Source of the DNA: Balanoglossus misakiensis
Lineage: Eukaryota > Animalia > Hemichordata
Assembly: GCA_040954595.2 (NCBI GenBank)
Contig: CM082580.2
Coordinates: 2,346,783-2,410,782 of the forward strand
Length of the DNA stretch: 64,000 bases
Direction of reading: 5' to 3'
Shown here: positions 1 to 64,000 of the stretch, piece by piece
Numbering within the stretch: position 1 is the stretch's first letter
How the letters are laid out: the number at the start of each line of letters is the position of its first letter
Notes under the pieces: model-generated
Seen by the model: only the letters and a program-made list of their open reading frames with translations
What the model was told of the DNA's origin: nothing
Database searches by the model: none
Translations under genes and position numbers: made by a program

Positions 1-360
1 ATGATTGCAATCAGCGGGCTCACACAATTGCGTATAGTATTGAGCGTACATGTATTAGTATTCAATCACACACGAAAATTTAAGATGGCGTCGCCAATTG
101 TCGGTTCGAAATGTCCGGAATGCGTATAGGCCTTCTCTTTTGGAGAAAAGAAAGGTGAAAATATATTTACCTTTTATCTGAATTGTGATCGGGTTGGCAG
201 CAAATGGAACCTTCATGTAGTCACTGAAACGATAGACATAACTTGTCCATAAGAGACTAGGCGAATCTTGTTGCAAATGGTTTTCCCTTTCGTATTATTC
301 TGTTTCTAAAATTGTTTAAATGCAGATTAATTCCTATGGTGTTTTTTGAAGAATTCCAAA
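1..360 (-). pseudogene. Duplicated fragment of the NXPE-like gene (copy of exon 4 at 223..171 plus flanking introns); continues off the left edge
   Basis: Nearly identical to 31517-31878. The 53-nt exon (S)DYMKVPFAANPITIQIK(G) keeps its cag/gtaaat splice sites. Similarity stops at about 360, and no copies of exons 1-3 follow. Confidence 0.8.
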
Positions 361-1062
361 CTAACGGGCCACTTAAAAAAACGCATATGCACTGAGGTTG
401 CAAAAAATAAGCACATTTTTAATCCCCCCGAAAAAGAATCGCGTCAAGGACACGGTGGTCCCATTGAGGGATTTCACAAGAAAAAGTCTACACCGGAGTA
501 CATGGCCATATACAGACAGACAGACACACACACACACATATAGCGAGAGATCAATAAGCAAACACTGACTGACCCATAAGCTGCCAATGGCATCTGTAAT
601 GTACATACACTAAATAGAACAGCTGCCCTCCTGAAAGCTTAGCTAGTTATGCAATCATGAAGGAATTTGCTGTATACATGTATATAAATCACAGGAGGGG
701 GTTCCTGCCTAATTGAAACAACTCAATAAAGTAAATACACACCACTTTGCAAAGCAGTCTGACCAGTAGTTCTTGAGTTACTGAGTTTTGACCAAGTTCA
801 CATTTTTCCAGCTAATGACAAATGTTCCTATTTTTTTTGCAAATTGCCCTGCGTTTTTTTTTTTTTCAAATTGCCTGTTGTTTTTTTTTTTTGGGGGGGG
901 GGACAAATGTTCTTATTTTTTTTTTTTTTTTGCAAATTGCTCTGCGTTATTTTTTTCAAAATGCCTGTTTGTTTGTTTGTTTGTTTGTTTTTCGGGGGGA
1001 TTAAAAATGTGCTTATTGTTGCAACCTCAGTGCATCTGCATTTTAAGTGGCCTGTTAGTTTT
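358..1062. repeat. Imperfect ~75-bp inverted repeat pair (358-435 / 988-1062) enclosing repeat-derived DNA
   Basis: ctaacgggccacttaaaa...gcactgaggttgcaa...gcacatttttaatccccccgaaaa is mirrored by ttttcggggggattaaaaatgtgc...ttgcaacctcagtgc...ttttaagtggcctgttag. Confidence 0.65.
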
Positions 1063-1568
1063 TGGGTGACACATGTGTGCGTTTTTTTTCCGGTGACAAA
1101 TATCTCCGTTTTTTATGGCTAACATGTTCGTGTTTTTCTATGTTTGCCTGTGTTCTTTGTTCTGGGGGTGTGCATTTTTTTCAAGTTGTAGTCTCTCTTT
1201 TTTAGTACAATGTGTGTTCTTTTCAATACTTAGTGTGTATTTTTTGTGGGGGTGAAGTGTGCGTTTCTCGTGAAAAATGTGCGCATGGTTTTTTTGTGAC
1301 AAATTAGTGATTTTTTTTTGCAACTGCCTTGTGGACGTTTTTTTGGTAAGCTTGGTGGGTTTTTTTTGACAACAGGTGAGATTTTCTTCTGTGTGTGTTA
1401 GTTTTTTTGTTTGTTTGTTTTTTGACTCCACGATGGATTATTATTTATACACTCGTTGATTTTTAAACCACCAATCAGTTTTTTGTGTTTTTTACGTATT
1501 TTTTTTTTAAAAGACATCAATTTTCTATAAAATAATGATAAATAATTTTGAAACACTTGGCGCGCCGT

Positions 1569-1885
1569 ATGGGTTATAGCTCATGAAAATCATCAAAAAA
1601 TGACAATTTTTCGACTTTGAAAATTTTCAAAATTTCGTCGATTTTTGAAAAAAATCATGGGTTATAGCTCATGAAAATCATCAAAAAATGACAATTTTTC
1701 GTCTTTGAAAATGTTCAAAAATTCTTCATTTTTGATAAAAATCATGGGTTATAGCTCATGAAAATCATCAAAAAATGAAAATTTTTCGACTTTGCGAAAT
1801 CTCCAAATTTCGTGGATTTTTGAAAAAAATCATGGGTTAGATTTCGTCAGTTTTGGATATTTTTCATTGGTTATAGCTCAAAAAC
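1569..1885. repeat. Tandem repeat, ~87-bp unit, ~3.5 copies
   Basis: atgggttatagctcatgaaaatcatcaaaaaatga recurs at about 1569, 1657 and 1744, with degenerate copies at about 1832 and 1868. Confidence 0.85.
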
Positions 1886-2257
1886 GAGAAATTTTGGGCT
1901 TTGCCAACTTTGGTGTATTTGTCAGTTTTGGAATAGAACAGCGTTATTCCTACTTTGTATATAAGTAAGGTCACATTTACATCAGAACAATTTCTTTTGA
2001 TCCATACCATTCAGCAAGTGTACCTGCAGGCTGCTTACCTCGCTACCACTATAGTTTTATCATCGTTTCGCAAAAGCATTTTTACGCGTTTGGCATTTAT
2101 TGGCAAATTTATGATATCATTAAGTACATGTACCCAGGGTCAGGTTTTCAGTCGTGGGCTTTGCGTTTCTCGCTAGAAGTAGTCGTAATCGCTCTGGCCC
2201 ATTCAAATAATTTCTGCCGTTTTGGAAACAGGTCAACTTTTGGCAGAGACTTCAGTA

Positions 2258-5200
2258 ATGGCAAGTGAACATGTTCGTGAGGTAAATACAGGTTTCGTTC
2301 CATTTTTGTCTATTCCCTGAGTGAAATTACTTTTGACTAAACTCTACATTTCTGCTTAATGTTTTATCATTATAAGTTTATCGCCTAATGGGCAGCTGTG
2401 TTGCTGCAGTGGGTCGTAGGAGATCCCAACAGCGTTTTGCGCTTGGTGGTAGGAAAGAGATCAGGAGTTTGGGGAGGTTGTGTGGATTGTGTGATTTTCA
2501 ATGATTCGTTTGAGAGTAACCCATACTGCCTTCGCTTCCTTCCACATTTCATGCGCACCGTGTAAGCATACTTTAGTTGTGTCTGTTCTCATTAACCCAT
2601 TTGCTACCTCTTCTACCAAAGTACACTCAGTCGCGACACAGAGCAAGGCTTGAACTCAAAATAGGTTAACACATCGCTTACTCGCACTTGTTGATTCTAA
2701 ATGAACGCGATATCTGCATATTTTGTTTATTCCGTTCGACAGTAAACTAGTAACGTTGTCACGCAACAACAAGATTAGGCAGTAAATAACTGGTTTACAC
2801 ATCGGCGACAACCACACAGTATAGGTGGCTCCATGAGGTGGCTATTTTTCAAACTAATATATCAAACTAATATGTCGAACTAAAGTGACGTTCAATCAGA
2901 TAATATCGGAATTCTCTGACGGTCATTTTTTATGGTTAAACAGTCTATTGTGATGTTGTCAAAATATGTTCTAAAGTCAAAAGGGATTGTAGAGACAATG
3001 AGGTATATATATTGTTTGGACAGATAGTTCGACTCATATCAGAAGTGCGATGTTTATGAAATCTACGCCATATAGCCTGATTTGCCCTTTCTAAATTGGC
3101 CTTGGAAGAAAGGTGACGCCAGTAGTTTGATACAATTCCGAGCAGACGGAATAAGGTATAAAGATAACGGTGCACTTCACGAAGTCTGTACACTGCATAT
3201 TTTGTTTATTCCGTTCGACAGTAAACTAGTAACGTTGTCACGCAACAACAAGATTAGGCAGTAAATAACTGGTTTACACATCGGCGACAACCACACAGTA
3301 TAGGTGGCTCCATGAGGTGGCTATTTTTCAAACTAATATATCAAACTAATATGTCGAACTAAAGTGACGTTCAATCAGATAATATCGGAATTCTCTGACG
3401 GTCATTTTTTATGGTTAAACAGTCTATTGTGATGTTGTCAAAATATGTTCTAAAGTCAAAAGGGATTGTAGAGACAATGAGGTATATATATTGTTTGGAC
3501 AGATAGTTCGACTCATATCAGAAGTGCGATGTTTATGAAATCTACGCCATATAGCCTGATTTGCCCTTTCTAAATTGGCCTTGGAAGAAAGGTGACGCCA
3601 GTAGTTTGATACAATTCCGAGCAGACGGAATAAGGTATAAAGATAACGGTGCACTTCACGAAGTCTGTACACTCTATTTTATGTAAACAACCTTGATGTA
3701 CTTTGTACGAACTTTCAGCGATCCGCGCTCACAAATCGCGGTTATGAAGTGGACGAGCCACGACTGAAGGATCTACAAAATGGACGGTCTGAAGTCGCTG
3801 AGAAATTTGGAAACGACGGAGACTTGACGGAGAAAGGTCAAAGCCACGGCCAGCAGAAATCCACCAATGTCAACAAGGAGAAGACAAACGTCTTCACTAA
3901 CCGGAAAATCTTGGTCGCAGGCATTGTAATGTTTGGTCTCTTTGTGGCCGTCGTTGCATTGGCAATGGTTCTGCTCTGTGAGTCTTCTTTGTTACTGACT
4001 ATTGTTACTGACTCATGCATGGCTGCATAAGGGCGCTAGACTTATGAAAAGGGTGTATTTGATAGTCACAGGCTGTAAAGTCTCTGTCCCAATTGTTTAT
4101 ATACTTGTTTATATTTTCATATATTATGACATTTGTTTGTATTCACCTTCAGTGAGAGGAAACGCCTCGGTCAAGACAGGTCCCGATGAGAGTAAGTCAG
4201 AAGGCTACTTACCATTCGCTCTTCTAAGTTCTTTTATAAATTTAATAGTGAGAGTTCATCAACAACTGTACAGAAAACCGTAGCCATGGCAACAATATGG
4301 ACATGAAGATCGTAAACATTGGCCGAAAGTAGAGGCTGTATTTTATGCTAGGGCTTGTGACTTCCAGCATGTTATCGTTCTTGTAATGATAATTTGATTA
4401 TTATCGCCACTGTTGTCTGTTATATCTTATTCAAGATCAATTGCACAAATTATTAATATACCCACATATAACACTGAATAATAATTATTTTCTTTCCATC
4501 CATTTAAGTTCATATTGAGTGTGTACCAGAGGCAAGGAAGCCCCCTCATATTGTATTCTTCCTTGCGGACGATTTAGGTGAGTGAGCATTGAAAACCAAA
4601 GATTCTATCACAATTGAGGGAAATCTGACTTAGATCACACCCGGGGCCTGCACACATAACTGCAACGAAATCGGACAGGTGAATTCTGAGAAGCATGCCA
4701 AATAAAAATACAAAGATCATACGCATTTGCAATTTGTTTAGAAATCGAGACAGACAGACAGACAACCTTTCTGATAATATGAGCTTAAAATGCTAACTCA
4801 TGTGCATGTATAGTTGAATACATTGCTCGCTGTATTTTCAGGTTGGCATGACGTCGGTTACAATAACCCAGAAATGATAACACCGAATATCGACAGGTTG
4901 GCTGCTGAGGGCGTTATCTTCAATCAAGCATACGCTCAACCACAGTGTTCACCGTAAGGCGAAACGTATTGACCTAAAAAATGGTTCAATGTCATTCAAT
5001 GTCACACATCATTGTGAAAATTGGGGAATGGAACTTTTGCTGTGAAGTTGACGCAGGAATTTGTAGAAGTGGGCCATCGTGGGCGTTAATTAAATTCCAC
5101 CTGAAATTCCGCACCTGGAAAATGGGAATTATTATTTGACGTTGATTTGATTTCTTTCGCTTTTTAGGAGTCGTTCATGTCTGATGAGTGGGTATTATCC

Positions 5201-8200
5201 CTTCAGAACAGGAATGCAGGTAAAGAAACTGGACGTGAGACCACACACGCTTCTGTGCGTTCAGTTTTTGGCCACATGTACTAACCCGCGGGGGACTATG
5301 TCATCGGAAATGATGAGTTCATTCATGAATGTCCGTATAGAACTGCTATTCTTAACACTAAAAATAACAACAGTTCTGAGTTATGCAGAAGGCTTCACTG
5401 GACTGAAAGATTCAGTCCTGTGCGGGCGCTCCGTCTCGCCACCTGAGACCCTTTCATTTTGTGTTAATAAAACAGCTACTGGCAAAGATATAGTCATGTG
5501 GAGAGAGTCATCAACCCGATTGTCCCTTTCTGCTTCTTCCTTATAGCATCAGATTCTGCAACCTCTATCTCCCTACGGCCTCCCTACCGATTTCACCCTT
5601 CTGCCAGAAGCACTCAAACCACTGGGCTACAATAGTCACATGATAGGAAAGTAAGTATGTCAGTCAAGGTAGATGACTACCAAAATGCAGTGCGTGAGCA
5701 TCACATTCCATAGCCTTACGTGTAGAATGTAATTTTCTTGAAATTTTCATCCCTGGGAAGGTATATGCGATTGCGCATAGTCATGGAGTGTCCACCAGGC
5801 CCAAAAATTGATGGTAACCAACGAGTGGTCGCGATGGATGTACATGTATTTATTCCAGTGTTACCTCTCCTGTTTATCAAATTTCTAGGTGGCATCTGGG
5901 AATGTGTAAGGAAGCCTATTTACCCTTTTATCGTGGTTTTGACTCGTACTACGGTTTTCTGAACAGCTACATCGGATACTACGATCGTACAAACCAAGAC
6001 GTCGCCGGATTGTTTGGAACGAGTAAGAATACAATTTACATATGCCCAGATATGGTTAGAAGGGTTTCTTTTGTTGGCGCCCACAGTCACCAAGTGAAAA
6101 TTTGTGATTCACCCAATGGAGACAAGAAGTGTTAAAAGTACACAAATAAATAGAAAATAAGAAAAATCCGACGAAATAGAAATTAAATTTCGACTGGAAC
6201 GAATATTTGCTGCAGTGTAACTACCTTCTCTTGCTTACAGCCCCTAAAAGTTATAAGGGATATGATTTCTGGGATAATAGCGGCGTGGTACTCGACAATA
6301 CTACGTATATCAGTGTGAGTTTTACCTTTCAATGTCATATGTACTCCCTCGAATATACCTATGAATATTTTGTGGCATTGTGCGCAAGTCATCTTTGCTC
6401 AGAAATTTGAAAATAAATTGCAGCTTCACAGCCTAGTTTTATGTTTGTTGACCGATTTTTTCTGATTTTGCATTTTGTCCTTGCTTATGTTGCAGTACTT
6501 GCTGAACAAGAGAGCAGAAGAATTGATTGACAATCACAAGAAAGACACGCCGATGTTTCTATACTATGCTTCCCCTCTGCCTCATTTCCCATTGGATGTA
6601 AGTTTTGATCAACGCAATCCCTGTTGGTTTTTGCTTCTGAATAAACATGTAACAAATCACATTCGGACATCAGTCAGAATAAGAAACCTTGGCTTGAAAT
6701 GGTTTATATTTTTTGAAGGTACCGGAAGAGTACGAAAACCTCTATGCTGGGCACAGAAACAGGAATAGAAGAATATACAATGGTAAGAGCGTGTTCAAAC
6801 GAAAAGCATATTCGAGTTCTGTTATTTACATATGGTTTCTTGTTACGAGAGGAACACACCCACTGATGTTTCTGTCTGTCTATCATATAACATGCGCATG
6901 TTCGGTGCGTGCATGTGCGCGTGTGGATGGATGGATGGATTCAATATATGTATGTTGTAAAGAGGAGTATACATGTACATATATATTTCGAGAATATTCT
7001 TCCTTCCAAGGTATGGTGTCCATAATGGATGAGGTCATTGGCAATGTAACTAATAAACTTAAGGACAACGGAATGTGGGAAAACACTCTCTTTGTGTTCA
7101 TGAGCGACGTGAGTAAATGCCCTGTAGTAAAGCTGGATATTTCAGCATTTGGCAGTTCTTGCAGAGAAAGCTTACAAACAGACAGTGACCAGACAGTTAG
7201 TCAATCAGACAGACAGACAGGCAGGCAGATAGACAGATCAAAATGTCCAGACTAAAGTTTTAAATACAGAATCACCAGCTCAACTTATTTTCAGAATGGC
7301 GGTACTCCGTTTTTTGGTGGTTATAACTATCCCCTGCGTGGTACCAAGACAACGCTGTTTGAAGGAGGTACAAGGGTTATTACCTTTGCCGCTGGAGGCG
7401 CCCTTAAGAAGACAGGCTACGTCAATGATGGGTTAGTGAGCATTGTGGATAATTCATTTTGAACAATCGATTGTTTTATTTTTACTCAACGTATTAAAGT
7501 AACAGATAAAATTTTACACCTACTGATCAAATGGGACCTTTGTGACTGTTACAGACTTATCCACATAACAGATTGGTATCCAACATTTGTATCTTTGGCC
7601 GGCGGTAAACCAGGTAGTTGGTCAATTATTTTGCTCTTCTCTGTAAATTATTTCTGAGTATGCTAAAATAAATACAGCACGTCAGTTAGAAGTGAATTCT
7701 GAACTTGTTACATTTCAAATGTGCACCATCACGTGGTTATACGAGGACTTAGACACACTAAATTAGAGATGATCGTATACCTTTAACTGGTGGCATGTCT
7801 GTGATTATTATAGACCAGAATATGGATGGAAAGAATTTATGGGATGCTATATCAAAGGGCAAAGAATCTCTAAGAGATGAAATAGTCTATAATATTGTGA
7901 CCGAAATGCCCGCCAGAGGCGCAGCAATAAGGTACCTATAAATTTACATAATTACCATACCTTTCGGTTTTTATTGAACATATACGCCGTGTGTACCGTG
8001 CATTGAATTGTCGCACAAAGCTAAAATCAATTGTGAGGTGCATTTCCAAATGTTTATGAGAGGGACAAAATCTATACATTTCTGCCATATACATGTACAT
8101 ACATGTACTTTGTTTGAATTTCAGAGTTGGTGATTGGAAACTTATAGAGGGAAATCATCAATCAGCTTATCCCTATGTGTATGCCGAAGGTAATGTTAAC

Positions 8201-10103
8201 CAATGCTTTCCACAGCGCGCGGCCACTGTCTCTCTACAACACAGATTTGCAGAAGGGCATGTAGCCTAGTCTGGTCCCCTTCCCCTGTGCCCCAATTCCG
8301 TCACTGGCTGCTACAAGGAAAGGGTTAGGAATTGGCCGCACTATAGACCTGCATGCTGCGTGCATGTGTTTCAAAAGGACAACTTTCTCTCGAAAAAGCC
8401 AAATGTTTACTGGATAACTAGTATCTTCCCTTGGTGTGATAATTTAAGGACTAAGTGAGTTTCAGCATGTCGTACAGAAATCCGGGGTCATCAAACCGTA
8501 CTCGCTTGTCCCATAAAAAATAAAACCTACCGTGATATAGAACGCCATTGATTTATCACCTTTCAGTCCAGCTCATGAATATTCGCAACTATGCCAACGT
8601 TACGTCATATTTCACTTTTCAGATGGTTGGTATCTGCCACCCACTGAAAACAACCAGTCGGCTGTGCCTCCTATATTTGTTCCAGGTGGTGGTCGAGACC
8701 CGCCACCAATCCCGGACGTTGAGTTTCTATTCAACCTAAGAGGTAAAATTGCATAATCTTTCTTTGGCTGAGGTGATCGTTTATGCCACATGGCCACTTT
8801 ACTCGTACGCGTGAAGTTTTGCTGCTTGTCATGAAGGTCGAAATACAGTAGTGTTTTATGCTCTAATGGTGTATAGATACAAATTAAGACAAAATTATTT
8901 CACCACTTAGTGGGGCATTTAACCAAAAAATCGTGCACTTTGGGTTAAAAGCATGAAACTTGATACACTTATGCAATGACCCATGGCGGCCATTTTCTGA
9001 TATGGATCCAAAATGACATCGCCCTCTAGTGGCCAGAAATAGACATTCATACTTTAAAATTGTGCACTTCCGGTTAAAAGCATGAAAATTGGTACAATTA
9101 TTCATTGACCCATGGCGGACATTTTCCAATATGGATCCCAAAATACAGCGCCCTCTAGTTGCCAGAAACTGACATTCAGACTTTTCACCCCATTAATGGC
9201 ACTTTTTGGTCTATTGTAACACTCAGAAACAGGAATGTGGGTTGTAAAACATGCTTGCTACCATACATTCCTCTGTATATTATCCTAATCCTGATGTACA
9301 TATATCAGATCAATTTTGATGACATCTTACTTTACAGTAACAAAGAGCACTGCTGTCAGACTAGACCTAAAGCACCTACAGAAACATGTGCATGACTTTT
9401 TGCAACTGATTTCCTGAGGTTGACTATTTTCTTGGGGTTTACTAAGAGTTGTCCAACTTGATTTCCACTGGGATTCTGTTGGTTTGATATAGCTTTTCTA
9501 GGTTTCTCATGTTCTATAAGAGCTACATGTGAAGAAGGTGTTGTATTACCCCTTTGCATGACTTTGTGTATTCAACTGGTTCTGTTATACCAAAGAACAA
9601 ATTGTTCAATTAGTAACATACAAGATTGATCTGAAACATGTACATCAGGATGAGGATAATATTCAAAGGAACGTATGGCAGCAAGCATGTTTTACAACCC
9701 ACATTCCTGTTTCTGAGTGTTACAATTGACCAAAAAGTGCCATTAATGGGGGGAAAAGTATAAATGTCTGTTTCTGGCCACTAGAGGGCGCTGTCATTTT
9801 GGATCCATATCAGAAAATGGCCGCCATGGGTCAATGCATAAGTGTACCAAGTTTCATGCTTTTAACCCAAAGTGCACAATTATGCCAAAATTTGGGGTTT
9901 AGCTCCTGCACTAACTTTCAATGTATACAGATGATCCGAATGAGCATCATGACCTATCGGCTGAGGAACCAGAGAAAGTCGCCGAGCTGAAAGCCCGTCT
10001 GGACTATCATCGTAGCCGCGGAGTTCCCGCGCTTCACCCACCTCCGAATTTTGATGCTGATCCCGATCTGACAGGCGGGATCTGGCGGACAGGCTTTTGT
10101 TGA
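2258..10103 (+). CDS. ARSB-like: Arylsulfatase of the ARSB/ARSI/ARSJ family with N-terminal cytoplasmic tail and signal anchor; 18 coding exons
   Basis: Exons: 2258-2281 (tentative), 3719-3977, 4153-4191, 4530-4577, 4842-4953, 5168-5219, 5547-5650, 5889-6022, 6241-6314, 6496-6597, 6719-6782, 7011-7108, 7295-7431, 7555-7613, 7814-7931, 8125-8189, 8623-8742, 9931-10103. All introns are GT-AG with compatible phases. Motifs: KPPHIVFFLADDLGWHDVG, formylglycine signature CSPSRSCLMSG, GKWHLG, MSDNGG, NYPLRGTKTTLFEGG, HITDWYPT, FNLRDDPNEHHDL. Confidence 0.93.
2714..3672. repeat. Apparently identical head-to-tail duplication of a 479-bp segment in intron 1 of the arylsulfatase
   Basis: 2714-3192 repeats at 3193-3671. 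Identical 82-aa spurious ORFs at 2945-3193 and 3424-3672 are offset by 479. Confidence 0.9.
8908..9913. mobile_element. Non-autonomous long-TIR DNA transposon (Academ-like TAG..CTA termini) in the last arylsulfatase intron
   Basis: Begins TAGTG and ends CACTA, with a 3-bp TSD 'act' at 8905-8907 and 9914-9916. Inverted arms of about 250 bp; a ~125-bp subunit is duplicated in the left arm. Superfamily is inferred from termini and TSD only. Confidence 0.75.
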
Positions 10104-11624
10104 TCGCTAAATACCAATATTAGACCTGCTACTATACTTTTACAGTGTAGTACCGATACAGTCAGTTGAACTAATCATACAACGGTAGAGAACAAACAAA
10201 GGAAAGAAATAGTGAACACGATGTTGAATACTCAGTGTGATGTATAACGTTTGATTGACAATGTTAAGGTACTGCGGTACCCCGGGAACAGATTTTCTGA
10301 TAAATAAAATATCTATCGTTCATGACTGTGTGCAACAAAAAATAATTATTGCATGGCTTGGTTTTTCGTACTGATCACAAAGTGCTCCAAAATTTTTTAG
10401 AAAAGTGTAACAAGAAGAATCGAAAAACGTAAGCCAATTATTGAATTTATTTCTTTTTAAAATACTAACATAACAATAAAACTTATGTAAATTGTATTGA
10501 TTTGAAAATGTAAATAAAGTCCATGCAATAATAATGAAGTCTTGGTAGCATTCTTACCCGTCCAGTCAATGCTAGAAAACATGACTCGTCAGCATTGGGA
10601 TAAATTGCACGGAATACCCTTAAGGAGATAATCGTGTTATTTTTAGGGGTCGATGATGGATTTATTGACAAAAATATTGGTAGATGATGCGAACAAAAAA
10701 GACTTTTTTTCTGCAATGTCTTGTGAAATGAGTAGGACCGAGACAAGGAGCTACGTTGCTCCGTGGACTTGCTTGGAATAATGGGAGCGCAGCGAGCGCC
10801 CTCAAGCGACGGGTTTCCCAGTATATGTCTGATCACGTTCACAGTCCCGACTGGCACTGGGGTAACCGCACAGGGGTCGAGGAAGATTCCACGGAATATT
10901 CACACTCAGATGTCAGCCGTGGGGAGTATATGTGGTGAAAGTCTTTCATCCGATTCACATTCTTATCAGACGAGAAAAAATGGATGGAAAATTCAAAATG
11001 GATTCAACTTTTATTCATAGCGAGAGCGGAAAATGGCTGTAAAACATCGAAAAAGCGTTGAGAGCAATCTTCACATTCTGTTGAGGAACTGGTCTTAAAA
11101 GTCAACTGTGAATTAAAACACCAGAGCATAAACTCTTGGAAATCCTTATGTGCCAATGACAATACAAAGAGTACGATAATAACTCTACACAAGTGAAGCT
11201 TGGAGAATATTTCACAGAAACTACAATAACCATTTCTTAAATATTACACGGCATCAATACAACCAGCAGAAGTGGCCTCAAAGGTTTATGGTGCAAATGT
11301 AGAGGCCCAGCACATCAGAACCCACATAAACTCCTGTTGAACCATCTTAATGAAATGTATCAAAATTTTAGAATGCCCGATTCCTTACAAATTCTAGAAG
11401 GTCTACCTCCATGCAAAAATAATGTTAATGCCCCAAAATACATTCAGTTGTCAAAATACCAAAACTAAGATTTCAGTCAAAATATACATTTTAGCTCACT
11501 TCCTTTGGCAACAACATAATCTCTTATGGTCATTTTGCTGAAATATTTGTCTGAAAAAATCTGTTACTTGTTGAAGAGAGCGTGCGCTGCAATATGTACT
11601 CTGTTGTTGCCCAGTTTATTTATC

Positions 11625-14600
11625 TCAACTGTACTGGATGGATCTCTTAGCGCGTTCCAAGACTTCCTGCTGCTGCTCAGCTGTCAGAGTCTGCTGCGGG
11701 AAATCAAACAACACTTGACGGTTGTGGGACTGTTGGTAGTCACCTTCCTTGTAGAAGATATTAACACCCTCCCTCCGAGAAACTCCTCTCACATTTTCTA
11801 TCGCCATCAGGATTGCCTGTAATGCAAATATACCAGAAGTCGCCGTGAATGTGGATTATACTGGTTTCTTTTAATTTACAATTTAGCATGCACTGAATAT
11901 GCTTAGTGTTCGGTTTAGGCAGGTTTTACTGTACTTTGGCCTCATCTCTGGTATCCACACTTGTGTGATGTATGACATCCCACTATATCCACCAGTTTCT
12001 TTCAGAATATTCTCTTCATAGAGCTTCAGTAGATGCCTGTACAGATCCTCTTGCTGGAATGGACAAAAATTCACTCCAGTTCAAATAAAGCACACAGACA
12101 GTACTACATTGTTGCCACCCTCTCACAACCCCAGCCCTCCCCGACCAGTCTGAGTTGCTGCTGGGCCAGCGACAAGACAATTGACACGTTTACTGACTCT
12201 TCCCACTTCTGTGTCTGTGCTTAAAAAGAAATTACCTGATTTTTGTCAACAATGGGACCAAAACCAGTGAACTGTTTCCTCTTGGAAGCCGGTCCAGTCA
12301 TGTAGATTTGATGTCTTTCGCATTCCTTGGTACCATTAGCTATTGCTAGAAGTTGTTCCTGTGAGGATGAAAGAATCAATTCTATGTTGGCATTTTTTTA
12401 AACAGCTTATACATATAAGAAGACTTACTTGTCTGCTTTCTTATGATAAAAATTCATTGTTTGAATACAGAAGCAAACACAGATTCCTACAAAATCCAAA
12501 TACAGCTGACACAATCATAATTTAACAAAGCTGGTGTCACATAAATTTTACCTTCACCGTGTCATTTTGCATGATAAAATCAAGCAGTTTCTGCATCTTA
12601 CGTTGACAGGAAGTTCCTCTGCAAAGTGAGAAATGAAACTGCTACAATGTACTATAAACATCATACTGATTGAACAACAAGTGAGTATCTACATGTAAAT
12701 GTTGTTTGTATGTCTCCAATAGATCAAGAAAATATTGGAAGTTCCTTTGTCTGGTCTTCCATCTCTTTTTCCTTGTCATCTTCAGACGCTTCAAGGAAGG
12801 AGACATCTGAGAAGGGCAAGTCGTCCATCGTCATGTGCTAATCCGATTCATCTGCCAAGTCAGGGATGGTACACAGTGTCAGAGGCAAAAGTGAACAGTG
12901 CAACAGTGTTACAAAGCTTGAATAAAGCCTTTTCAATTAACCATCAATTTTTTTCAAATGCAGTTGACTCTGGGAACAATATTTTTTCTCCCAGTGCTGC
13001 CTTGATGTGTCACTTACCATCTTTGAAGTAATCCAAGGAGCTGTTTATCTCCACAGTGCCAAGACCTGTCAGAATGATATATATGAGTGTCATCAAATCT
13101 TGTTTTCCTTGTCAGTCTTTCCCTATAGCCACACTTATCCAGCTAGTAGGGATCCTACACAGACAGTTGGGCCCACGGACACAAAATGAACAGTCCAGGC
13201 CTTCAGGTAGAGTTGGGGTCAAAGGTTAAAATAACCTCTTTTCTGAAATAGTCATCCACTTGTTGTAAGCATTCTTTGAATTTGTCCGAGCCTCCACTGG
13301 CCTAACCACGACAAGACACAAAGGAAACAGTGTGTCAGGAATACTGAGAGATAGCTTAGTTCAAATTTGATTTCAATCTAATTGAAACATAATTATGGTA
13401 AACTGACAGAATGTCTGTATCAGGCAAAATTTTGAGAGCATTAAAATGGTATTATCTGCTTTGAAAGAGATACAGTAACGGTTGAAATACATATACTTAC
13501 AATCAAACTGTCTCTCTCAGGGCAGTTATAAGGTTTGAGGTTCTTAGTACTGATACCATAGCTGTGTTTGAGATGAAAGTATATGAAGGTATTACATCAT
13601 TATAAAATAGATGACTGGCAGATTTCTTCTGATAGAGGGCGACGATCGTCTTATGCTTTGGTGTTCACAATCAGTAATCAATGCTGCGATAACAGTTTGC
13701 AACTCTGATGTGCATCAGAAACATTTTACATGTACCGGTTACTTACCCCCGTTTTCTTGTTTGCGGATATCCAATAAAATAAAGTGATGCTTTATGTTTC
13801 TTTCTATGGACAGATTTGACCTGAAAAAGAGGCAAGTGGCATGTTTATAAGCTTCGTTATTGTGAAGTTAGTGTTAATGAAAATTCAAGTCTCACAGAAC
13901 ATAAAACTGTCACTTACAATTGCTTGCCATGCAGGACACTTCCCAATCCTAGCCCATACGAGTTCTTCTGGTTTGAAAATACATGCTGTCGGAATGGAAC
14001 ACAAAAGTATTAAATTTCTGAGCATGTTAATAGTTTTCAGAGAAATGGAAAAATGACATGTACACATTTTTTATAAACAATGTGGCACAGTAGAAAATTC
14101 CCAAACCAGCTTGTGTTTCTCTCTACCTTTTTCAGGGGTTGATGTGTTTAAGACATCAGGCAAGTTGTCATCATCGTCATCATCACTTAATGCAGATGAC
14201 TGATAATCGTCATCATCATCAATCAAGTCCCTTTCCAAATAACTTGGAATTCCTTTTGTCCTGGTAAGAAATTAACATAATTTCAAATTAACAATGGTCG
14301 TGTCACTATTTGCATGTCAGTGTTGCAATCGGAATCTATTGAAGTACATGTACTGCTGAAGAGGTTGATGGAGCAATGTGCAAATATAAACCTAAAAAAC
14401 CCACCTGTTACCACCTTGTCTGTTGCTGTCCATTTTGAATGAATTTTGGCTGGGATCTACAAAACAAGAACATTGCAAAGTGTTAAATTTGATGAACATG
14501 CAAAACCTCACACGGTCATTTTGAATTACAGCAGGGATTGGAGCAGATACCAAGAAGTGTGACTTCAAACACAACACTAAATATACACCTCAGATGTGGC

Positions 14601-15979
14601 AGGACCCAAGTGTAGTATGCATGCTGGTACTTCTACTGGAACAGACTTACAAACAGTTTAACAAGTTGACATTATAATCCCTACTGACCAACATGTAGAT
14701 AAGAGTCACACCTCACCTTGATGGAGATCATTGCACGGGGACACTGTTGCAAAACTATCCATGCTCTCATCAAACGATGGAAAAGCTGGTCTTGGATCAG
14801 CTGATCTGCTGTTTGAAGTTCTGACAGTCTTGCATTTCCTGACTTTTGATGACCTGGCATTGTCAGTGTCTGTTTTGCTTTTCCTTTTACCTTTTTGCTT
14901 TGGATGAGTTGCTGGGTCACTTTCACTGACATGTTTCTGTTTCTTTGATATGTTCTGTTTTGCATTCCTCGGCCGTCTGCTTTTGGCCGGAACAGACTTG
15001 CTTCTCAATCTACTCTGCTGTTCATTCACACCTACTCCAGATCTCCTTCTTCCTGTCTCCATGGTGACATCTCTGGTGCCATCATCCAACTTTCTTCCAT
15101 CATAACCTCGCAGACTTCTCCTTCCCCTCTTTGAATCATCTTGACAACCATCAGCCTCAACTCCATCACTTGCAGTGTCCCGATCGACATGACTGTTCAC
15201 TCTGATACCAGGTTTTGTTGCATCACTCTGATCCTCCGAACCGATTGCACATGGCACTTCACTGGTCTCAGAAGCCTGCAAAGCATTACTCTTTGGTGCT
15301 CTGAGTGTTTTGTTTTTTTGTCGTGGTCAACAACTTGGTCAAGGTCTGTTACTGTTACTTTAGTTGACTTGTGGGAAACATCCAAGTTTTTTGGGCTTTT
15401 GTCGACTGTTTTATCATCAAATGCATTTGTCAGGTCTGTATTTCCACTGTTTGGTGCTTGTGAACTAGAGGTTTGCTCAGCAGTGTCATCATCAATCCCT
15501 GAACTCTGGTTAGCTTTGTCAGTCCCTTTGGCATCAGAAGCATTTTCATTTGTAGTCACACACGTACTGTTGGCTACCTGCTCCTCTGTATCTGAATCTG
15601 AAATATGTGAAATCAATTTGTCTTTGCTGTTGTTGTGATGATCCAATTTCTCAGGAGCTGCTCTGTCCGATTGGGCGCCTCTCTGAATGGTACCTTTTTT
15701 TGCTCCAAAAAACATGTAACATGCTGATCTTTCATACTTGGATGCTACCCTTTTCCGTGGGCTTTTTCGAATAGCTTGCTCTTTGACAGATTCATCAGAC
15801 ACTTTCTGCTGTCCTTGTTCAGACTGTTGTGGGCTGTTGCGAATATCATCTGCATGGTGATCCTCATTATGATCGGATTCTGTCGCCACTACATCGAGAG
15901 TCGGACCAGTGTTACCCTGTGCCGAATCAGGCCTTTCAACAACTTGAGACATGGTCACACTTCATCACTTTGATCAGAA
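11625..15979 (-). pseudogene. PWWP3A-like: Intron-containing PWWP3A/MUM1(EXPAND1)-like pseudogene
   Basis: Exons 13985-13918 (FKPEELVWARIGKCPAWQAI), 13820-13747 (VKSVHRKKHKASLYFIG) and 13561-13501 (YGISTKNLKPYNCPERDSLI) follow the MUM1 PWWP domain. The C-terminal exons (QKLLDFIM; EQLLAIANG; YITQVWIPE / AILMAIENV) follow the MUM1 C-terminal domain. Lesions: frameshifts in the large low-complexity exon (about 15960 and 15280), phase break at 13236, in-frame stops at 12838-12840 and 12724-12726, and a GT>AT donor at 11945. Further 5' exons may lie up to about 18600. Confidence 0.8.
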
Positions 15980-16339
15980 CTGCAATAAGAATATCTGCCC
16001 ATTATAACATGCTTCGATATGAATGCAAAACCAATGCATTGACTTGAATAGTAAATGTAGTGGGCCGGTGAACCTTATATTGATGCAAAGGCAACCCAAT
16101 TGCGGAGAAACCATCCTGATGAGGCATTGCTCTAGTCAGGCAGATCATCCCCTGCACTCAGACCTATAAACCTATGTGTGTATGTATTGACCTTTCAAAA
16201 CAACTAAATCAAACTGTTCAAAAGTAGATGTATACATGTACTGATAAAACTAATCATTCTTGGCAAAGGTGAGAGGGTTTTTCAGCACATTTTCTCCAGG
16301 TGACTTATTTCAGACAGACACTGACCTGCCACTGGTAAT

Positions 16340-18261
16340 TAAAAATTTAATAGCCGGTGGTCTCTGTAACAGCTGGCCTATTAAAGTTATGTAAACATGT
16401 CTAAGTTGGGGGTAACAACTACTTGTAAACAGTAACTTTCAAAACAACTGGACAATTTGTTTAGGAGAAGATTTGCTAACCAAAAACAAAGAAACTTACA
16501 AAAATAACTTGCTAAATTTTGAATATTTCTGATATTATAAATAAATAATAATAATGTATTTATAAAGCGTCATTATCCACAAAAATGTGATCAATGACGC
16601 TTAAAGCAAATAATACACTACAACAATTGGCTAAAAGCAGATTTAAAAAGTAAAGTTTTAACATTTGATTTAAAAACAGATAAGTTTGGTGCCTGAATTT
16701 GGTGCCTGTATCAGAATCGAATAAAAGTTGCACATATACATGTATGTGTTATGAAACTTTATCCTAAATTTCAAAGCAATCGGAGAAAAACAAATTTCAA
16801 AGCAATCCAACAACCAGTTTCACAGAAAATATTTGTTCAAAAGTGGCAAAAACACAAATATGCAAATATCACCAAAATTGTACAATATCTTACTTCAATC
16901 ACTACAAGGAACATGCTGCCAAAGTTCAATGCAATATGACAAGCGGTTTCAGAGAAAACAATTTTTTACAAAAATTGCACAAGTTTCCCCGATAACACAT
17001 TTATGAAAATATCACATTTTTACAACATATTACTTAGGTTACCCCTACGAACATGCCTACCAAATTGCAACGCAATCTGGCATGCGGTTTTAAAGAAAAA
17101 ATATAGCTGCAAGCAGCAATAGCAGGCCCAAGCCAAAATAGCACATAGCAACATAGCAATAAGCATATCTGCTCTGGATGCCAAGATATGGAAAAGTAGG
17201 TCAAAGGTCACCTGAGTTCATGCAAAATTTGGGCAAGAAATGTTGACCCTATACTTGTCCATGTTCAACAAAAACCAAACCTATAGCCCTATTGGTTAGC
17301 CTGGAATTAGGTAAGCAAATAATTAATGAGATATGCAGGTGTCACATGTGACCCCCAATTTTGACTTTTCATTTTTAGTCCCAACCCTCCAAACGCCCAG
17401 TCTGTACCTGCTCAGGATGCCAAGATATGATAAAGTAGGTCAAAGGTCACCTGAGGTCATGCAAAATTTGGGCAAGAAATTTTGACCCTATACTGGTCCA
17501 TGTTCAACAAAAACCAAACCTATAGCTCAATTGGTTAGCCTGGAATTAGGTATGCACATAATTAATAAAATATGCAGGTGTCACAGGTGACCCCCAATTT
17601 TGGCTTTTCAATTTCAGTCCCAACCCTCCAAACGCCAAGTCTGTACCTGCTCTTGATGCCTAGATACGGTAAAGTAGGTCAAAGGTCACCTGAGGTCATG
17701 CAAAATTTGGGAAAGAAATTTTGACCCTATACTGGTCCATGTTCAACAAAAACCAAACCTATGGCCCTATTGGTTAGCCTGGAATTAGGTATGCACATAA
17801 TTAATGAGATATGCAGGTGTCACAGGTGACCCCCAATTTTGGCTTTTCAATTTTAGTCCCAACCCTCCAAACGCCAAGTCTGTACCTGATCTGGCTGCCG
17901 AGATATAGGAATGTAGGTCAAAGGTCACCTGAGGTCACCAAAAATTTGGGCAAGAAAGTTTGACCCTATACTGGTCCATGTCCCACAAGAACGAAACCTC
18001 TAGCCCTATTAGTTAGCCCGGAATTAGGTATGCACATAATTAATGTGTTAAGCAGGTGTTACAGGTGAGCCCAAAAGTTTGCCTTTTATTTTGACCCCAT
18101 TGTGCTCACTGACCAATAGACAGTCACTGTACAGGACTATTGCACAGACCAGAATTCCACAATAAGACGTGGACATAGCTTAAAGGCGGAACGCTCGGTA
18201 GGGCCCTACCGAGCAAAAATCAATCAAGTGTGGGCGTGGCTAAAGCTCTGACGCCACTATA
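16340..18261 (+). mobile_element. Nested Helentron-type (HINE/DINE-1-like) non-autonomous elements; inner copy about 17103-18218
   Basis: The inner copy starts tatagctgcaagcagc...ggcccaagc and ends with the perfect 22-bp palindrome gctcggtagggccctaccgagc. The same 5' end occurs at 27377 (-), 56684 and 58177. The outer repeat resumes and ends in a short hairpin near 18260. Confidence 0.6.
17169..18110. repeat. ~239-bp tandem satellite core, 4 copies, inside the Helentron-type element
   Basis: Unit ctgctc..gatgccaagata...aagtaggtcaaaggtcacctgag starts at about 17169, 17408, 17647 and 17886. Confidence 0.85.
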
Positions 18262-18816
18262 TATCGTTACAACAATTGACCTCTCACCTCCGAAATGGAA
18301 CACGCACTCAAAATGTTAACATCTGCACGTGTTTACTTTTCACACACGATACAGTACTTCCAACCATTTTTCCCACAGTTTAGTTTTGAATACGGTCGTT
18401 TTTCGAACTCGTACTAGCCCAGCTTCCTTTTCACATTTCGTTGTCTCATGCATTCACTGCTGTCGGACGGGTAGGTCCCCCTGCGGCGATTCACTTGGCT
18501 CCGATCGCAAGTTGAATCTCTCTGATGGGTCGAGTAGGTGGACCAGCTGGACGCTGTTGATTATTTGCTTCAACGGCCTCAGTTTGCATTATGATTTGCA
18601 GACTTTTGTTGTTATGTGATTATAATTTCTTATTATTAGAACGGAACTTTTGATATTGTGATGACTTGCATGCGATAAATTTACTACCAAATATTGGCGC
18701 AAAAGTGTGAGTAGAATTGCAACATTTTACCAAAATTTCGTACGGGTCGCACCCGCCAAAAGCAAACACATTTCTATACCCACACGATCCAGCTAGTTCT
18801 TACGTACTCGCGGAAC

Positions 18817-19214
18817 GTGTTGTCAGCTGAATATATCGTGTCGACACGAATTATCAAGATAGCGGTCACTGAAGAGCAGGAGAAAGCACTGGCAATTTTC
18901 TCTGCCATGAATAAATGGGAGCTTTCGGTCCTCGACCGGCGGGGGCACATAAGTTCACCTGGCTGCCGCGGGGGCCGTGCGTGGTATCGGCTACCGGCGA
19001 GTTTGATGCGGGGGACACTGCCGCGCCGGTCTATCGGAAGCAGCAGCCGTCGAACACCGTGCCCATGAGCACATCGGCTTCCGGAGATTCGGTCAACTCC
19101 TGTGAATTTTGTTTTTGTTCGCGATGTCTTACCACACATAGGCAGTCTTGGCTAGTCCGTGGTCTCTACCCGAATTTACCCGGTGTTTCTTACGTTGGGC
19201 ATAAATGGCACTGA
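18817..19214 (+). pseudogene. Frameshifted, internally deleted relic of a small Cys-rich protein resembling the P2X7 C-terminal (ballast)/KolX-like family
   Basis: CEFCFCSRCLTTHRQSWL is joined directly to VRGLYPNLPGVSYVGHKW, resembling the CxxCxCxxC and RxxYPxxxGxxYxG ends of that family. The N-terminal part is in another frame (18817-19068). Family assignment is from motif memory, not a search. Confidence 0.45.
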
Positions 19215-19744
19215 TGAGGCTTTCCCCTCTTCACTTTGTACGGTTGGTACACAAATACAAACGGTCCTTTTCAGGACCAACACAATTTCCAAGAAGAGAA
19301 CTACCGATTTTATGGATGTGTGCATGTTCATGTGTGATAAATTTGGTATGATCATAGCCCTATTTTCAGGTCACGCACACTTTGCAATCAACGCCACAAT
19401 GTATCAATGGTGCCCAATTTTGATTTGCATAATACATCAATCACGCAAATTCAAACTGAAAATCGTACCGATATACCGGTCATATCTCGGGGACAAAATG
19501 ATTTAATCTTCGGTTTTCGAAAGTATTTTCAAATTGTATTGAACCAGAAACCGCGGATGTCGTGCTAAATAAACTCATGCACTCCTTTTGGAATTTAGAG
19601 ACAAAAAAATCATCGGTAGACCTAAATTTACTGTCTATTATGGACAACGTCCGTTCTGTTGTTAGTGAGTTTGAATATCCCACCATTATGCCAACTCTCG
19701 CATGCTCTCGCGCTTTTATACGGGAGTTCTGCCTTTAACCATAG

Positions 19745-20160
19745 AAGTATAAGTAAAGGTATAAATTTAATAAAAAGAATAAAAAATAAAACATCCATGA
19801 TATCAACTGAACACTTACAGGTCGGTGTGAGGTTGACATAAGGTACAGGCATACCAATTTTCAAAGCAATCTGACCAGTAGTTGTTGACTTACAGAGTTT
19901 TGATCAATTTCACATTTTACAGGCTAATTTGCATATTTTTGGGCCTGGCAACTTTGTTTGGACAAACTCCCATCTACAGCCCTGCCTGCACCTACACACC
20001 AAATATTGAGGTGATACGCGCAGCAGTTTTCAAGTTTTTGATGTGGACGGACATACAGACATACATCCATACATACATCCATACATCCATACATACATAC
20101 AGACGCAACCCATCCCATAAGGTCCCATGGTGTATATACCTATACAAATGGGACCTAAAA
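19745..20160 (+). mobile_element. Helentron-type interspersed repeat fragment with (CATA)n microsatellite and terminal hairpin
   Basis: The segment aaagcaatctgaccagtagtt... is similar to about 750-830. (CATA/CATC)n lies at about 20050-20100, followed by the hairpin aggtcccat...atgggacct. Confidence 0.5.
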
Positions 20161-20781
20161 ATGGCCTATTTCGCGACCCGTCAGCAGGGCCCACTCTAAC
20201 AGCTACATGGGTTGAAGTACATTCCCTCATTAACATATGTTAATGAGTACCGTGCGATCTGACTGAGAACGTATAGGCCCATGGCTGGGTCGAAAAATAT
20301 GAAAAACTAATAATATTTAAAAGTCTCAAAACAGTAAAAACAATAAACTCCAGCAAAAACACTGTACGACTTCTCTTCCTACCTTGTTTTTCATCCCTTG
20401 AGATACCATTTCTGCTGTTCCTTTTGTTTTCTTTCTTGTATTTACTCCTACTTTAGTCAACTTTTGGTTTCTTGGCTTTCCCAACTGATCCCTTCTAAGG
20501 ACGTTTCACATTGCTTCCAGTTTTGGCTTTCTTTTAAGGACACTCTGTGCCCTCTCTCCCCCCCCCCCATTCACTTCCTTTTCTTTTTTTCATTCTGTGC
20601 ACCATGACTCATGTGACAACTCTACAGTGATGCTATCGACTGAATCGCTCTCGATCTGTCTATCTTTTCCACTCGTTTCTTTTCTTCTTTCTGTGGAAGT
20701 CTCTTTCTTTGCACCATTCATTCTCTTCTTCTTTCTTGTTTTTTTTTCCTCTGTCGTATGGCTGGAAATTCCCTCTCCCTT

Positions 20782-22771
20782 GGCATTTCTGTTGTAGTAG
20801 AATTTGGCTTTTCTACGGCGCTGTTTGATATCGTCGGTGACACCTGGTATGACTCTAGGCTCTAGCAATTTAGTTGCTGTTGGCAGAATTGTACGGGTGC
20901 GTCGTGACATTAAGCGCTGAACTGCACTACTTCCCATTCCTTCTGTAGGTGTGTTTCTCCAGTCTAGTATGGCTTTCCAAGGATCAGTTCCACTTCTGTT
21001 GGCTTTCTTGAGCAGTTCCTTTGCAATCTTTACAGCTGCTTCTGCTTTGCCGTTGGATTGACTGTGGAATGGCGACGATGTGATCAGCTCAAACTCCCAA
21101 TCTCGAGTGAATTGGTGAAATTCTTCGCTTCCACACTGTGTGTCTGGAACGCCATGTCTGCTGAACTGTGTCTTACAACAGCGAATGATGGTTTGTGCAG
21201 TTGTGTCTTGCACCTGCTCAATTTCCCAGTAGTCTGAGTAGAATTCTACCATGATCAGGTACTCTTTGCCTTTACAGTGACAAAGGTCCATGGCTAGCTT
21301 ACTCCAAGGTCGGTCGAGAATGTCATGTGTCATTAGAGGTTCTTTCGCCTGGTTCTGCTGGTACTCGTTGCATGTACTGCATTTGCTGATGGCATCTTTG
21401 ATATCATCATTCATTCTGGGCCAGAACAGTACATCGCGAGCTTTGTCTAGACTGGATTCTATTCCTAGATGACTGGAATGAACACGTGCAATCATTTCCA
21501 AACGCATCGCTTTGGGTATGATTACTCTGGGCCCCTTGTACAATACGCCATTCTGTGCACTGATTTCATCGCAGTACTGCCAATATTCTGGAATGATGAT
21601 TGGCACTTTATCTTTGGAGTCGGGCCATCCGGCTGAGGTTGTAGCCTTCAGTACTTGTAGGGCTTCATCTTCTTTGGTGAGGCTCTGTATCTGCTGGAAT
21701 CGCTGATCGGATACGTTCAGGAACTCAGCTGCATTGATCTCTGCAATTTCTTTACTGAACTTCTGTTCATCTCTGATACTGAATATTTCATAGGCTGGAG
21801 CATCGCTGCTATTAAATGGTTCTCTGAGGTAGCGGTGGTCTGGACAGGAAATCGGCTATGTGCATCTCCTTTCCCTTCTTGTAGCTGATATTGAGGTTGT
21901 ACTACTGTAATCGGAAGATCATTCTCTGCAGTCGCTTTGGTGCTGACAATAGTGGCTTCTTGAATATGATCTCAAGAGGTTTGTGGTCAGACTGAACGTT
22001 GACTCTCTCACGTCCATGTATGTATTGGTCAAACCGTTCACAGGCAAATACAATGGCCAGGCACTCTTTCTCTATTTGAGCGTAGCGCTGCTCGGTGGGG
22101 CTGAGTGACTTTGAGGCAAAAGAGACTGGTTGCCCATTCTGCATGAGGGTTGCTCCAAGTCCTTTCTCGCTGGCATCACATTGTATGGTTACTTCGTGGT
22201 TTACATCGTAGTACTTGAGTACAGGGTGACTGGTGACCAGCTGTTTGATCTGAGCTATTGCATCGTCGTGCTGAGACTGCCGTGCCCATACAGCATCTTT
22301 GTCAGTCAATCTTTCTGAGTGGCTCACACACGTGCGATAGGTGGGGTAGAAACTTGGCTAGGTAGTTTACAAATCCCAACAGACGTTGCACTGCCTGTAC
22401 ACAGTCTGGTTTCGGCATCTCTATGATGGCATTGATCTTCTGTGGATCTGGCTTTAGACCATCCGCCGTCAACAGGTGTCCCATGAACGGAACTGCATTC
22501 ATGCGAAGACGTTGCTTTTTCTTGTTCAGTTTAAGGTTGACCTCTCTGGTACGGTCGAGTAATCTGATCAGGTTGTTGTCATGGTTACTAATCGCTTCTC
22601 CGCATCCAATTACTAGGATATCATCTGCTATGATTTGTATACCTGGTATACCTTCTAAGACATCATGCTGTCGTCTCTGGAATTCTTCTGGGGCTGTTGA
22701 TATTCCAAAAGGCATGCGTAACCATCTATAGCGGCCATTTGGTGTCCAGGGAGTTGTAAGACAGCTGCTCT
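20782..22771 (-). mobile_element. Degenerate Ty3/Gypsy pol (C-terminal RT, RNase H, integrase); no LTR visible
   Basis: RT: TPNGRYRWLRMPFGI...IADDILV. RNase H: IQCDASEKGLGA...YAQIEKECLAI...SDHKPL. Integrase: HSSHLG...CSTC and SSPFHSQSNGKAE. Frameshifts at about 22310 and 21840, a stop at 21902, and truncation after YYNRNAK. Confidence 0.93.
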
Positions 22772-22814
22772 TATGGAAAGCCACGACTGTCTTATGATGT
22801 GTGACAACTTTATG

Positions 22815-23660
22815 TGGTGAGGTTATTACTTGACGTGATGGGGAAATGCAACGATGTGGGGAGGTTATTGCTTTACGTGATGGGGACATGCAACGACGTG
22901 GGGAGGTTATTTCTTGACGTGATGGGGACATGCAACGACGTGGGGAGGTTATTTCTTGACGTGATGGGGACATGCAACGACGTGGGGAGGTTATTTCTTG
23001 ACGTGATGGGGACATGCAACGACGTGGGGAGGTTATTTCTTGACGTGATGGGGACATGCAACGACGTGGGGAGGTTATTTCTTGACGTGATGGGGACATG
23101 CAACGACGTGGGGAGGTTATCTCTTGACGTGATGGGGACATGCAACGACGTTGGGAGGTTATTTCTTGACGTGATGGGGACATGCAACGACGTGGGGAGG
23201 TTATTGCTTTACGTGATGGGGACATGCAACGACGTGGGGAGGTTATTTCTTGACGTGATGGGGACATGCAACGACGTGGGGAGGTTATTTCTTGACGTGA
23301 TGGGGACATGCAACGACGTGGGGAGGTTATTTCTTGACGTGATGGGGACATGCAACGACGTGGGGAGGTTATTTCTTGACGTGATGGGGACATGCAACGA
23401 CGTGGGGAGGTTATTTCTTGACGTGATGGGGACATGCAACGACGTGGGGAGGTTATCTCTTGACGTGATGGGGACATGCAACGACGTGGGGAGGTTATCT
23501 CTTGACGTGATGGGGACATGCAACGACGTGGGGAGGTTATTTCTTGACGTGATGGGGAAATGCAACGATGTGGTGAGGTTATTTCTTGACGTGATGAGGA
23601 CATGCAACGACGTGGGGAGGTTATTGCTTTACGTGATGAGGACATGCCATTATGATGTGA
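22815..23660. repeat. Homogeneous 42-bp minisatellite, ~20 copies (subterminal transposon array)
   Basis: Unit GTGGGGAGGTTATTTCTTGACGTGATGGGGACATGCAACGAC. Confidence 0.95.
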
Positions 23661-23730
23661 TGTTACTTCTTTATGATGTGAAGAGGGCGCTGTTACGGAG
23701 GGCGCTCTTTTTCTATTGATAAAAGTCAAA

Positions 23731-24496
23731 ATGGAGGACTTGCTGAGGAGAGCGGGGCTCATACGACTCCTCCCAAGATTTCAGGAGGAAAGAATCGATT
23801 TTACAACAGTATTGTCCTTAACCAATGAAGAATTGGCTCGATTGGGAGTTACCAAAGTAGGTGATCGTTCTAGACTGAGGGATTTATGCAGACCCCACAC
23901 ATCAAATGAGTTTTCTCGAAGTGACCAAGCTGGCGTCGCCAGCACTAGTGGCACTGCAAGTTCAAGTCACGTACAAAGGGAGCGGTCACTTTTGTTTACG
24001 CCTAATCAAAGCAGAGCACAACACAGTTACGGCCGAAGAAGTCGTGCAAAGAAATGTAAGCGGACATGGACTGGACAGTTTGTTTGTCTTGCTGATCGTA
24101 ACACTAGTAGCGTCCCATCGTCTGAAATCAAGCAGATACTAACTCGTGCTGGACTTGGACTGAAACGGCTAACTCTTGACAACGAATGTAATAGCAGAGA
24201 CTTGATGGATACTTTGATGTCTGATGCTGGATTTCCACAAATACGTGATTGTGGGGGTGTAGAACTGCTATATTGTGCTCATGCTAAGAAACTAAAGGTA
24301 ATCACATGCAGTTGGTCAGTTCCTGATTTGAAAGCTAATTTAGGGGCTCAGAGTAAGATATACATAAGACCTGTGCAGAAAAATTGTCTACTAAACCCAT
24401 CAATCCAGAGACTGCTGAAGATCCAATAACCCAGATGTGTATGGGCTGTTTAAATGAATATGATATTCGTGAATTACGTGAACACATGATGACCTG
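23731..24496 (+). pseudogene. Truncated transposon-borne ORF: SAM domain, a region typical of invertebrate G2E3-like HECT ligase N-termini, and a CxxC..HxxxC zinc finger
   Basis: SAM-like: MEDLLRRAGLIRLLPRFQEERIDFTTVLSLTNEELARLGVTKVGDRSRLRDLC. Then WTGQFVCLA...AGLGLK...FPQIRDCGGVELL...IYIRPVQ. After a frameshift near 24385: CMGCLNEYDIRELREHMMTC, cut by the next insertion. Confidence 0.65.
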
Positions 24497-24559
24497 TATG
24501 GAAAGCCATGACTGTCTTAAGTGACGTAAAATTATGTTGCCATGGGGATTCTTTATATT

Positions 24560-25140
24560 ATGATGTGCATACATTATAAGGTGATGGGCATAGGTTATAA
24601 GGTGATGGGCATAGGTTATAAGGTGATGCACATATGTTATAAAGTGATGCGCTAAGGTCATAAGGTGATGGGCATACGTTATAAGGTGATGCGTGTATGG
24701 TATGAGGTGATGGGGTTATGTTATAAAGTGATGCGCAAATGTTATAAGGTGATGGGCCAACGTTATAGGGTGATGGGCATATGTTATAGTGTGATGACCA
24801 TATGTTATAGGGTGATGGGCATACGTTATAAGGTGATGAAACATTATAAGGTGATGGGCATACATTATAGGGTGATGCACATACGTTATAATGTGATGCA
24901 CATACGTTATAAGGTGATGGGCATACGTTATAAGGTGATGCACATACGTTATAAGGTGATGCACATATGTTATAAGGTGATGCACATACGTTATAAGGTG
25001 ATGGGCATACGTTATAAGGTGATGCGCATACGTTATAAGGTGATGCACATATGTTATAAGGTGATGGGCATAGGTTATAAGGTGATGGGCATACGTTATA
25101 AGGTGATGCACATACGTTATAAGGTGATGGGCATACGTTG
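24560..25140. repeat. 21-bp minisatellite, ~28 copies
   Basis: Unit GTGATG(GG/CA)CATA(C/T)GTTATAAG; it produces the repetitive ORFs in the track. Confidence 0.95.
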
Positions 25141-25189
25141 TAAAAAATTGCAGCTGCACTTCTCATATAAAATGTAAATTTTTTGGTTT

Positions 25190-27379
25190 ACCCTCTGACC
25201 TTTGACCCTCATTGGATAATTGCGTATCTAACTGAGGCTGAACCAACAGAACAGGAACTAGTTTTTGGTGAACATGTAAGAATAATTTGACCCTCATGAA
25301 TTATGTGTGTTTCTGATTCTCGGCTACAAATATACATGGAAAGCTGCTGACCTCCATGACCTTTGACCTTAATAGTATATATATGCGCTTTACTACATAA
25401 CTATAAAACCTACTGGCTTCATACTTAGTGGGATGATTTTTTGATATGGACCAGTTATTGATCAAATATTTTGATACAAATTTTGGTGACCTTGAGATAA
25501 CCCTTGACCTATTTTCTTATACCTCAACTTCTATAGAAGATGAAGCCTTGGCATTTGGAGGGATGGAACACCTAATGGAGTCTGACACTTTACCTCATTA
25601 ATTATGTGCAGACATTATTCCAGGGTAACCAATAGGACCAGGCATTTGGTTTTTGTTGGATATGAACCAGAATGGGTTCAAAATTCTCTGACAAACTTTT
25701 GGGTGACCTTGGGTAACCCTTGATCGACTTTCCCATATCTAACCATTATGGCTAGAATCTAGGTTTTCTTGGATATGGACTAGTATATGATAAACTTGGG
25801 GTGATTCTTGACCTACATTCACACCAACTAGGCATTTGGTGGGTCCGCTTGGGCGTCACTAAGGCTTGAATTTTCAATAAGTCACATGACATGGCAGCCA
25901 TATTGGATTTTCTGTAAACCGATGATACCGTAATCGTTCTATCGGTTCGACCACTCCATTAGTTCGTCCACCCACTATTTTTCCTATAATTAATTATTTT
26001 ACAACCCCTAAAATTTCGCCTAGTGGTAAACGCGTAACTGTTTTCCCCTTGGCCTGAGCTCAAACAGCCATGAATGAATGACCCTTGTCTGACCTCAAAT
26101 CAGGCGTGAATAGTTAATTAAGGAAAGGGATCATTTTGTAACAGGGGGGTGGCTGAAAATTGAGGGGATACAAGTGGCAGTTTCTAATGAGCTTGCATGC
26201 AAAATTACCCCTCTGAAAAGAGCGATGTTTAGCACCTTGCTTAGTCAACGGTCAATTTGCCTTGTTGCTGATGGTCATCAGTAAAATGAGGAGCCCCAAA
26301 ACCTACAGGCAAAGCCTTGAGTAGTCGGAACTTACTGCAGCTGGGGCTCTGCTGAAAAAATTGAGACGCCCAGTGGAAGTGATAGTGAAACTTGTAGCAA
26401 AGTTCATGGTGATAATTGCTAGGCAACTAGGTCTTGCCATTGTCTGGCTAAAAATACATCCCTGTGCGTGAATAAATTAAAAACGTCTTTGTCCCAAGGG
26501 ACCAACTCAAAGCTTGTTCCCACATCCGGTATGCTTTTACTACATAGTATATTACGCACTGGTTTCAAAGCTGTAAGACTCACAGGCGCTTATACTAATA
26601 TAGGATGACTGTGCAAAAACAGGAAAAGTGTGGATTTTCTCGGATCTTGCATTTATTTGATGTGGAACAACACATGGGACAAGTCGGCGAAATGTGTTGT
26701 TGATTTTCAATCGCGCACCATGAAGCCTATTTGAACCTAATTTGCATAAATGTCCGAGGGGGTCGTTCTGGCACTTTGACTCATTTTTACCCCCATTGTT
26801 TCGTCTTTTTGTAAAGAATAATTATTTTTTCCTGGTCGAACCGAAGGATCGATTACGGTAAGTTAATATTTGATTGCAAGCCTGAATATTGACAGCACTC
26901 AAATTCTCTTTATGGATATGAGTCATCATATGGCCGTTATTTGTCACAATTTTTGGGAATTTTTACATGACCTTTGACCCAGTTTCTAAGAACCTAATTA
27001 TACATATGCATATGCATATGTCTTATACCTCATTTTGTTAAAGCACCCGAGTCATGACTTTTGTGCAAATGAGTATAATCACGGTCAGGACATGACAAAA
27101 TTGTGGGGTCACTTGTGACACCTGCTTCACTCATTAATTACAGTACAATTCCACGCTAACTAATAGAGCTAGAGGTTTGATTTTTGTTGGTCATGGATGA
27201 GTATGGGGTCACAATCTTTGCCCATATTTTGGGTGACCTCAGGAGACCTTTGACCTACTTTCCCATATCTTACCATGAGGACGAGAATTCTGATTTTTCT
27301 TGGACATGGACGTATTTGATAAACCTAGGGTTATCCTTGACCTATCCTTGGCCCCCTTCACACTGCTTGCAGCTTTAAT
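25190..27379 (-). mobile_element. Helentron-type element (reverse orientation) inserted in the IS3EU-like element
   Basis: The reverse complement of its right end is attaaagctgcaagcagtgtgaagggggccaagg, matching 56684 and 58177. It carries the tgacctttgacc satellite motif. Left boundary approximate. Confidence 0.6.
25928..26858. mobile_element. Tc1/mariner (pogo-type) MITE nested in the Helentron-type element
   Basis: TIRs CCGTAATCGTTCTATCGGTTCGACCA / TGGTCGAACCGAAGGATCGATTACGG, flanked by TA on both sides. Confidence 0.8.
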
Positions 27380-27892
27380 TCTGATTTTTATTTCTTCATA
27401 CCTTATATTTTTAGACCTTTTAAACGAAAATATCCACGATTTTAGACTAACATAAAATTAAAAATAAATATTTGCAATATATATAGAGGTTTTATGATCA
27501 CATAATGAAATAATCCCTGTGACACCATATAACGACATATGTACACTACAATAAAATATATGTAAATCACAATATAACATATGTGCATCATAATAAAACA
27601 AATGCGCATCAAAATAAAACTTATGCAAATCACCTTATAATGTATGCACATCACGCTATAACATATGCCCATCACCCTAAAACATATGCCCATCACCCTA
27701 TACCGTTTGCCGATCACCTTATAACGTTTGCGCATCACCTTATAACATATGCCCATCACCTTATAATGTATGTGCATCACCTTATAACGTATGCCCATCA
27801 CCTTATAACGTATTCCCATCACCTTATAACGTATGTGCATCACCTTATAACGTATGCCCATCACCTTATAACGTATGTGCATCACCTTATAA

Positions 27893-28856
27893 GTAAAGGA
27901 TAATGTACGAGTGGAGTGCAATCGTTCAGATATTGAACGACACGAGGGCCGCAGGCCCGAGTGTCGTTCAATAACTGAACGATTGCACGACACGAGTACA
28001 TTATCCAGCTTACAATACGTCGCAACATCTGTGATCATGATATATGCTAAACAACTTCTCAACCACATCAACCAATCACAAGCGTCGCAAAACACATCTG
28101 GTGTATGACTCATTTCGATTGGATACTTGTCAGCCAGGGCATTTGTCACGTGGTCATTGAGGTGCCACGTTTCCATCATCATTCGGAACTCAACCTTCGA
28201 CAGACAAACACCATGTCCGAAAGTAGCGACGAGCACGAGCTTTTCATTACCCATGGAGCACGTTCCCACACCCAAGTGAAAGCGAAGGGCGTAGCTTTTA
28301 CGATATGGACTGGATTTTCCAAGATTTTGGTAGCTTCATTGAAGAGAATGTACATAAACCATCGGTCATGGAAAGTGTCCTGCAGAAAATCAATGGTGCC
28401 TTTCTCCTGGCCTGCAGCCGCCATTGCGCACATCCTCTGTAAGTACCATTTTTCTGTCATTTTCCTCGGAACTTGTAAATTTGTAGTTGTATATTGATCA
28501 GGAATGTTCGATTGTACGTCAGCGTAGGCACTTCAGGGAAGTTTTGGTACGTCGAAAAAAATCAAGCTTTCAGGTGAATCTGTGTGTGAGGTACATGTAG
28601 AAACGAACCCCCAACCAAAGGTTGAGACCTGCAGCGCAGAGATCACGACAAAGAAAGATGGACGAACCAAGTGTGTGCACCTGGAAGCAGTTTTTCCCGC
28701 CGGAGGCAGCACCTCCTGTCAAAGCTATCTTGTTTGTTGTAGTGAATCTTATTATGCCAGGTACAGTGCAATATCCAGATATTGCACTGGTACCAGTGCA
28801 TTATCATAGATAATGTCCCAAGAGAACAAAGAGTCTGGTCACATGTAGTGTTGTAA
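27893..28856. mobile_element. Crypton-like element with a 109-bp terminal hairpin, splitting one 21-bp array unit
   Basis: Inserted between ttataa and catatgtg of an array unit, and ends ttgtaa (short direct repeat, no TIR/TSD). Hairpin at 27898-28006 with loop gggcc-gca-ggccc. A short inverted repeat links 28010 (ttacaatac) with the right end. Confidence 0.6.
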
Positions 28857-28975
28857 CATATGTGCATCACCTTATAACGTATGTGCATCACCTTATAACG
28901 TATGCACATCATTATATAAAGAATCCCCATGTCAACATAAATTTATGTCACTTAAGACAGCCACGGCTTTCCATA

Positions 28976-29053
28976 CTTTGGCATTGGTTAGGTGTGTCAA
29001 CACATCTTCTATTGTAGGTAGAGGATAGTGGGAACGCTTTAAAGCTCTGTTTA
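28976..29053 (-). mobile_element. Upstream remnant of the same Gypsy RT
   Basis: Translates LNRALKRSHYPLPTIEDVLTHLTNAK, the RT segment that normally precedes the part resuming at 22771. Confidence 0.85.
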
Positions 29054-29488
29054 GGGAAAATCGCCGTAATATCAATATTTCAGCAAGTAATTCCAAAATC
29101 CATTTGGATTGCACGAAATAAGACATGTCAGGGGTGGTTTTCGCGTTTACATGATTTAAAATAACGCATTCCAGCGAAAGTTACGGCAAGTTGAAAATGC
29201 CTCAAAAAACGGTCTGTGAGCGGCCATTCAAAATGTAACGGTCCTGATCTGGATAGGCGATAATATGCTAATGAAGGTGTTGCGTTCTGGCTGCGTATCA
29301 TCGCTTATTCGCGGTTTAGCTGAACAGCTAAGTTGAATAGACTGTAGGGTTTCTGTTTTGATGAACAGTGGACTTGCTAGTATTTCAGTGATAACACAGT
29401 GGACTAGTGGATGTAATGCAGGTCATTTATTCAGTGTTTCGATCATTGTAAAGCGACCAATATTTTCCGTTAGATGGTTCTGTAGTTA

Positions 29489-30253
29489 GGGACCGTTCAG
29501 TTTTTACGGCCGGGGGGGGGGGGGGCAAAATCCAGGGGTGGGTCACTTAAATTTTTAAGTCCAAAAGGGGGGGGGGTCATCTATTTTTTTAAACGTTTGG
29601 GGGGGGGGGGGCACATACTTTTGCCACCGAAATTTTGCTTTTGAGTCCACAAGAATGCAGTTTCGCGCACTTTATTTTACACAATTTTCCACACCCGCCC
29701 CCTCCATTCTTCGCCACATTGCATTTATTCGCTGGTTTGCCACCCCACCCCGATGCTTACTTTGAGTGGAGTGGCAAAATTAAAATTTGTCCTCCCTAAC
29801 ATTGAGTTAATTTGCTTTTGAGTTCATTAAAATGCTACTTTGAGCACCGTATTTTACATTTTTTTATGTGGCAGGGGGATACCCCCTCCCACACCCACCC
29901 CCACCACTTTTCTTGTTTTACCAATTCTAGCAACTATTGTATTAACTTGTCATGTTAATTTGTTCCTAGATTTCTTTATTGCAATGATATACTATTATAT
30001 ACTTCAATCACTTTAAGAAATTTATAATTGAAGTGTGATGAGCCTCATTCCGAATTTCCCTTTATTGCATACGTTGTAGGATCAGGACAGCGAATGTTTT
30101 CGGCGTGGGGGGGGGGGGGGTCATCATATTTTTGGGTCTGTCAAAGGGGGTTCATCATATTTTGGTCCTGGGTGAAGGGGGGCTGGCCTGATTTTTAAAA
30201 CCGATGACACAAACTTGCCGGCCCACCCCCGACCGTAAAAACTGAAAGGTCCC
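29489..30253. mobile_element. PIF/Harbinger-type MITE
   Basis: TIRs GGGACCGTTCAGTTTTTACGGCCGGGGGG / CCCCCGACCGTAAAAACTGAAAGGTCCC; TSD TTA at 29486-29488 and 30254-30256. Confidence 0.85.
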
Positions 30254-30574
30254 TTATTGTAAAAATAAAATAGCAATACCGTGGACTGCTAACAATTTGT
30301 GCGATATCTGTTCTTGTTGTTGACCTTGAATGAACTCGGCCCAGGTAGTGTTGACTTGTGGTGTGAACAACCACATCAAACTCCGGGTAATAACACATCG
30401 AACATTCATTATTTTTATTTTTATTTTTTGGACTCTTAAAAATATGCAGACAGTGACAAAGAGAAATTAGATGCTGAACATTTGTTTTGTGTTTTAATTG
30501 CTTTACAATATTGCACTAAAAGCATTTCACCAAGCTGTTTCTGTTCTTGGGCATGTATCAGCACCCAATACTAC

Positions 30575-33500
30575 TCAGGGAGTGGCTGCTAGATCAGGAC
30601 AAACGTGCGACATGTAAAGCATCAACTGTTGCGTTATGACACTATCTCGCGGCATGTGTATGTTATCCTGGGCACGGTGAGACAGAGACATGTCCCAAAT
30701 ATCGACAAAGTGGAAACCCAGGCCGCCAAATATTCGCCTCACCATTCGGTTGATGTCGTGCAGCACCCAGTTGCTGCTGTGGACTGCCTGTGTTACCAAC
30801 TCGTTGTCGCGCGGGTGGGTCATCTTGATCATGACCTTGGCCCGGGGGCATTGCGACAGCAGTCGCACGGCCGCCGTTCTGCCGGCTACAAGCCTTTCTA
30901 TGTACGCCCTGGAGGACCACGCCAGAAAATGGTAATTGATGTTCATGACCATGACGGCAGAGTTGCACGATGTCTGCCTGATCTCGTCCAAGACGTCGGA
31001 TTCAAACTGCAGGTCGCTGACTTTGCTAAATATACTGTTGCTTCCCGCCCGCATGGCGTGCTCGTGTGCGTATGTCGTGGTATTTTTACCTAATGTCAAC
31101 CCCGATCTAGCGAACTTGAATTTGGTGCGCCCTGTCATCATGAAGACCAATTGGTTGTACCACTGCCTCATCGTCGAGTCGCCTAAAAACCAAAGTGTCC
31201 GGTTTTCCAAACATCGAAACATTTCCTCCTCGTCGAACTGTTTGACTTTACACGAGGAAAAGTTGTACACCATATCACTCTCCCAATAACCATCAAAGAT
31301 TGGTACAGGAAGATCTGGTCCACACAGCGGTGGATCTGGAATGGACTTCTTCGGGGATACGTCACCTTTCCCGTTTGAACCTTCGAAGGCAAATACAGAT
31401 AATATACGGTCTCACAAAGAAGATGACAAAGGGCATACGTTTACCAATCCTCCTCCTCCTTCTGTCGTACGCCGTAGATTTTAACAAACAGATTATTGAC
31501 GACCTGATGTCATATTATGATTGCAATCAGCGGACTCTCAAAATTGCGTATAGTATTGAGCGTACATGTATTAGTATTCAATGATCATACACACAAATCA
31601 AGATGGCGTCGCCAATTGTCGGTCCGAAATGTCCGGAATGCGTGTAGGCCTTCTCTCTTGGAGAAAAGAAAGGTGAAAATATATTTACCTTTTATCTGAA
31701 TTGTGATCGGGTTGGCAGCAAATGGAACCTTCATGTAGTCACTGAAACGATAGACATAACCTGTCCATAAGAAACTAGGCGAATCTTGTTGCAAATGGTT
31801 TTCCTTTTCGTATTATTCTGTTTCTAAAATTGTTTAAATGCAGATTAATTCCTATGGTGTTTTTTGAAGAATTCCAAATTATGGGAACTCATGACTTTAT
31901 TTTCCAACTAAGATAATCCAAATAAGCTTGCTGATAGGTATACAATGTCAGTGAGCAGCCATCTGTCTTTTTTTTTGTTTACGTCTAGGGTGTATGGAAA
32001 AAGAAGACATAGTGGATGCACACTATCAAAATACTAAAAGTGATATCAATATTTACAGCCTTGTATCAGTCCCTTCGATGCTTACACTGGCTCATTCATT
32101 CATTGTTTCTCACGCCAGTTTTCAAAGCGATCACTTTACCTGCTGAAAAGGTCCATCTTTTCACTTTGGTTCATCATTTCCTCGGCACGTTTGTTCAAAC
32201 CATCGACGTCTCCAAACACCGAGGAGAGATCCTGGCAGTCGAACTTCCGGGGACGCTGGCACAGAAATACTGTTTTACCGAGCGAGGCCGGGTTCCTGTA
32301 CTCACACTGGTTTTCCCATGTGCCTTCGTTAACAGTGTGGCAGAACGTGTCCTCATTTCGCTCGTTTTCCGTTTCCCGCGCATACCGCGCTTTCCAGGCG
32401 ATCCTGTCTTCTTGGCCCCTCACGTCTGTGTTTAACCAGTGAATCGCTTCCCTCGTGAAGTAGAGTACCACTGTTATATTTGCGGGGCCCGACCACCCGG
32501 CGCCAAAGTAAACGCTGTATGTCCCGTTCCCGTAGTCGAAAACTCTCCCGGCCGTTCGGCGGTGCTCCGCGTCGTTGGACATAACGCAGAAGAAAAAATC
32601 GCCCCCTCGTCCACGCCGACGGCCATTTTTGTCCCTGGCCTCGATTACGAGGTGAATCAATTCCCCTTTGGTGAAAAACTTCTTATTTCCGTCCAGATAC
32701 ATACTGTGGAGTGATGATGAGTTTGGTGAGTGTTGACGGGTTTTTCCTTATTGTGAGAGAATCATCAGTGAATTGAATATGGAGACAGTTGGTGAATATG
32801 CAAGGGTCAGACACTAAAAGGCACCCCAAAACTTGGAGCAAATGTTAAAGGCCCGTAAAAAGACATACGCAGGTAAAATAAACCCTTATCAAGACTTGTA
32901 CACGTGCAGTCAACTGGGAAAATTCGTATATCCAGCGCCAATAAAATCTTTATGCTGTTGAAGCTATAAGCATTCAATGCCCACGCTAGTAATTGTTATA
33001 AGTTCCACGAGAAAATTGGCCAGAAAATAGTACTAACAATCGTTAGTAGTTTGTATTATAATCCATAAAGGCTACAGTGGGCAGATTTGGAAATACAACT
33101 GTACAGATAGTTTTCGTCACAACAAAATACATTGTCGTATATACCAGTTTATACGCAGCGATTACACACCTGCTTGAATTGCATGACGTAAGTCCAAGGC
33201 TACCATCGCCGATGGAATATGGCCTCTCTTTGGGGGAATTAGGACGATGATGTCCAGAGCTTTCACTTGCCCACATCAATTCATCGACCACGCCTTTCCA
33301 CTCCATTCCGTATTGTGAAAAGCTTTTGTAAGGAAACAGCAAGTCTTCCATCTTACCATGGATTGCTCTCTCAACGACAGTATCGCCCTCTACATCCTTT
33401 GCCTTTGGCACGCCTGTTTGCTCGCCCCTTCCCGTGTCTTCCGCCTCTTCGGAAGGTAATATTTCGATCGTCGCCTTCTTCTGCGGCGTTGGCATTTTTG

Positions 33501-33824
33501 GCCTCAGTGTATTGAACGCAACAGGTGCGCATGTCGGCGTAGCTTGATACAGCAAAGCGTTCTCTCGTGGGTCAATATCGGTCTGAAAATAAAAAGAAAA
33601 CAGGCCGCATATATTGTATGATTCAATTAATGTAGTGAATGATAAATTAGAGCTCATTCAGAAGTGTTGAATAAGAATAAATAGAAATGCAAATTACGTC
33701 ATACTTTGTTCTTTTTTTCACTTACCACAGTTTTCAGGCAAATGCCGATACACATTCCGAAAGCGATGTAAAGTAGCGGATACAGTTTGTGCCTCACGGT
33801 CCGAAAGACTGTTCCAAGTGTCAT
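30575..33824 (-). CDS. NXPE-like: NXPE (neurexophilin and PC-esterase domain) family protein, type II membrane anchor; 5 coding exons
   Basis: Exons 33824-33705, 33582-33170, 32703-32140, 31741-31689, 31380-30575, all GT-AG and in phase. N-terminal TM LYPLLYIAFGMCIGICL; Ig-like part with RGGDFF and DYGNGTYSV; catalytic FLGDSTMRQW and DNIH. Confidence 0.92.
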
Positions 33825-34212
33825 CTTCAGTTCTGTCGATAAATTGCACAGGGAAACAGTCATGGAACATCGACACGTCATCGTTGCGTGGGCCATAATG
33901 GTTCGCATGAATGTCGAATGGAAACTATACACCAACAGTCTCTTAACGCGATGAAGAGAATTGCGTGTATTACAAAACATCGCTATCAAGAAAGAAAGTG
34001 GTATATTACCAGTCCGTGTATACTTACTGCGTTTGAGAAATGTTTACCTCACTTAATTCACCAGTACAAATGCCTTTCTGTTTTGACGTGTGGCCGTTCA
34101 CGTCGTATTGTGATATGCTCGCTGTGGTTATGCCAGCATATGGTGGACATATAGAAAATACAACATGTGACACACGAATGATGATATAAGCAGCTTTGAG
34201 CAGTCCGGTTAA

Positions 34213-34559
34213 AGCCCCTTGCTGCCAAATTTCACATATTTTTATCCATAGTAAAATACTTCCAATCTATTCCCTATCCTCTAAAATCCTCACCATTAAG
34301 GCATATTACTTGCATTTACATCAGTTTGTCATTTCTTGGCGACGCATACCACGATAGCTGTGTACTGTTTTAATGGAGGCTGATTAAATCGGTGCGGCAC
34401 TGTTTTAATACATGGCGTTTTTAAATCGGTACATACAGCCACAATCGGGCATCGATAAGGTGTTCATGTATACCTATCAGTAAGCTCGTTTAGATGGACC
34501 AATTTAAGCTGGGAAATAAAATCATGAAAGTAATACAAAAAGTGGCAGCTATGGCGGCT
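34213..34559. mobile_element. TTAA-flanked MITE (Kolobok-type AG..CT ends)
   Basis: TTAA|AGCCCCTTGCTGCCA ... TGGCAGCTATGGCGGCT|TTAA. Confidence 0.55.
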
Positions 34560-34601
34560 TTAATATCTCAGGCATTTGAGGTATTAGGCAAACTGGTTTA
34601 A

Positions 34602-34903
34602 AGCGCGTAGCTCGTCTCACACGCATGTTCCAGCTGTAGCCGCTGGTTACAAACGTTTAGTGAACAGTCAATCCCATAAGGCAGTGATCTGTACTAACAA
34701 CAGAGAAGATGGCAGCGAACATAATCTGAGTCGGAAATCGGGAAAAGACACTAGCTTGGGTGAAAACGAGGGACAAATCCAGAATCTACTTATACGGTGC
34801 GCATGAAATATGGAAGGAAGCGAAGGCAGTCCACTATTTGAATACATCGAACGGAACATTAGCTGGGAAATTACGCGCATGCGCGTGAGACGAGCTATGT
34901 GCT
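34602..34903. mobile_element. TTAA-flanked MITE (Kolobok-type)
   Basis: TTAA|AGCGCGTAGCTCGTCTCACACGCATG ... CATGCGCGTGAGACGAGCTATGTGCT|TTAA. Confidence 0.75.
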
Positions 34904-36597
34904 TTAATTGTTGAGGGATTTGACGAAATGAAACATGGTCACTGGCACATCTGATTTTATTTATTTATTTTATAATTCAATAAAACTCTGCTCGGAGTAA
35001 AAGAGGCTCCACATCTAAATATTTTAATACTTGTGTTATATATCCCGGTTTGTTGTGAAGATTTCATAGTCGTGTGATGTTTTGGGGGCACTTTACTCGC
35101 CCTTGGCCGTATATTGCATCATGGATCTACATCGTTTGCGTGTTTCAGCTATATCCAACCACAATAAGTCTATACGAAGTAGCCACAATGAAACAAGATA
35201 GCTTCGACACAATAGTTTTTCAATACTGCGGGTCTCTCTGTAGTATCCAACTTCAGACAGCCTGTTTTCCCCTGCCTCAGTCATCGAATGAAGTTACGTA
35301 AACACCACCGTACACCGAACTTTTACAACAACTGGAGTGTTTATCCAACGTAACATTTTAATACTTATCTGGGATTAACACATTATATGTGCAGAGGGGC
35401 GGCTGTTGGACCTATCAGAGATGTCGATGCTGCAGCTGTGACATACTAGTCTAAACACTGCACACTGCAAAATACACACGCATACACACGTGAAATATGG
35501 AGGGAGCGGTGCTCCAGTACTAGCCGCCCACGGGTATTTATTGCCTTTATAACAAAAAATAAATAAGATATACACAGTGTGATGATTTGCCAGTAGGCAG
35601 CGAAACTTACAATAAAGAAAAAACGGTCTCTTACACTACGGAAATATAAATAGCATATAGCCGCCCAGGAAAAAACACACACAAAAAATACTTTAAAGTG
35701 AAAGGAAAATGCTCTGGAAACCTGCACCCTTATCATACAAGGCTAAATATGCTGACAGGCGAAGGGCAACACCTAAACGCTGATGTAAACAAAGACAAAC
35801 AAACAAAACTGTGAGTTTGCCTAAAATAACCAGCTCTTTCCAAAAACTAGTAAGCTAGTAGACGGCACTGAAAGCGACCGCTAGAATGACTAACGCCTGC
35901 AAACCCCTGCTTATATACAGCAAGCTGAAACACCCGGCGCACATACAACACGACTCCCTTTTGGCCAAGAAACAATTCGCACCTGTTTGTGCATAAGACA
36001 ACAATTTCCCGTTTTACTGCGAATCGCGGGAAATCCAATTTAACATCGTCTCTGTGTGCGACATCACGAGCGGTTTGCACAGTATAACCAAGCAACCAAG
36101 CCGGTGTGTATCGCCTGTGGTCGTGCGTTGCTCGTGTTCATACCCGCCATGCGCTCTGAGCACAGGGATTTATTCAGGGAAAGTAGATAAACACTAATAT
36201 TGTAGAGACTAAATAAGTTTTGTTGTCTACCATTTTTTTTTCTTCTCCTGCCTTTATCTTACATGTTCGAATTGAGCACAGTAATTACATGCATAATACT
36301 AAAATGTGCTCTCTTCTGGTGAACTCTTACTACCGCCTGACCCGTCTTGTCTTATTACCCTATCCTTCCGAGCAAGACTGGAATCAGATCGATAATTTAA
36401 ACGATGGGGTTCTTCTGAACTGCACATGTGTGACTAAACACACTATCGGTATTGTTCCCACTGTTCAGGGAGACCTTGTCGAATGTTACATCAAAGTAAG
36501 AAAGTAACGACGCATTGTTTGCCACTATACAAAGTAACTACGATATTGTTTTCGTATGGGACACATACCCGCAGACGGGACGACACCCACCCTTTAA

Positions 36598-36943
36598 AGG
36601 GACAAAGTCTCTCTCTCGCTGGCCTTTTTCCATTAATTATGTTTGATACAAGACACTGTTTATGTTAATGTAAATGTGGATATATAGTGAATCAACGTTC
36701 AACCACACAAAACTTCCTTCCCACTTGTATGATATGAGAGTAAAAACTCGCCCAAAATGAATAAATGGTAAAGAACGATTATTCATTTTGGCGAGTTTTT
36801 TCACTCTCCAGTCTAAAAGAGGGATGGAAGTTGTGTGTGGTTGAACGTACATTCACTATATATCCACATGTAGAATAACAAACGTTGTCTCTTATCAAAT
36901 ATAATTAATGGAAAAAAGGGCAGCGAGAGAGAGACTTTGTCCC
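36598..36943. mobile_element. Nearly fully palindromic TTAA-flanked MITE (Kolobok-type)
   Basis: TTAA|AGGGACAAAGTCTCTCTCTCGCTG ... CAGCGAGAGAGAGACTTTGTCCCT|TTAA; the arms pair for more than 130 bp. Confidence 0.85.
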
Positions 36944-38706
36944 TTTAAGACTGGCCGCACACCACGTACACACGCCTTCACTGTGTCGCGGAATGAAGTC
37001 CATGCGTTTGAAAAGCCGTGTCTTTGATGTTGACACCTCGGACGATCTCCGCCGTCTGCTCGCACGAGTCGAAGACGGGCGATCTCATCCAACCCATGGC
37101 TTTCATTTGTATTATCAACGACAGTGCTAAGCTTGTTTCGGCGATAAATCTACTTCACACTATCAAAAAATTGACCAAAGCCGTGCCGACGCGACAAGTG
37201 ATTTTTCTTGTTTTACACTTGAGTGTGAAATCCTAGTGTCGAATGTTACGATACCCGAAAGTGTGACACTCTGTTGTCTTAAAATGATTGAAATATTCAA
37301 TGATAGAGACGTTTTAAACACGTCCCACCGCCCTTTACAACAGAAACAATTAGAACTGACCAAAGAAATCTGTCCGAAATGTCAGTTTTCCTGCGGAAAT
37401 GTCACAGACCGCCGAGAAAACAGGTGCTTGGCATGGCATGGCTAATTAAATGTTCAGGGACCGTATAATCGGATAATCCGAAATTCGGATAATTGGTGTT
37501 CGGATAATCGGCGTTCCACTGTACTAAGTTTTCTTGAGGAGTACTTGATTCTTATGATGTGATCTTCCCTAACAATCAGCAGTAGATATATTTATTTCTA
37601 TTTTATACAAACGACTTGTCTTAAACTCACAAAACTAGTATAGTTTTTAAACACTTTTGGTTGTGCTGTGCAGGCTCGCCCCAATTTAGACTCTCTCACA
37701 GCCCCTCTCGTCGTCCATGCAGGCTTATGGACTGATTGCATGTGTGCCCGCTACACAACACCACACGGTGCTTCTCCCTTGCCAAACGGTTGAGGGCGCA
37801 TAGCGAACCGTGGACTGTGAGAGAGTCTAGCCCCAAATACACCCGTGTTAAGAGAAGGCGCTTACCCCCGATAGTTGCCAACTGTCATAATTTGATTATT
37901 CTTTGTTGTGAAATTATTAGGAAAGGTGGATTCAATGAAAGGGACCTTAAAAGAGCTTGCTACTTGGGTATAAATAAGATCCCCCCAATCAAAGCGTGGC
38001 TAAACATTTCTTGGACTACTCTTGACATTGTAAAAATCAAAATAGAATGTCTTATATTGTCTATAGATTGGTTTTAACGGAGAGGGGTATTTTTTGTTGA
38101 GGTAAATAACTTTTTTGATTGAGTATATGAAGTAATACACACAGACTCAACGGTACGTTCCAGAACCACAGCTGGTGGCATAACGCGGCCAGAACGACCG
38201 ATTTTATGCGAATCTGCGCAACTCAAAGTGGCTGGGAATTCCGATCCTTAGTATACAACAGAAACGACTCTCACAATAACATTGTTGACACAGAGGCTCA
38301 CTTTAATATCCATACAAACAGAATGTACTGTGATTACTATGTGCTCGGAGAATACATATACTTAAACATAACCTGTGGCTATTTGTCGCATATTCTGGTG
38401 CGATAGTCTTTTACCCACACTAACATATTAAAAATAAAGTGATAAAAAACCACGGCAAACGTGACAGGGGTCGACACAAATTGAGTCAGTAGTCTACATA
38501 CTTCGAAATTGCAAAATTCTACCACAAACTGAATAAAATGGGTTAAACTCAATGAATTCAATCCAATATCTAACAACACAAACAAACTATTTGAATAAAA
38601 AGGCACATATACTTCTTAATCATTATCAGATTAGTTTTTTTCACGTCGCGACGTCACTTTGCGTACAGCATGATGTTGCATTTTCTTGACTTGAGTAGCG
38701 ATACGT

Positions 38707-41700
38707 TTACTCAGACGAGACCTGAAAAGTAGAAATATGCGTAGCCTGTAGTTTTCATTTCAACACAGTGACTGTATAAAGCATGCGATAAAGGTTGTTA
38801 TATGCCATGTCAGCTCATAGACAGTCTACTGTCTATGATCAGCTTGTCAACATAGCCTGCATACGCAATACGAATAAGCGAAACTTCAGCCGTTCCGACT
38901 TTGCTACTTCAAATGCGTGTATCACCAATCACAGCCGATACCCAGAAATTGTCGCCCGGGTCCCATTCTCACCTTATTTTTTGAGATTTTGCAAGTCCAA
39001 ATGCCAATACATGTACCAATCACACCCACAGACGCGACGGCAATGATCACACCCAGCACGATAATCAAAGCCAACGAAACACCAGCCTCTGTGTTCACAA
39101 AATAAAACAAAATACACGTTAAAATAGGGTGACTGGCAACGCCATCACTATGACCAGCGATTGCTTAAAGCACGCGATAAATTTTCACAGCGTAGCATAT
39201 TATACATGGTTACTACAATGGGAAAGCAAGTTATATAGACCATGAGCCAGTAGGGGTTTACCTCCCCCCCCCCCCCCCCCCCCGGGGGGAATTTTTGAGA
39301 CAATGTTTTTCTGAAAGCCTATCATATACTGAGTAAAATTCACTTTGTTTGCCATCTGGGCACCGGGGCGTTTTCGAGTTATTGGCTTCTAAATTATATT
39401 GGGTAACGTATGTAGAAATGCCTAAAAGTGCATATAAATTGACGTAGGGGGGTAAATTAGTCTTGTAAAATACTGTCTCTCTGAATGTATACCTAGAACA
39501 ACAGGGAAGTATTTGGTATCAAAAGAAAGCTTAATAAACAAGCTTTCCATTAATTACAAAATAAAAGTGATATGACAAATCATGACATCAAAGTGACGTC
39601 ATAAGTCAAAATACCCTTACGAAAATGGTGTTCTGTTCACCTATAAATGTGAGGTTTTGCAAAACACGTCTCTGAGCAATTGTACTGATGAAAACTGTGA
39701 TGTGTTTGGTATCAACAGAAAGCTGATTGAGTAAATTATCTAATTATTGCAAAAAATTGATATAATAATCAATTACGTCATCATTACGTCATACTTCCAA
39801 GTACCCTTACCAATTAGTGACTATGATGACAGGAGATAGGTGCCTTTAAATTAAAAAAATTGGTAAGGAAGGTTTGTGAAGTCCATTCTATGTAAAAAAT
39901 GGTGCTGATTCCAAAAAAGTCAGTCTTATTGACCCCACCCAAGACAAAATTGCCATTTTGGCACTTTTTAACCCAAAAAGATCATTCTTAGAAAACACTA
40001 AAAACACACTGTTTTCATCACATTCGAAGATCTGATGACATATGATATGCCTATTCTATGTAAAATTTGGTTGATATTACGACAAAAGCAGTCTGACTGA
40101 CCCCAAACGAGACAGAATTGCCTTTTTGACCATTTTTGCCCAAAAACGGCATTTTTAGACAAAACTTAAAACACACTCTTCTCTTCATATTGATTGATTT
40201 GATGATATATGGAAAGTCAATTCTATGTGTAAAATGGTGACTATAAAACATAAAGCAGTCTTTTTGACCCCAATCAATACAAAAATGCCATTTTTGGCCA
40301 CATTTTTGAGGTCAATAAAGGTCATTTTTACAAAAAAACTAAAAACAAACTGTTTTCTTCATATTCAGAGATCTGATTATGTATGAAAAGTCCATTCTAT
40401 GTATAAAAAAAAATCTGATTGACCCCATTCTAGTCAAAATTGCGTTTTTGGCAATTTATTGCCTAAAAAGACCTACTTAAGACAAATTTATCATTTTAAA
40501 CATTTTCTAGAGAAAAAAATGTTTGCATTTGGAGATAGCCCAAATTGAACTCATAATGATGATGAAACAGCTTCGAGAGTAAAAGAAGTTATACGAATTG
40601 AACCAAAGTCGCATCGATGAATCTAAACACGTCGCCCAGGACCAAGCATTGAACATGATACAGGCGACAAAAAGACAGGCACTGCACATGGCAAAGTCCC
40701 AAATATTCACTTAGAGCATCTCCAAATTGAAACGTCAAGGAATTTAAGAGTTTTTATTATATTTATTAGGTTTAAACCCACATTTTCCCGTTGTGTGCTA
40801 GTTCAGGGGCCAGTTTTAGCTCTATTGAGTATTTAGCATCGTGGGATTGCACCCCTGTCCAATCAAAATGATGGAGGTATCATGATATAATATAATTTCT
40901 GATTTTGTATTCAGAACGAAGAGGATAAATGTCAACAATCTATCCGGAGCTGGTATAGATGTACATAAAAAAATTATACCATGTATAAACGACTTATAGT
41001 ATACAGTGTGAATACATGGATCGTCTCGTTTTATTGTTGAGTTCCATTTTAGGCTAAATGTGCCAAATTGTGGCAACTCTGCCTTTCAATATCATCAATT
41101 CAACTGATATCATATGGTATGACATTTTAAATATGCAAATATAACATCAAAACTCAAAAGGCAAAAAACACAATATTGAGTGGGGTCTTAATAAGACTGT
41201 TGTGTTGGTATCAGCATATTTTTTGCAAAAAATGGACTTTCCATTCATAATCAAACATTTAAATACGAAGAAAACAGCTTGTTTTCATTTTTTCTTGAAA
41301 TGAACTTTTTGACCAAAAATGGCCAAAATGACAATTTTGTAGGGCTGAAAAGAATTTTTTTTTTGGAATCGGCTCCCTTTCAACAAAAATGGACCTTCTC
41401 CGTACATCATAAGATCTCTGAAAATAAAGAAAGAAGTTTCAAACAGTTACCTTATTTGAGCAAAGTGGCCAAAATGGCATTTTTTCCCTCTGTGGAGTCA
41501 GTAAGAGTGCTTTTTTGGAAAAATCGCTACTTTTAAGATAGAATGGACTTTTATTTATTATTAGATCACCAAAGGGGAAAAATAGCATGTTTTTAGTATT
41601 TTCTAAAAATGACGCTTTTTGGGCAAAAAGTATTTTCATCTTCATTGAGATCAATAAGATTGCTTTTTCTAGAGTCAACACCAATTTTTCAATAAATGGA

Positions 41701-44700
41701 CTTTTCATACATGATCAAATTTCCAAATATAAAGAAAACGTTTGCTTATTTCTTAAAATGGCCTTTTTGGGCAAAAACTTGCCAAAAAACGCACTTTAAT
41801 CTTGAGTGGCGCCAATAAACATACTTTTTTGAATACCTACCAAATTTAACACAGGGTGGGTATATAATACATTATCAGATCTCCGAAAGTGAAGAAAATA
41901 TATAAGTTTTGAGTGTTTTCTAAAAATGACATTTTTGGGGCAAATAGTGGCAAAAATGGCACATTTGCCTTGAGTGGGGGTCAATAAGGCTGCTATTTCT
42001 GGAATCAGAACTATTTTACATAGCATAAACTTTTCATATATCACATGATCTCTTAATATGAAGAAAACAGTTTGTTTTTAGTTTTTTTGTAAAAATGACC
42101 TTTTTTGACCTCAAAAATATGGCCAAAAATGGCATTTTGGTATTGATTGGGGTCAAAAAGACTGCTTTATGTTTTATAGTCACCATTTTACACATAGAAT
42201 TGACTTTCCATATATCATCAAATCAATCAATATGAAGAGAAGAGTGTGTTTTAAGTTTTGTCTAAAAATGCCGTTTTTGGGCAAAAAATGGTCAAAAAGG
42301 CAATTCTGTCTCATTTGGGGTCAGTCAGACTGCTTTTTTCGTAATATCAACTAAATTTTACATAGAATAGGCATATCATATGTCATCAGATCTTCGAATG
42401 TGATGAAAACAGTGTGTTTTTAGTGTTTTCTAAAAATGACCTTTTTGGGGTTAAAAAGTGCCAAAATGGCAATTTTGTCTTGGGTGGGGTCAATAAGACT
42501 GACTTTTTTGGAATCAGCACCATTTTTTTTACATAGAATGGACTTCACAAACCTTCCTTACCAATTTTTTTTATTTAAAGGCACCTATCTCCTAGGGTAA
42601 TAACTTGTCATCATAGTCACTAATTGGTAAGGGTACTTGGAAGTATGACGTAATGATGACGTAATTGATTATTATATCAATTTTTCGCAATAATTAGATA
42701 CTTTACTCCATCAGCTTTCTGTTGATACCAAACACATCACAGTTTTCATCAGTACAATTGCTCAGAAACGTGTTTTGCAAAACCTCACATTTATAGGTGA
42801 ACAGAACACCATTTTCGTAAGGGTATTTTGACTTATGACGTCACTTTGATGTCATGATTTGTCATATCACTTTTATTTTGTAATTAATGGAAAGCTTGTT
42901 TATTAAGCTTTCTTTTGATACCAAATACTTCCCTGTTGTTCTAGGTATACATTCAGAGAGACAGTATTTTACAAGACTAATTTACCCCCCTACGTCAATT
43001 TATATGCACTTTTAGGCATTTCTACATACGTTACCCAATATAATTTAGAAGCCAATAACTCGAAAACGCCCCGGTGCCCAGATGGCAAACAAAGTGAATT
43101 TTACTCAGTATATGATAGGCTTTCAGAAAAACATTGTCTCAAAAATTCCCCCCGGGGGGGGGGGGGGGGGGGAGGTAAACCCCTACTGGCTCATGGTCTA
43201 TATAACTTGCTTTCCCATTGTAGTAACCATGTATAATATGCTACGCTGTGAAAATTTATCGCGTGCTTTAAGCAATCGCTGGTCATAGTGATGGCGTTGC
43301 CAGTCACCCTATTTTAACGTGTATTTTGTTTTATTTTGTGAACACAGAGGCTGGTGTTTCGTTGGCTTTGATTATCGTGCTGGGTGTGATCATTGCCGTC
43401 GCGTCTGTGGGTGTGATTGGTACATGTATTGGCATTTGGACTTGCAAAATCTCAAAAAATAAGGTGAGAATGGGACCCGGGGGGGAGGTAAACCCCTACT
43501 GGCTCATGGTCTAATAAGGGAACTCGAGCATGACGTGCTTATGATCAGGGGACTCCACATGCAAGCAACCTAACTTTCACGCTCTGCCTGAAATCACTTA
43601 CTGTCACGCATGCTCCAACTGTGTTGATCTTTGTAAGGCAGGCACTGCAGTGTAGCATCAGTCGGGTGATGATCGCCATCAGAAAAACAGTGTCCATTAA
43701 TTTCGCAAGCAGTTTCCTAGAAAAAATGGAGACCATGTTTACATACCATAGCAAATAGTAAATTCTGAACTTCTGCTGAACACCAAAGCCCATGTATAAA
43801 GTATCAGGCGTACGTAACACCGATGAGTGAGCAATTTTATTGATGGCTCATTTTAAATTTGTCGATGCGAATCCAGAAAATAATTTTGTTTCAAATTCAT
43901 GGTCCTTTTTTCTGTATGTTGACACTCATTTCGAAACATTTCACATTGACAGAAAATATTATGTTCACTAAGTTTCAGAAAAAAATTATGCATTGAATGT
44001 ATTTATGACGCTTTGATTGTAAAGGAAACCTCATTGTCTATGCGCAGTGCAAATGCACATGGGCTATAGACACAACTTCACAGAGTGCATATGGGAAAAC
44101 GGTATTTTCCTTATTTCTTCGATTTCCCTACCTTCAGTTCACACAATCCTGCGCTGTCACATGACAAACACTTGGAGTCGTACACGGTCAGCAGCATCCC
44201 TTTGCTTGCCATGGCGCCGGCGTTGTTGCTGACATGAACACGGACAGTTGCCGAAGTCACGCCGTCTGTTTCATCAGGGTTCCCAGGCTCTACGATGGGT
44301 AGCCGCGGTCGGCAGTAAACCTCCCGAAAGCTGACGAAGAAGGTGTCAGCTTCAGCCGTGAGTTGACTGGTGGCCATCCAGCCTTCATCGTCTTCGTACT
44401 GGTGAATAGTGAAAGAGAACGATATTGATGTGATCGATGACGAAATCAGACAGAAGACAATATAAACAGAGAGTAGACAAGTATCGAGCGCGTGACAGTG
44501 GTTCAAGATGACCTCATCAATTTGTTGTAATTTACAAACCTAGCATGATTATGATTATTGGACCCGATATGACGTCACACTAACAACGTAATTATCCGGA
44601 TTCCTTACCTTTACGTGCTGGTAATGACACATGAGCAAGTCACTGTTCAGGAAGTTGTCGCCGACGAGAGAGATTGACTGACAGAAGTCATGACGTATAT

Positions 44701-47700
44701 CGCACAGACCGTGCTGTTCCGAGCCTTCAATGAACCACACGTCGGGTGGCATTGATAAATCGACAGAGCAATCGAGTCCGCCATATCCTGAAGACATAGA
44801 GGTTATTAACAGCTAGTGGTGAGAATTTTGAACGTACAACTCAGATCGACGAATATAAATGACTTGTTCTTTGATTTACAAGTGGATATTACCGGTATCG
44901 AAGTGAAGATTTGAGGCCACTACTAAACGAATTAACAAAATGTAAATACAACTTCAACCGTAATAGTTTTGTCGTTATATATTTAAGAGCTACATTTTGT
45001 CTCGGCAAAATGTCCGGATGAGCAGGTTATAATTAAACGTTTCCTCAGGCGTCGCGGTAAACGCAAGACGCCACAATATGCAAATGTATATTTCAGTTTG
45101 AAAAACCATACCGGACGTACTATGGCATGGCATATACACATAAAATATTGGTATGTTTCACGATACGATCCAAAATGGCGGCTAACGATGACGTGTGTCA
45201 ATATAGTTGCCCGTTGGGCGACGTCTTGATAGATATGGTGTTTCGATGCCATATATGGCAGATTAATACCTTCGTTACAATAGCAAACTCCATTGGTGCA
45301 GTTACCACGGTAACTACACTTCCCCGGGCAAATCGAAATTCTCAGAAACATTGGCGGTGAAAAGCTTCCAGTATCTAAAACAAAAAAAACAAAACAAAAA
45401 CTAAAACAGTTAGCCGACAAACTAATGTTTTTGCATTATTGTCGGGCAGTTTATGCTTAAAATCCTTAGCTGTCACTTTCGGACACAACAGAACATATTT
45501 AGAAGGAACAACATTCCGTGGTGTGGTCGTGATACTGGAATATCACAACGCCAACTGCAAAGACAGCCACATCTTTAACCCTTTCACCACAATGGTTTGG
45601 TCCGAATCCATTGTTTTCTTGTAAACGTGGACCTCTATAGAGGTAACTGGGGCTGAACGGGTTAATGATGTCTACAGAATGAACAATGATACTGGCTGGG
45701 GTTGACGTTAATTCTTACCATTAGAATACAGCGACACATTTTTCAAGGCGACATCTTCACAATGGTCAATCATTTCATCAACAGCCACTAACACCAGATC
45801 AAAACCATCGATTAGCTGAATAAAAGACATAATTGTATTACTGTACATGCAGAAATATTGAAAGTTCCAAGTTTATAATAATAATCCCTGGTAACTGCAT
45901 ACCGTTCGAATTAGTCTTTTTGCATTAATTTGGTGCGGACTTCTACTTTCAATAAAAAAAACGTTTATTCGTATTTTTATTTTAAACAACATAGTGGTGA
46001 ATGTTATTTCAAAGAGATGTACATAATGTTATTACGGTCACTACTTGTGAATCCAAGAGATTGCTTTTGAACTTGACACTCCAGAACTCGGAGACCAACA
46101 ATATCACTTCTGTCTTTAATTTCGATTTGAAGACGCCATCTTAATAATCAATGTTCAAATTCCCCCCCCCCCCCCGTATGCATGATGCATTGTAGTACAC
46201 TCACACCAATGTCTTCAACGCAGCCGTCGACTCCTCGGAACAAATCGACACCGGGAACATCGGCACAGTGCTCGGCGATCGGTGACTCCAAGATCTCAGC
46301 TCTACACCGATCGTCCGCTTGTTCCAAAGTTATACCGCTTGCTGTCGGCCACGTTACTTCGTCGAACTCGCTGCGTCTCTTCCTAATAACACAAGAAATC
46401 GTGGGCTTGAAATGCAAATAACTGTACGAATTCCGATACACAGACCACGTGAGAGGATGTCATGTTTGGAAGATTCGTACGTTTGTTTGCGTGAAAAACA
46501 CAATACAGTCTACAATAATTTCGCTAGATATTTGCACCATTAGAAGCAATCGCTTAAGATGGGTCCCCGGGATCTTTTTGCCCGTTGCTATGGGCCTTTG
46601 CAGGACATTACACCCCGATTTGGACTAAGCCGTTTTCAGAGTCTAACAAGGGGCTGGTAACTAGTTGAAAATCTGCACGATTGTGAGCGCGCGCCCCCTG
46701 ACGCCATTGATATGCAAATTAGCTAGGTCAAATTTCAAAAGCCTAAGGCTTTTTATTCTGTGACCTCAAAAACGAACTTGATACGTATTCATTAGTTGCT
46801 TGAACCAGGGAAGATCGTGACGGATTTTGTTTTCGAATATTATCGTTGTATCCTACGATTTCAGCATACCCGTACCTGACCTGAAAAAGTCATCGATTTT
46901 GGGTGTTTTTGGACGAACTCTTCCACCGGTATCGCTTCTTAGCACGACGAAAACCGAAAAAACGATCCGTCACACTGTGCGGAAGTGCGTTCTCAACAAG
47001 CAGGTCAAATTTGACTGGCGTACGTGGCCTATGAAAAAAGCCTTAGGGATTTTCGTGAACGGTACAAAATCTCTGTGTACAAAACATTGGATTTTTAGCG
47101 TACGTTCGATCCAGTTACTGTGGTTACAGGACGCGCACGCTATCGCTGACCGCTGCTTTGCCGTATTAGCGTGGCGGCCTATGGCCGGGCGGTAGCTGCC
47201 GTAAACATACTCGGACAGGGGGTGTGCACACAGTCGTGTGTATTTTTAACTAGTTACAAGCCCCTTGTCGGACGTTCATAACGGTTTCGATCAAAATTGA
47301 GTGTAGTGTCCTATAAAGGCCCATAGAAACGAGCAAAAAGATACAGGGGACCCATCTTAACCTTTTATACAAAAGCTTCGATTTGTCGTATATGTCTTCC
47401 GTCCATGGGTTACCAGTGTACGAATCTTATTGAATGAGACAAGGTCAAATCTGAAACGATTTTAGAGGCAATATCAAGTGCATGATATGATCATAATTGT
47501 TGATCACGAACTTCACAACCTACCTCCCCAAGGCGTTGTCAACGCTCTCTGCACCAAATTTACCGGCCTCTGGAAGGTGTGCGCGGGAACCTAATTTCGA
47601 ACGGCTGTCGTCAACCTGGCCAGTTAAGTCCGTTCCAGAGAGTTGTCGACCAATAGGGCGCCTGGCTCTGCGGCCTTCGTGGCACTCACCACCGTCTTGG

Positions 47701-50700
47701 CGACGGTCGGCGTGTATGAAGCATTCGCAGCTGATGCCGCCGCTCGGACGATCCCCGTCTGGAGTCGACGTCGGTGTGTCGGGCAACTTGTCAAATAAAC
47801 TCTCGCCAGCTTCAATCCTGAAGAGGAAAAGATTGATTCAGTCATTTGCAATATTCAAATGTGCGTACATTTCTAAAGTTTTCATTCGACTCAAAGATCA
47901 ACGACAACTCACATCCAAGTGGAGATGAACTCATTCGGCCGCTTTCCGGTGTAGTCCAACCGTGAGTTGTCACTCAGCGTGTATTCATTTCGGATGTCGC
48001 CATCGAACACACCACAAAGGCCCACGGTACCCTCGGCATCGTCGCTTGGCACCGTCAGTTCAATATCCATTCCCCAACCGCCGACTTTGGCAACAACTCT
48101 ACTCCCCGACGGCATGGATATCTGTTCAAAGTCGGAAAGAAAAAAAGGAAATCGAATTTGGTACACATAATAGATAAAAATAGCCAAATGTTACAGCTAA
48201 TGTCCCTTTAATATGATCGGAATTCTTCGGGTTGAGTGGAAAGACTGCTGTGATAATTATTGGTTCATACACTTACGGTGAATCGTTTACCGCTCTTTCC
48301 TACGTTGATGGATACCCCGGATGTAAAGTTCCCCTCGCTGAATTTGACCACCTTTGGCGCTGTTTTCTGCCACTCCCCGTGGCACATCGTCACGCCGACG
48401 ACATCGTCATTTTCTCGCACAACCACCCCGCAGTTGCAGGCAACGCGCCAACACTTCCAGGTTCTGGTGTGAACCTATTAACAGGGAAGATCCAGAGTGA
48501 ATTGGACCAGGGATCGGGTATGAGTGCACGGGCTTTGTGAGCGGATGGAGACGGGGCAATATGTGGAGAGCAATCGATCTGCTCCTCACAGCAAGTGAAT
48601 CGTTAACGAGGTACTAGTACACCGTTAACTGTTCAAGTCGGATGAAGGAGGATCAATCTGATTAAAATCAGATGTAGAGTTAGGTGATAGTTATGGTCGT
48701 TCTACACACTCTCTCTCTCTCTTGGCTTTTCTCGGGCGCACGCGCCCTTTCCGAACAGAACAGCAAAGAATCAGCCAGCGTAAGCCAGCGCCTTACTCTA
48801 CATCTGATTTTAATCAGATATGTCTAAGATGTCGATATCATCGATAGCAAAATACATTAAACTCTTACCTCGAAGTCTCTATGCAGGCTTTTGTGGAACA
48901 CAAAATCACCAACCCTATAGTTGTCGAATTTTCTGCGGAGAAGGGAGCATTTTAATTTCAGTGAATGTTACCCTATAACATGTTTATAGTCACATTCTGA
49001 CGATAAGCTGACCAGTGACTAGCTGATCTGTCCCGCCAAATATTGCATATAGATAAGAGATAGACGTGCGTTGTTTAGTAACCAGGCAACTCTGAGGTTG
49101 CCATAGACTTGCTCCAAGTCTATGGGCTTCATTATTTCATAATAAATACATTTAAACACTTGTTCCGAATTTCTCTATGTACCGTGTGTGAAGTAAAAGT
49201 CACCGAGTGTGGGCGTGTATGTACAAATGTACGTCAAGGGAACGCGTAGGTAACCGAAACCGTGAGCTCAGTCCAAAATTTGAAACCAAACTCACTACCA
49301 GAAACACGCAAACAGTTTTGAAATTATTTATTAAGACAAAAAAACACCGCAAACACAAAAGAGTATTGGGATTCAAAAATCACCAAACGACTAGTGGGCT
49401 AGTCTAAGGTTGCCATTAATGTCTATACATACCGGCCATCGTAGGTGATGTAATGAGGGTCTCCTCGAGATGTGCACCGTCCGGTGTCAATATCCTTCAC
49501 CCGAACCTGTCAATTAAAAAAACCCCACTTCATACCTTTGCCGAGCTTTTCCAAGTAAGCGTATCCATGTACACTACATAAGCCGAGACAGGGCGAAAAA
49601 ATTGTCGTTGAATGTATAATAAAACATAATTTTGACCAGAACGGGACCCTATACGAGTTATGCTGACGTGTTATTAACACTCGGGGACATTTCATATGGA
49701 ACTACATGTACGTTGGATCAGTTAGTAACAGCGTGATATGAAATGATTTGAGACTCACACCAATGCTTTCTCTGTAGCCATCCTTAACTCTAGCAGAGCA
49801 TTCATCGGACGCCGGTTGCGCATGCACTCTCACAAACTGATCTCCGTCGTTTTGGAAATCCCTCACTGCATCGAACTTCACTTTCTGCAGTGTGTTGTAC
49901 GATTCATGTCTGATATTAACTGCGCATGTGCTTAACAGAATCTCTGGACGATCAAGGGAGGCTGAAGTAGAAAAAAAAACAAGTTTTGATGATTGTCTTG
50001 AATTCAAGTGGATGGATGGATTGATAGATAGATGCATGAAAAAAGGATGGACAGACTGTCAATACTCACTCACTCACTCACTCACTCACTCACTCACTCG
50101 GTCACTCGCTCACTCACTCACTCACCCAACCACCCACCCACTCACTCACTCACTCACTCACTCACTCACTCACTCACTCACTCACTCACTCACTCACCCA
50201 ACCACCCACCCACCCACCCACCCACCCACCCACCCACTCACTCACTCACTCACTCACTCACTCACTCACTCACTCACTCACTCACTCACTCACTCACTCA
50301 CCCAACCACCCACCCATCCACCCACCCACCCACCCACTCACTCACTCACTCACTCACTCGGTCACTCGCTCACTCACTCACTCACCCAACCACCCGCCCA
50401 CCCACCCACCCACCCACTCACTCACTCACTCACTCACTCACTCGGTCACTCGCTCACTCACTCACTCACCCAACCACCCACCCACCCACCCACCCACCCA
50501 TCCACCCACCCACTCACTCACTCACTCACTCACTCAGTCACTCGCTCACTCACTCACTCACCCAACCACTCACCCACCCACCCAACCACCCACCCACCCA
50601 CCCACCCACCCATCCACCCACCCACCCATCCACCCACCCACTCACTCACTCACTCACTCACTCAGTCACTCGCTCACTCACTCACTCACCCAACCACCCA

Positions 50701-53700
50701 CCCACCCACCCACCCACCCATCCACCCACCCACTCACTCACTCACTCACTCACTCAGTCACTCGCTCACTCACTCACCCACCCAACCACCCACCCACCCA
50801 CCCACCCACCCACCCACCCACCCACCCACCCATCCACCCACCCACTCACTCACTCACTCACTCACTCAGTCACTCGCTCACTCACTCACTCACCCAACCA
50901 CCCGCCCACCCACCCACCCACTCACTCACTCACTCACTCACTCGGTCACTCGCTCACTCACTCACTCACCCAACCACCCACCCACCCACCCACCCACCCA
51001 TCCACCCACCCACTCACTCACTCACTCACTCACTCAGTCACTCGCTCACTCACTCACTCACCCAACCACTCACCCAATCACCCAACCACCCACCCACCCA
51101 CCCACCCACCCATCCACCCAACCACTCACTCACTCACTCACTCACTCACTCACTCACGACCGAACGAACGAACGAACGAACGAACGAACGAACGAACGAA
51201 CGAACGACAAGGCGATAAAAAGACACAGTGAAGTCTAGCTGTGGGATAAATCAAACTCACCCCTCTCTGCTTTTAGTTCAATTTTACACGACATTGGTAC
51301 GGTTGCCCAAAGAGCCACTTCGTGCCCAGGTCCTGACAGGTCTTCTCGCGTGATTATCGAGTTCGGCGAGACCTTAAATGCAAATACATCACCGCGACGA
51401 TTTATCTTGCAATAAGATGTTAGGAAATCCGTGTTTCATATTTGTGCATGTAAATATATGCGTTTTCATCGTTATTGACCCAAACGTATTTGAAAATATG
51501 AATACATTTTCCACCGAATCAGGTTGATCATTGGCTGTCAAATGCACTTACCTTGATACCAACAAACACATCGTTGCTGGAAAACGGTGGACTGAGGACA
51601 TCGGAATCTAGAAAGCGGGCGATGACTTCACACCGAACCTTTGAAGAAGAAATAAAATGTCGCAAATTTCATCCAACAATCATGATATGTTGATATATTG
51701 ACAACTTTATTGCTATTTCGCGTTTCCTTTGGTTTGCGATTGTTATGTACCACTCGTCTCGTGCCCCGCCAAACCTATACGAGCAAATGGGTTTAAGACT
51801 TTGATTTTCGGACCGTGTATACCTCACGTCACGTGCCACAAGTGTTACTTCCACGAACAATCAACAAACAAACAAACAACGCAACTTCGACACTCACTGT
51901 GCAGCCAATCACGAATTCATCTTCCCACAAGATGTCTTTTGGGGAATCCGGAGATACCTCCTTCGCCTTGACCAGAGTGTCGTCCATCAGCCAGTTGATT
52001 TCATACTCCGCCTCCTGTGATTCGCCGCCTCGGAACTGACACTCCAAGTAACCCTGATGTCTTTCCTCGCTAAATTTTGGCGTCAACATTGGCATTTGGT
52101 CGAGATTTGGAAACTCGACTTTGAGGAAGACATAGAAATTGATCACCAATATAAGAATGTACTCGTCACGTTACAACCATTTGTAGATTATGAGGTGAAG
52201 CCATTGGACGCATAGCAGTTACATGTTTGGATAGGCCTAATCATTAATAATCATGTGGAGTGTCCTTATGACTTGAACAAGAACTCCTCCATGTACGTTG
52301 GCTGTTTTACATCACGGATGTAGATCGAAAGGACACTGTTATCGCCCATTAAGGGTTATTTTTTATACTTTTATGCGACCCCATATAAGTTAAAACTGAT
52401 TAAAGTGGCCTCATTCTTATTAGTGGCTTCGTGGTTTTATTTGAGAGGTTATTTCTCGGAAGACAATTTACACTCGCTCGATCAAATTTCTCAGTCACTT
52501 CAAGAGTTCGCCAGGGACATAGCCATTTTATATCAAACACTGTACAGGAAATAATTTGCAAGAATAAAAGTTAATCTCATCATCGTACAAATGTGATTAT
52601 GCTCTACGTAAAAGCCTGGTTTCCCCGTGATTTTATAGTTTTGGGAACAGTGGACATGCAATCTCATAGAGCGAAATGCCAAGAAAACACGAAAAAACGT
52701 GACATAAATATTTGTGTAGGTTACCTGAGCAACCTGGCTGAAATCCACCACTGGGGGAGCCATGTCCTGGTGGGCACGGTTCCTTGCCACCTACGAGGAG
52801 GGAGAGGGAAAGAGAGAGGGAGACAGAGGGGAGGAAGAGAGAGATTTGTGTAAATATTAAATACCTGCAATTAAGTCGTTAATCAAGATACTACATGTAT
52901 AATTCATTTAACTTGAAGGTCGTAAAGTACGGTACCTGCGCAGTAGGCAGCAGGGCAGATATCAAGTGGTTCCAACTTGTAAACGTAGAACTCTCCACAG
53001 TTCTTCACAATGACGTCGGCACTTGTATCGCAGCAGTTGGTGCCACCTAAGAAGATAGAGGTTTGATTCAGCAAAAAAATGAAATGTCAGACCTGAGTCC
53101 GAAAGTGATGAAGCTCCTTGACTTAACGTTGCATAACTCATCATCTATATCTGCGGAGAAGCTCAAAAGTTGGAGTACCTTCGTTTATGCACACAGTCAT
53201 CGCCTGGCATTCGTTCGCTGGCGGTAGTTCACCATCGAGCCACCCCGGAAATTGGGTTCCACAGTGGAATTCTGGGACACACGATGTCGGCATTTGACCC
53301 CCGGCCTCGCTCGTGAACCTGTACCAATTCGGGTCCAACCCGTCGTCGCATATGTAGTCCTGTTGTGACATCGTGGCGTCCAAACTGTAGGCCGAGCTCC
53401 GATACTTGTTGTCGATCGGCAAGTACTGCTCGCACGGTTCAACGATCAGATCTACAGGGCGGTCAAAGAGTGGCACAGTTTCATTTTCACATTTCTAGCC
53501 CAAGAAGCCAATCAACTAAATAAATTACATCAATGGTTCTGTACGAATACATAGCGTTGTCAACACACACTAGTGCGATTAATCTTAAATCTCATAACTC
53601 ATAATAAATAGTCAATAGTTCCTGGTGCTTAATTCGACTTCCCGACTAAATTGTATTCACATCTGCCAATGCAGGTTTCGTTTTGTGACATTTCCCTTTA

Positions 53701-56249
53701 CAAGTTGAATAACGTCGGATACTTACTCGGTGATTTCACAAACACCGCGAAGACATCAGCTCTGCTTGAGTTTTCTGTGTCAATACATGAAAACAATAAC
53801 AATTGATTCGTATGAATGGCGCCTGCATTATGCTACCATTATCGAGAGAAAGACTGGCCATAGTACAATGCCTGAGTGATTTTGGACAATCTTGACACAA
53901 TGGAAGATTAAGTTAATACTGCTAGTACATTGACTATCTTTTTTGCTTTTGAAATTTACGTTTACAACATTTGAAATGTTTTATCGTTCTCTACAAATGC
54001 ATAGACCACTTTCATGACCAATATATGACCTTTCATAATTGTACTTCAATTGGTATGAGGCTGTCAAGATTCAACAATTTGACAAAAGAAACGTTCAGTA
54101 CATAACTTATGTAAGGTCATTTATGGGACAAGAATATTGCCTATTATCTTTTCCTTGAAGACGAATCTTATCCGAGGTACATTTGTAATTCAATAAAAAC
54201 TTGTCCATGAAGAATTGTAGCAGCAACAAATATCTTGGTGATCGTCACATTTCAGCATATTTTGATCACATTGTAATCAAACTGATGTGCATGTGTAAAT
54301 CATAGTGCTCCGTCTTTTAGGCTTTGTCCACTTTGAAGGAAACCCCCGAAGTGCGCAAGCGCGTCAAAGTTCTGAAATGAATTCTGTTTCGATTATACTA
54401 GCCCATATTAACAGAACAATTTATTTTATATTGTTAATAGCTTCTAACACAATTAGAAATAATTTGTGATTATAAGATATTAACAAGAAAAACGCAATGC
54501 AATGAAACTGCACTGATATTTCATTATTTGTGCAAAGTGCGCTTACTTGTCTTTTTAGTACAATATGAGAATTGCATGTTTTCCCCAAAATACTGAAAGA
54601 TTGTAAATTTTCAATCGAATGTTGAAAAGATGGTCAAGATCTTATCATCATCAAAGTAGTTCATTGTCTGTGACTGACCTGACCCCCAAACTGCATAAGT
54701 TTCCAGTGTTGAAAATGTAAAATGATTTATTTTCAAGTTCTTCGGATTGTCCCACTCGCACGGCGACCTTTCCTCTCCCGTTCCGACAATCAACCATCCC
54801 GTGTCAGTTTGACAGTTATCGTACATGTAGCTCTTGTTAATGAAAAAACTCCTTCCAACCTTTCGGTGGCTGAGTAATGAAGTATCAAGATAAAAAGTTA
54901 TTTGTTTAAAGAGAGGTGAACTTCCCACTTCTTTTTTGTAATGTCCCGTAATTTCTGGAAAGTAATGGAGCCAGTCCAGTTAAAAAAAACACGATATTTT
55001 TAAGACACCTCGGCTATCTTTCGTGAACATACGGTAGCTATACCGGAATCACTCGTCCGCGACGCATGCATACACACTCCTTCGAAATACGTGTGAATCA
55101 TATACATAAAAATGTGTAAGGATAAAAAACTAAAATATATGACCGGGTGTTTGTTCAACAATACAAAACAATGATACATCTATTCAATAACCTTTGACTC
55201 ACAATTTTTCCAAGATGAGAGAGAGGGGGAGAGGGAGGCACGCAGGCAGGGAGAGAGGGGGAGGGAGAGAGAGGGAGGGAGGGAGGAAGAGAGAGAGAGA
55301 GAGAGTCCAAGCTTGATATATTCTACATTGGACGTACAAACAATAGTAGCAGTTATGCAAATACGCCCAGCCTGGCGTGAAGTGACATCTATCACAGAAT
55401 GGTCTCTAACACATCACGCGGACGAAATAAAGCCCAGCGCCATTTCCCATGATTCAAAATACAGTAACCTCTAGAGAGGAACATCCGGCAATATTTTACC
55501 CAGTTTTTGTATTTTAAAAAATCGCACTGGTTATACTTGACGAAAAAGGGTTGTCCTGAATACATGAAGCCAGCGTTAGCATTTATGTGAAAATCATCTG
55601 GATTGAACATCTTCAATACACCTTTTAGCGGCAGTTTGTCCAGCGCTGCCAAAGACAGAGCACTACAACACACTTATTGTACACGTCAGTCTGTTAATCA
55701 TGGTACGATCCAATGCGGCTGTTTCATTTGATCTGAACTCCCCTCCCCCGGGTGGGGTTGTTCAGGCAACAGCACACCGATTCTTTCACGGACTTCAAAT
55801 TAGCTTTCTGGGTCTCTCCCCTGTTTATTGTCTCAGGGACGATATTTTGCTGGTGTAGGCTTGTTGGTTTTTGGCATTTTGCACAGAGTGAAATAGACCA
55901 ACACCAATCAATCATTTCTTGTGGGGAATTCCCGATTTAAACAGCCTATCAACATGCAAACGCCTGTTGCCATGTGTCATTTATGGGGCTGTCATGAGCC
56001 ACAACGTATCAAAGAACCGCACTGCACTTTGGGATGATTAAGTGTTGGCAATCCGAGTAGAAAGCTCACTGACCTGATTCCCAAACGACTGCAGTGTTAA
56101 GTGTTGAATAGAGGAAGCGACATCCAGGTAAACTGTCATAATTACAATGTGATTTCGTACGTCCGGTTGATATCAACAACCACCCGTTGTCTGCCTCACA
56201 ACCGTCGTATCCACTTTGAATGTAAAATCTCCTCCCAACGTGGCTGTCC
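38707..56249 (-). CDS. VWDE-like: VWDE-like type I membrane protein (UMOD/GP2 Cys8 domain, VWD, EGF, TM); 5' end not found in the window
   Basis: Exons 5'->3': 56249-56074 or 54869-54679, 53774-53727, 53451-53179, 53046-52936, 52790-52725, 52118-51898, 51638-51552, 51372-51261, 49961-49759, 49506-49433, 48932-48869, 48474-48277, 48121-47913, 47817-47524, 46382-46205, 45815-45719, 45374-45270, 44787-44609, 44398-44132, 43716-43602, 39088-38973, 38721-38707. All GT-AG and in phase from 54869 onward. Motifs: WYRF..GGQMPTSC..CGTQFPGWL (Cys8); CTSRGDPHYITYDG and GLCGVFDG (VWD); [28 protein letters not shown] (EGF); LALIIVLGVIIAVASVGVIGTCIGIW (TM). Confidence 0.9.
39236..43513. mobile_element. 4.3-kb non-autonomous foldback/Academ-like element with ~1.1-kb TIRs, containing an inverted copy of flanking host DNA
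   Basis: Left terminus TAGACCATGAGCCAGTAGGGGTTTACCT at 39236; its reverse complement ends at both 43200 and 43513. TSD 'ata' at 39233-39235 and 43514-43516. Arms are 39236-~40365 and ~42055-43200, with internal ~120-bp subrepeats. Confidence 0.88.
43201..43481 (+). repeat. Inverted duplicate of 38955-39235, including the whole TM exon (43348-43463) with both splice sites
   Basis: Reverse complement of the left flank; ORF 43326-43514 (+) repeats the peptide of 38922-39110 (-). Confidence 0.93.
45579..45661. mobile_element. Tiny piggyBac-like MITE (83 bp)
   Basis: TTAA|CCCTTTCACCAC ... GGGGCTGAACGGG|TTAA. Confidence 0.55.
46558..47356. mobile_element. TTAA-flanked MITE with ~115-bp imperfect TIRs (Kolobok-type)
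   Basis: TTAA|GATGGGTCCCCGGGATCTTTTTGCCCG ... CGAGCAAAAAGATACAGGGGACCCATC|TTAA. Confidence 0.85.
48657..48819. repeat. Short inverted-repeat element with self-complementary ends
   Basis: atctgattaaaatcagatgtagagt at 48657 is mirrored by actctacatctgattttaatcagat ending at 48819. Confidence 0.7.
50064..51206. repeat. 1.1-kb compound tetranucleotide microsatellite (CACT/CACC/CATC, then GAAC) in a VWDE-like intron
   Basis: Read directly; it accounts for the THSL/THPP ORFs. Confidence 0.97.
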
Positions 56250-56682
56250 CTGAAACAGTATTATATTAGAAACGATTGTCGCATCGCGTTATAGAAAATA
56301 AGTATCCTTCCGCAGTATTTTGCGCTTGGACACCCGGAAAGCTCAAACTCGATTCAGGAATATATGTGATTAGTTATTAGAGTATTCACCCGAACCGTAA
56401 AATGATTTCCACAAAATCATATGCCGATCAACGTGTCATATATTCGAAATATAGAAGTTATCTTCGGGAATAACTGTCCGACACATAGTTTCGGGAATGA
56501 CAATAAATAACAGCAGATACTGGTTCAAGGTAGAATTATGAAAAAATAACGAAAATACTGTTATAATGGATTACACAACAGGTAAACACACGGTGTTTGC
56601 CGGAGTGTCCGTTTCGGCCAATTTTAGCAGAAATAAGTTCATGTATGTTTGAGTGATGGTTCGGACCGGAAACAATAAGAAT

Positions 56683-58153
56683 TAAAGCTGCAAGCAGCAT
56701 TGTCCGGGCCCAAGCTTTATTATCTGATCTGATATTAGACATGCACATAATTAATGAGAAGAAACATAATGCTGTGTTTATCCCATGAAATATCAAGGTT
56801 ATATCTATGTTTGGTGCTGATATAGTGTTAAGTAGGTCAAAGGTCACCCAGAGGTCACCCACAATTTGGGCAGAAAATTTTGACCCATAGTGGTCCATGT
56901 CCATCAAAAACCAGACCTCTAGGCCTTTTGGTTAGCAGGGAATTAGGTATGCACATAAATAATGAGTTGAGCAGGGGTCACAGGTGACCCAAAATTTTGG
57001 CTTTTCATTATGGCCCCATACCTCCAAATGCCAAGGCTGTATCTGCTGTGGATTTCGAGATATACAAAAGTAGGTCAAAGGTCACCCGAGGTCACCCAAC
57101 ATTTGGGCAAAATATTTTACCCCATACTGGTCCATGTATAACAAAAACAAAACCTCTAGGTCTATTGGTTAATCTGTAATTAGGTATGTGCAGCGGTCAA
57201 AGAGGTCAAAGGGGTCATGAAAAGTAGCAAAAAAATTTTATCACATACAAATCCACATACATCAAAAACCAAACTTATAGCCCTATTGGTTAGCCTGGAA
57301 TTAGATATGCAGAAAAATGATGCGTCAAAAGTAGGTCAAAGGTCATTGCCAAAATTACCAAAATATTTATAGCTTATTCTTGTCCTATGATGATTCATAT
57401 CCATTAAAAGAATTTCTGTACTATAAATTTTTAGGCTAGAGAGGGAATTTTTACTTTTTAATCGTTTTTCACAAATCCAATATGGCCGCCATAATCTTCG
57501 ACCAATCACATTCTTCTTAGCAAACTTGATAGACATCTGTTTAATGACCACACACACCAAATCCTGTGACTCGGTTATCGCCGGTTCTTGAGAAGAAGAT
57601 TTTTGAATTTTTACGAGGGTTTTTCGAAAATCCAATATGGCCGCCAAAATCTTCAACCAATCACAATGATCTTCGCGAACTTGATAGACATCAGTTAGGT
57701 GACCACATACCCCAAACCCCGTGTCTCGGTTATCACCGGTTCTGGAGAAGAAGATTTTTGAAATTTAAACCAGATTTCAGAAAAAAAATTGTAGCAAAAA
57801 AACTGCAACATTGACAGCAAAATATCCAATTACAAAAATGATGGGTAGAAGGTAGACTACCTGCACACCAAATTTGAAGTCGATCTGACTTGTAGTTTCT
57901 GAGATCTGAGATTTGCATTTTTTCAGAAAATCCAATATGGCCGCCAGGTCACGTGACTAATTAAAAATTCACAGGTTCAATGCACATCTACTAATTGACC
58001 TTGACAACTGTAGCAAGTTTGAGAAGTGTACCTGCAGCGGTGTCTGAGATCTAGAGCGACAAAGAAATGACACAAGAATAAAGAAAGAAAGAAAGACTGA
58101 AAAATTCCAACGAAACCAATAGGGCCCAAGCCTGGCTTGCCTTGGGCCCTAAA
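56683..58153 (+). mobile_element. Apparently complete Helentron-type (HINE-like) non-autonomous element
   Basis: 5' end taaagctgcaagcagcattgtccgggcccaagc; ~240-bp core repeats; (AAAG)n; 3' hairpin agggcccaag-cctggcttgc-cttgggccct followed by an A-run. Confidence 0.7.
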
Positions 58154-59447
58154 AATGGTCAAATGCAAGATGAGATTAAAGCTGCAAGCAGCATTGAAGG
58201 GACCCAAGCATAGAGATAATAACCATTAGACTCCATTCAGGGTTGTACCATTCAAATGCTTTGGCTGTATTTGGCTCTGGATTTGGAGATATGGGGAAGT
58301 AGGCAACCACCCGAAATGGATGTCCTACAAGTACAAACACAACAACCAAAAGTGAACTTCTACGTTATGTAAGTACTTCAGTAAGTACTTCAAAGGTCAG
58401 CTGAGGGTACCCAAAAGTTGGGCCAAAAATTTGGATTCCTATTTGGTTCATATTCAAGACAACGGACAATCCTCGCCCTTTGGGTTTGTCAAATTAGGTA
58501 TGGCCATAATAATAAGTTACGCAAGGTGGCCCTAGAAATTTAGCATTTCATGACGGTCCTACCGTACCCCTCCAAACACCTCGCTATATATGCTGTACAT
58601 GCGAACATATGGAAAGCAGGTCAATGGACACCTTCGGTCACCCAAAAATTTGACAAAAAAATTTCATTCCTGTTTATGCCATGTGCAACAAATCCTACAT
58701 TTGCAGCCCTTTCACTTTGCCTACCATTTGGCATGCACGTAATACATGAATCAAGCAGGTGTCACAGGTATCCCCCTGTATTTGGTATTTCAGGATAGTT
58801 TCATCCCTCCAAATACCACAGCTGCAACTGTACAACGGGCTGAGATATGGCACTGTACGACAGAGGTCATCCAAATCACCTTATACATTTGGGCAAAAAC
58901 CGACTGACACTTACATTCGTCCCTGTGGAACAAAAACCACACATATCGCCCTGTTGGTTAGTGTCCAATTAAATGTACAAAATCAATGACTTAGGCAGGT
59001 GCAACAGGTGAACCCCACCTTTGGTATATCTTTATGGTCCCATCCGTATATCCCCCCCCACGCCAAAGCTGCATGCATCTGCTGTGGATGCTCACTAAGC
59101 AAAAGTAGGTGAAATGTCACATAAGATCGCCCATAAGGCTGCATTCACAAACACCTCTAGAGGGGGGGGGGAGAATTCAATTTTTTTACCGCTAATTTTC
59201 ACATGCCCCCCGTACACATATCGCCCTGTTGGTTAGTGTCCAATTAAATGTACAAAATCAATGACTTAGGCAGGTGCAACAGGTGAACCCCGCCTTTGGT
59301 ATATCATTAGGGTCCCATCCGTATATCCCCCCCCCAAGCCAAAGCTGCATGCATCTGCTGTGGATGCTCACTAAGCAAAAGTAGGTGAAAGGTCACATAA
59401 GGTCTCCCACAACTTGACAGGAAAATCGCACTTCATATTGATCCATA

Positions 59448-62400
59448 AGAGGTTATGTAATGGCGCCGCATGAGAGCGACATACAACACAACGTGAACAA
59501 TTTCCTTGGATTTTTGCTTTAAACAACGGCTACCAGGTATCATTTCCAGACTCAAGGTACTATGAATATGTGGTTGATAATATTCTTGTATTTAATGGTC
59601 CAAGTTTGTGGTATTGAACTGGAACGAAGATGTAAAGGAAATGAAGTGAACATCATGGTGGTTGAGCAGCAGAAGGAACGTATTCCCGGTGAGAGAATAC
59701 AATGGTCGAGATTTGAGTTATTGGATCTACGGAAAAACCGAACATATCTACAACCAGAACAAGTAAGGCTTTTGAAGGAACTCAAAATTCATAAAAGACG
59801 TAAGAGGGGTAGACCTGGCGGGAAAAAGACCAAAGAAAAAAAGGGAATCAACTTCTCAAATCTTCGATTGATAGAAGCAACAATTAACTTGCTCATGAAT
59901 AATTCCTGTCAAGTGAAAATATCCACCTGGAATGCACACTCAATCAAAAACAAAGATGAGCTTCTACGAGATCATTTGTTTAACAATACAATAGACATCT
60001 GTGTAATAACGGAAACATGGCTTCAACCAAAAGACCACATCTGGATAGAATGTTGTGATTTGAATAACAATGGCCTGTGCATGCTGTCTTCTTTTCGCGG
60101 GGATAACAGAAGAGGTGGTGGATTGAGCTTGGTCACGATGGCCTCGCTGGTTTCGGAATCGATAACATCAGCCACTTTAAGATCATTTGAATATCATCAC
60201 TGGCGGGTGAAAGGTAAAGATCTGGACTTGAATGTACTGGGTGTCTATCGACCACCTTATAGTCAACAGAATAAGTCAACGGTCAGCGATTTCATAGATG
60301 AATTTTTAATCTTACTGGAGTCGTGGCTTCCAGCAAATGATAACATCCTTATTGCGGGAGACTTTAATATCCACGTAGATAATAAAGAAGATCCAGGTGC
60401 GTGTAGTTTCATTGACAGTGTGGAAGCGATTGGATTGAAAATCGGAGTGGATTTTGCAACTCACAAAGAGGGTCATCACCTTGACTTGATAATCACTGAG
60501 AATGTGAGTCGTACCAACATCCATACAGTTAATGCCGGACCATTCCTCTCTGATCATAGAGTTGTAACAGGTGTTCTCAGTAGAGATCGTGAAGGGGTTA
60601 AGAAGAAGAAGGAGGTTGAGAGCAGAAACTTTAAGAAAGTGAATAAGGACGATTTCATTAGCGATCTACACTGCATCACCTTAGATACAAACAAAGATGC
60701 TGATTCTATATCTGACCAGCTTCGTAATGAATTGATGACAGTCGTAAATAAACACGCTCCAAAACGTATAAAAACTGTTGTCGAGCGGAATCACCACATC
60801 TGGTACAACGATGACATAAAAGAGCAGAAGAAACTACTTAGGAATAGAGAAAACATCTGGAGAAAGTATCGCCAATCTCACCAGTGGATTGCCTATAAGC
60901 GATGTAGAAACACTCTGCACTATATGATCAAAGCCGAAAAAAGAAAATCGATAAGTTCTAAGATTTTGGAGTCAAGATCAGACACTAAGAAATTATACCA
61001 AATCGTTAACAACCTAATTGGGAAAAAAGACATCAACCCAATGCCAGAAGGGAAATCAAACGAAGAACTAGCAAATGACTTTGCCGATTTCTTCCTGCAA
61101 AAAATACTCAAAATCAGAGAATCGTTGGCAAATAATAACAAATACATCTCGCCATACAGAGAAGTCCCATCTTTCCACCAATTCGAACCAGTGGATGAGG
61201 ACACTGTTGAAAAAATCATCAAAGAATTGCCGACAAAATCCTGTGAGCTGGACATCATACCAACAAAATTCCTTAAAGACGTGCTAAAAGGAATGGTTCC
61301 ACACATTACTCAGTTGATCAACGCATCTCTACAACAAGGTGTGTTTGTGAAAGAGTGGAAGTACGCAGTGGTCAGGCCGTTGCTTAAGAAGACTGGACTA
61401 GATTTGATTTCATCAAACTATAGGCCGGTCAGCAATTTGGCATTTCTGTCTAAGGTGTTAGAAAAAATAGCGTTACAACAATTTAACGAACACTGTAAAC
61501 AGAGTCAACTCTTTCCAGAATACCAGTCAGCTTATAGAGTGAATTTCAGTTGTGAAACTGCCTTGCTCAAGATAACTGACGATATTTTGTGGGGAATGGA
61601 GGAACAAAAAATCACAGCTCTTGCCGCGATCGATTTAAGCGCGGCCTTCGATACAGTGGATCACGAAGTATTGTTAAATGTTTTAAAGCAACTGTATGGT
61701 ATCGACGGACACGTATTGGAATGGTTTTCATCCTATCTGAGACCTAGAGGTTTCAAGGTATGTGTAGGAAATGCCTACTCTGACATTAGGAACATAGACT
61801 TCTCCGTACCACAAGGCAGTTGTGCGGGGCCAACATTATACAGTGTGTATGCGAGTACTCTGAGAAATGTGATACCAACATCAATTGACATACATGGATA
61901 TGCAGATGACCATGCCTTGAAACGTCTATTTCCAGCTAAGTCTAGGAGTCTGGAATTTGTAACAATGAACGATCTCGAGGACTGTTTAAAGGAGGTTAAA
62001 ATCTGGATGGATGAAAATCGGTTGAAGATGAATGACAGTAAAACAGAATTCATATGTTTTGGGTCAAGAGTACATCTGCAGAAGGTTGTGTCGAAGACGT
62101 TAACGGTCAATGAATGTGACATCGAACGGACGCCGGTGATAAAATACCTTGGCTTTGATCTCGACGAACATCTGTCGATGAGGAAGAACATCTCGAGGAA
62201 GTGCGCAATTGCAGCAGGAAATATACAAAGATTGAAGCTAATTAAACAATACTTGAATCTTGATGCAAGGAAAATCATAGCATCAGGCATGATTCTTTCA
62301 CATTTGGACTATGCTAACTCTCTTTATGCAGGACTTCCGGAATGTGACATAAAGAAACTACAGCGGATTCAAAACATGGCAGCTAAGACAATTCTGGACA

Positions 62401-62998
62401 AAAGTAAATATGACAGTGCCACCGAATGCTTGAAAATTCTACATTGGCTACCTGTGCATCTCAGAATCGATTATAAAATATGTTGTTTAAAGTTTAAATG
62501 CAATCGTAATGAAGCACCAGAGTACTTAATATCTATGTTAACTCCATCTGCAGTCAGGCGTGTAGGACTTCGGTCAAGTTGTAATTCTGAAAGTTCATAC
62601 GAGATTCCAAGAACATTTCGTAAAACCTTCGCAGATAGGGCATTCAGTGTTCAGGGCCCTAAAAGGTGGAATGGATTACCAATATGATTGAGAAAAGCAG
62701 AATCATACAAACAGTTCAAGGCAGACCTAAAAACTTACCTTTTTGGTAAATTCTAGGTGTCTGTTTCCGTTTGTAGCAGCAAGTAAATGAACACCGTTTG
62801 GGTCTATTTCACGCTGAACTGTTAGCACTTTGTAGTATGGACACTATTTGTATATTTTCATTTGAGGTTATACGTATTTTTCTCTTCTTTCTGGTAACAT
62901 GTTCTCATTTTCTTACTATGTATTTATTGTAAAGCGGATTGGATAATGGTTTTCGTTGACACTTCGCTATATAAATTAACTAATTCTAAATTCTAATT
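59448..62998 (+). mobile_element. L2/CR1-group non-LTR retrotransposon, near full length, single ORF
   Basis: Short 5' leader, EN-RT ORF, ~240-bp 3' UTR and a short-repeat tail (taattc/taaattc). Confidence 0.88.
59562..62687 (+). CDS. LINE ORF2: APE endonuclease + reverse transcriptase (1041 aa; premature stop, natural end at 62756)
   Basis: EN motifs WNAHS, ITETW, GDFN, HLDLI, SDH. RT motifs NYRPVSNL, DLSAAFDTVDH, VPQGS, YADD, KYLG. LHWLPV near the C-terminus. Confidence 0.93.
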   Translation: MNMWLIIFLYLMVQVCGIELERRCKGNEVNIMVVEQQKERIPGERIQWSRFELLDLRKNRTYLQPEQVRLLKELKIHKRRKRGRPGGKKTKEKKGINFSNLRLIEATINLLMNNSCQVKISTWNAHSIKNKDELLRDHLFNNTIDICVITETWLQPKDHIWIECCDLNNNGLCMLSSFRGDNRRGGGLSLVTMASLVSESITSATLRSFEYHHWRVKGKDLDLNVLGVYRPPYSQQNKSTVSDFIDEFLILLESWLPANDNILIAGDFNIHVDNKEDPGACSFIDSVEAIGLKIGVDFATHKEGHHLDLIITENVSRTNIHTVNAGPFLSDHRVVTGVLSRDREGVKKKKEVESRNFKKVNKDDFISDLHCITLDTNKDADSISDQLRNELMTVVNKHAPKRIKTVVERNHHIWYNDDIKEQKKLLRNRENIWRKYRQSHQWIAYKRCRNTLHYMIKAEKRKSISSKILESRSDTKKLYQIVNNLIGKKDINPMPEGKSNEELANDFADFFLQKILKIRESLANNNKYISPYREVPSFHQFEPVDEDTVEKIIKELPTKSCELDIIPTKFLKDVLKGMVPHITQLINASLQQGVFVKEWKYAVVRPLLKKTGLDLISSNYRPVSNLAFLSKVLEKIALQQFNEHCKQSQLFPEYQSAYRVNFSCETALLKITDDILWGMEEQKITALAAIDLSAAFDTVDHEVLLNVLKQLYGIDGHVLEWFSSYLRPRGFKVCVGNAYSDIRNIDFSVPQGSCAGPTLYSVYASTLRNVIPTSIDIHGYADDHALKRLFPAKSRSLEFVTMNDLEDCLKEVKIWMDENRLKMNDSKTEFICFGSRVHLQKVVSKTLTVNECDIERTPVIKYLGFDLDEHLSMRKNISRKCAIAAGNIQRLKLIKQYLNLDARKIIASGMILSHLDYANSLYAGLPECDIKKLQRIQNMAAKTILDKSKYDSATECLKILHWLPVHLRIDYKICCLKFKCNRNEAPEYLISMLTPSAVRRVGLRSSCNSESSYEIPRTFRKTFADRAFSVQGPKRWNGLPI

Positions 62999-63442
62999 CA
63001 TGTGCAACAAGTACCACGCTGGCATCCCTTTCATTGACCCCACAATTACGCATGCACATAATTATTGAGTTACGCAGGTGTCGCAGGTAACCCCCGAATC
63101 GGGCGTATTATTTTGGTCCCATACAGCTGCATGTAGCTGCGTGCCACTACGGGCGACCTGATAACCCCCACGGCCATCTGCGGGCCGACCCCCATACTGA
63201 ATGTCCAGTTGCAACGTCACGACTTAAGTAGGAACTTTTGAACGGCAACGAAGCCTGATCTCTGATTATTGCTGGTACAATACTCCCTTCGTGCAAGAAA
63301 ATCACTGGTCTGCTGACGTATTTCGGCCGATTTCCCGAACTAATACCCACTACATGTGACTACCATGCTAATGAAACCTGACTCGCACATTAGCGACTGA
63401 GGGTCAAAGTCCGCTGCCGCAATGTTAACCAGCGTAGCCGGG

Positions 63443-63742
63443 TCTGGATAGAAACATTTGAACGGCAACAGCTAACAAACTCATCGTAATTCAATAAAAC
63501 GCCCTAACTCAGCCTGAACTCCGATTATGTGTTGTCCCAAAATTCATTCCGTGGAAAATAATCACTGGTCTGTTTACGTATTTCAGCCGATTTCTGGATA
63601 GAAACATTTGAACGGCAACAGCAAACAAACTCAGCGTAATTCAATAAAACGCCCTAACTCAGCCTGAACTCCGATTATGTGTTGTCCCAATATTCATTCC
63701 GTGGAAAATAATCACTGGTCTGTTTACGTATTTCAGCCGATT
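63443..63742. repeat. 150-bp tandem duplication, with a diverged third copy at about 63236-63335
   Basis: tctggatagaaacatttgaacggcaacagc at 63443 and 63593. Confidence 0.85.
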
Positions 63743-64000
63743 TTCCAAGGACTACTACTGCAATCCAACAATACGTAATGACGGTCAAAGTCCGATGCCC
63801 CAGTGTTCGTCCTCAGCCCACCAAAAAATGCGAAAAATATTACAAAAATCTTCTTCTCAGAATCGACGTGGCGTAGAACCTTGAAATTTGGCACAGGGGA
63901 TTTTGGCCACATGGTCTACAAAAATCGCGAAAAGAATGTACATGCCCCCATAAACGGGCAAATTAGGTTAATTTGAAAATTTCGCTTGATTATAGCCACC

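Follow-up and report, generated by a model that had tools for sequence, protein, structure and literature searches.

An exact inverted copy of a host transmembrane exon between two right termini of a long-TIR element in Balanoglossus misakiensis, a likely scar of recent DNA repair

The window analysed in this study is a stretch of 64,000 nucleotides (64 kb) from the hemichordate Balanoglossus misakiensis (assembly GCA_040954595.2, contig CM082580.2, positions 2,346,783–2,410,782). On its minus strand it carries a gene for a VWDE-like type I membrane protein, the nearest named homologs of which are from acorn worms. The product features VWD, Ig_VWDE and EGF-type modules followed by a transmembrane (TM) segment; the Pfam match to VWD (E = 7.8e-6) is over the cut-off, those to Ig_VWDE, D8C and EGF are under theirs. 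A HMMER protein search yielded 17 relatives, and the representatives of six clusters that were checked are all named VWDE-like; two word-index protein searches matched 0 of 635 and 0 of 625 candidates. The tblastn exon map of the window comprises at least 15 exon matches to homologs, and an unbroken frame of 1054 codons is present.

The intron of interest is preceded directly upstream by a cysteine-containing exon at 43602–43716 (minus strand, 115 nt, ending in phase 1), which was located by tblastn of homologs. The TM exon at 38973–39088 (minus strand, 116 nt, phase 1 to phase 0) is delimited by its AG/GT borders and its frame, and a hydrophobic stretch was found at its place in 8 of the 11 homologs examined. 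The likely last coding exon, predicted at 38707–38721 (minus strand) from a strong acceptor, consists of four codons and a stop; the two best homologs end in a similar short tail.

The intron harbours a non-coding element of 4.3 kb with inverted arms of about 1.2 kb, which is a long-TIR DNA transposon. Its left arm (39236–40420, plus strand) contains a run of 20 C at 39264–39283 and 167-bp repeats at 39879–40409, its centre (40421–42002) is AT-rich with partly degenerate 168-bp repeats, and its right arm (42003–43200, minus strand) contains a run of 19 G at 43154–43172. The longest stop-free frame within the element has 113 codons, and no transposase source was seen for it. A 19-bp terminus occurs in three exact copies, at 39236 (plus), 43200 (minus) and 43513 (minus), with a chance expectation of 0.01. 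The right terminus is present twice, as the first-pass annotation had stated: an inner, apparently copied one closes the right arm at 43200, and an outer one at 43482–43513 (minus strand) has a length of 32 bp, or 35 bp including an overlap. The trinucleotide ATA, likely a target-site duplication, adjoins both 39236 (39233–39235, plus strand) and 43513 (43514–43516, plus strand), in agreement with the ends assigned earlier. Since this ATA and unique right flank adjoin the outer terminus, it appears to be the original one, and 43482–43513 is probably all that is left of the first right end.

Ends of the form GACC...GGTC with a TA duplication are likewise compatible with the sequence. The ATA match would then be a coincidence (p about 0.03), so that TAG...CTA ends with an ATA duplication are favoured but not proven. 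Academ elements have TAG...CTA ends and long TIRs. A target-site duplication of 3–4 bp is given for AcademX in the accessible part of PMC10045372, which the 3-bp ATA would fit, but the TA parse is also possible, other superfamilies also make 3-bp duplications and this element has no transposase; the accessible part of PMC5753468 holds nothing on Academ end sequences. Metagenome matches to the terminus were rejected, as at all three loci they covered only 23–24 bp inside an unrelated repeat.

Of five sequencing runs listed, none is recorded as RNA; contigs of four of them (X1–X4) were compared over 37500–45500. The X1 depth ranges from 12,064 to 32,716 in bins of the element centre and from 156 to 547 in bins of the unique flank, a difference that hints at a multicopy family while giving no copy number. 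X1 and X2 contigs carry other flank alleles. X3 and X4 each contribute 17 pieces of low depth, the loose ends of which are unrelated; no inference on habitat or distribution is drawn from them.

Between the two right termini, 43201–43481 (plus strand) is the reverse complement of the host segment 38955–39235 (plus strand), with 281 of 281 positions identical. The donor segment comprises 18 nt of the downstream intron, the TM exon and 147 nt of the upstream intron up to the insertion site. The copy contains the whole 116-nt exon with both splice sites, and its exon part (43348–43463) is antisense in the host pre-mRNA. The earlier description of this stretch as inverted left flank including the entire TM exon holds in full, the identity of the exon being borne out by frame, splice borders and the hydrophobic stretches of homologs. 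Within the 64-kb window, over which the comparison was made, 38955–39235 is the only source of the copy.

The return junction is a GGG at 43479–43481 (plus strand), common in register to the host copy and the outer terminus. It had been placed at a shared CCCGGG. This motif is indeed present at 38955–38960 and 43151–43156, but the overlap in register amounts to GGG (3 nt) only, and a return over six bases would apply only if 12 G had been lost or the original run had been short. The outer G-run counts 7 G, compared to 19 in the inner right arm; the junction falls in the 3′ part of the run, of which 4–7 G are kept. Among the contig matches listed from the four runs, none spans the new junction, so the structure rests on the assembly, and the empty-site join is also absent among them; a further 38 joints, 397 loose ends and 3702 pieces lie beyond those listed.

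Comparison of the arms revealed 0 substitutions in the outer 434 bp and 16 events in the next 695 bp, where the difference is 2.3%. The probability of such an outer tract is 2.6e-4 for uniform placement and 4.6e-5 at the inner rate, and in 100-bp bins the identity changes as a step, not as a slope. The sole difference of the outer arms is the length of the homopolymer (C20 versus G19). A higher identity of the outer portion had been noticed before, and the gradient proved significant (P about 3e-4); the first substitution is at 39670/42767, as noted then, and the indel recorded as about 14 bp has a length of 13 bp and is located at 39831. The lack of substitutions in the outer arm versus 2.3% further inward makes arm-to-arm copying in this element a well-supported reading of the sequence. 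The tract copied from the left arm would extend at most over 42768–43200 (minus strand), which shows no substitutions relative to 39236–39669. Outer-arm identity could also stem from constraint, as reported in Galileo for its terminal 100 bp (PMC4168063, accessible part), which counts against the tract argument.

At the partner sites 39419/43018, both arms share a letter that is found in no X1 contig aligned there (depth with the other letter 185.2 of 185.2 and 4764.6 of 4764.6), as predicted by arm-to-arm copying of a private mutation. Site 39591 shows the same tendency, but X3 and X4 contigs carry the letter of the window. This comparison is based on incomplete, filtered contigs, and X2 has no contig at 39419/43018. 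Over 346 positions, the donor region of another individual's allele shows 8 letter differences and 6 gap positions. The copy is exact (P of 0 in 281 = 0.0015), indicating that it would be younger than this allelic divergence.

Taken together, the structure is likely the scar of a recent DNA repair event and not of transposition. We consider it rather probable that a break at the 19-G run was repaired from the left arm with an overshoot and then closed by microhomology end-joining. Replication would have stalled at the right-arm 19-G run, which is capable of forming a G-quadruplex, and the resulting break would have left only 32–35 bp of the terminus on its right end, with its left end somewhere in the outer ~430 bp of the right arm. 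By strand invasion or fold-back, the left end may have paired with the homologous left arm, extension would have run outward, crossed the left terminus and continued for 281 bp in host DNA, and the tip would have been joined to the stub via GGG/CCC microhomology in the style of polymerase-theta end joining. Annealing over the 35-bp terminus with trimming of the overshoot would instead have resulted in a silent arm-to-arm conversion. The central proposal of the first-pass annotation, that synthesis in the right arm switched to the left arm, overran into host DNA and returned by microhomology, gains support from the identity gradient.

The return point is located at the 3′ edge of the 19-G run, a feature absent from that annotation. 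Its position suggests the run as the trigger, the chance that a random break falls in the run being 4.4% within the outer 434 bp and 1.6% within the arm. However, the outer 434 bp offer 18 GGG registers, 17 of them within the G-run, so that even with no stall a GGG tip on the host side would end up there. One X1 contig, from another family copy, joins 42941 to 43172 and has a deletion of 230 bp that extends to the final G of the run; this joint belongs to a weak class (one contig, 29-base side) and was chosen after the fact as 1 of 15 among the joints listed, with 38 further. It fits the signature of G-quadruplex deletions, for which the accessible part of PMC4654259 reports 3′ junctions within 3 bp of the motif, 5′ junctions about 50–300 bp off and, at times, templated inserts. 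In C. elegans, end-joining of an over-extended SDSA strand is a model for tandem duplications (PMC8654963, accessible part). The worm G-quadruplex events share with the present locus a breakpoint on the 3′ side of a G-tract, templated DNA and a microhomology of a few bases (PMC4654259, PMC8654963). Their products are deletions or direct tandem duplications, whereas the duplication is inverted here because the donor is an inverted repeat; their junctions are 0–3 bp from the motif, slightly less deep than here, where 4–7 G are kept (PMC4654259). The animals in both papers are helicase-mutant worms.

Whether the trigger was the G-run, excision-gap repair or a fork switch cannot be told from sequence alone. 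That the same path was set off by transposase excision or by a break-free fork switch is possible, though we regard it as unlikely; it is nearest to the account given in the first-pass annotation. After an excision, the gap might have been refilled from the sister chromatid, the long strand folding onto its own left arm and running into the flank, and the short right-flank strand would have been joined to the long strand by microhomology. The product is identical to that of a G-run break, gap filling induced by breaks and excision as well as fork switching are described for TIR elements, and breakpoints near the termini, as found here, are expected from excision repair (PMC8277862, accessible part). 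A multicopy family, hinted at by a depth that gives no copy number, is also consistent with this explanation. Yet excision requires about 3.5 kb of resynthesis ahead of the fold-back, arms that differ by 2.3% are not those of a fresh insertion, a transposase source was not seen, and excision alone leaves the second breakpoint at a G-run edge, in X1, unaccounted for.

An artefact of library or assembly, i.e. a fold-back chimera at a long hairpin with the G-run in the consensus, is improbable. The 100% identity of copy and source would suit it, as would the absence of the junction from the contigs listed from other runs and the apparent lack of this copy's private letter in X1; being from other individuals or haplotypes, X1 and X2 say little by their silence on the junction. 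Long inverted repeats and homopolymers are difficult for polymerases, and both are present at the locus. On the other hand, the new adjacency has an overlap of 3 bases only and leads back to the right flank that belongs to this locus. Neither overlap nor k-mer assembly can create such an adjacency, which counts against an artefact, and a fold-back molecule would presumably require a second switch. The window seems accurate, judging from the exon matches and the long unbroken frame, and no other near-perfect fold-back of at least 200 bp was found in the 64 kb (next best 90.6%). Alternative transposition with hybrid or reversed ends, comparable to maize Ac composite insertions, yields inverted flank duplications beside element ends, as partly described, but is very improbable as the origin of the one seen here. 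In such a reaction the exact end of an element is linked to a fresh target, which is duplicated in the process. At this locus every terminus borders a former flank of the element, the inner one meeting the old left flank and the outer one the old right flank, while the sole new junction is 32–35 bp inside the terminus and has no new duplication, so this explanation is largely refuted. Simple recombination between the arms was rejected, as it would invert the centre and copy no flank.

Capture by template switching is already published for TIR elements in the form of Pack-TIR gap filling (Tan et al. 2021, PMC8277862, accessible part). In Pack-TIRs, 100–5000 bp of non-TE sequence separates two portions of a single TIR element, with no less than 10 bp of a terminus in each; here, 281 bp are enclosed by 39236–43200 and 43482–43513. 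A parental copy of at least 90% identity and a length ratio of 80–120% is present (281/281), but it abuts the left terminus, whereas Pack-TIR parents are without a TE within 100 bp. The survey pipeline dropped cases with a TE at most 100 bp from the parental copy, so the present configuration would have been removed (PMC8277862). The locus works like a single-copy Pack-TIR, yet is outside the published set. Single-copy Pack-TIRs have a median filler of 224 bp, similar to the 281 bp of this locus, and a median microhomology of 2 bp, which is short here too, and share with the locus a source less than 5 kb away in cis, a captured exon and restriction to a single locus (PMC8277862). They differ in that the filler here borders on the opposite end of the element itself, that the breakpoint is at the terminus and not internal, and that entry was via long TIR homology instead of a second microhomology, leading to the duplicated terminus. 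Ssk-FB4 (FoSTeST) is likewise a non-autonomous long-TIR element with repetitive arms that captured coding sequence by template switching; it moved and multiplied with distinct target-site duplications, whereas here no move is seen and one small exon is involved (PMC8277862). No report of the exact configuration was found in the literature, of which older P-element and maize work was thinly covered; the supplements of PMC8277862 may hold similar cases.

The way in which TIR elements take up host DNA is mostly deduced from copies that are old and decayed, while at this locus every step can be read, from the conversion tract in the arm through the copying past the terminus to the short return junction. 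The locus links arm homogenisation in long-TIR elements and flank capture as two outcomes of a single repair event. The duplicated terminus around an inverted flank is a signature for which long-read genomes can be scanned, and this class was excluded by the main animal survey (PMC8277862, accessible part). The finding concerns one allele in one assembly and known repair processes, and there is no sign that the captured exon ever moved. Its mobilisation, suggested in the first-pass annotation, is doubtful because the complete inner right end competes with the outer stub of 32–35 bp. As a more speculative proposal, which we hold only tentatively, a G-run near the ends of long TIRs might be a built-in, recurrent route of flank capture, with alleles that are filtered from surveys, are maybe common and act in introns as cis-antisense splice switches. 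If so, a single mutation turns a membrane protein into a secreted one at this locus.

A direct prediction for the host gene is that the TM exon is lost in an allele-specific manner. With an antisense copy that matches exon and splice sites perfectly in the same pre-mRNA, skipping would be favoured on the captured allele. Skipping is predicted to add three new residues before a stop codon within the last exon, and thereby to result in a protein without a membrane anchor. The computed energy of the duplex of exon and copy (−545.8 kcal/mol) merely restates the perfect match, and by itself the donor region does not fold unusually as RNA (z = −0.61). Inverted sequences that form a long RNA duplex alter exon use (10.1101/2025.03.07.642063, accessible part). 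The locus resembles the Alu pairs of that study in its long pre-mRNA duplex; the Alu-flanked exon is looped out between the two Alus, whereas here the exon and its splice sites would be inside the stem.

A self-comparison of the window yielded a single long near-perfect inverted repeat (38955-40420 versus 42003-43481), with 96.9% identity across 1483 columns. It includes an AT-rich long-TIR DNA transposon of 4278 bp from outer end to outer end (39236-43513; left arm 39236-40420, right arm 42003-43200), with 167-168-bp tandem repeats in each arm. Three occurrences of the 19-bp terminus, at 39236 (+), 43200 (-) and 43513 (-), compare with 0.01 expected, and ATA is found immediately outside both 39236 and 43513. 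The stretch separating the two right termini (43201-43481) matches, base for base in reverse complement, the host DNA left of the element (38955-39235), which contains a TM exon (38973-39088, -). The first arm difference is located at 39670/42767, and the differences include a 13-bp indel at 39831. Outward of 39670/42767, the arms differ only in a homopolymer (C20 vs G19). Self-comparison and terminus search bore out the coordinates that the first-pass annotation had assigned to the ends, ATA, the inverted copy and the arm differences.

Stop-free frames in the element never exceed 113 codons, so it is non-autonomous. Its ends probably read TAG...CTA, a feature of Academ elements. A TA-duplication parse of the ends also fits, the ATA match then being due to chance (p about 0.03). 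A 3-bp target-site duplication is compatible with AcademX in the available text of PMC10045372. Contig depth on the element was far above flank depth in two runs, which hints at a multicopy family without giving a copy count. Three metagenome contigs (L001:5999-6022, L002:2167-2190, L003:1079-1102) have an unrelated repeat in common with 23-24 bases identical to the element terminus, which may reflect chance or distant borrowing.

Arm identity changes inward as a step. The outer 434 bp are free of substitutions, while the remainder of the 1130 bp compared holds 17 events (P = 2.6e-4 under uniform placement). With no substitution across 715 bp, the upper bound on divergence is 0.42%; the inner arms differ by 2.3%, more than five times that value. 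The allele of a second individual departs from the donor region at 8 letters and 6 gap positions out of 346, so the copy is younger than this allelic split (P = 0.0015). At partner sites 39419/43018, both arms share one letter here and all contigs of run X1, another individual or haplotype, that align there carry the other (filtered X1 contigs only, without X2 coverage), which fits a private change having been transferred from one arm to the other. Counter to a copying tract, terminal constraint by itself can raise outer TIR identity, according to excerpts on Galileo (PMC4168063). Runs X3 and X4, from a second organism, also count against it in carrying the window's letter at 39591. Each gave 17 low-depth element pieces on 39000-43200 whose long loose ends are unrelated; cross-contamination may be the source.

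The return junction had been placed at a shared CCCGGG. The in-register overlap is GGG only, with the host match reaching 43481 and the terminus match starting at 43479. A CCCGGG register requires either the loss of 12 G or a right run that was 7 G long to begin with; a short original run is conceivable because the inner terminus was itself copied from the left end. Four GGG sites occur in the first 300 bp of flank and CCC precedes the used one only, which lends mild support to a six-base overlap. Within the G-run, a target of 1.6-4.4%, the junction falls on the 3' side, although the run also accounts for 17 of the 18 outer-arm GGG registers. In a second copy of the element, 230 bp seem to have been lost, with the outer breakpoint at the final G in the terminal G-run and a 29-bp end remaining: one X1 contig joins 42941 to 43172 (29-base side; among the 15 joints listed, with 38 more beyond these). 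Deletions at C. elegans G-quadruplexes have their 3' junction <=3 bp from the motif and their 5' junction about 50-300 bp off, occasionally with templated inserts, in the portion of PMC4654259 available; polymerase theta joining of over-extended SDSA strands yields duplications there, as excerpted from PMC8654963.

Judged from assembled sequence, the structure is likely a real, very recent repair scar on one allele; none of the contig rows listed for the comparison runs spans its junctions. We favour, at slightly better than even confidence, a break in the right arm at the G-run, after which the left end would be extended on the left arm as template, past the element into host DNA, and joined to the right-terminus stub (43482-43513) via microhomology. 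An identical copying path started by excision or a fork switch would give the same product and is a reasonable but clearly less probable origin. An artefact is improbable: the new adjacency at the junction returns to the correct place, the window sequence looks accurate, and no second fold-back of this kind occurs in the window. Least probable is alternative transposition, which fails because no terminus gained a new neighbour.

This case can be compared to the 370 animal Pack-TIRs of Tan et al., mostly single-copy and attributed to gap filling that favours cis sources and uses short microhomology (PMC8277862). Size, distance and junction are alike. Here, by contrast, the filler is entered via the element's own opposite arm, a terminus is duplicated and the parent adjoins the element, a configuration excluded by rule from that survey. 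No account of this exact form was found in a literature search, with older P-element and maize work mostly beyond its reach. Pack-TIR capture itself is already known; new is this likely form of it, seen in a single allele, whose path can still be read and whose predicted effect on splicing can be tested.

The host gene encodes a VWDE-like protein on minus-strand exons running from past 53000 to 38707. VWD scored above the Pfam cut-off, with weaker matches to Ig_VWDE, D8C and EGF. A one-exon HMMER search gave 17 relatives, and the representatives of the 6 clusters looked up were VWDE-like proteins from Ptychodera flava and Glandiceps talaboti, so the source animal is probably hemichordate or nearly related. 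Phase 1 is shared by the end of exon 43602-43716 and the start of exon 38973-39088, which itself ends in phase 0; a short, likely last exon starts at 38721. A hydrophobic segment directly follows the same module in 8 of the 11 homologs examined and is absent in 3. Exon phases and these segments place the element in the intron immediately upstream of the TM exon, lengthening that intron from 232 to 4513 nt. Two similar open frames without Pfam match (54614-54979 and 56069-56260, -) are probably exons for a repeated domain near the start of this gene.

Exon mobilisation is doubtful. The outer end retains 32-35 bp and the inner end is complete, with subterminal repeated motifs behind it, so a transposase would likely prefer the inner end. 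Splicing is the nearer predicted effect. In the pre-mRNA, the TM exon would be paired without mismatch by an antisense copy that also covers its two splice sites and the entire upstream intron remnant; with the arms included, the stem would reach about 1.47 kb. If the TM exon is skipped, three new residues and then a stop inside the last exon are predicted, giving a protein without anchor.

A second very young duplication is found at 2714-3684 (~480-bp tandem, 99.2% identity). Three smaller inverted-repeat elements (9058-9881, 36594-36948, 46554-47360; arm identity about 90%, 83% and 78%) are possibly MITE-like. An NXPE/neurexophilin-family gene with large exons occupies 30578-33657 (-; Pfam NXPE4_C E=4.2e-41, Neurexophilin E=1.3e-10). 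The unbroken 1054-codon frame at 59523-62684 (+) presumably encodes, as judged by eye, a non-LTR retrotransposon endonuclease and reverse transcriptase.

Follow-up and report, generated by a model that had tools for sequence, protein, structure and literature searches.

An allele of a VWDE-like gene of Balanoglossus misakiensis carries, in the intron upstream of the exon encoding its membrane anchor, a non-autonomous transposon with long inverted arms and, next to it, an exact inverted copy of the anchor exon. We propose that a fold-back template switch produced this copy very recently and that the copy masks the exon in the RNA, so that mostly anchor-less protein would be made (probability approximately 0.55). 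At most, this would be a young loss-of-anchor allele. All positions refer to the window, i.e. the whole 64,000-nt (64-kb) stretch of DNA analyzed.

The following features of the host gene were distinguished:

38707-53451, minus strand: host gene model of 20 exons and 993 aa with D8C, Ig_VWDE, VWD, EGF-like and transmembrane (TM) regions; the 5′ end lies outside the model
43602-43716, minus strand: upstream coding exon, 115 nt, ending in phase 1 (gene model)
38973-39088, minus strand: TM exon, 116 nt, phase 1 to 0 (gene model)
38707-38721, minus strand: coding part of the last exon, containing the normal stop and the skip-frame stop (gene model)

In this model all 20 exons have an AG acceptor, all 19 internal exons have a GT donor, and the frame is open for 993 aa. 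Pfam matches were obtained on single exons, with only VWD above the curated cut-off, and the protein shares 60% identity over 918 columns with a VWDE-like protein of Ptychodera flava. The D8C, Ig_VWDE, VWD and EGF-like modules, together with the full-length similarity, point to a VWDE-like gene of the hemichordate/amphioxus type. The best 19-residue hydrophobic window of the protein (Kyte-Doolittle 3.09) sits in the 116-nt exon. A word-index homolog search with one exon gave no matches, and a HMMER search identified 16 homologous proteins, four of which, being short fragments, were dropped from a survey of hydrophobic tails. Among the 12 homologs of 200 aa or more, the tail adjoins the shared module in eight, lies further on in one and is absent from three, which may be due to model errors. 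No signal peptide was located in the host gene model, which lacks the 5′ end; named relatives have hydrophobic N-termini. A “secreted” product requires such a signal as well as loss of the anchor. The gene belongs to an expanded family, and the allele with the inverted copy represents one young haplotype.

The transposon is inserted in the intron upstream of the TM exon and is organized as follows:

43514-43516, minus strand: 5′ target-site duplication, 3 nt (also indicated by the empty-site contig joint 43204/43514)
42014-43200, minus strand: 5′ terminal inverted arm (arm alignment)
40407-42013, no strand assigned: element interior with diverged ~168-bp repeats (sequence comparison)
39236-40406, minus strand: 3′ terminal inverted arm (arm alignment)
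39233-39235, minus strand: 3′ target-site duplication, 3 nt (sequence comparison)

The element (43200-39236; 3,965 bp) has terminal inverted arms of ~1.17 kb each (43200-42014 and 39236-40406), as is characteristic of Class II TIR transposons. No stop-to-stop frame longer than 113 aa was found across the whole element; an autonomous element was ruled out by the lack of a long ORF. Dispersed copies are indicated by many contigs of one DNA run (X1), by an approximately 100-fold summed depth on the arm and by element ends joined to other flanks. Summed depth, which is not a copy number, was about 4,000-33,000 on the element versus about 50-1,100 on most of the unique flank. A second copy was not found within the 64-kb window. 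The earlier note had ascribed the arms to a transposon, and the 3-bp target duplication, an empty-site allele and the high summed depth support this.

The ends of the element read TAG...CTA, a candidate for the AcademX terminal motif. Target duplications of 3 bp are also produced by other superfamilies. With its 3-bp duplication and long arms the element resembles Academ (AcademX) transposons, for which PMC10045372 gives duplications of 3-4 bp, but it contains no transposase to compare. Its classification as an AcademX-type non-autonomous DNA transposon is only a lead.

On the 5′ side of the element there are 313 extra nucleotides (43513-43201), which can be divided into a stub and a copy:

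43479-43513, minus strand: stub of the original 5′ end of the element, 35 nt, ending in a C-run (alignment)
43476-43481, minus strand: microhomology where stub and copy meet, with 3 nt identical, or 6 nt if the stub continued into the G-run
43201-43481, plus strand: exact inverted copy, 281 nt, of the TM exon with its acceptor region and donor at 38955-39235 (alignment)

Sequence 43481-43201 is the exact reverse complement of 38955-39235, which lies ~4 kb away in the same gene. It spans the exon itself (39088-38973; 116 nt) together with 147 nt upstream of its acceptor and, past the exon, the donor and 18 nt of intron. The full inverted match (38955-40420 versus 42003-43481) extends over 1,483 columns with 96.9% identity, and such a 1.4-kb match at 97% is far beyond chance. 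An antisense copy of the TM exon with both splice sites and upstream intron, continuous with the arms, had been reported in the earlier note, and the exact 281-nt match within ~1.4 kb bears this out. The 35-nt stub and an abrupt change of identity within the arms, at 39670/42767, are absent from that description.

The outer 715 nt of the match contain no substitutions, versus 14 in the next 706 nt (Fisher p=5e-5), and the same holds for the arm alone (none in 434 nt; p=0.0015). The outer ~434 nt of the two arms are equal except for one base in the C-run, and the inner part is about 97-98% identical. In the stub this run is C7, versus C19/C20 in full element ends. The matching hexamer is unique within 2 kb of the 3′ flank, at 38955, and the new junction falls on that site. 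The copy is younger than the divergence of the alleles, since an X1 allele of the same flank, compared over 258 nt, differs from the window by 6 letters and at 6 gap positions. The target duplications flank both outer ends, while the inner end is flanked instead by inverted target sequence; an independent second insertion was rejected because this sequence is inverted, not direct.

The exact copy, the homogenised arm and the junction at the only matching hexamer probably go back to a fold-back template switch that happened very recently. The growing strand, on its way across the element, would have folded back on itself via the 1.17-kb arms and used the far arm as template for at least its outer ~434 nt and, beyond it, for 281 nt of flank; it would then have returned to the first template at a match of 3-6 nt inside a C/G run, 35 nt from the element end. 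The switch may have run in either direction, within the same strand or involving the sister.

Alternatively, the 313-nt insert and the homogenised arm may be a library or assembly artefact, i.e. a fold-back chimera formed on the long stem of the element, the true haplotype being a plain insertion. The lack of substitutions does not discriminate, as it is expected equally from an artefact and from a new mutation. Contigs of five DNA runs (X1-X5) were considered: for X3 and X4 the share was 0.07, with only short or low-depth pieces in X3 and none in X4, and in X5 only repeats were covered. The new junction did not appear in the contigs of X1, X2, X4 or X5. Contig depths, too uneven for counting copies of the duplicated flank, were not used in this way. 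Run X2 yielded a contig of the empty site, joined at 43204/43514 with 3 letters compatible with either side, contigs that enter the element from the two flanks (for 24 and 26 nt), and one contig crossing 43481 into the native intron, which alone accounts for the depth at 43458-43473. The stub/copy junction is absent from X2 contigs, which do contain the three others; rare forms are lost from contigs of this kind. Since the new junction is in no contig of the sample with the other junctions, an artefact has to be considered. Moreover, the DNA sample with the empty allele and both element-flank junctions (S1) looks heterozygous, one of its haplotypes matches the window at 43904-43911 and 45456-45537, and on this basis S1 may be the source individual.

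However, an artefact would need two switches, a return at microhomology and correct continuation on both sides. X1 has no contigs for any of the junctions, even that of the empty site, so it is uninformative on the new junction and contigs adjoining this repeat do get lost. Fold-back reads made up ~0.55-0.6% of nanopore genomic reads in PMC12870357 and were virtually absent from the one HiFi genomic set tested there; the share to be expected here would depend on the platform behind this assembly. We consider an artefact unlikely, though a serious possibility.

If the rearrangement is real, the copy would be transcribed about 4 kb ahead of the exon, the arms would pair, and the duplex would zip onward from them through the acceptor, exon and donor. 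As the earlier note had proposed, the predicted stem covers the exon and both splice sites: in the minimum-energy fold of 43720-38700 the copy pairs with all 116 exon bases, 42/42 bases of the acceptor region and 11/11 of the donor, as expected for structure-driven exon skipping. The duplex energy is -546 kcal/mol versus -79 for the native stretch alone. In a local fold without the copy, 80 of the 116 exon bases are still paired, so the paired-base count means little; it is the energy gap and the pairing partner that differ. A plain insertion allele would also form about 1.17 kb of stem, so what the extra copy adds is the masking of the exon alone.

Skipping of the 116-nt exon would join 43602 (phase 1) to 38721 and give Ser-Leu-Val followed by a stop, 953 aa in total. 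The claim of the earlier note that skipping would lose only the anchor, with the stop in the last exon, is in agreement with our model, in which the anchor and tail are removed and the stop lies in the putative last exon. Translation continuing past 43602 into the intron would terminate within two codons. With skipping, intron retention or intronic polyadenylation alike, the protein would lose no more than its anchor and tail, and the predicted outcome is constant and allele-specific.

The rearrangement may also be real and nearly neutral, which we regard as somewhat unlikely: the exon would be recognized during transcription, or editing and helicases would open the stem, and the protein would stay anchored. 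Some 4 kb separate the two copies, and neither the reading frame nor the splice sites are disrupted. The fold was predicted for equilibrium and takes no account of spliceosome assembly during transcription, with which RNA folding competes in cells. Distant stems act less well in cells than in vitro. On the other hand, 147 nt separate the end of the arm duplex from the acceptor, and pairing carries on without a mismatch through the exon, so that zipping would need no new nucleation, in favor of masking.

It is quite improbable that the real rearrangement mainly knocks the allele down or cuts its product short, by intronic polyadenylation, by intron retention with editing and nuclear retention, or by small RNAs from the 1.4-kb duplex. 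The sense strand of the intron contains ten poly(A)-type hexamers, the first of which, at 43335, was placed there by the copy, but in AT-rich DNA such hexamers may well occur by chance. The stop two codons into the intron would also fit such an effect; most effects of this kind, however, apply to the plain insertion too.

The interpretation in the earlier note is partly supported; its “switch” is the part that found no support. That the hairpin has evolved as a regulated switch from a membrane-bound to a secreted form and back is very improbable, even though skipping would yield a product that cleanly lacks the anchor and terminates in the last exon, and the three tail-less homolog models could be read in the same sense. 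The copy carries no substitutions, an empty allele exists, the junction is in no X2 contig, and no sign of regulation or selection was seen. The perfect 281-bp duplex shows no evident alternative state, and the outcome of three residues and a stop follows from exon phase alone.

Hairpin transcripts from inverted duplications associated with transposons are reported for Antirrhinum niv-525 and maize Mu killer, both of which act by silencing. The locus described here is similar in its inverted duplication, but the effect predicted for it is on how a single anchor exon is spliced. No precedent for an inverted exon copy causing skipping was found in the literature searched, which omits most subscription journals. 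Inverted Alu pairs cause loop-out exon skipping, according to bioRxiv 10.1101/2025.03.07.642063, and likewise combine intronic transposon-derived complementarity with the skipping predicted here. In our case, however, the exon and its splice sites lie in the stem with their own antisense copy, not in the loop, and both transposon arms are upstream of the exon.

TIR elements are described by Tan et al. 2021 (PMC8277862) as capturing nearby DNA with microhomology at the breakpoints, single-copy Pack-TIRs arising by gap filling or template switching. The present element likewise encloses nearby host DNA with an exon (35-nt stub, 281-nt copy, element), captured after insertion with breakpoint microhomology (3 nt exact, 6 nt inferred, unique in 2 kb). 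It differs from Pack-TIRs as presented there in that the captured piece is the inverted 3′ flank of the element itself, one arm was overwritten, the copy shares a transcript with its source, and the breakpoint lies close to the terminus, at 35 nt, and does not follow the inward skew of Pack-TIR breakpoints. Two-hop (Ripley-type) template switching homogenises inverted arms, as stated in PMC8604942, and inverted CNVs combine one repeat junction with one microhomology junction, as outlined in bioRxiv 10.1101/2023.09.19.558550. Two hops, arm homogenisation and one homology-guided plus one microhomology junction would be common to these and to our locus. Its scale (a 1.17-kb arm and a 281-nt overshoot into unique flank) falls between the few-base yeast and kb-Mb human cases.

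With its stub, microhomology and conversion boundary, the locus would be an unusually legible, preserved record of a repair event. It is possible, though rather doubtful, that long-armed transposons acting as fold-back primers write perfect antisense copies of neighboring exons into the introns upstream of them. A single mutational step would then turn a membrane protein allele into a secreted one and leave the exon in an element that can still move, and this animal, with empty, plain-insertion and fold-back alleles, would offer a ready-made allelic series for the masking of an exon by a stem of 1.4 kb. If real and expressed, the allele would be a natural built-in antisense block of one exon, produced by a single template-switch event at a transposon, and long terminal repeats could thus change the location of a protein while its coding sequence is untouched.

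The host of the structure analyzed here is a VWDE-like gene, which could be modelled as 20 exons with canonical splice sites and an open reading frame of 993 aa. Features of the gene and of its surroundings are listed below.

53451-38721 (-): VWDE-like gene model
38973-39088 (-): its 116-nt TM (anchor) exon
43200-39236: transposon in the intron upstream of the TM exon
43513-43479: 35-nt piece of the element end (stub)
43481-43201: inverted duplicate of the TM exon and flank (copy)
approximately 54680-54900 and 56070-56240 (-): a pair of similar sequences, probably upstream exons, that none of the seven homologs tried matched, which suggests a variable N-terminal module in the VWDE-like gene
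44381-44602: 220 nt skipped by contigs of sequencing runs X1 and X2 (short side 30 letters); the skip would take away the acceptor of exon 44398-44132 and may reflect a different allele, a paralog or a false joint
45573-45665: short intronic piece of a repeat that is very abundant (its summed depth reaches 48,000 in X1 and 124,000 in X2)
46558-47356: intronic element of about 800 bp in the same gene, presumably Kolobok-like, whose inverted ends are short and bordered by TTAA on either side
50060-51240: intronic array (1.2 kb) built of units of 4 and 8 bases and strongly skewed between the strands
6698-7255 (+): sulfatase exons
20590-23780 (-): LTR-retrotransposon-like pol pieces with an integrase zinc finger match, adjoining an array whose 42-bp units are about 97% alike and which keeps a frame open
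23677-24429 (+): SAM-domain ORF, with oppositely oriented 21-bp tandem arrays after it (24458-25237 and 27493-27912); the region 23677-28951 is possibly another composite element
30575-32747 (-): NXPE/neurexophilin-like gene
59523-62687 (+): young non-LTR retrotransposon with an unbroken 1,054-aa frame (endonuclease and reverse transcriptase domains)

Single exons of the VWDE-like gene matched the Pfam models D8C_UMOD, Ig_VWDE, VWD and one EGF model, only VWD scoring above the curated cut-off. A HMMER search with one exon as the query returned 16 proteins; 10 of these were looked up and carry the name VWDE-like, in Ptychodera flava, Glandiceps talaboti and Branchiostoma. The best homolog shares 60% identity across 918 columns, which makes a hemichordate the probable source of the window. 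A search for the 5′ end and signal peptide of the gene found neither. The strongest hydrophobic segment of the modelled protein lies in the 116-nt exon. Since a hydrophobic tail directly follows the shared C-terminal module in 8 of the 12 long matches and stands further on in one (three have none), a membrane anchor is the usual state.

The transposon (3,965 bp) starts with TAG, ends with CTA, and carries terminal inverted arms of about 1.17 kb and interior repeats of about 168 bp; no frame longer than 113 aa was found anywhere in it. Its outermost ends are flanked by the same 3-nt target sequence (43516-43514 and 39235-39233). In one X2 contig, 43514 is connected directly to the flank, and three letters at the joint agree with either side; this contig represents the empty site, in which the intron would measure 232 nt versus 4,513 nt in the window. 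Two further X2 contigs reach from either flank into the element at its exact ends, by 24 and 26 nt, which is below the 31-letter bridging rule. Summed depth of the arms far exceeds that of the flank. The element is a non-autonomous DNA transposon that occurs in dispersed copies, and the insertion described here is polymorphic in the X2 sample. A 3-bp duplication is compatible with AcademX (PMC10045372), and this assignment is a lead only.

Comparison of the window with itself revealed a single inverted match between 38955-40420 and 42003-43481 (1,483 columns, 96.9%). The reverse complement of 38955-39235 equals 43481-43201 exactly; it spans the exon (39088-38973) together with 147 nt preceding the acceptor and 18 nt beyond the donor. 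The earlier note, which described an antisense copy of the TM exon, both splice sites and the upstream intron continuous with the arms, was correct in this, as in its statement that skipping the exon yields Ser-Leu-Val-stop (a 953-aa product in our model).

An extra 313 nt, comprising the stub and 281 nt of inverted flank, separates the 5′ target copy from the full arm. A second insertion at the inner end was rejected, because the border there is the inverted target sequence. The two sides show no substitutions over 715 nt (38955-39669; one C-run length difference) versus 14 in the next 706 nt (p=5e-5), and none in 434 nt within the arm alone (p=0.0015); over 258 nt of the same flank, an X1 allele differs from the window by 6 letters and 6 gap positions. 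The stub ends in the C-run, and the copy starts at the sole matching C3G3 hexamer within 2 kb of flank. The simplest account would be a template switch in which the growing strand folded back by way of the arms, copied the outer arm a second time together with 281 nt of flank, and then found its way back through microhomology. The base at 42846, unlike that in family contigs and inside the tract identical in both arms, hints that one arm was copied onto the other. Arm homogenisation by two-hop switching (PMC8604942) and the capture, with microhomology, of neighbouring DNA by TIR elements (PMC8277862) are established, and inverted variants with one repeat and one microhomology junction have been described (bioRxiv 10.1101/2023.09.19.558550).

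The stub/copy junction was not found in any contig from the runs compared; such contigs tend to drop rare forms. An X2 contig crosses 43481 into the native intron and explains all depth at 43458-43473; the other three junctions are all present in X2, and every junction is missing from X1 contigs. Runs X1, X2 and X5 represent one sample, apparently heterozygous, with one haplotype resembling the window; the sample may come from the source individual and does not count as independent support. Should it be the source, the missing junction favours an assembly or library artefact as the origin of the extra 313 nt; otherwise the allele is just absent from this sample. Fold-back reads are rare among genomic long-read sets (PMC12870357), and this structure requires two switches; we consider an artefact unlikely.

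In the predicted minimum-energy fold of 43720-38700, the exon pairs with the copy over its full length, as do the two splice regions, and the upstream donor and last acceptor stay free of it; the predicted duplex energy is -546 kcal/mol, versus -79 for the native stretch alone. As the copy and 5′ arm would be transcribed first, pairing could zip into the exon during its emergence. In Alu loop-out skipping (bioRxiv 10.1101/2025.03.07.642063) the geometry is unlike that of the window, where the exon sits inside the predicted stem, an arrangement of which our literature search, with most subscription journals outside its reach, found no description. PMC7404189 provided general background only.

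Read-through into the intron meets a stop within two codons, and the intron holds ten polyadenylation hexamers, a count not compared with chance. Skipping, read-through and intronic polyadenylation would each lose the anchor. The 1.17-kb arm duplex, and whatever editing or dicing it might undergo, would also occur in a plain insertion lacking the extra 313 nt. That the allele is mainly knocked down or truncated, a reading which overlaps with the one favoured below, seems rather improbable, and a real but neutral rearrangement is a minority possibility. The interpretation in the earlier note, a possible switch between membrane-bound and secreted forms, is supported in part: an anchor-less product is predicted for this allele, but an evolved switch is very improbable. 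We favour, with a probability of about 0.55, a polymorphic transposon insertion that bears a very recent scar of template switching and is predicted to give a constant loss-of-anchor allele of the VWDE-like gene.
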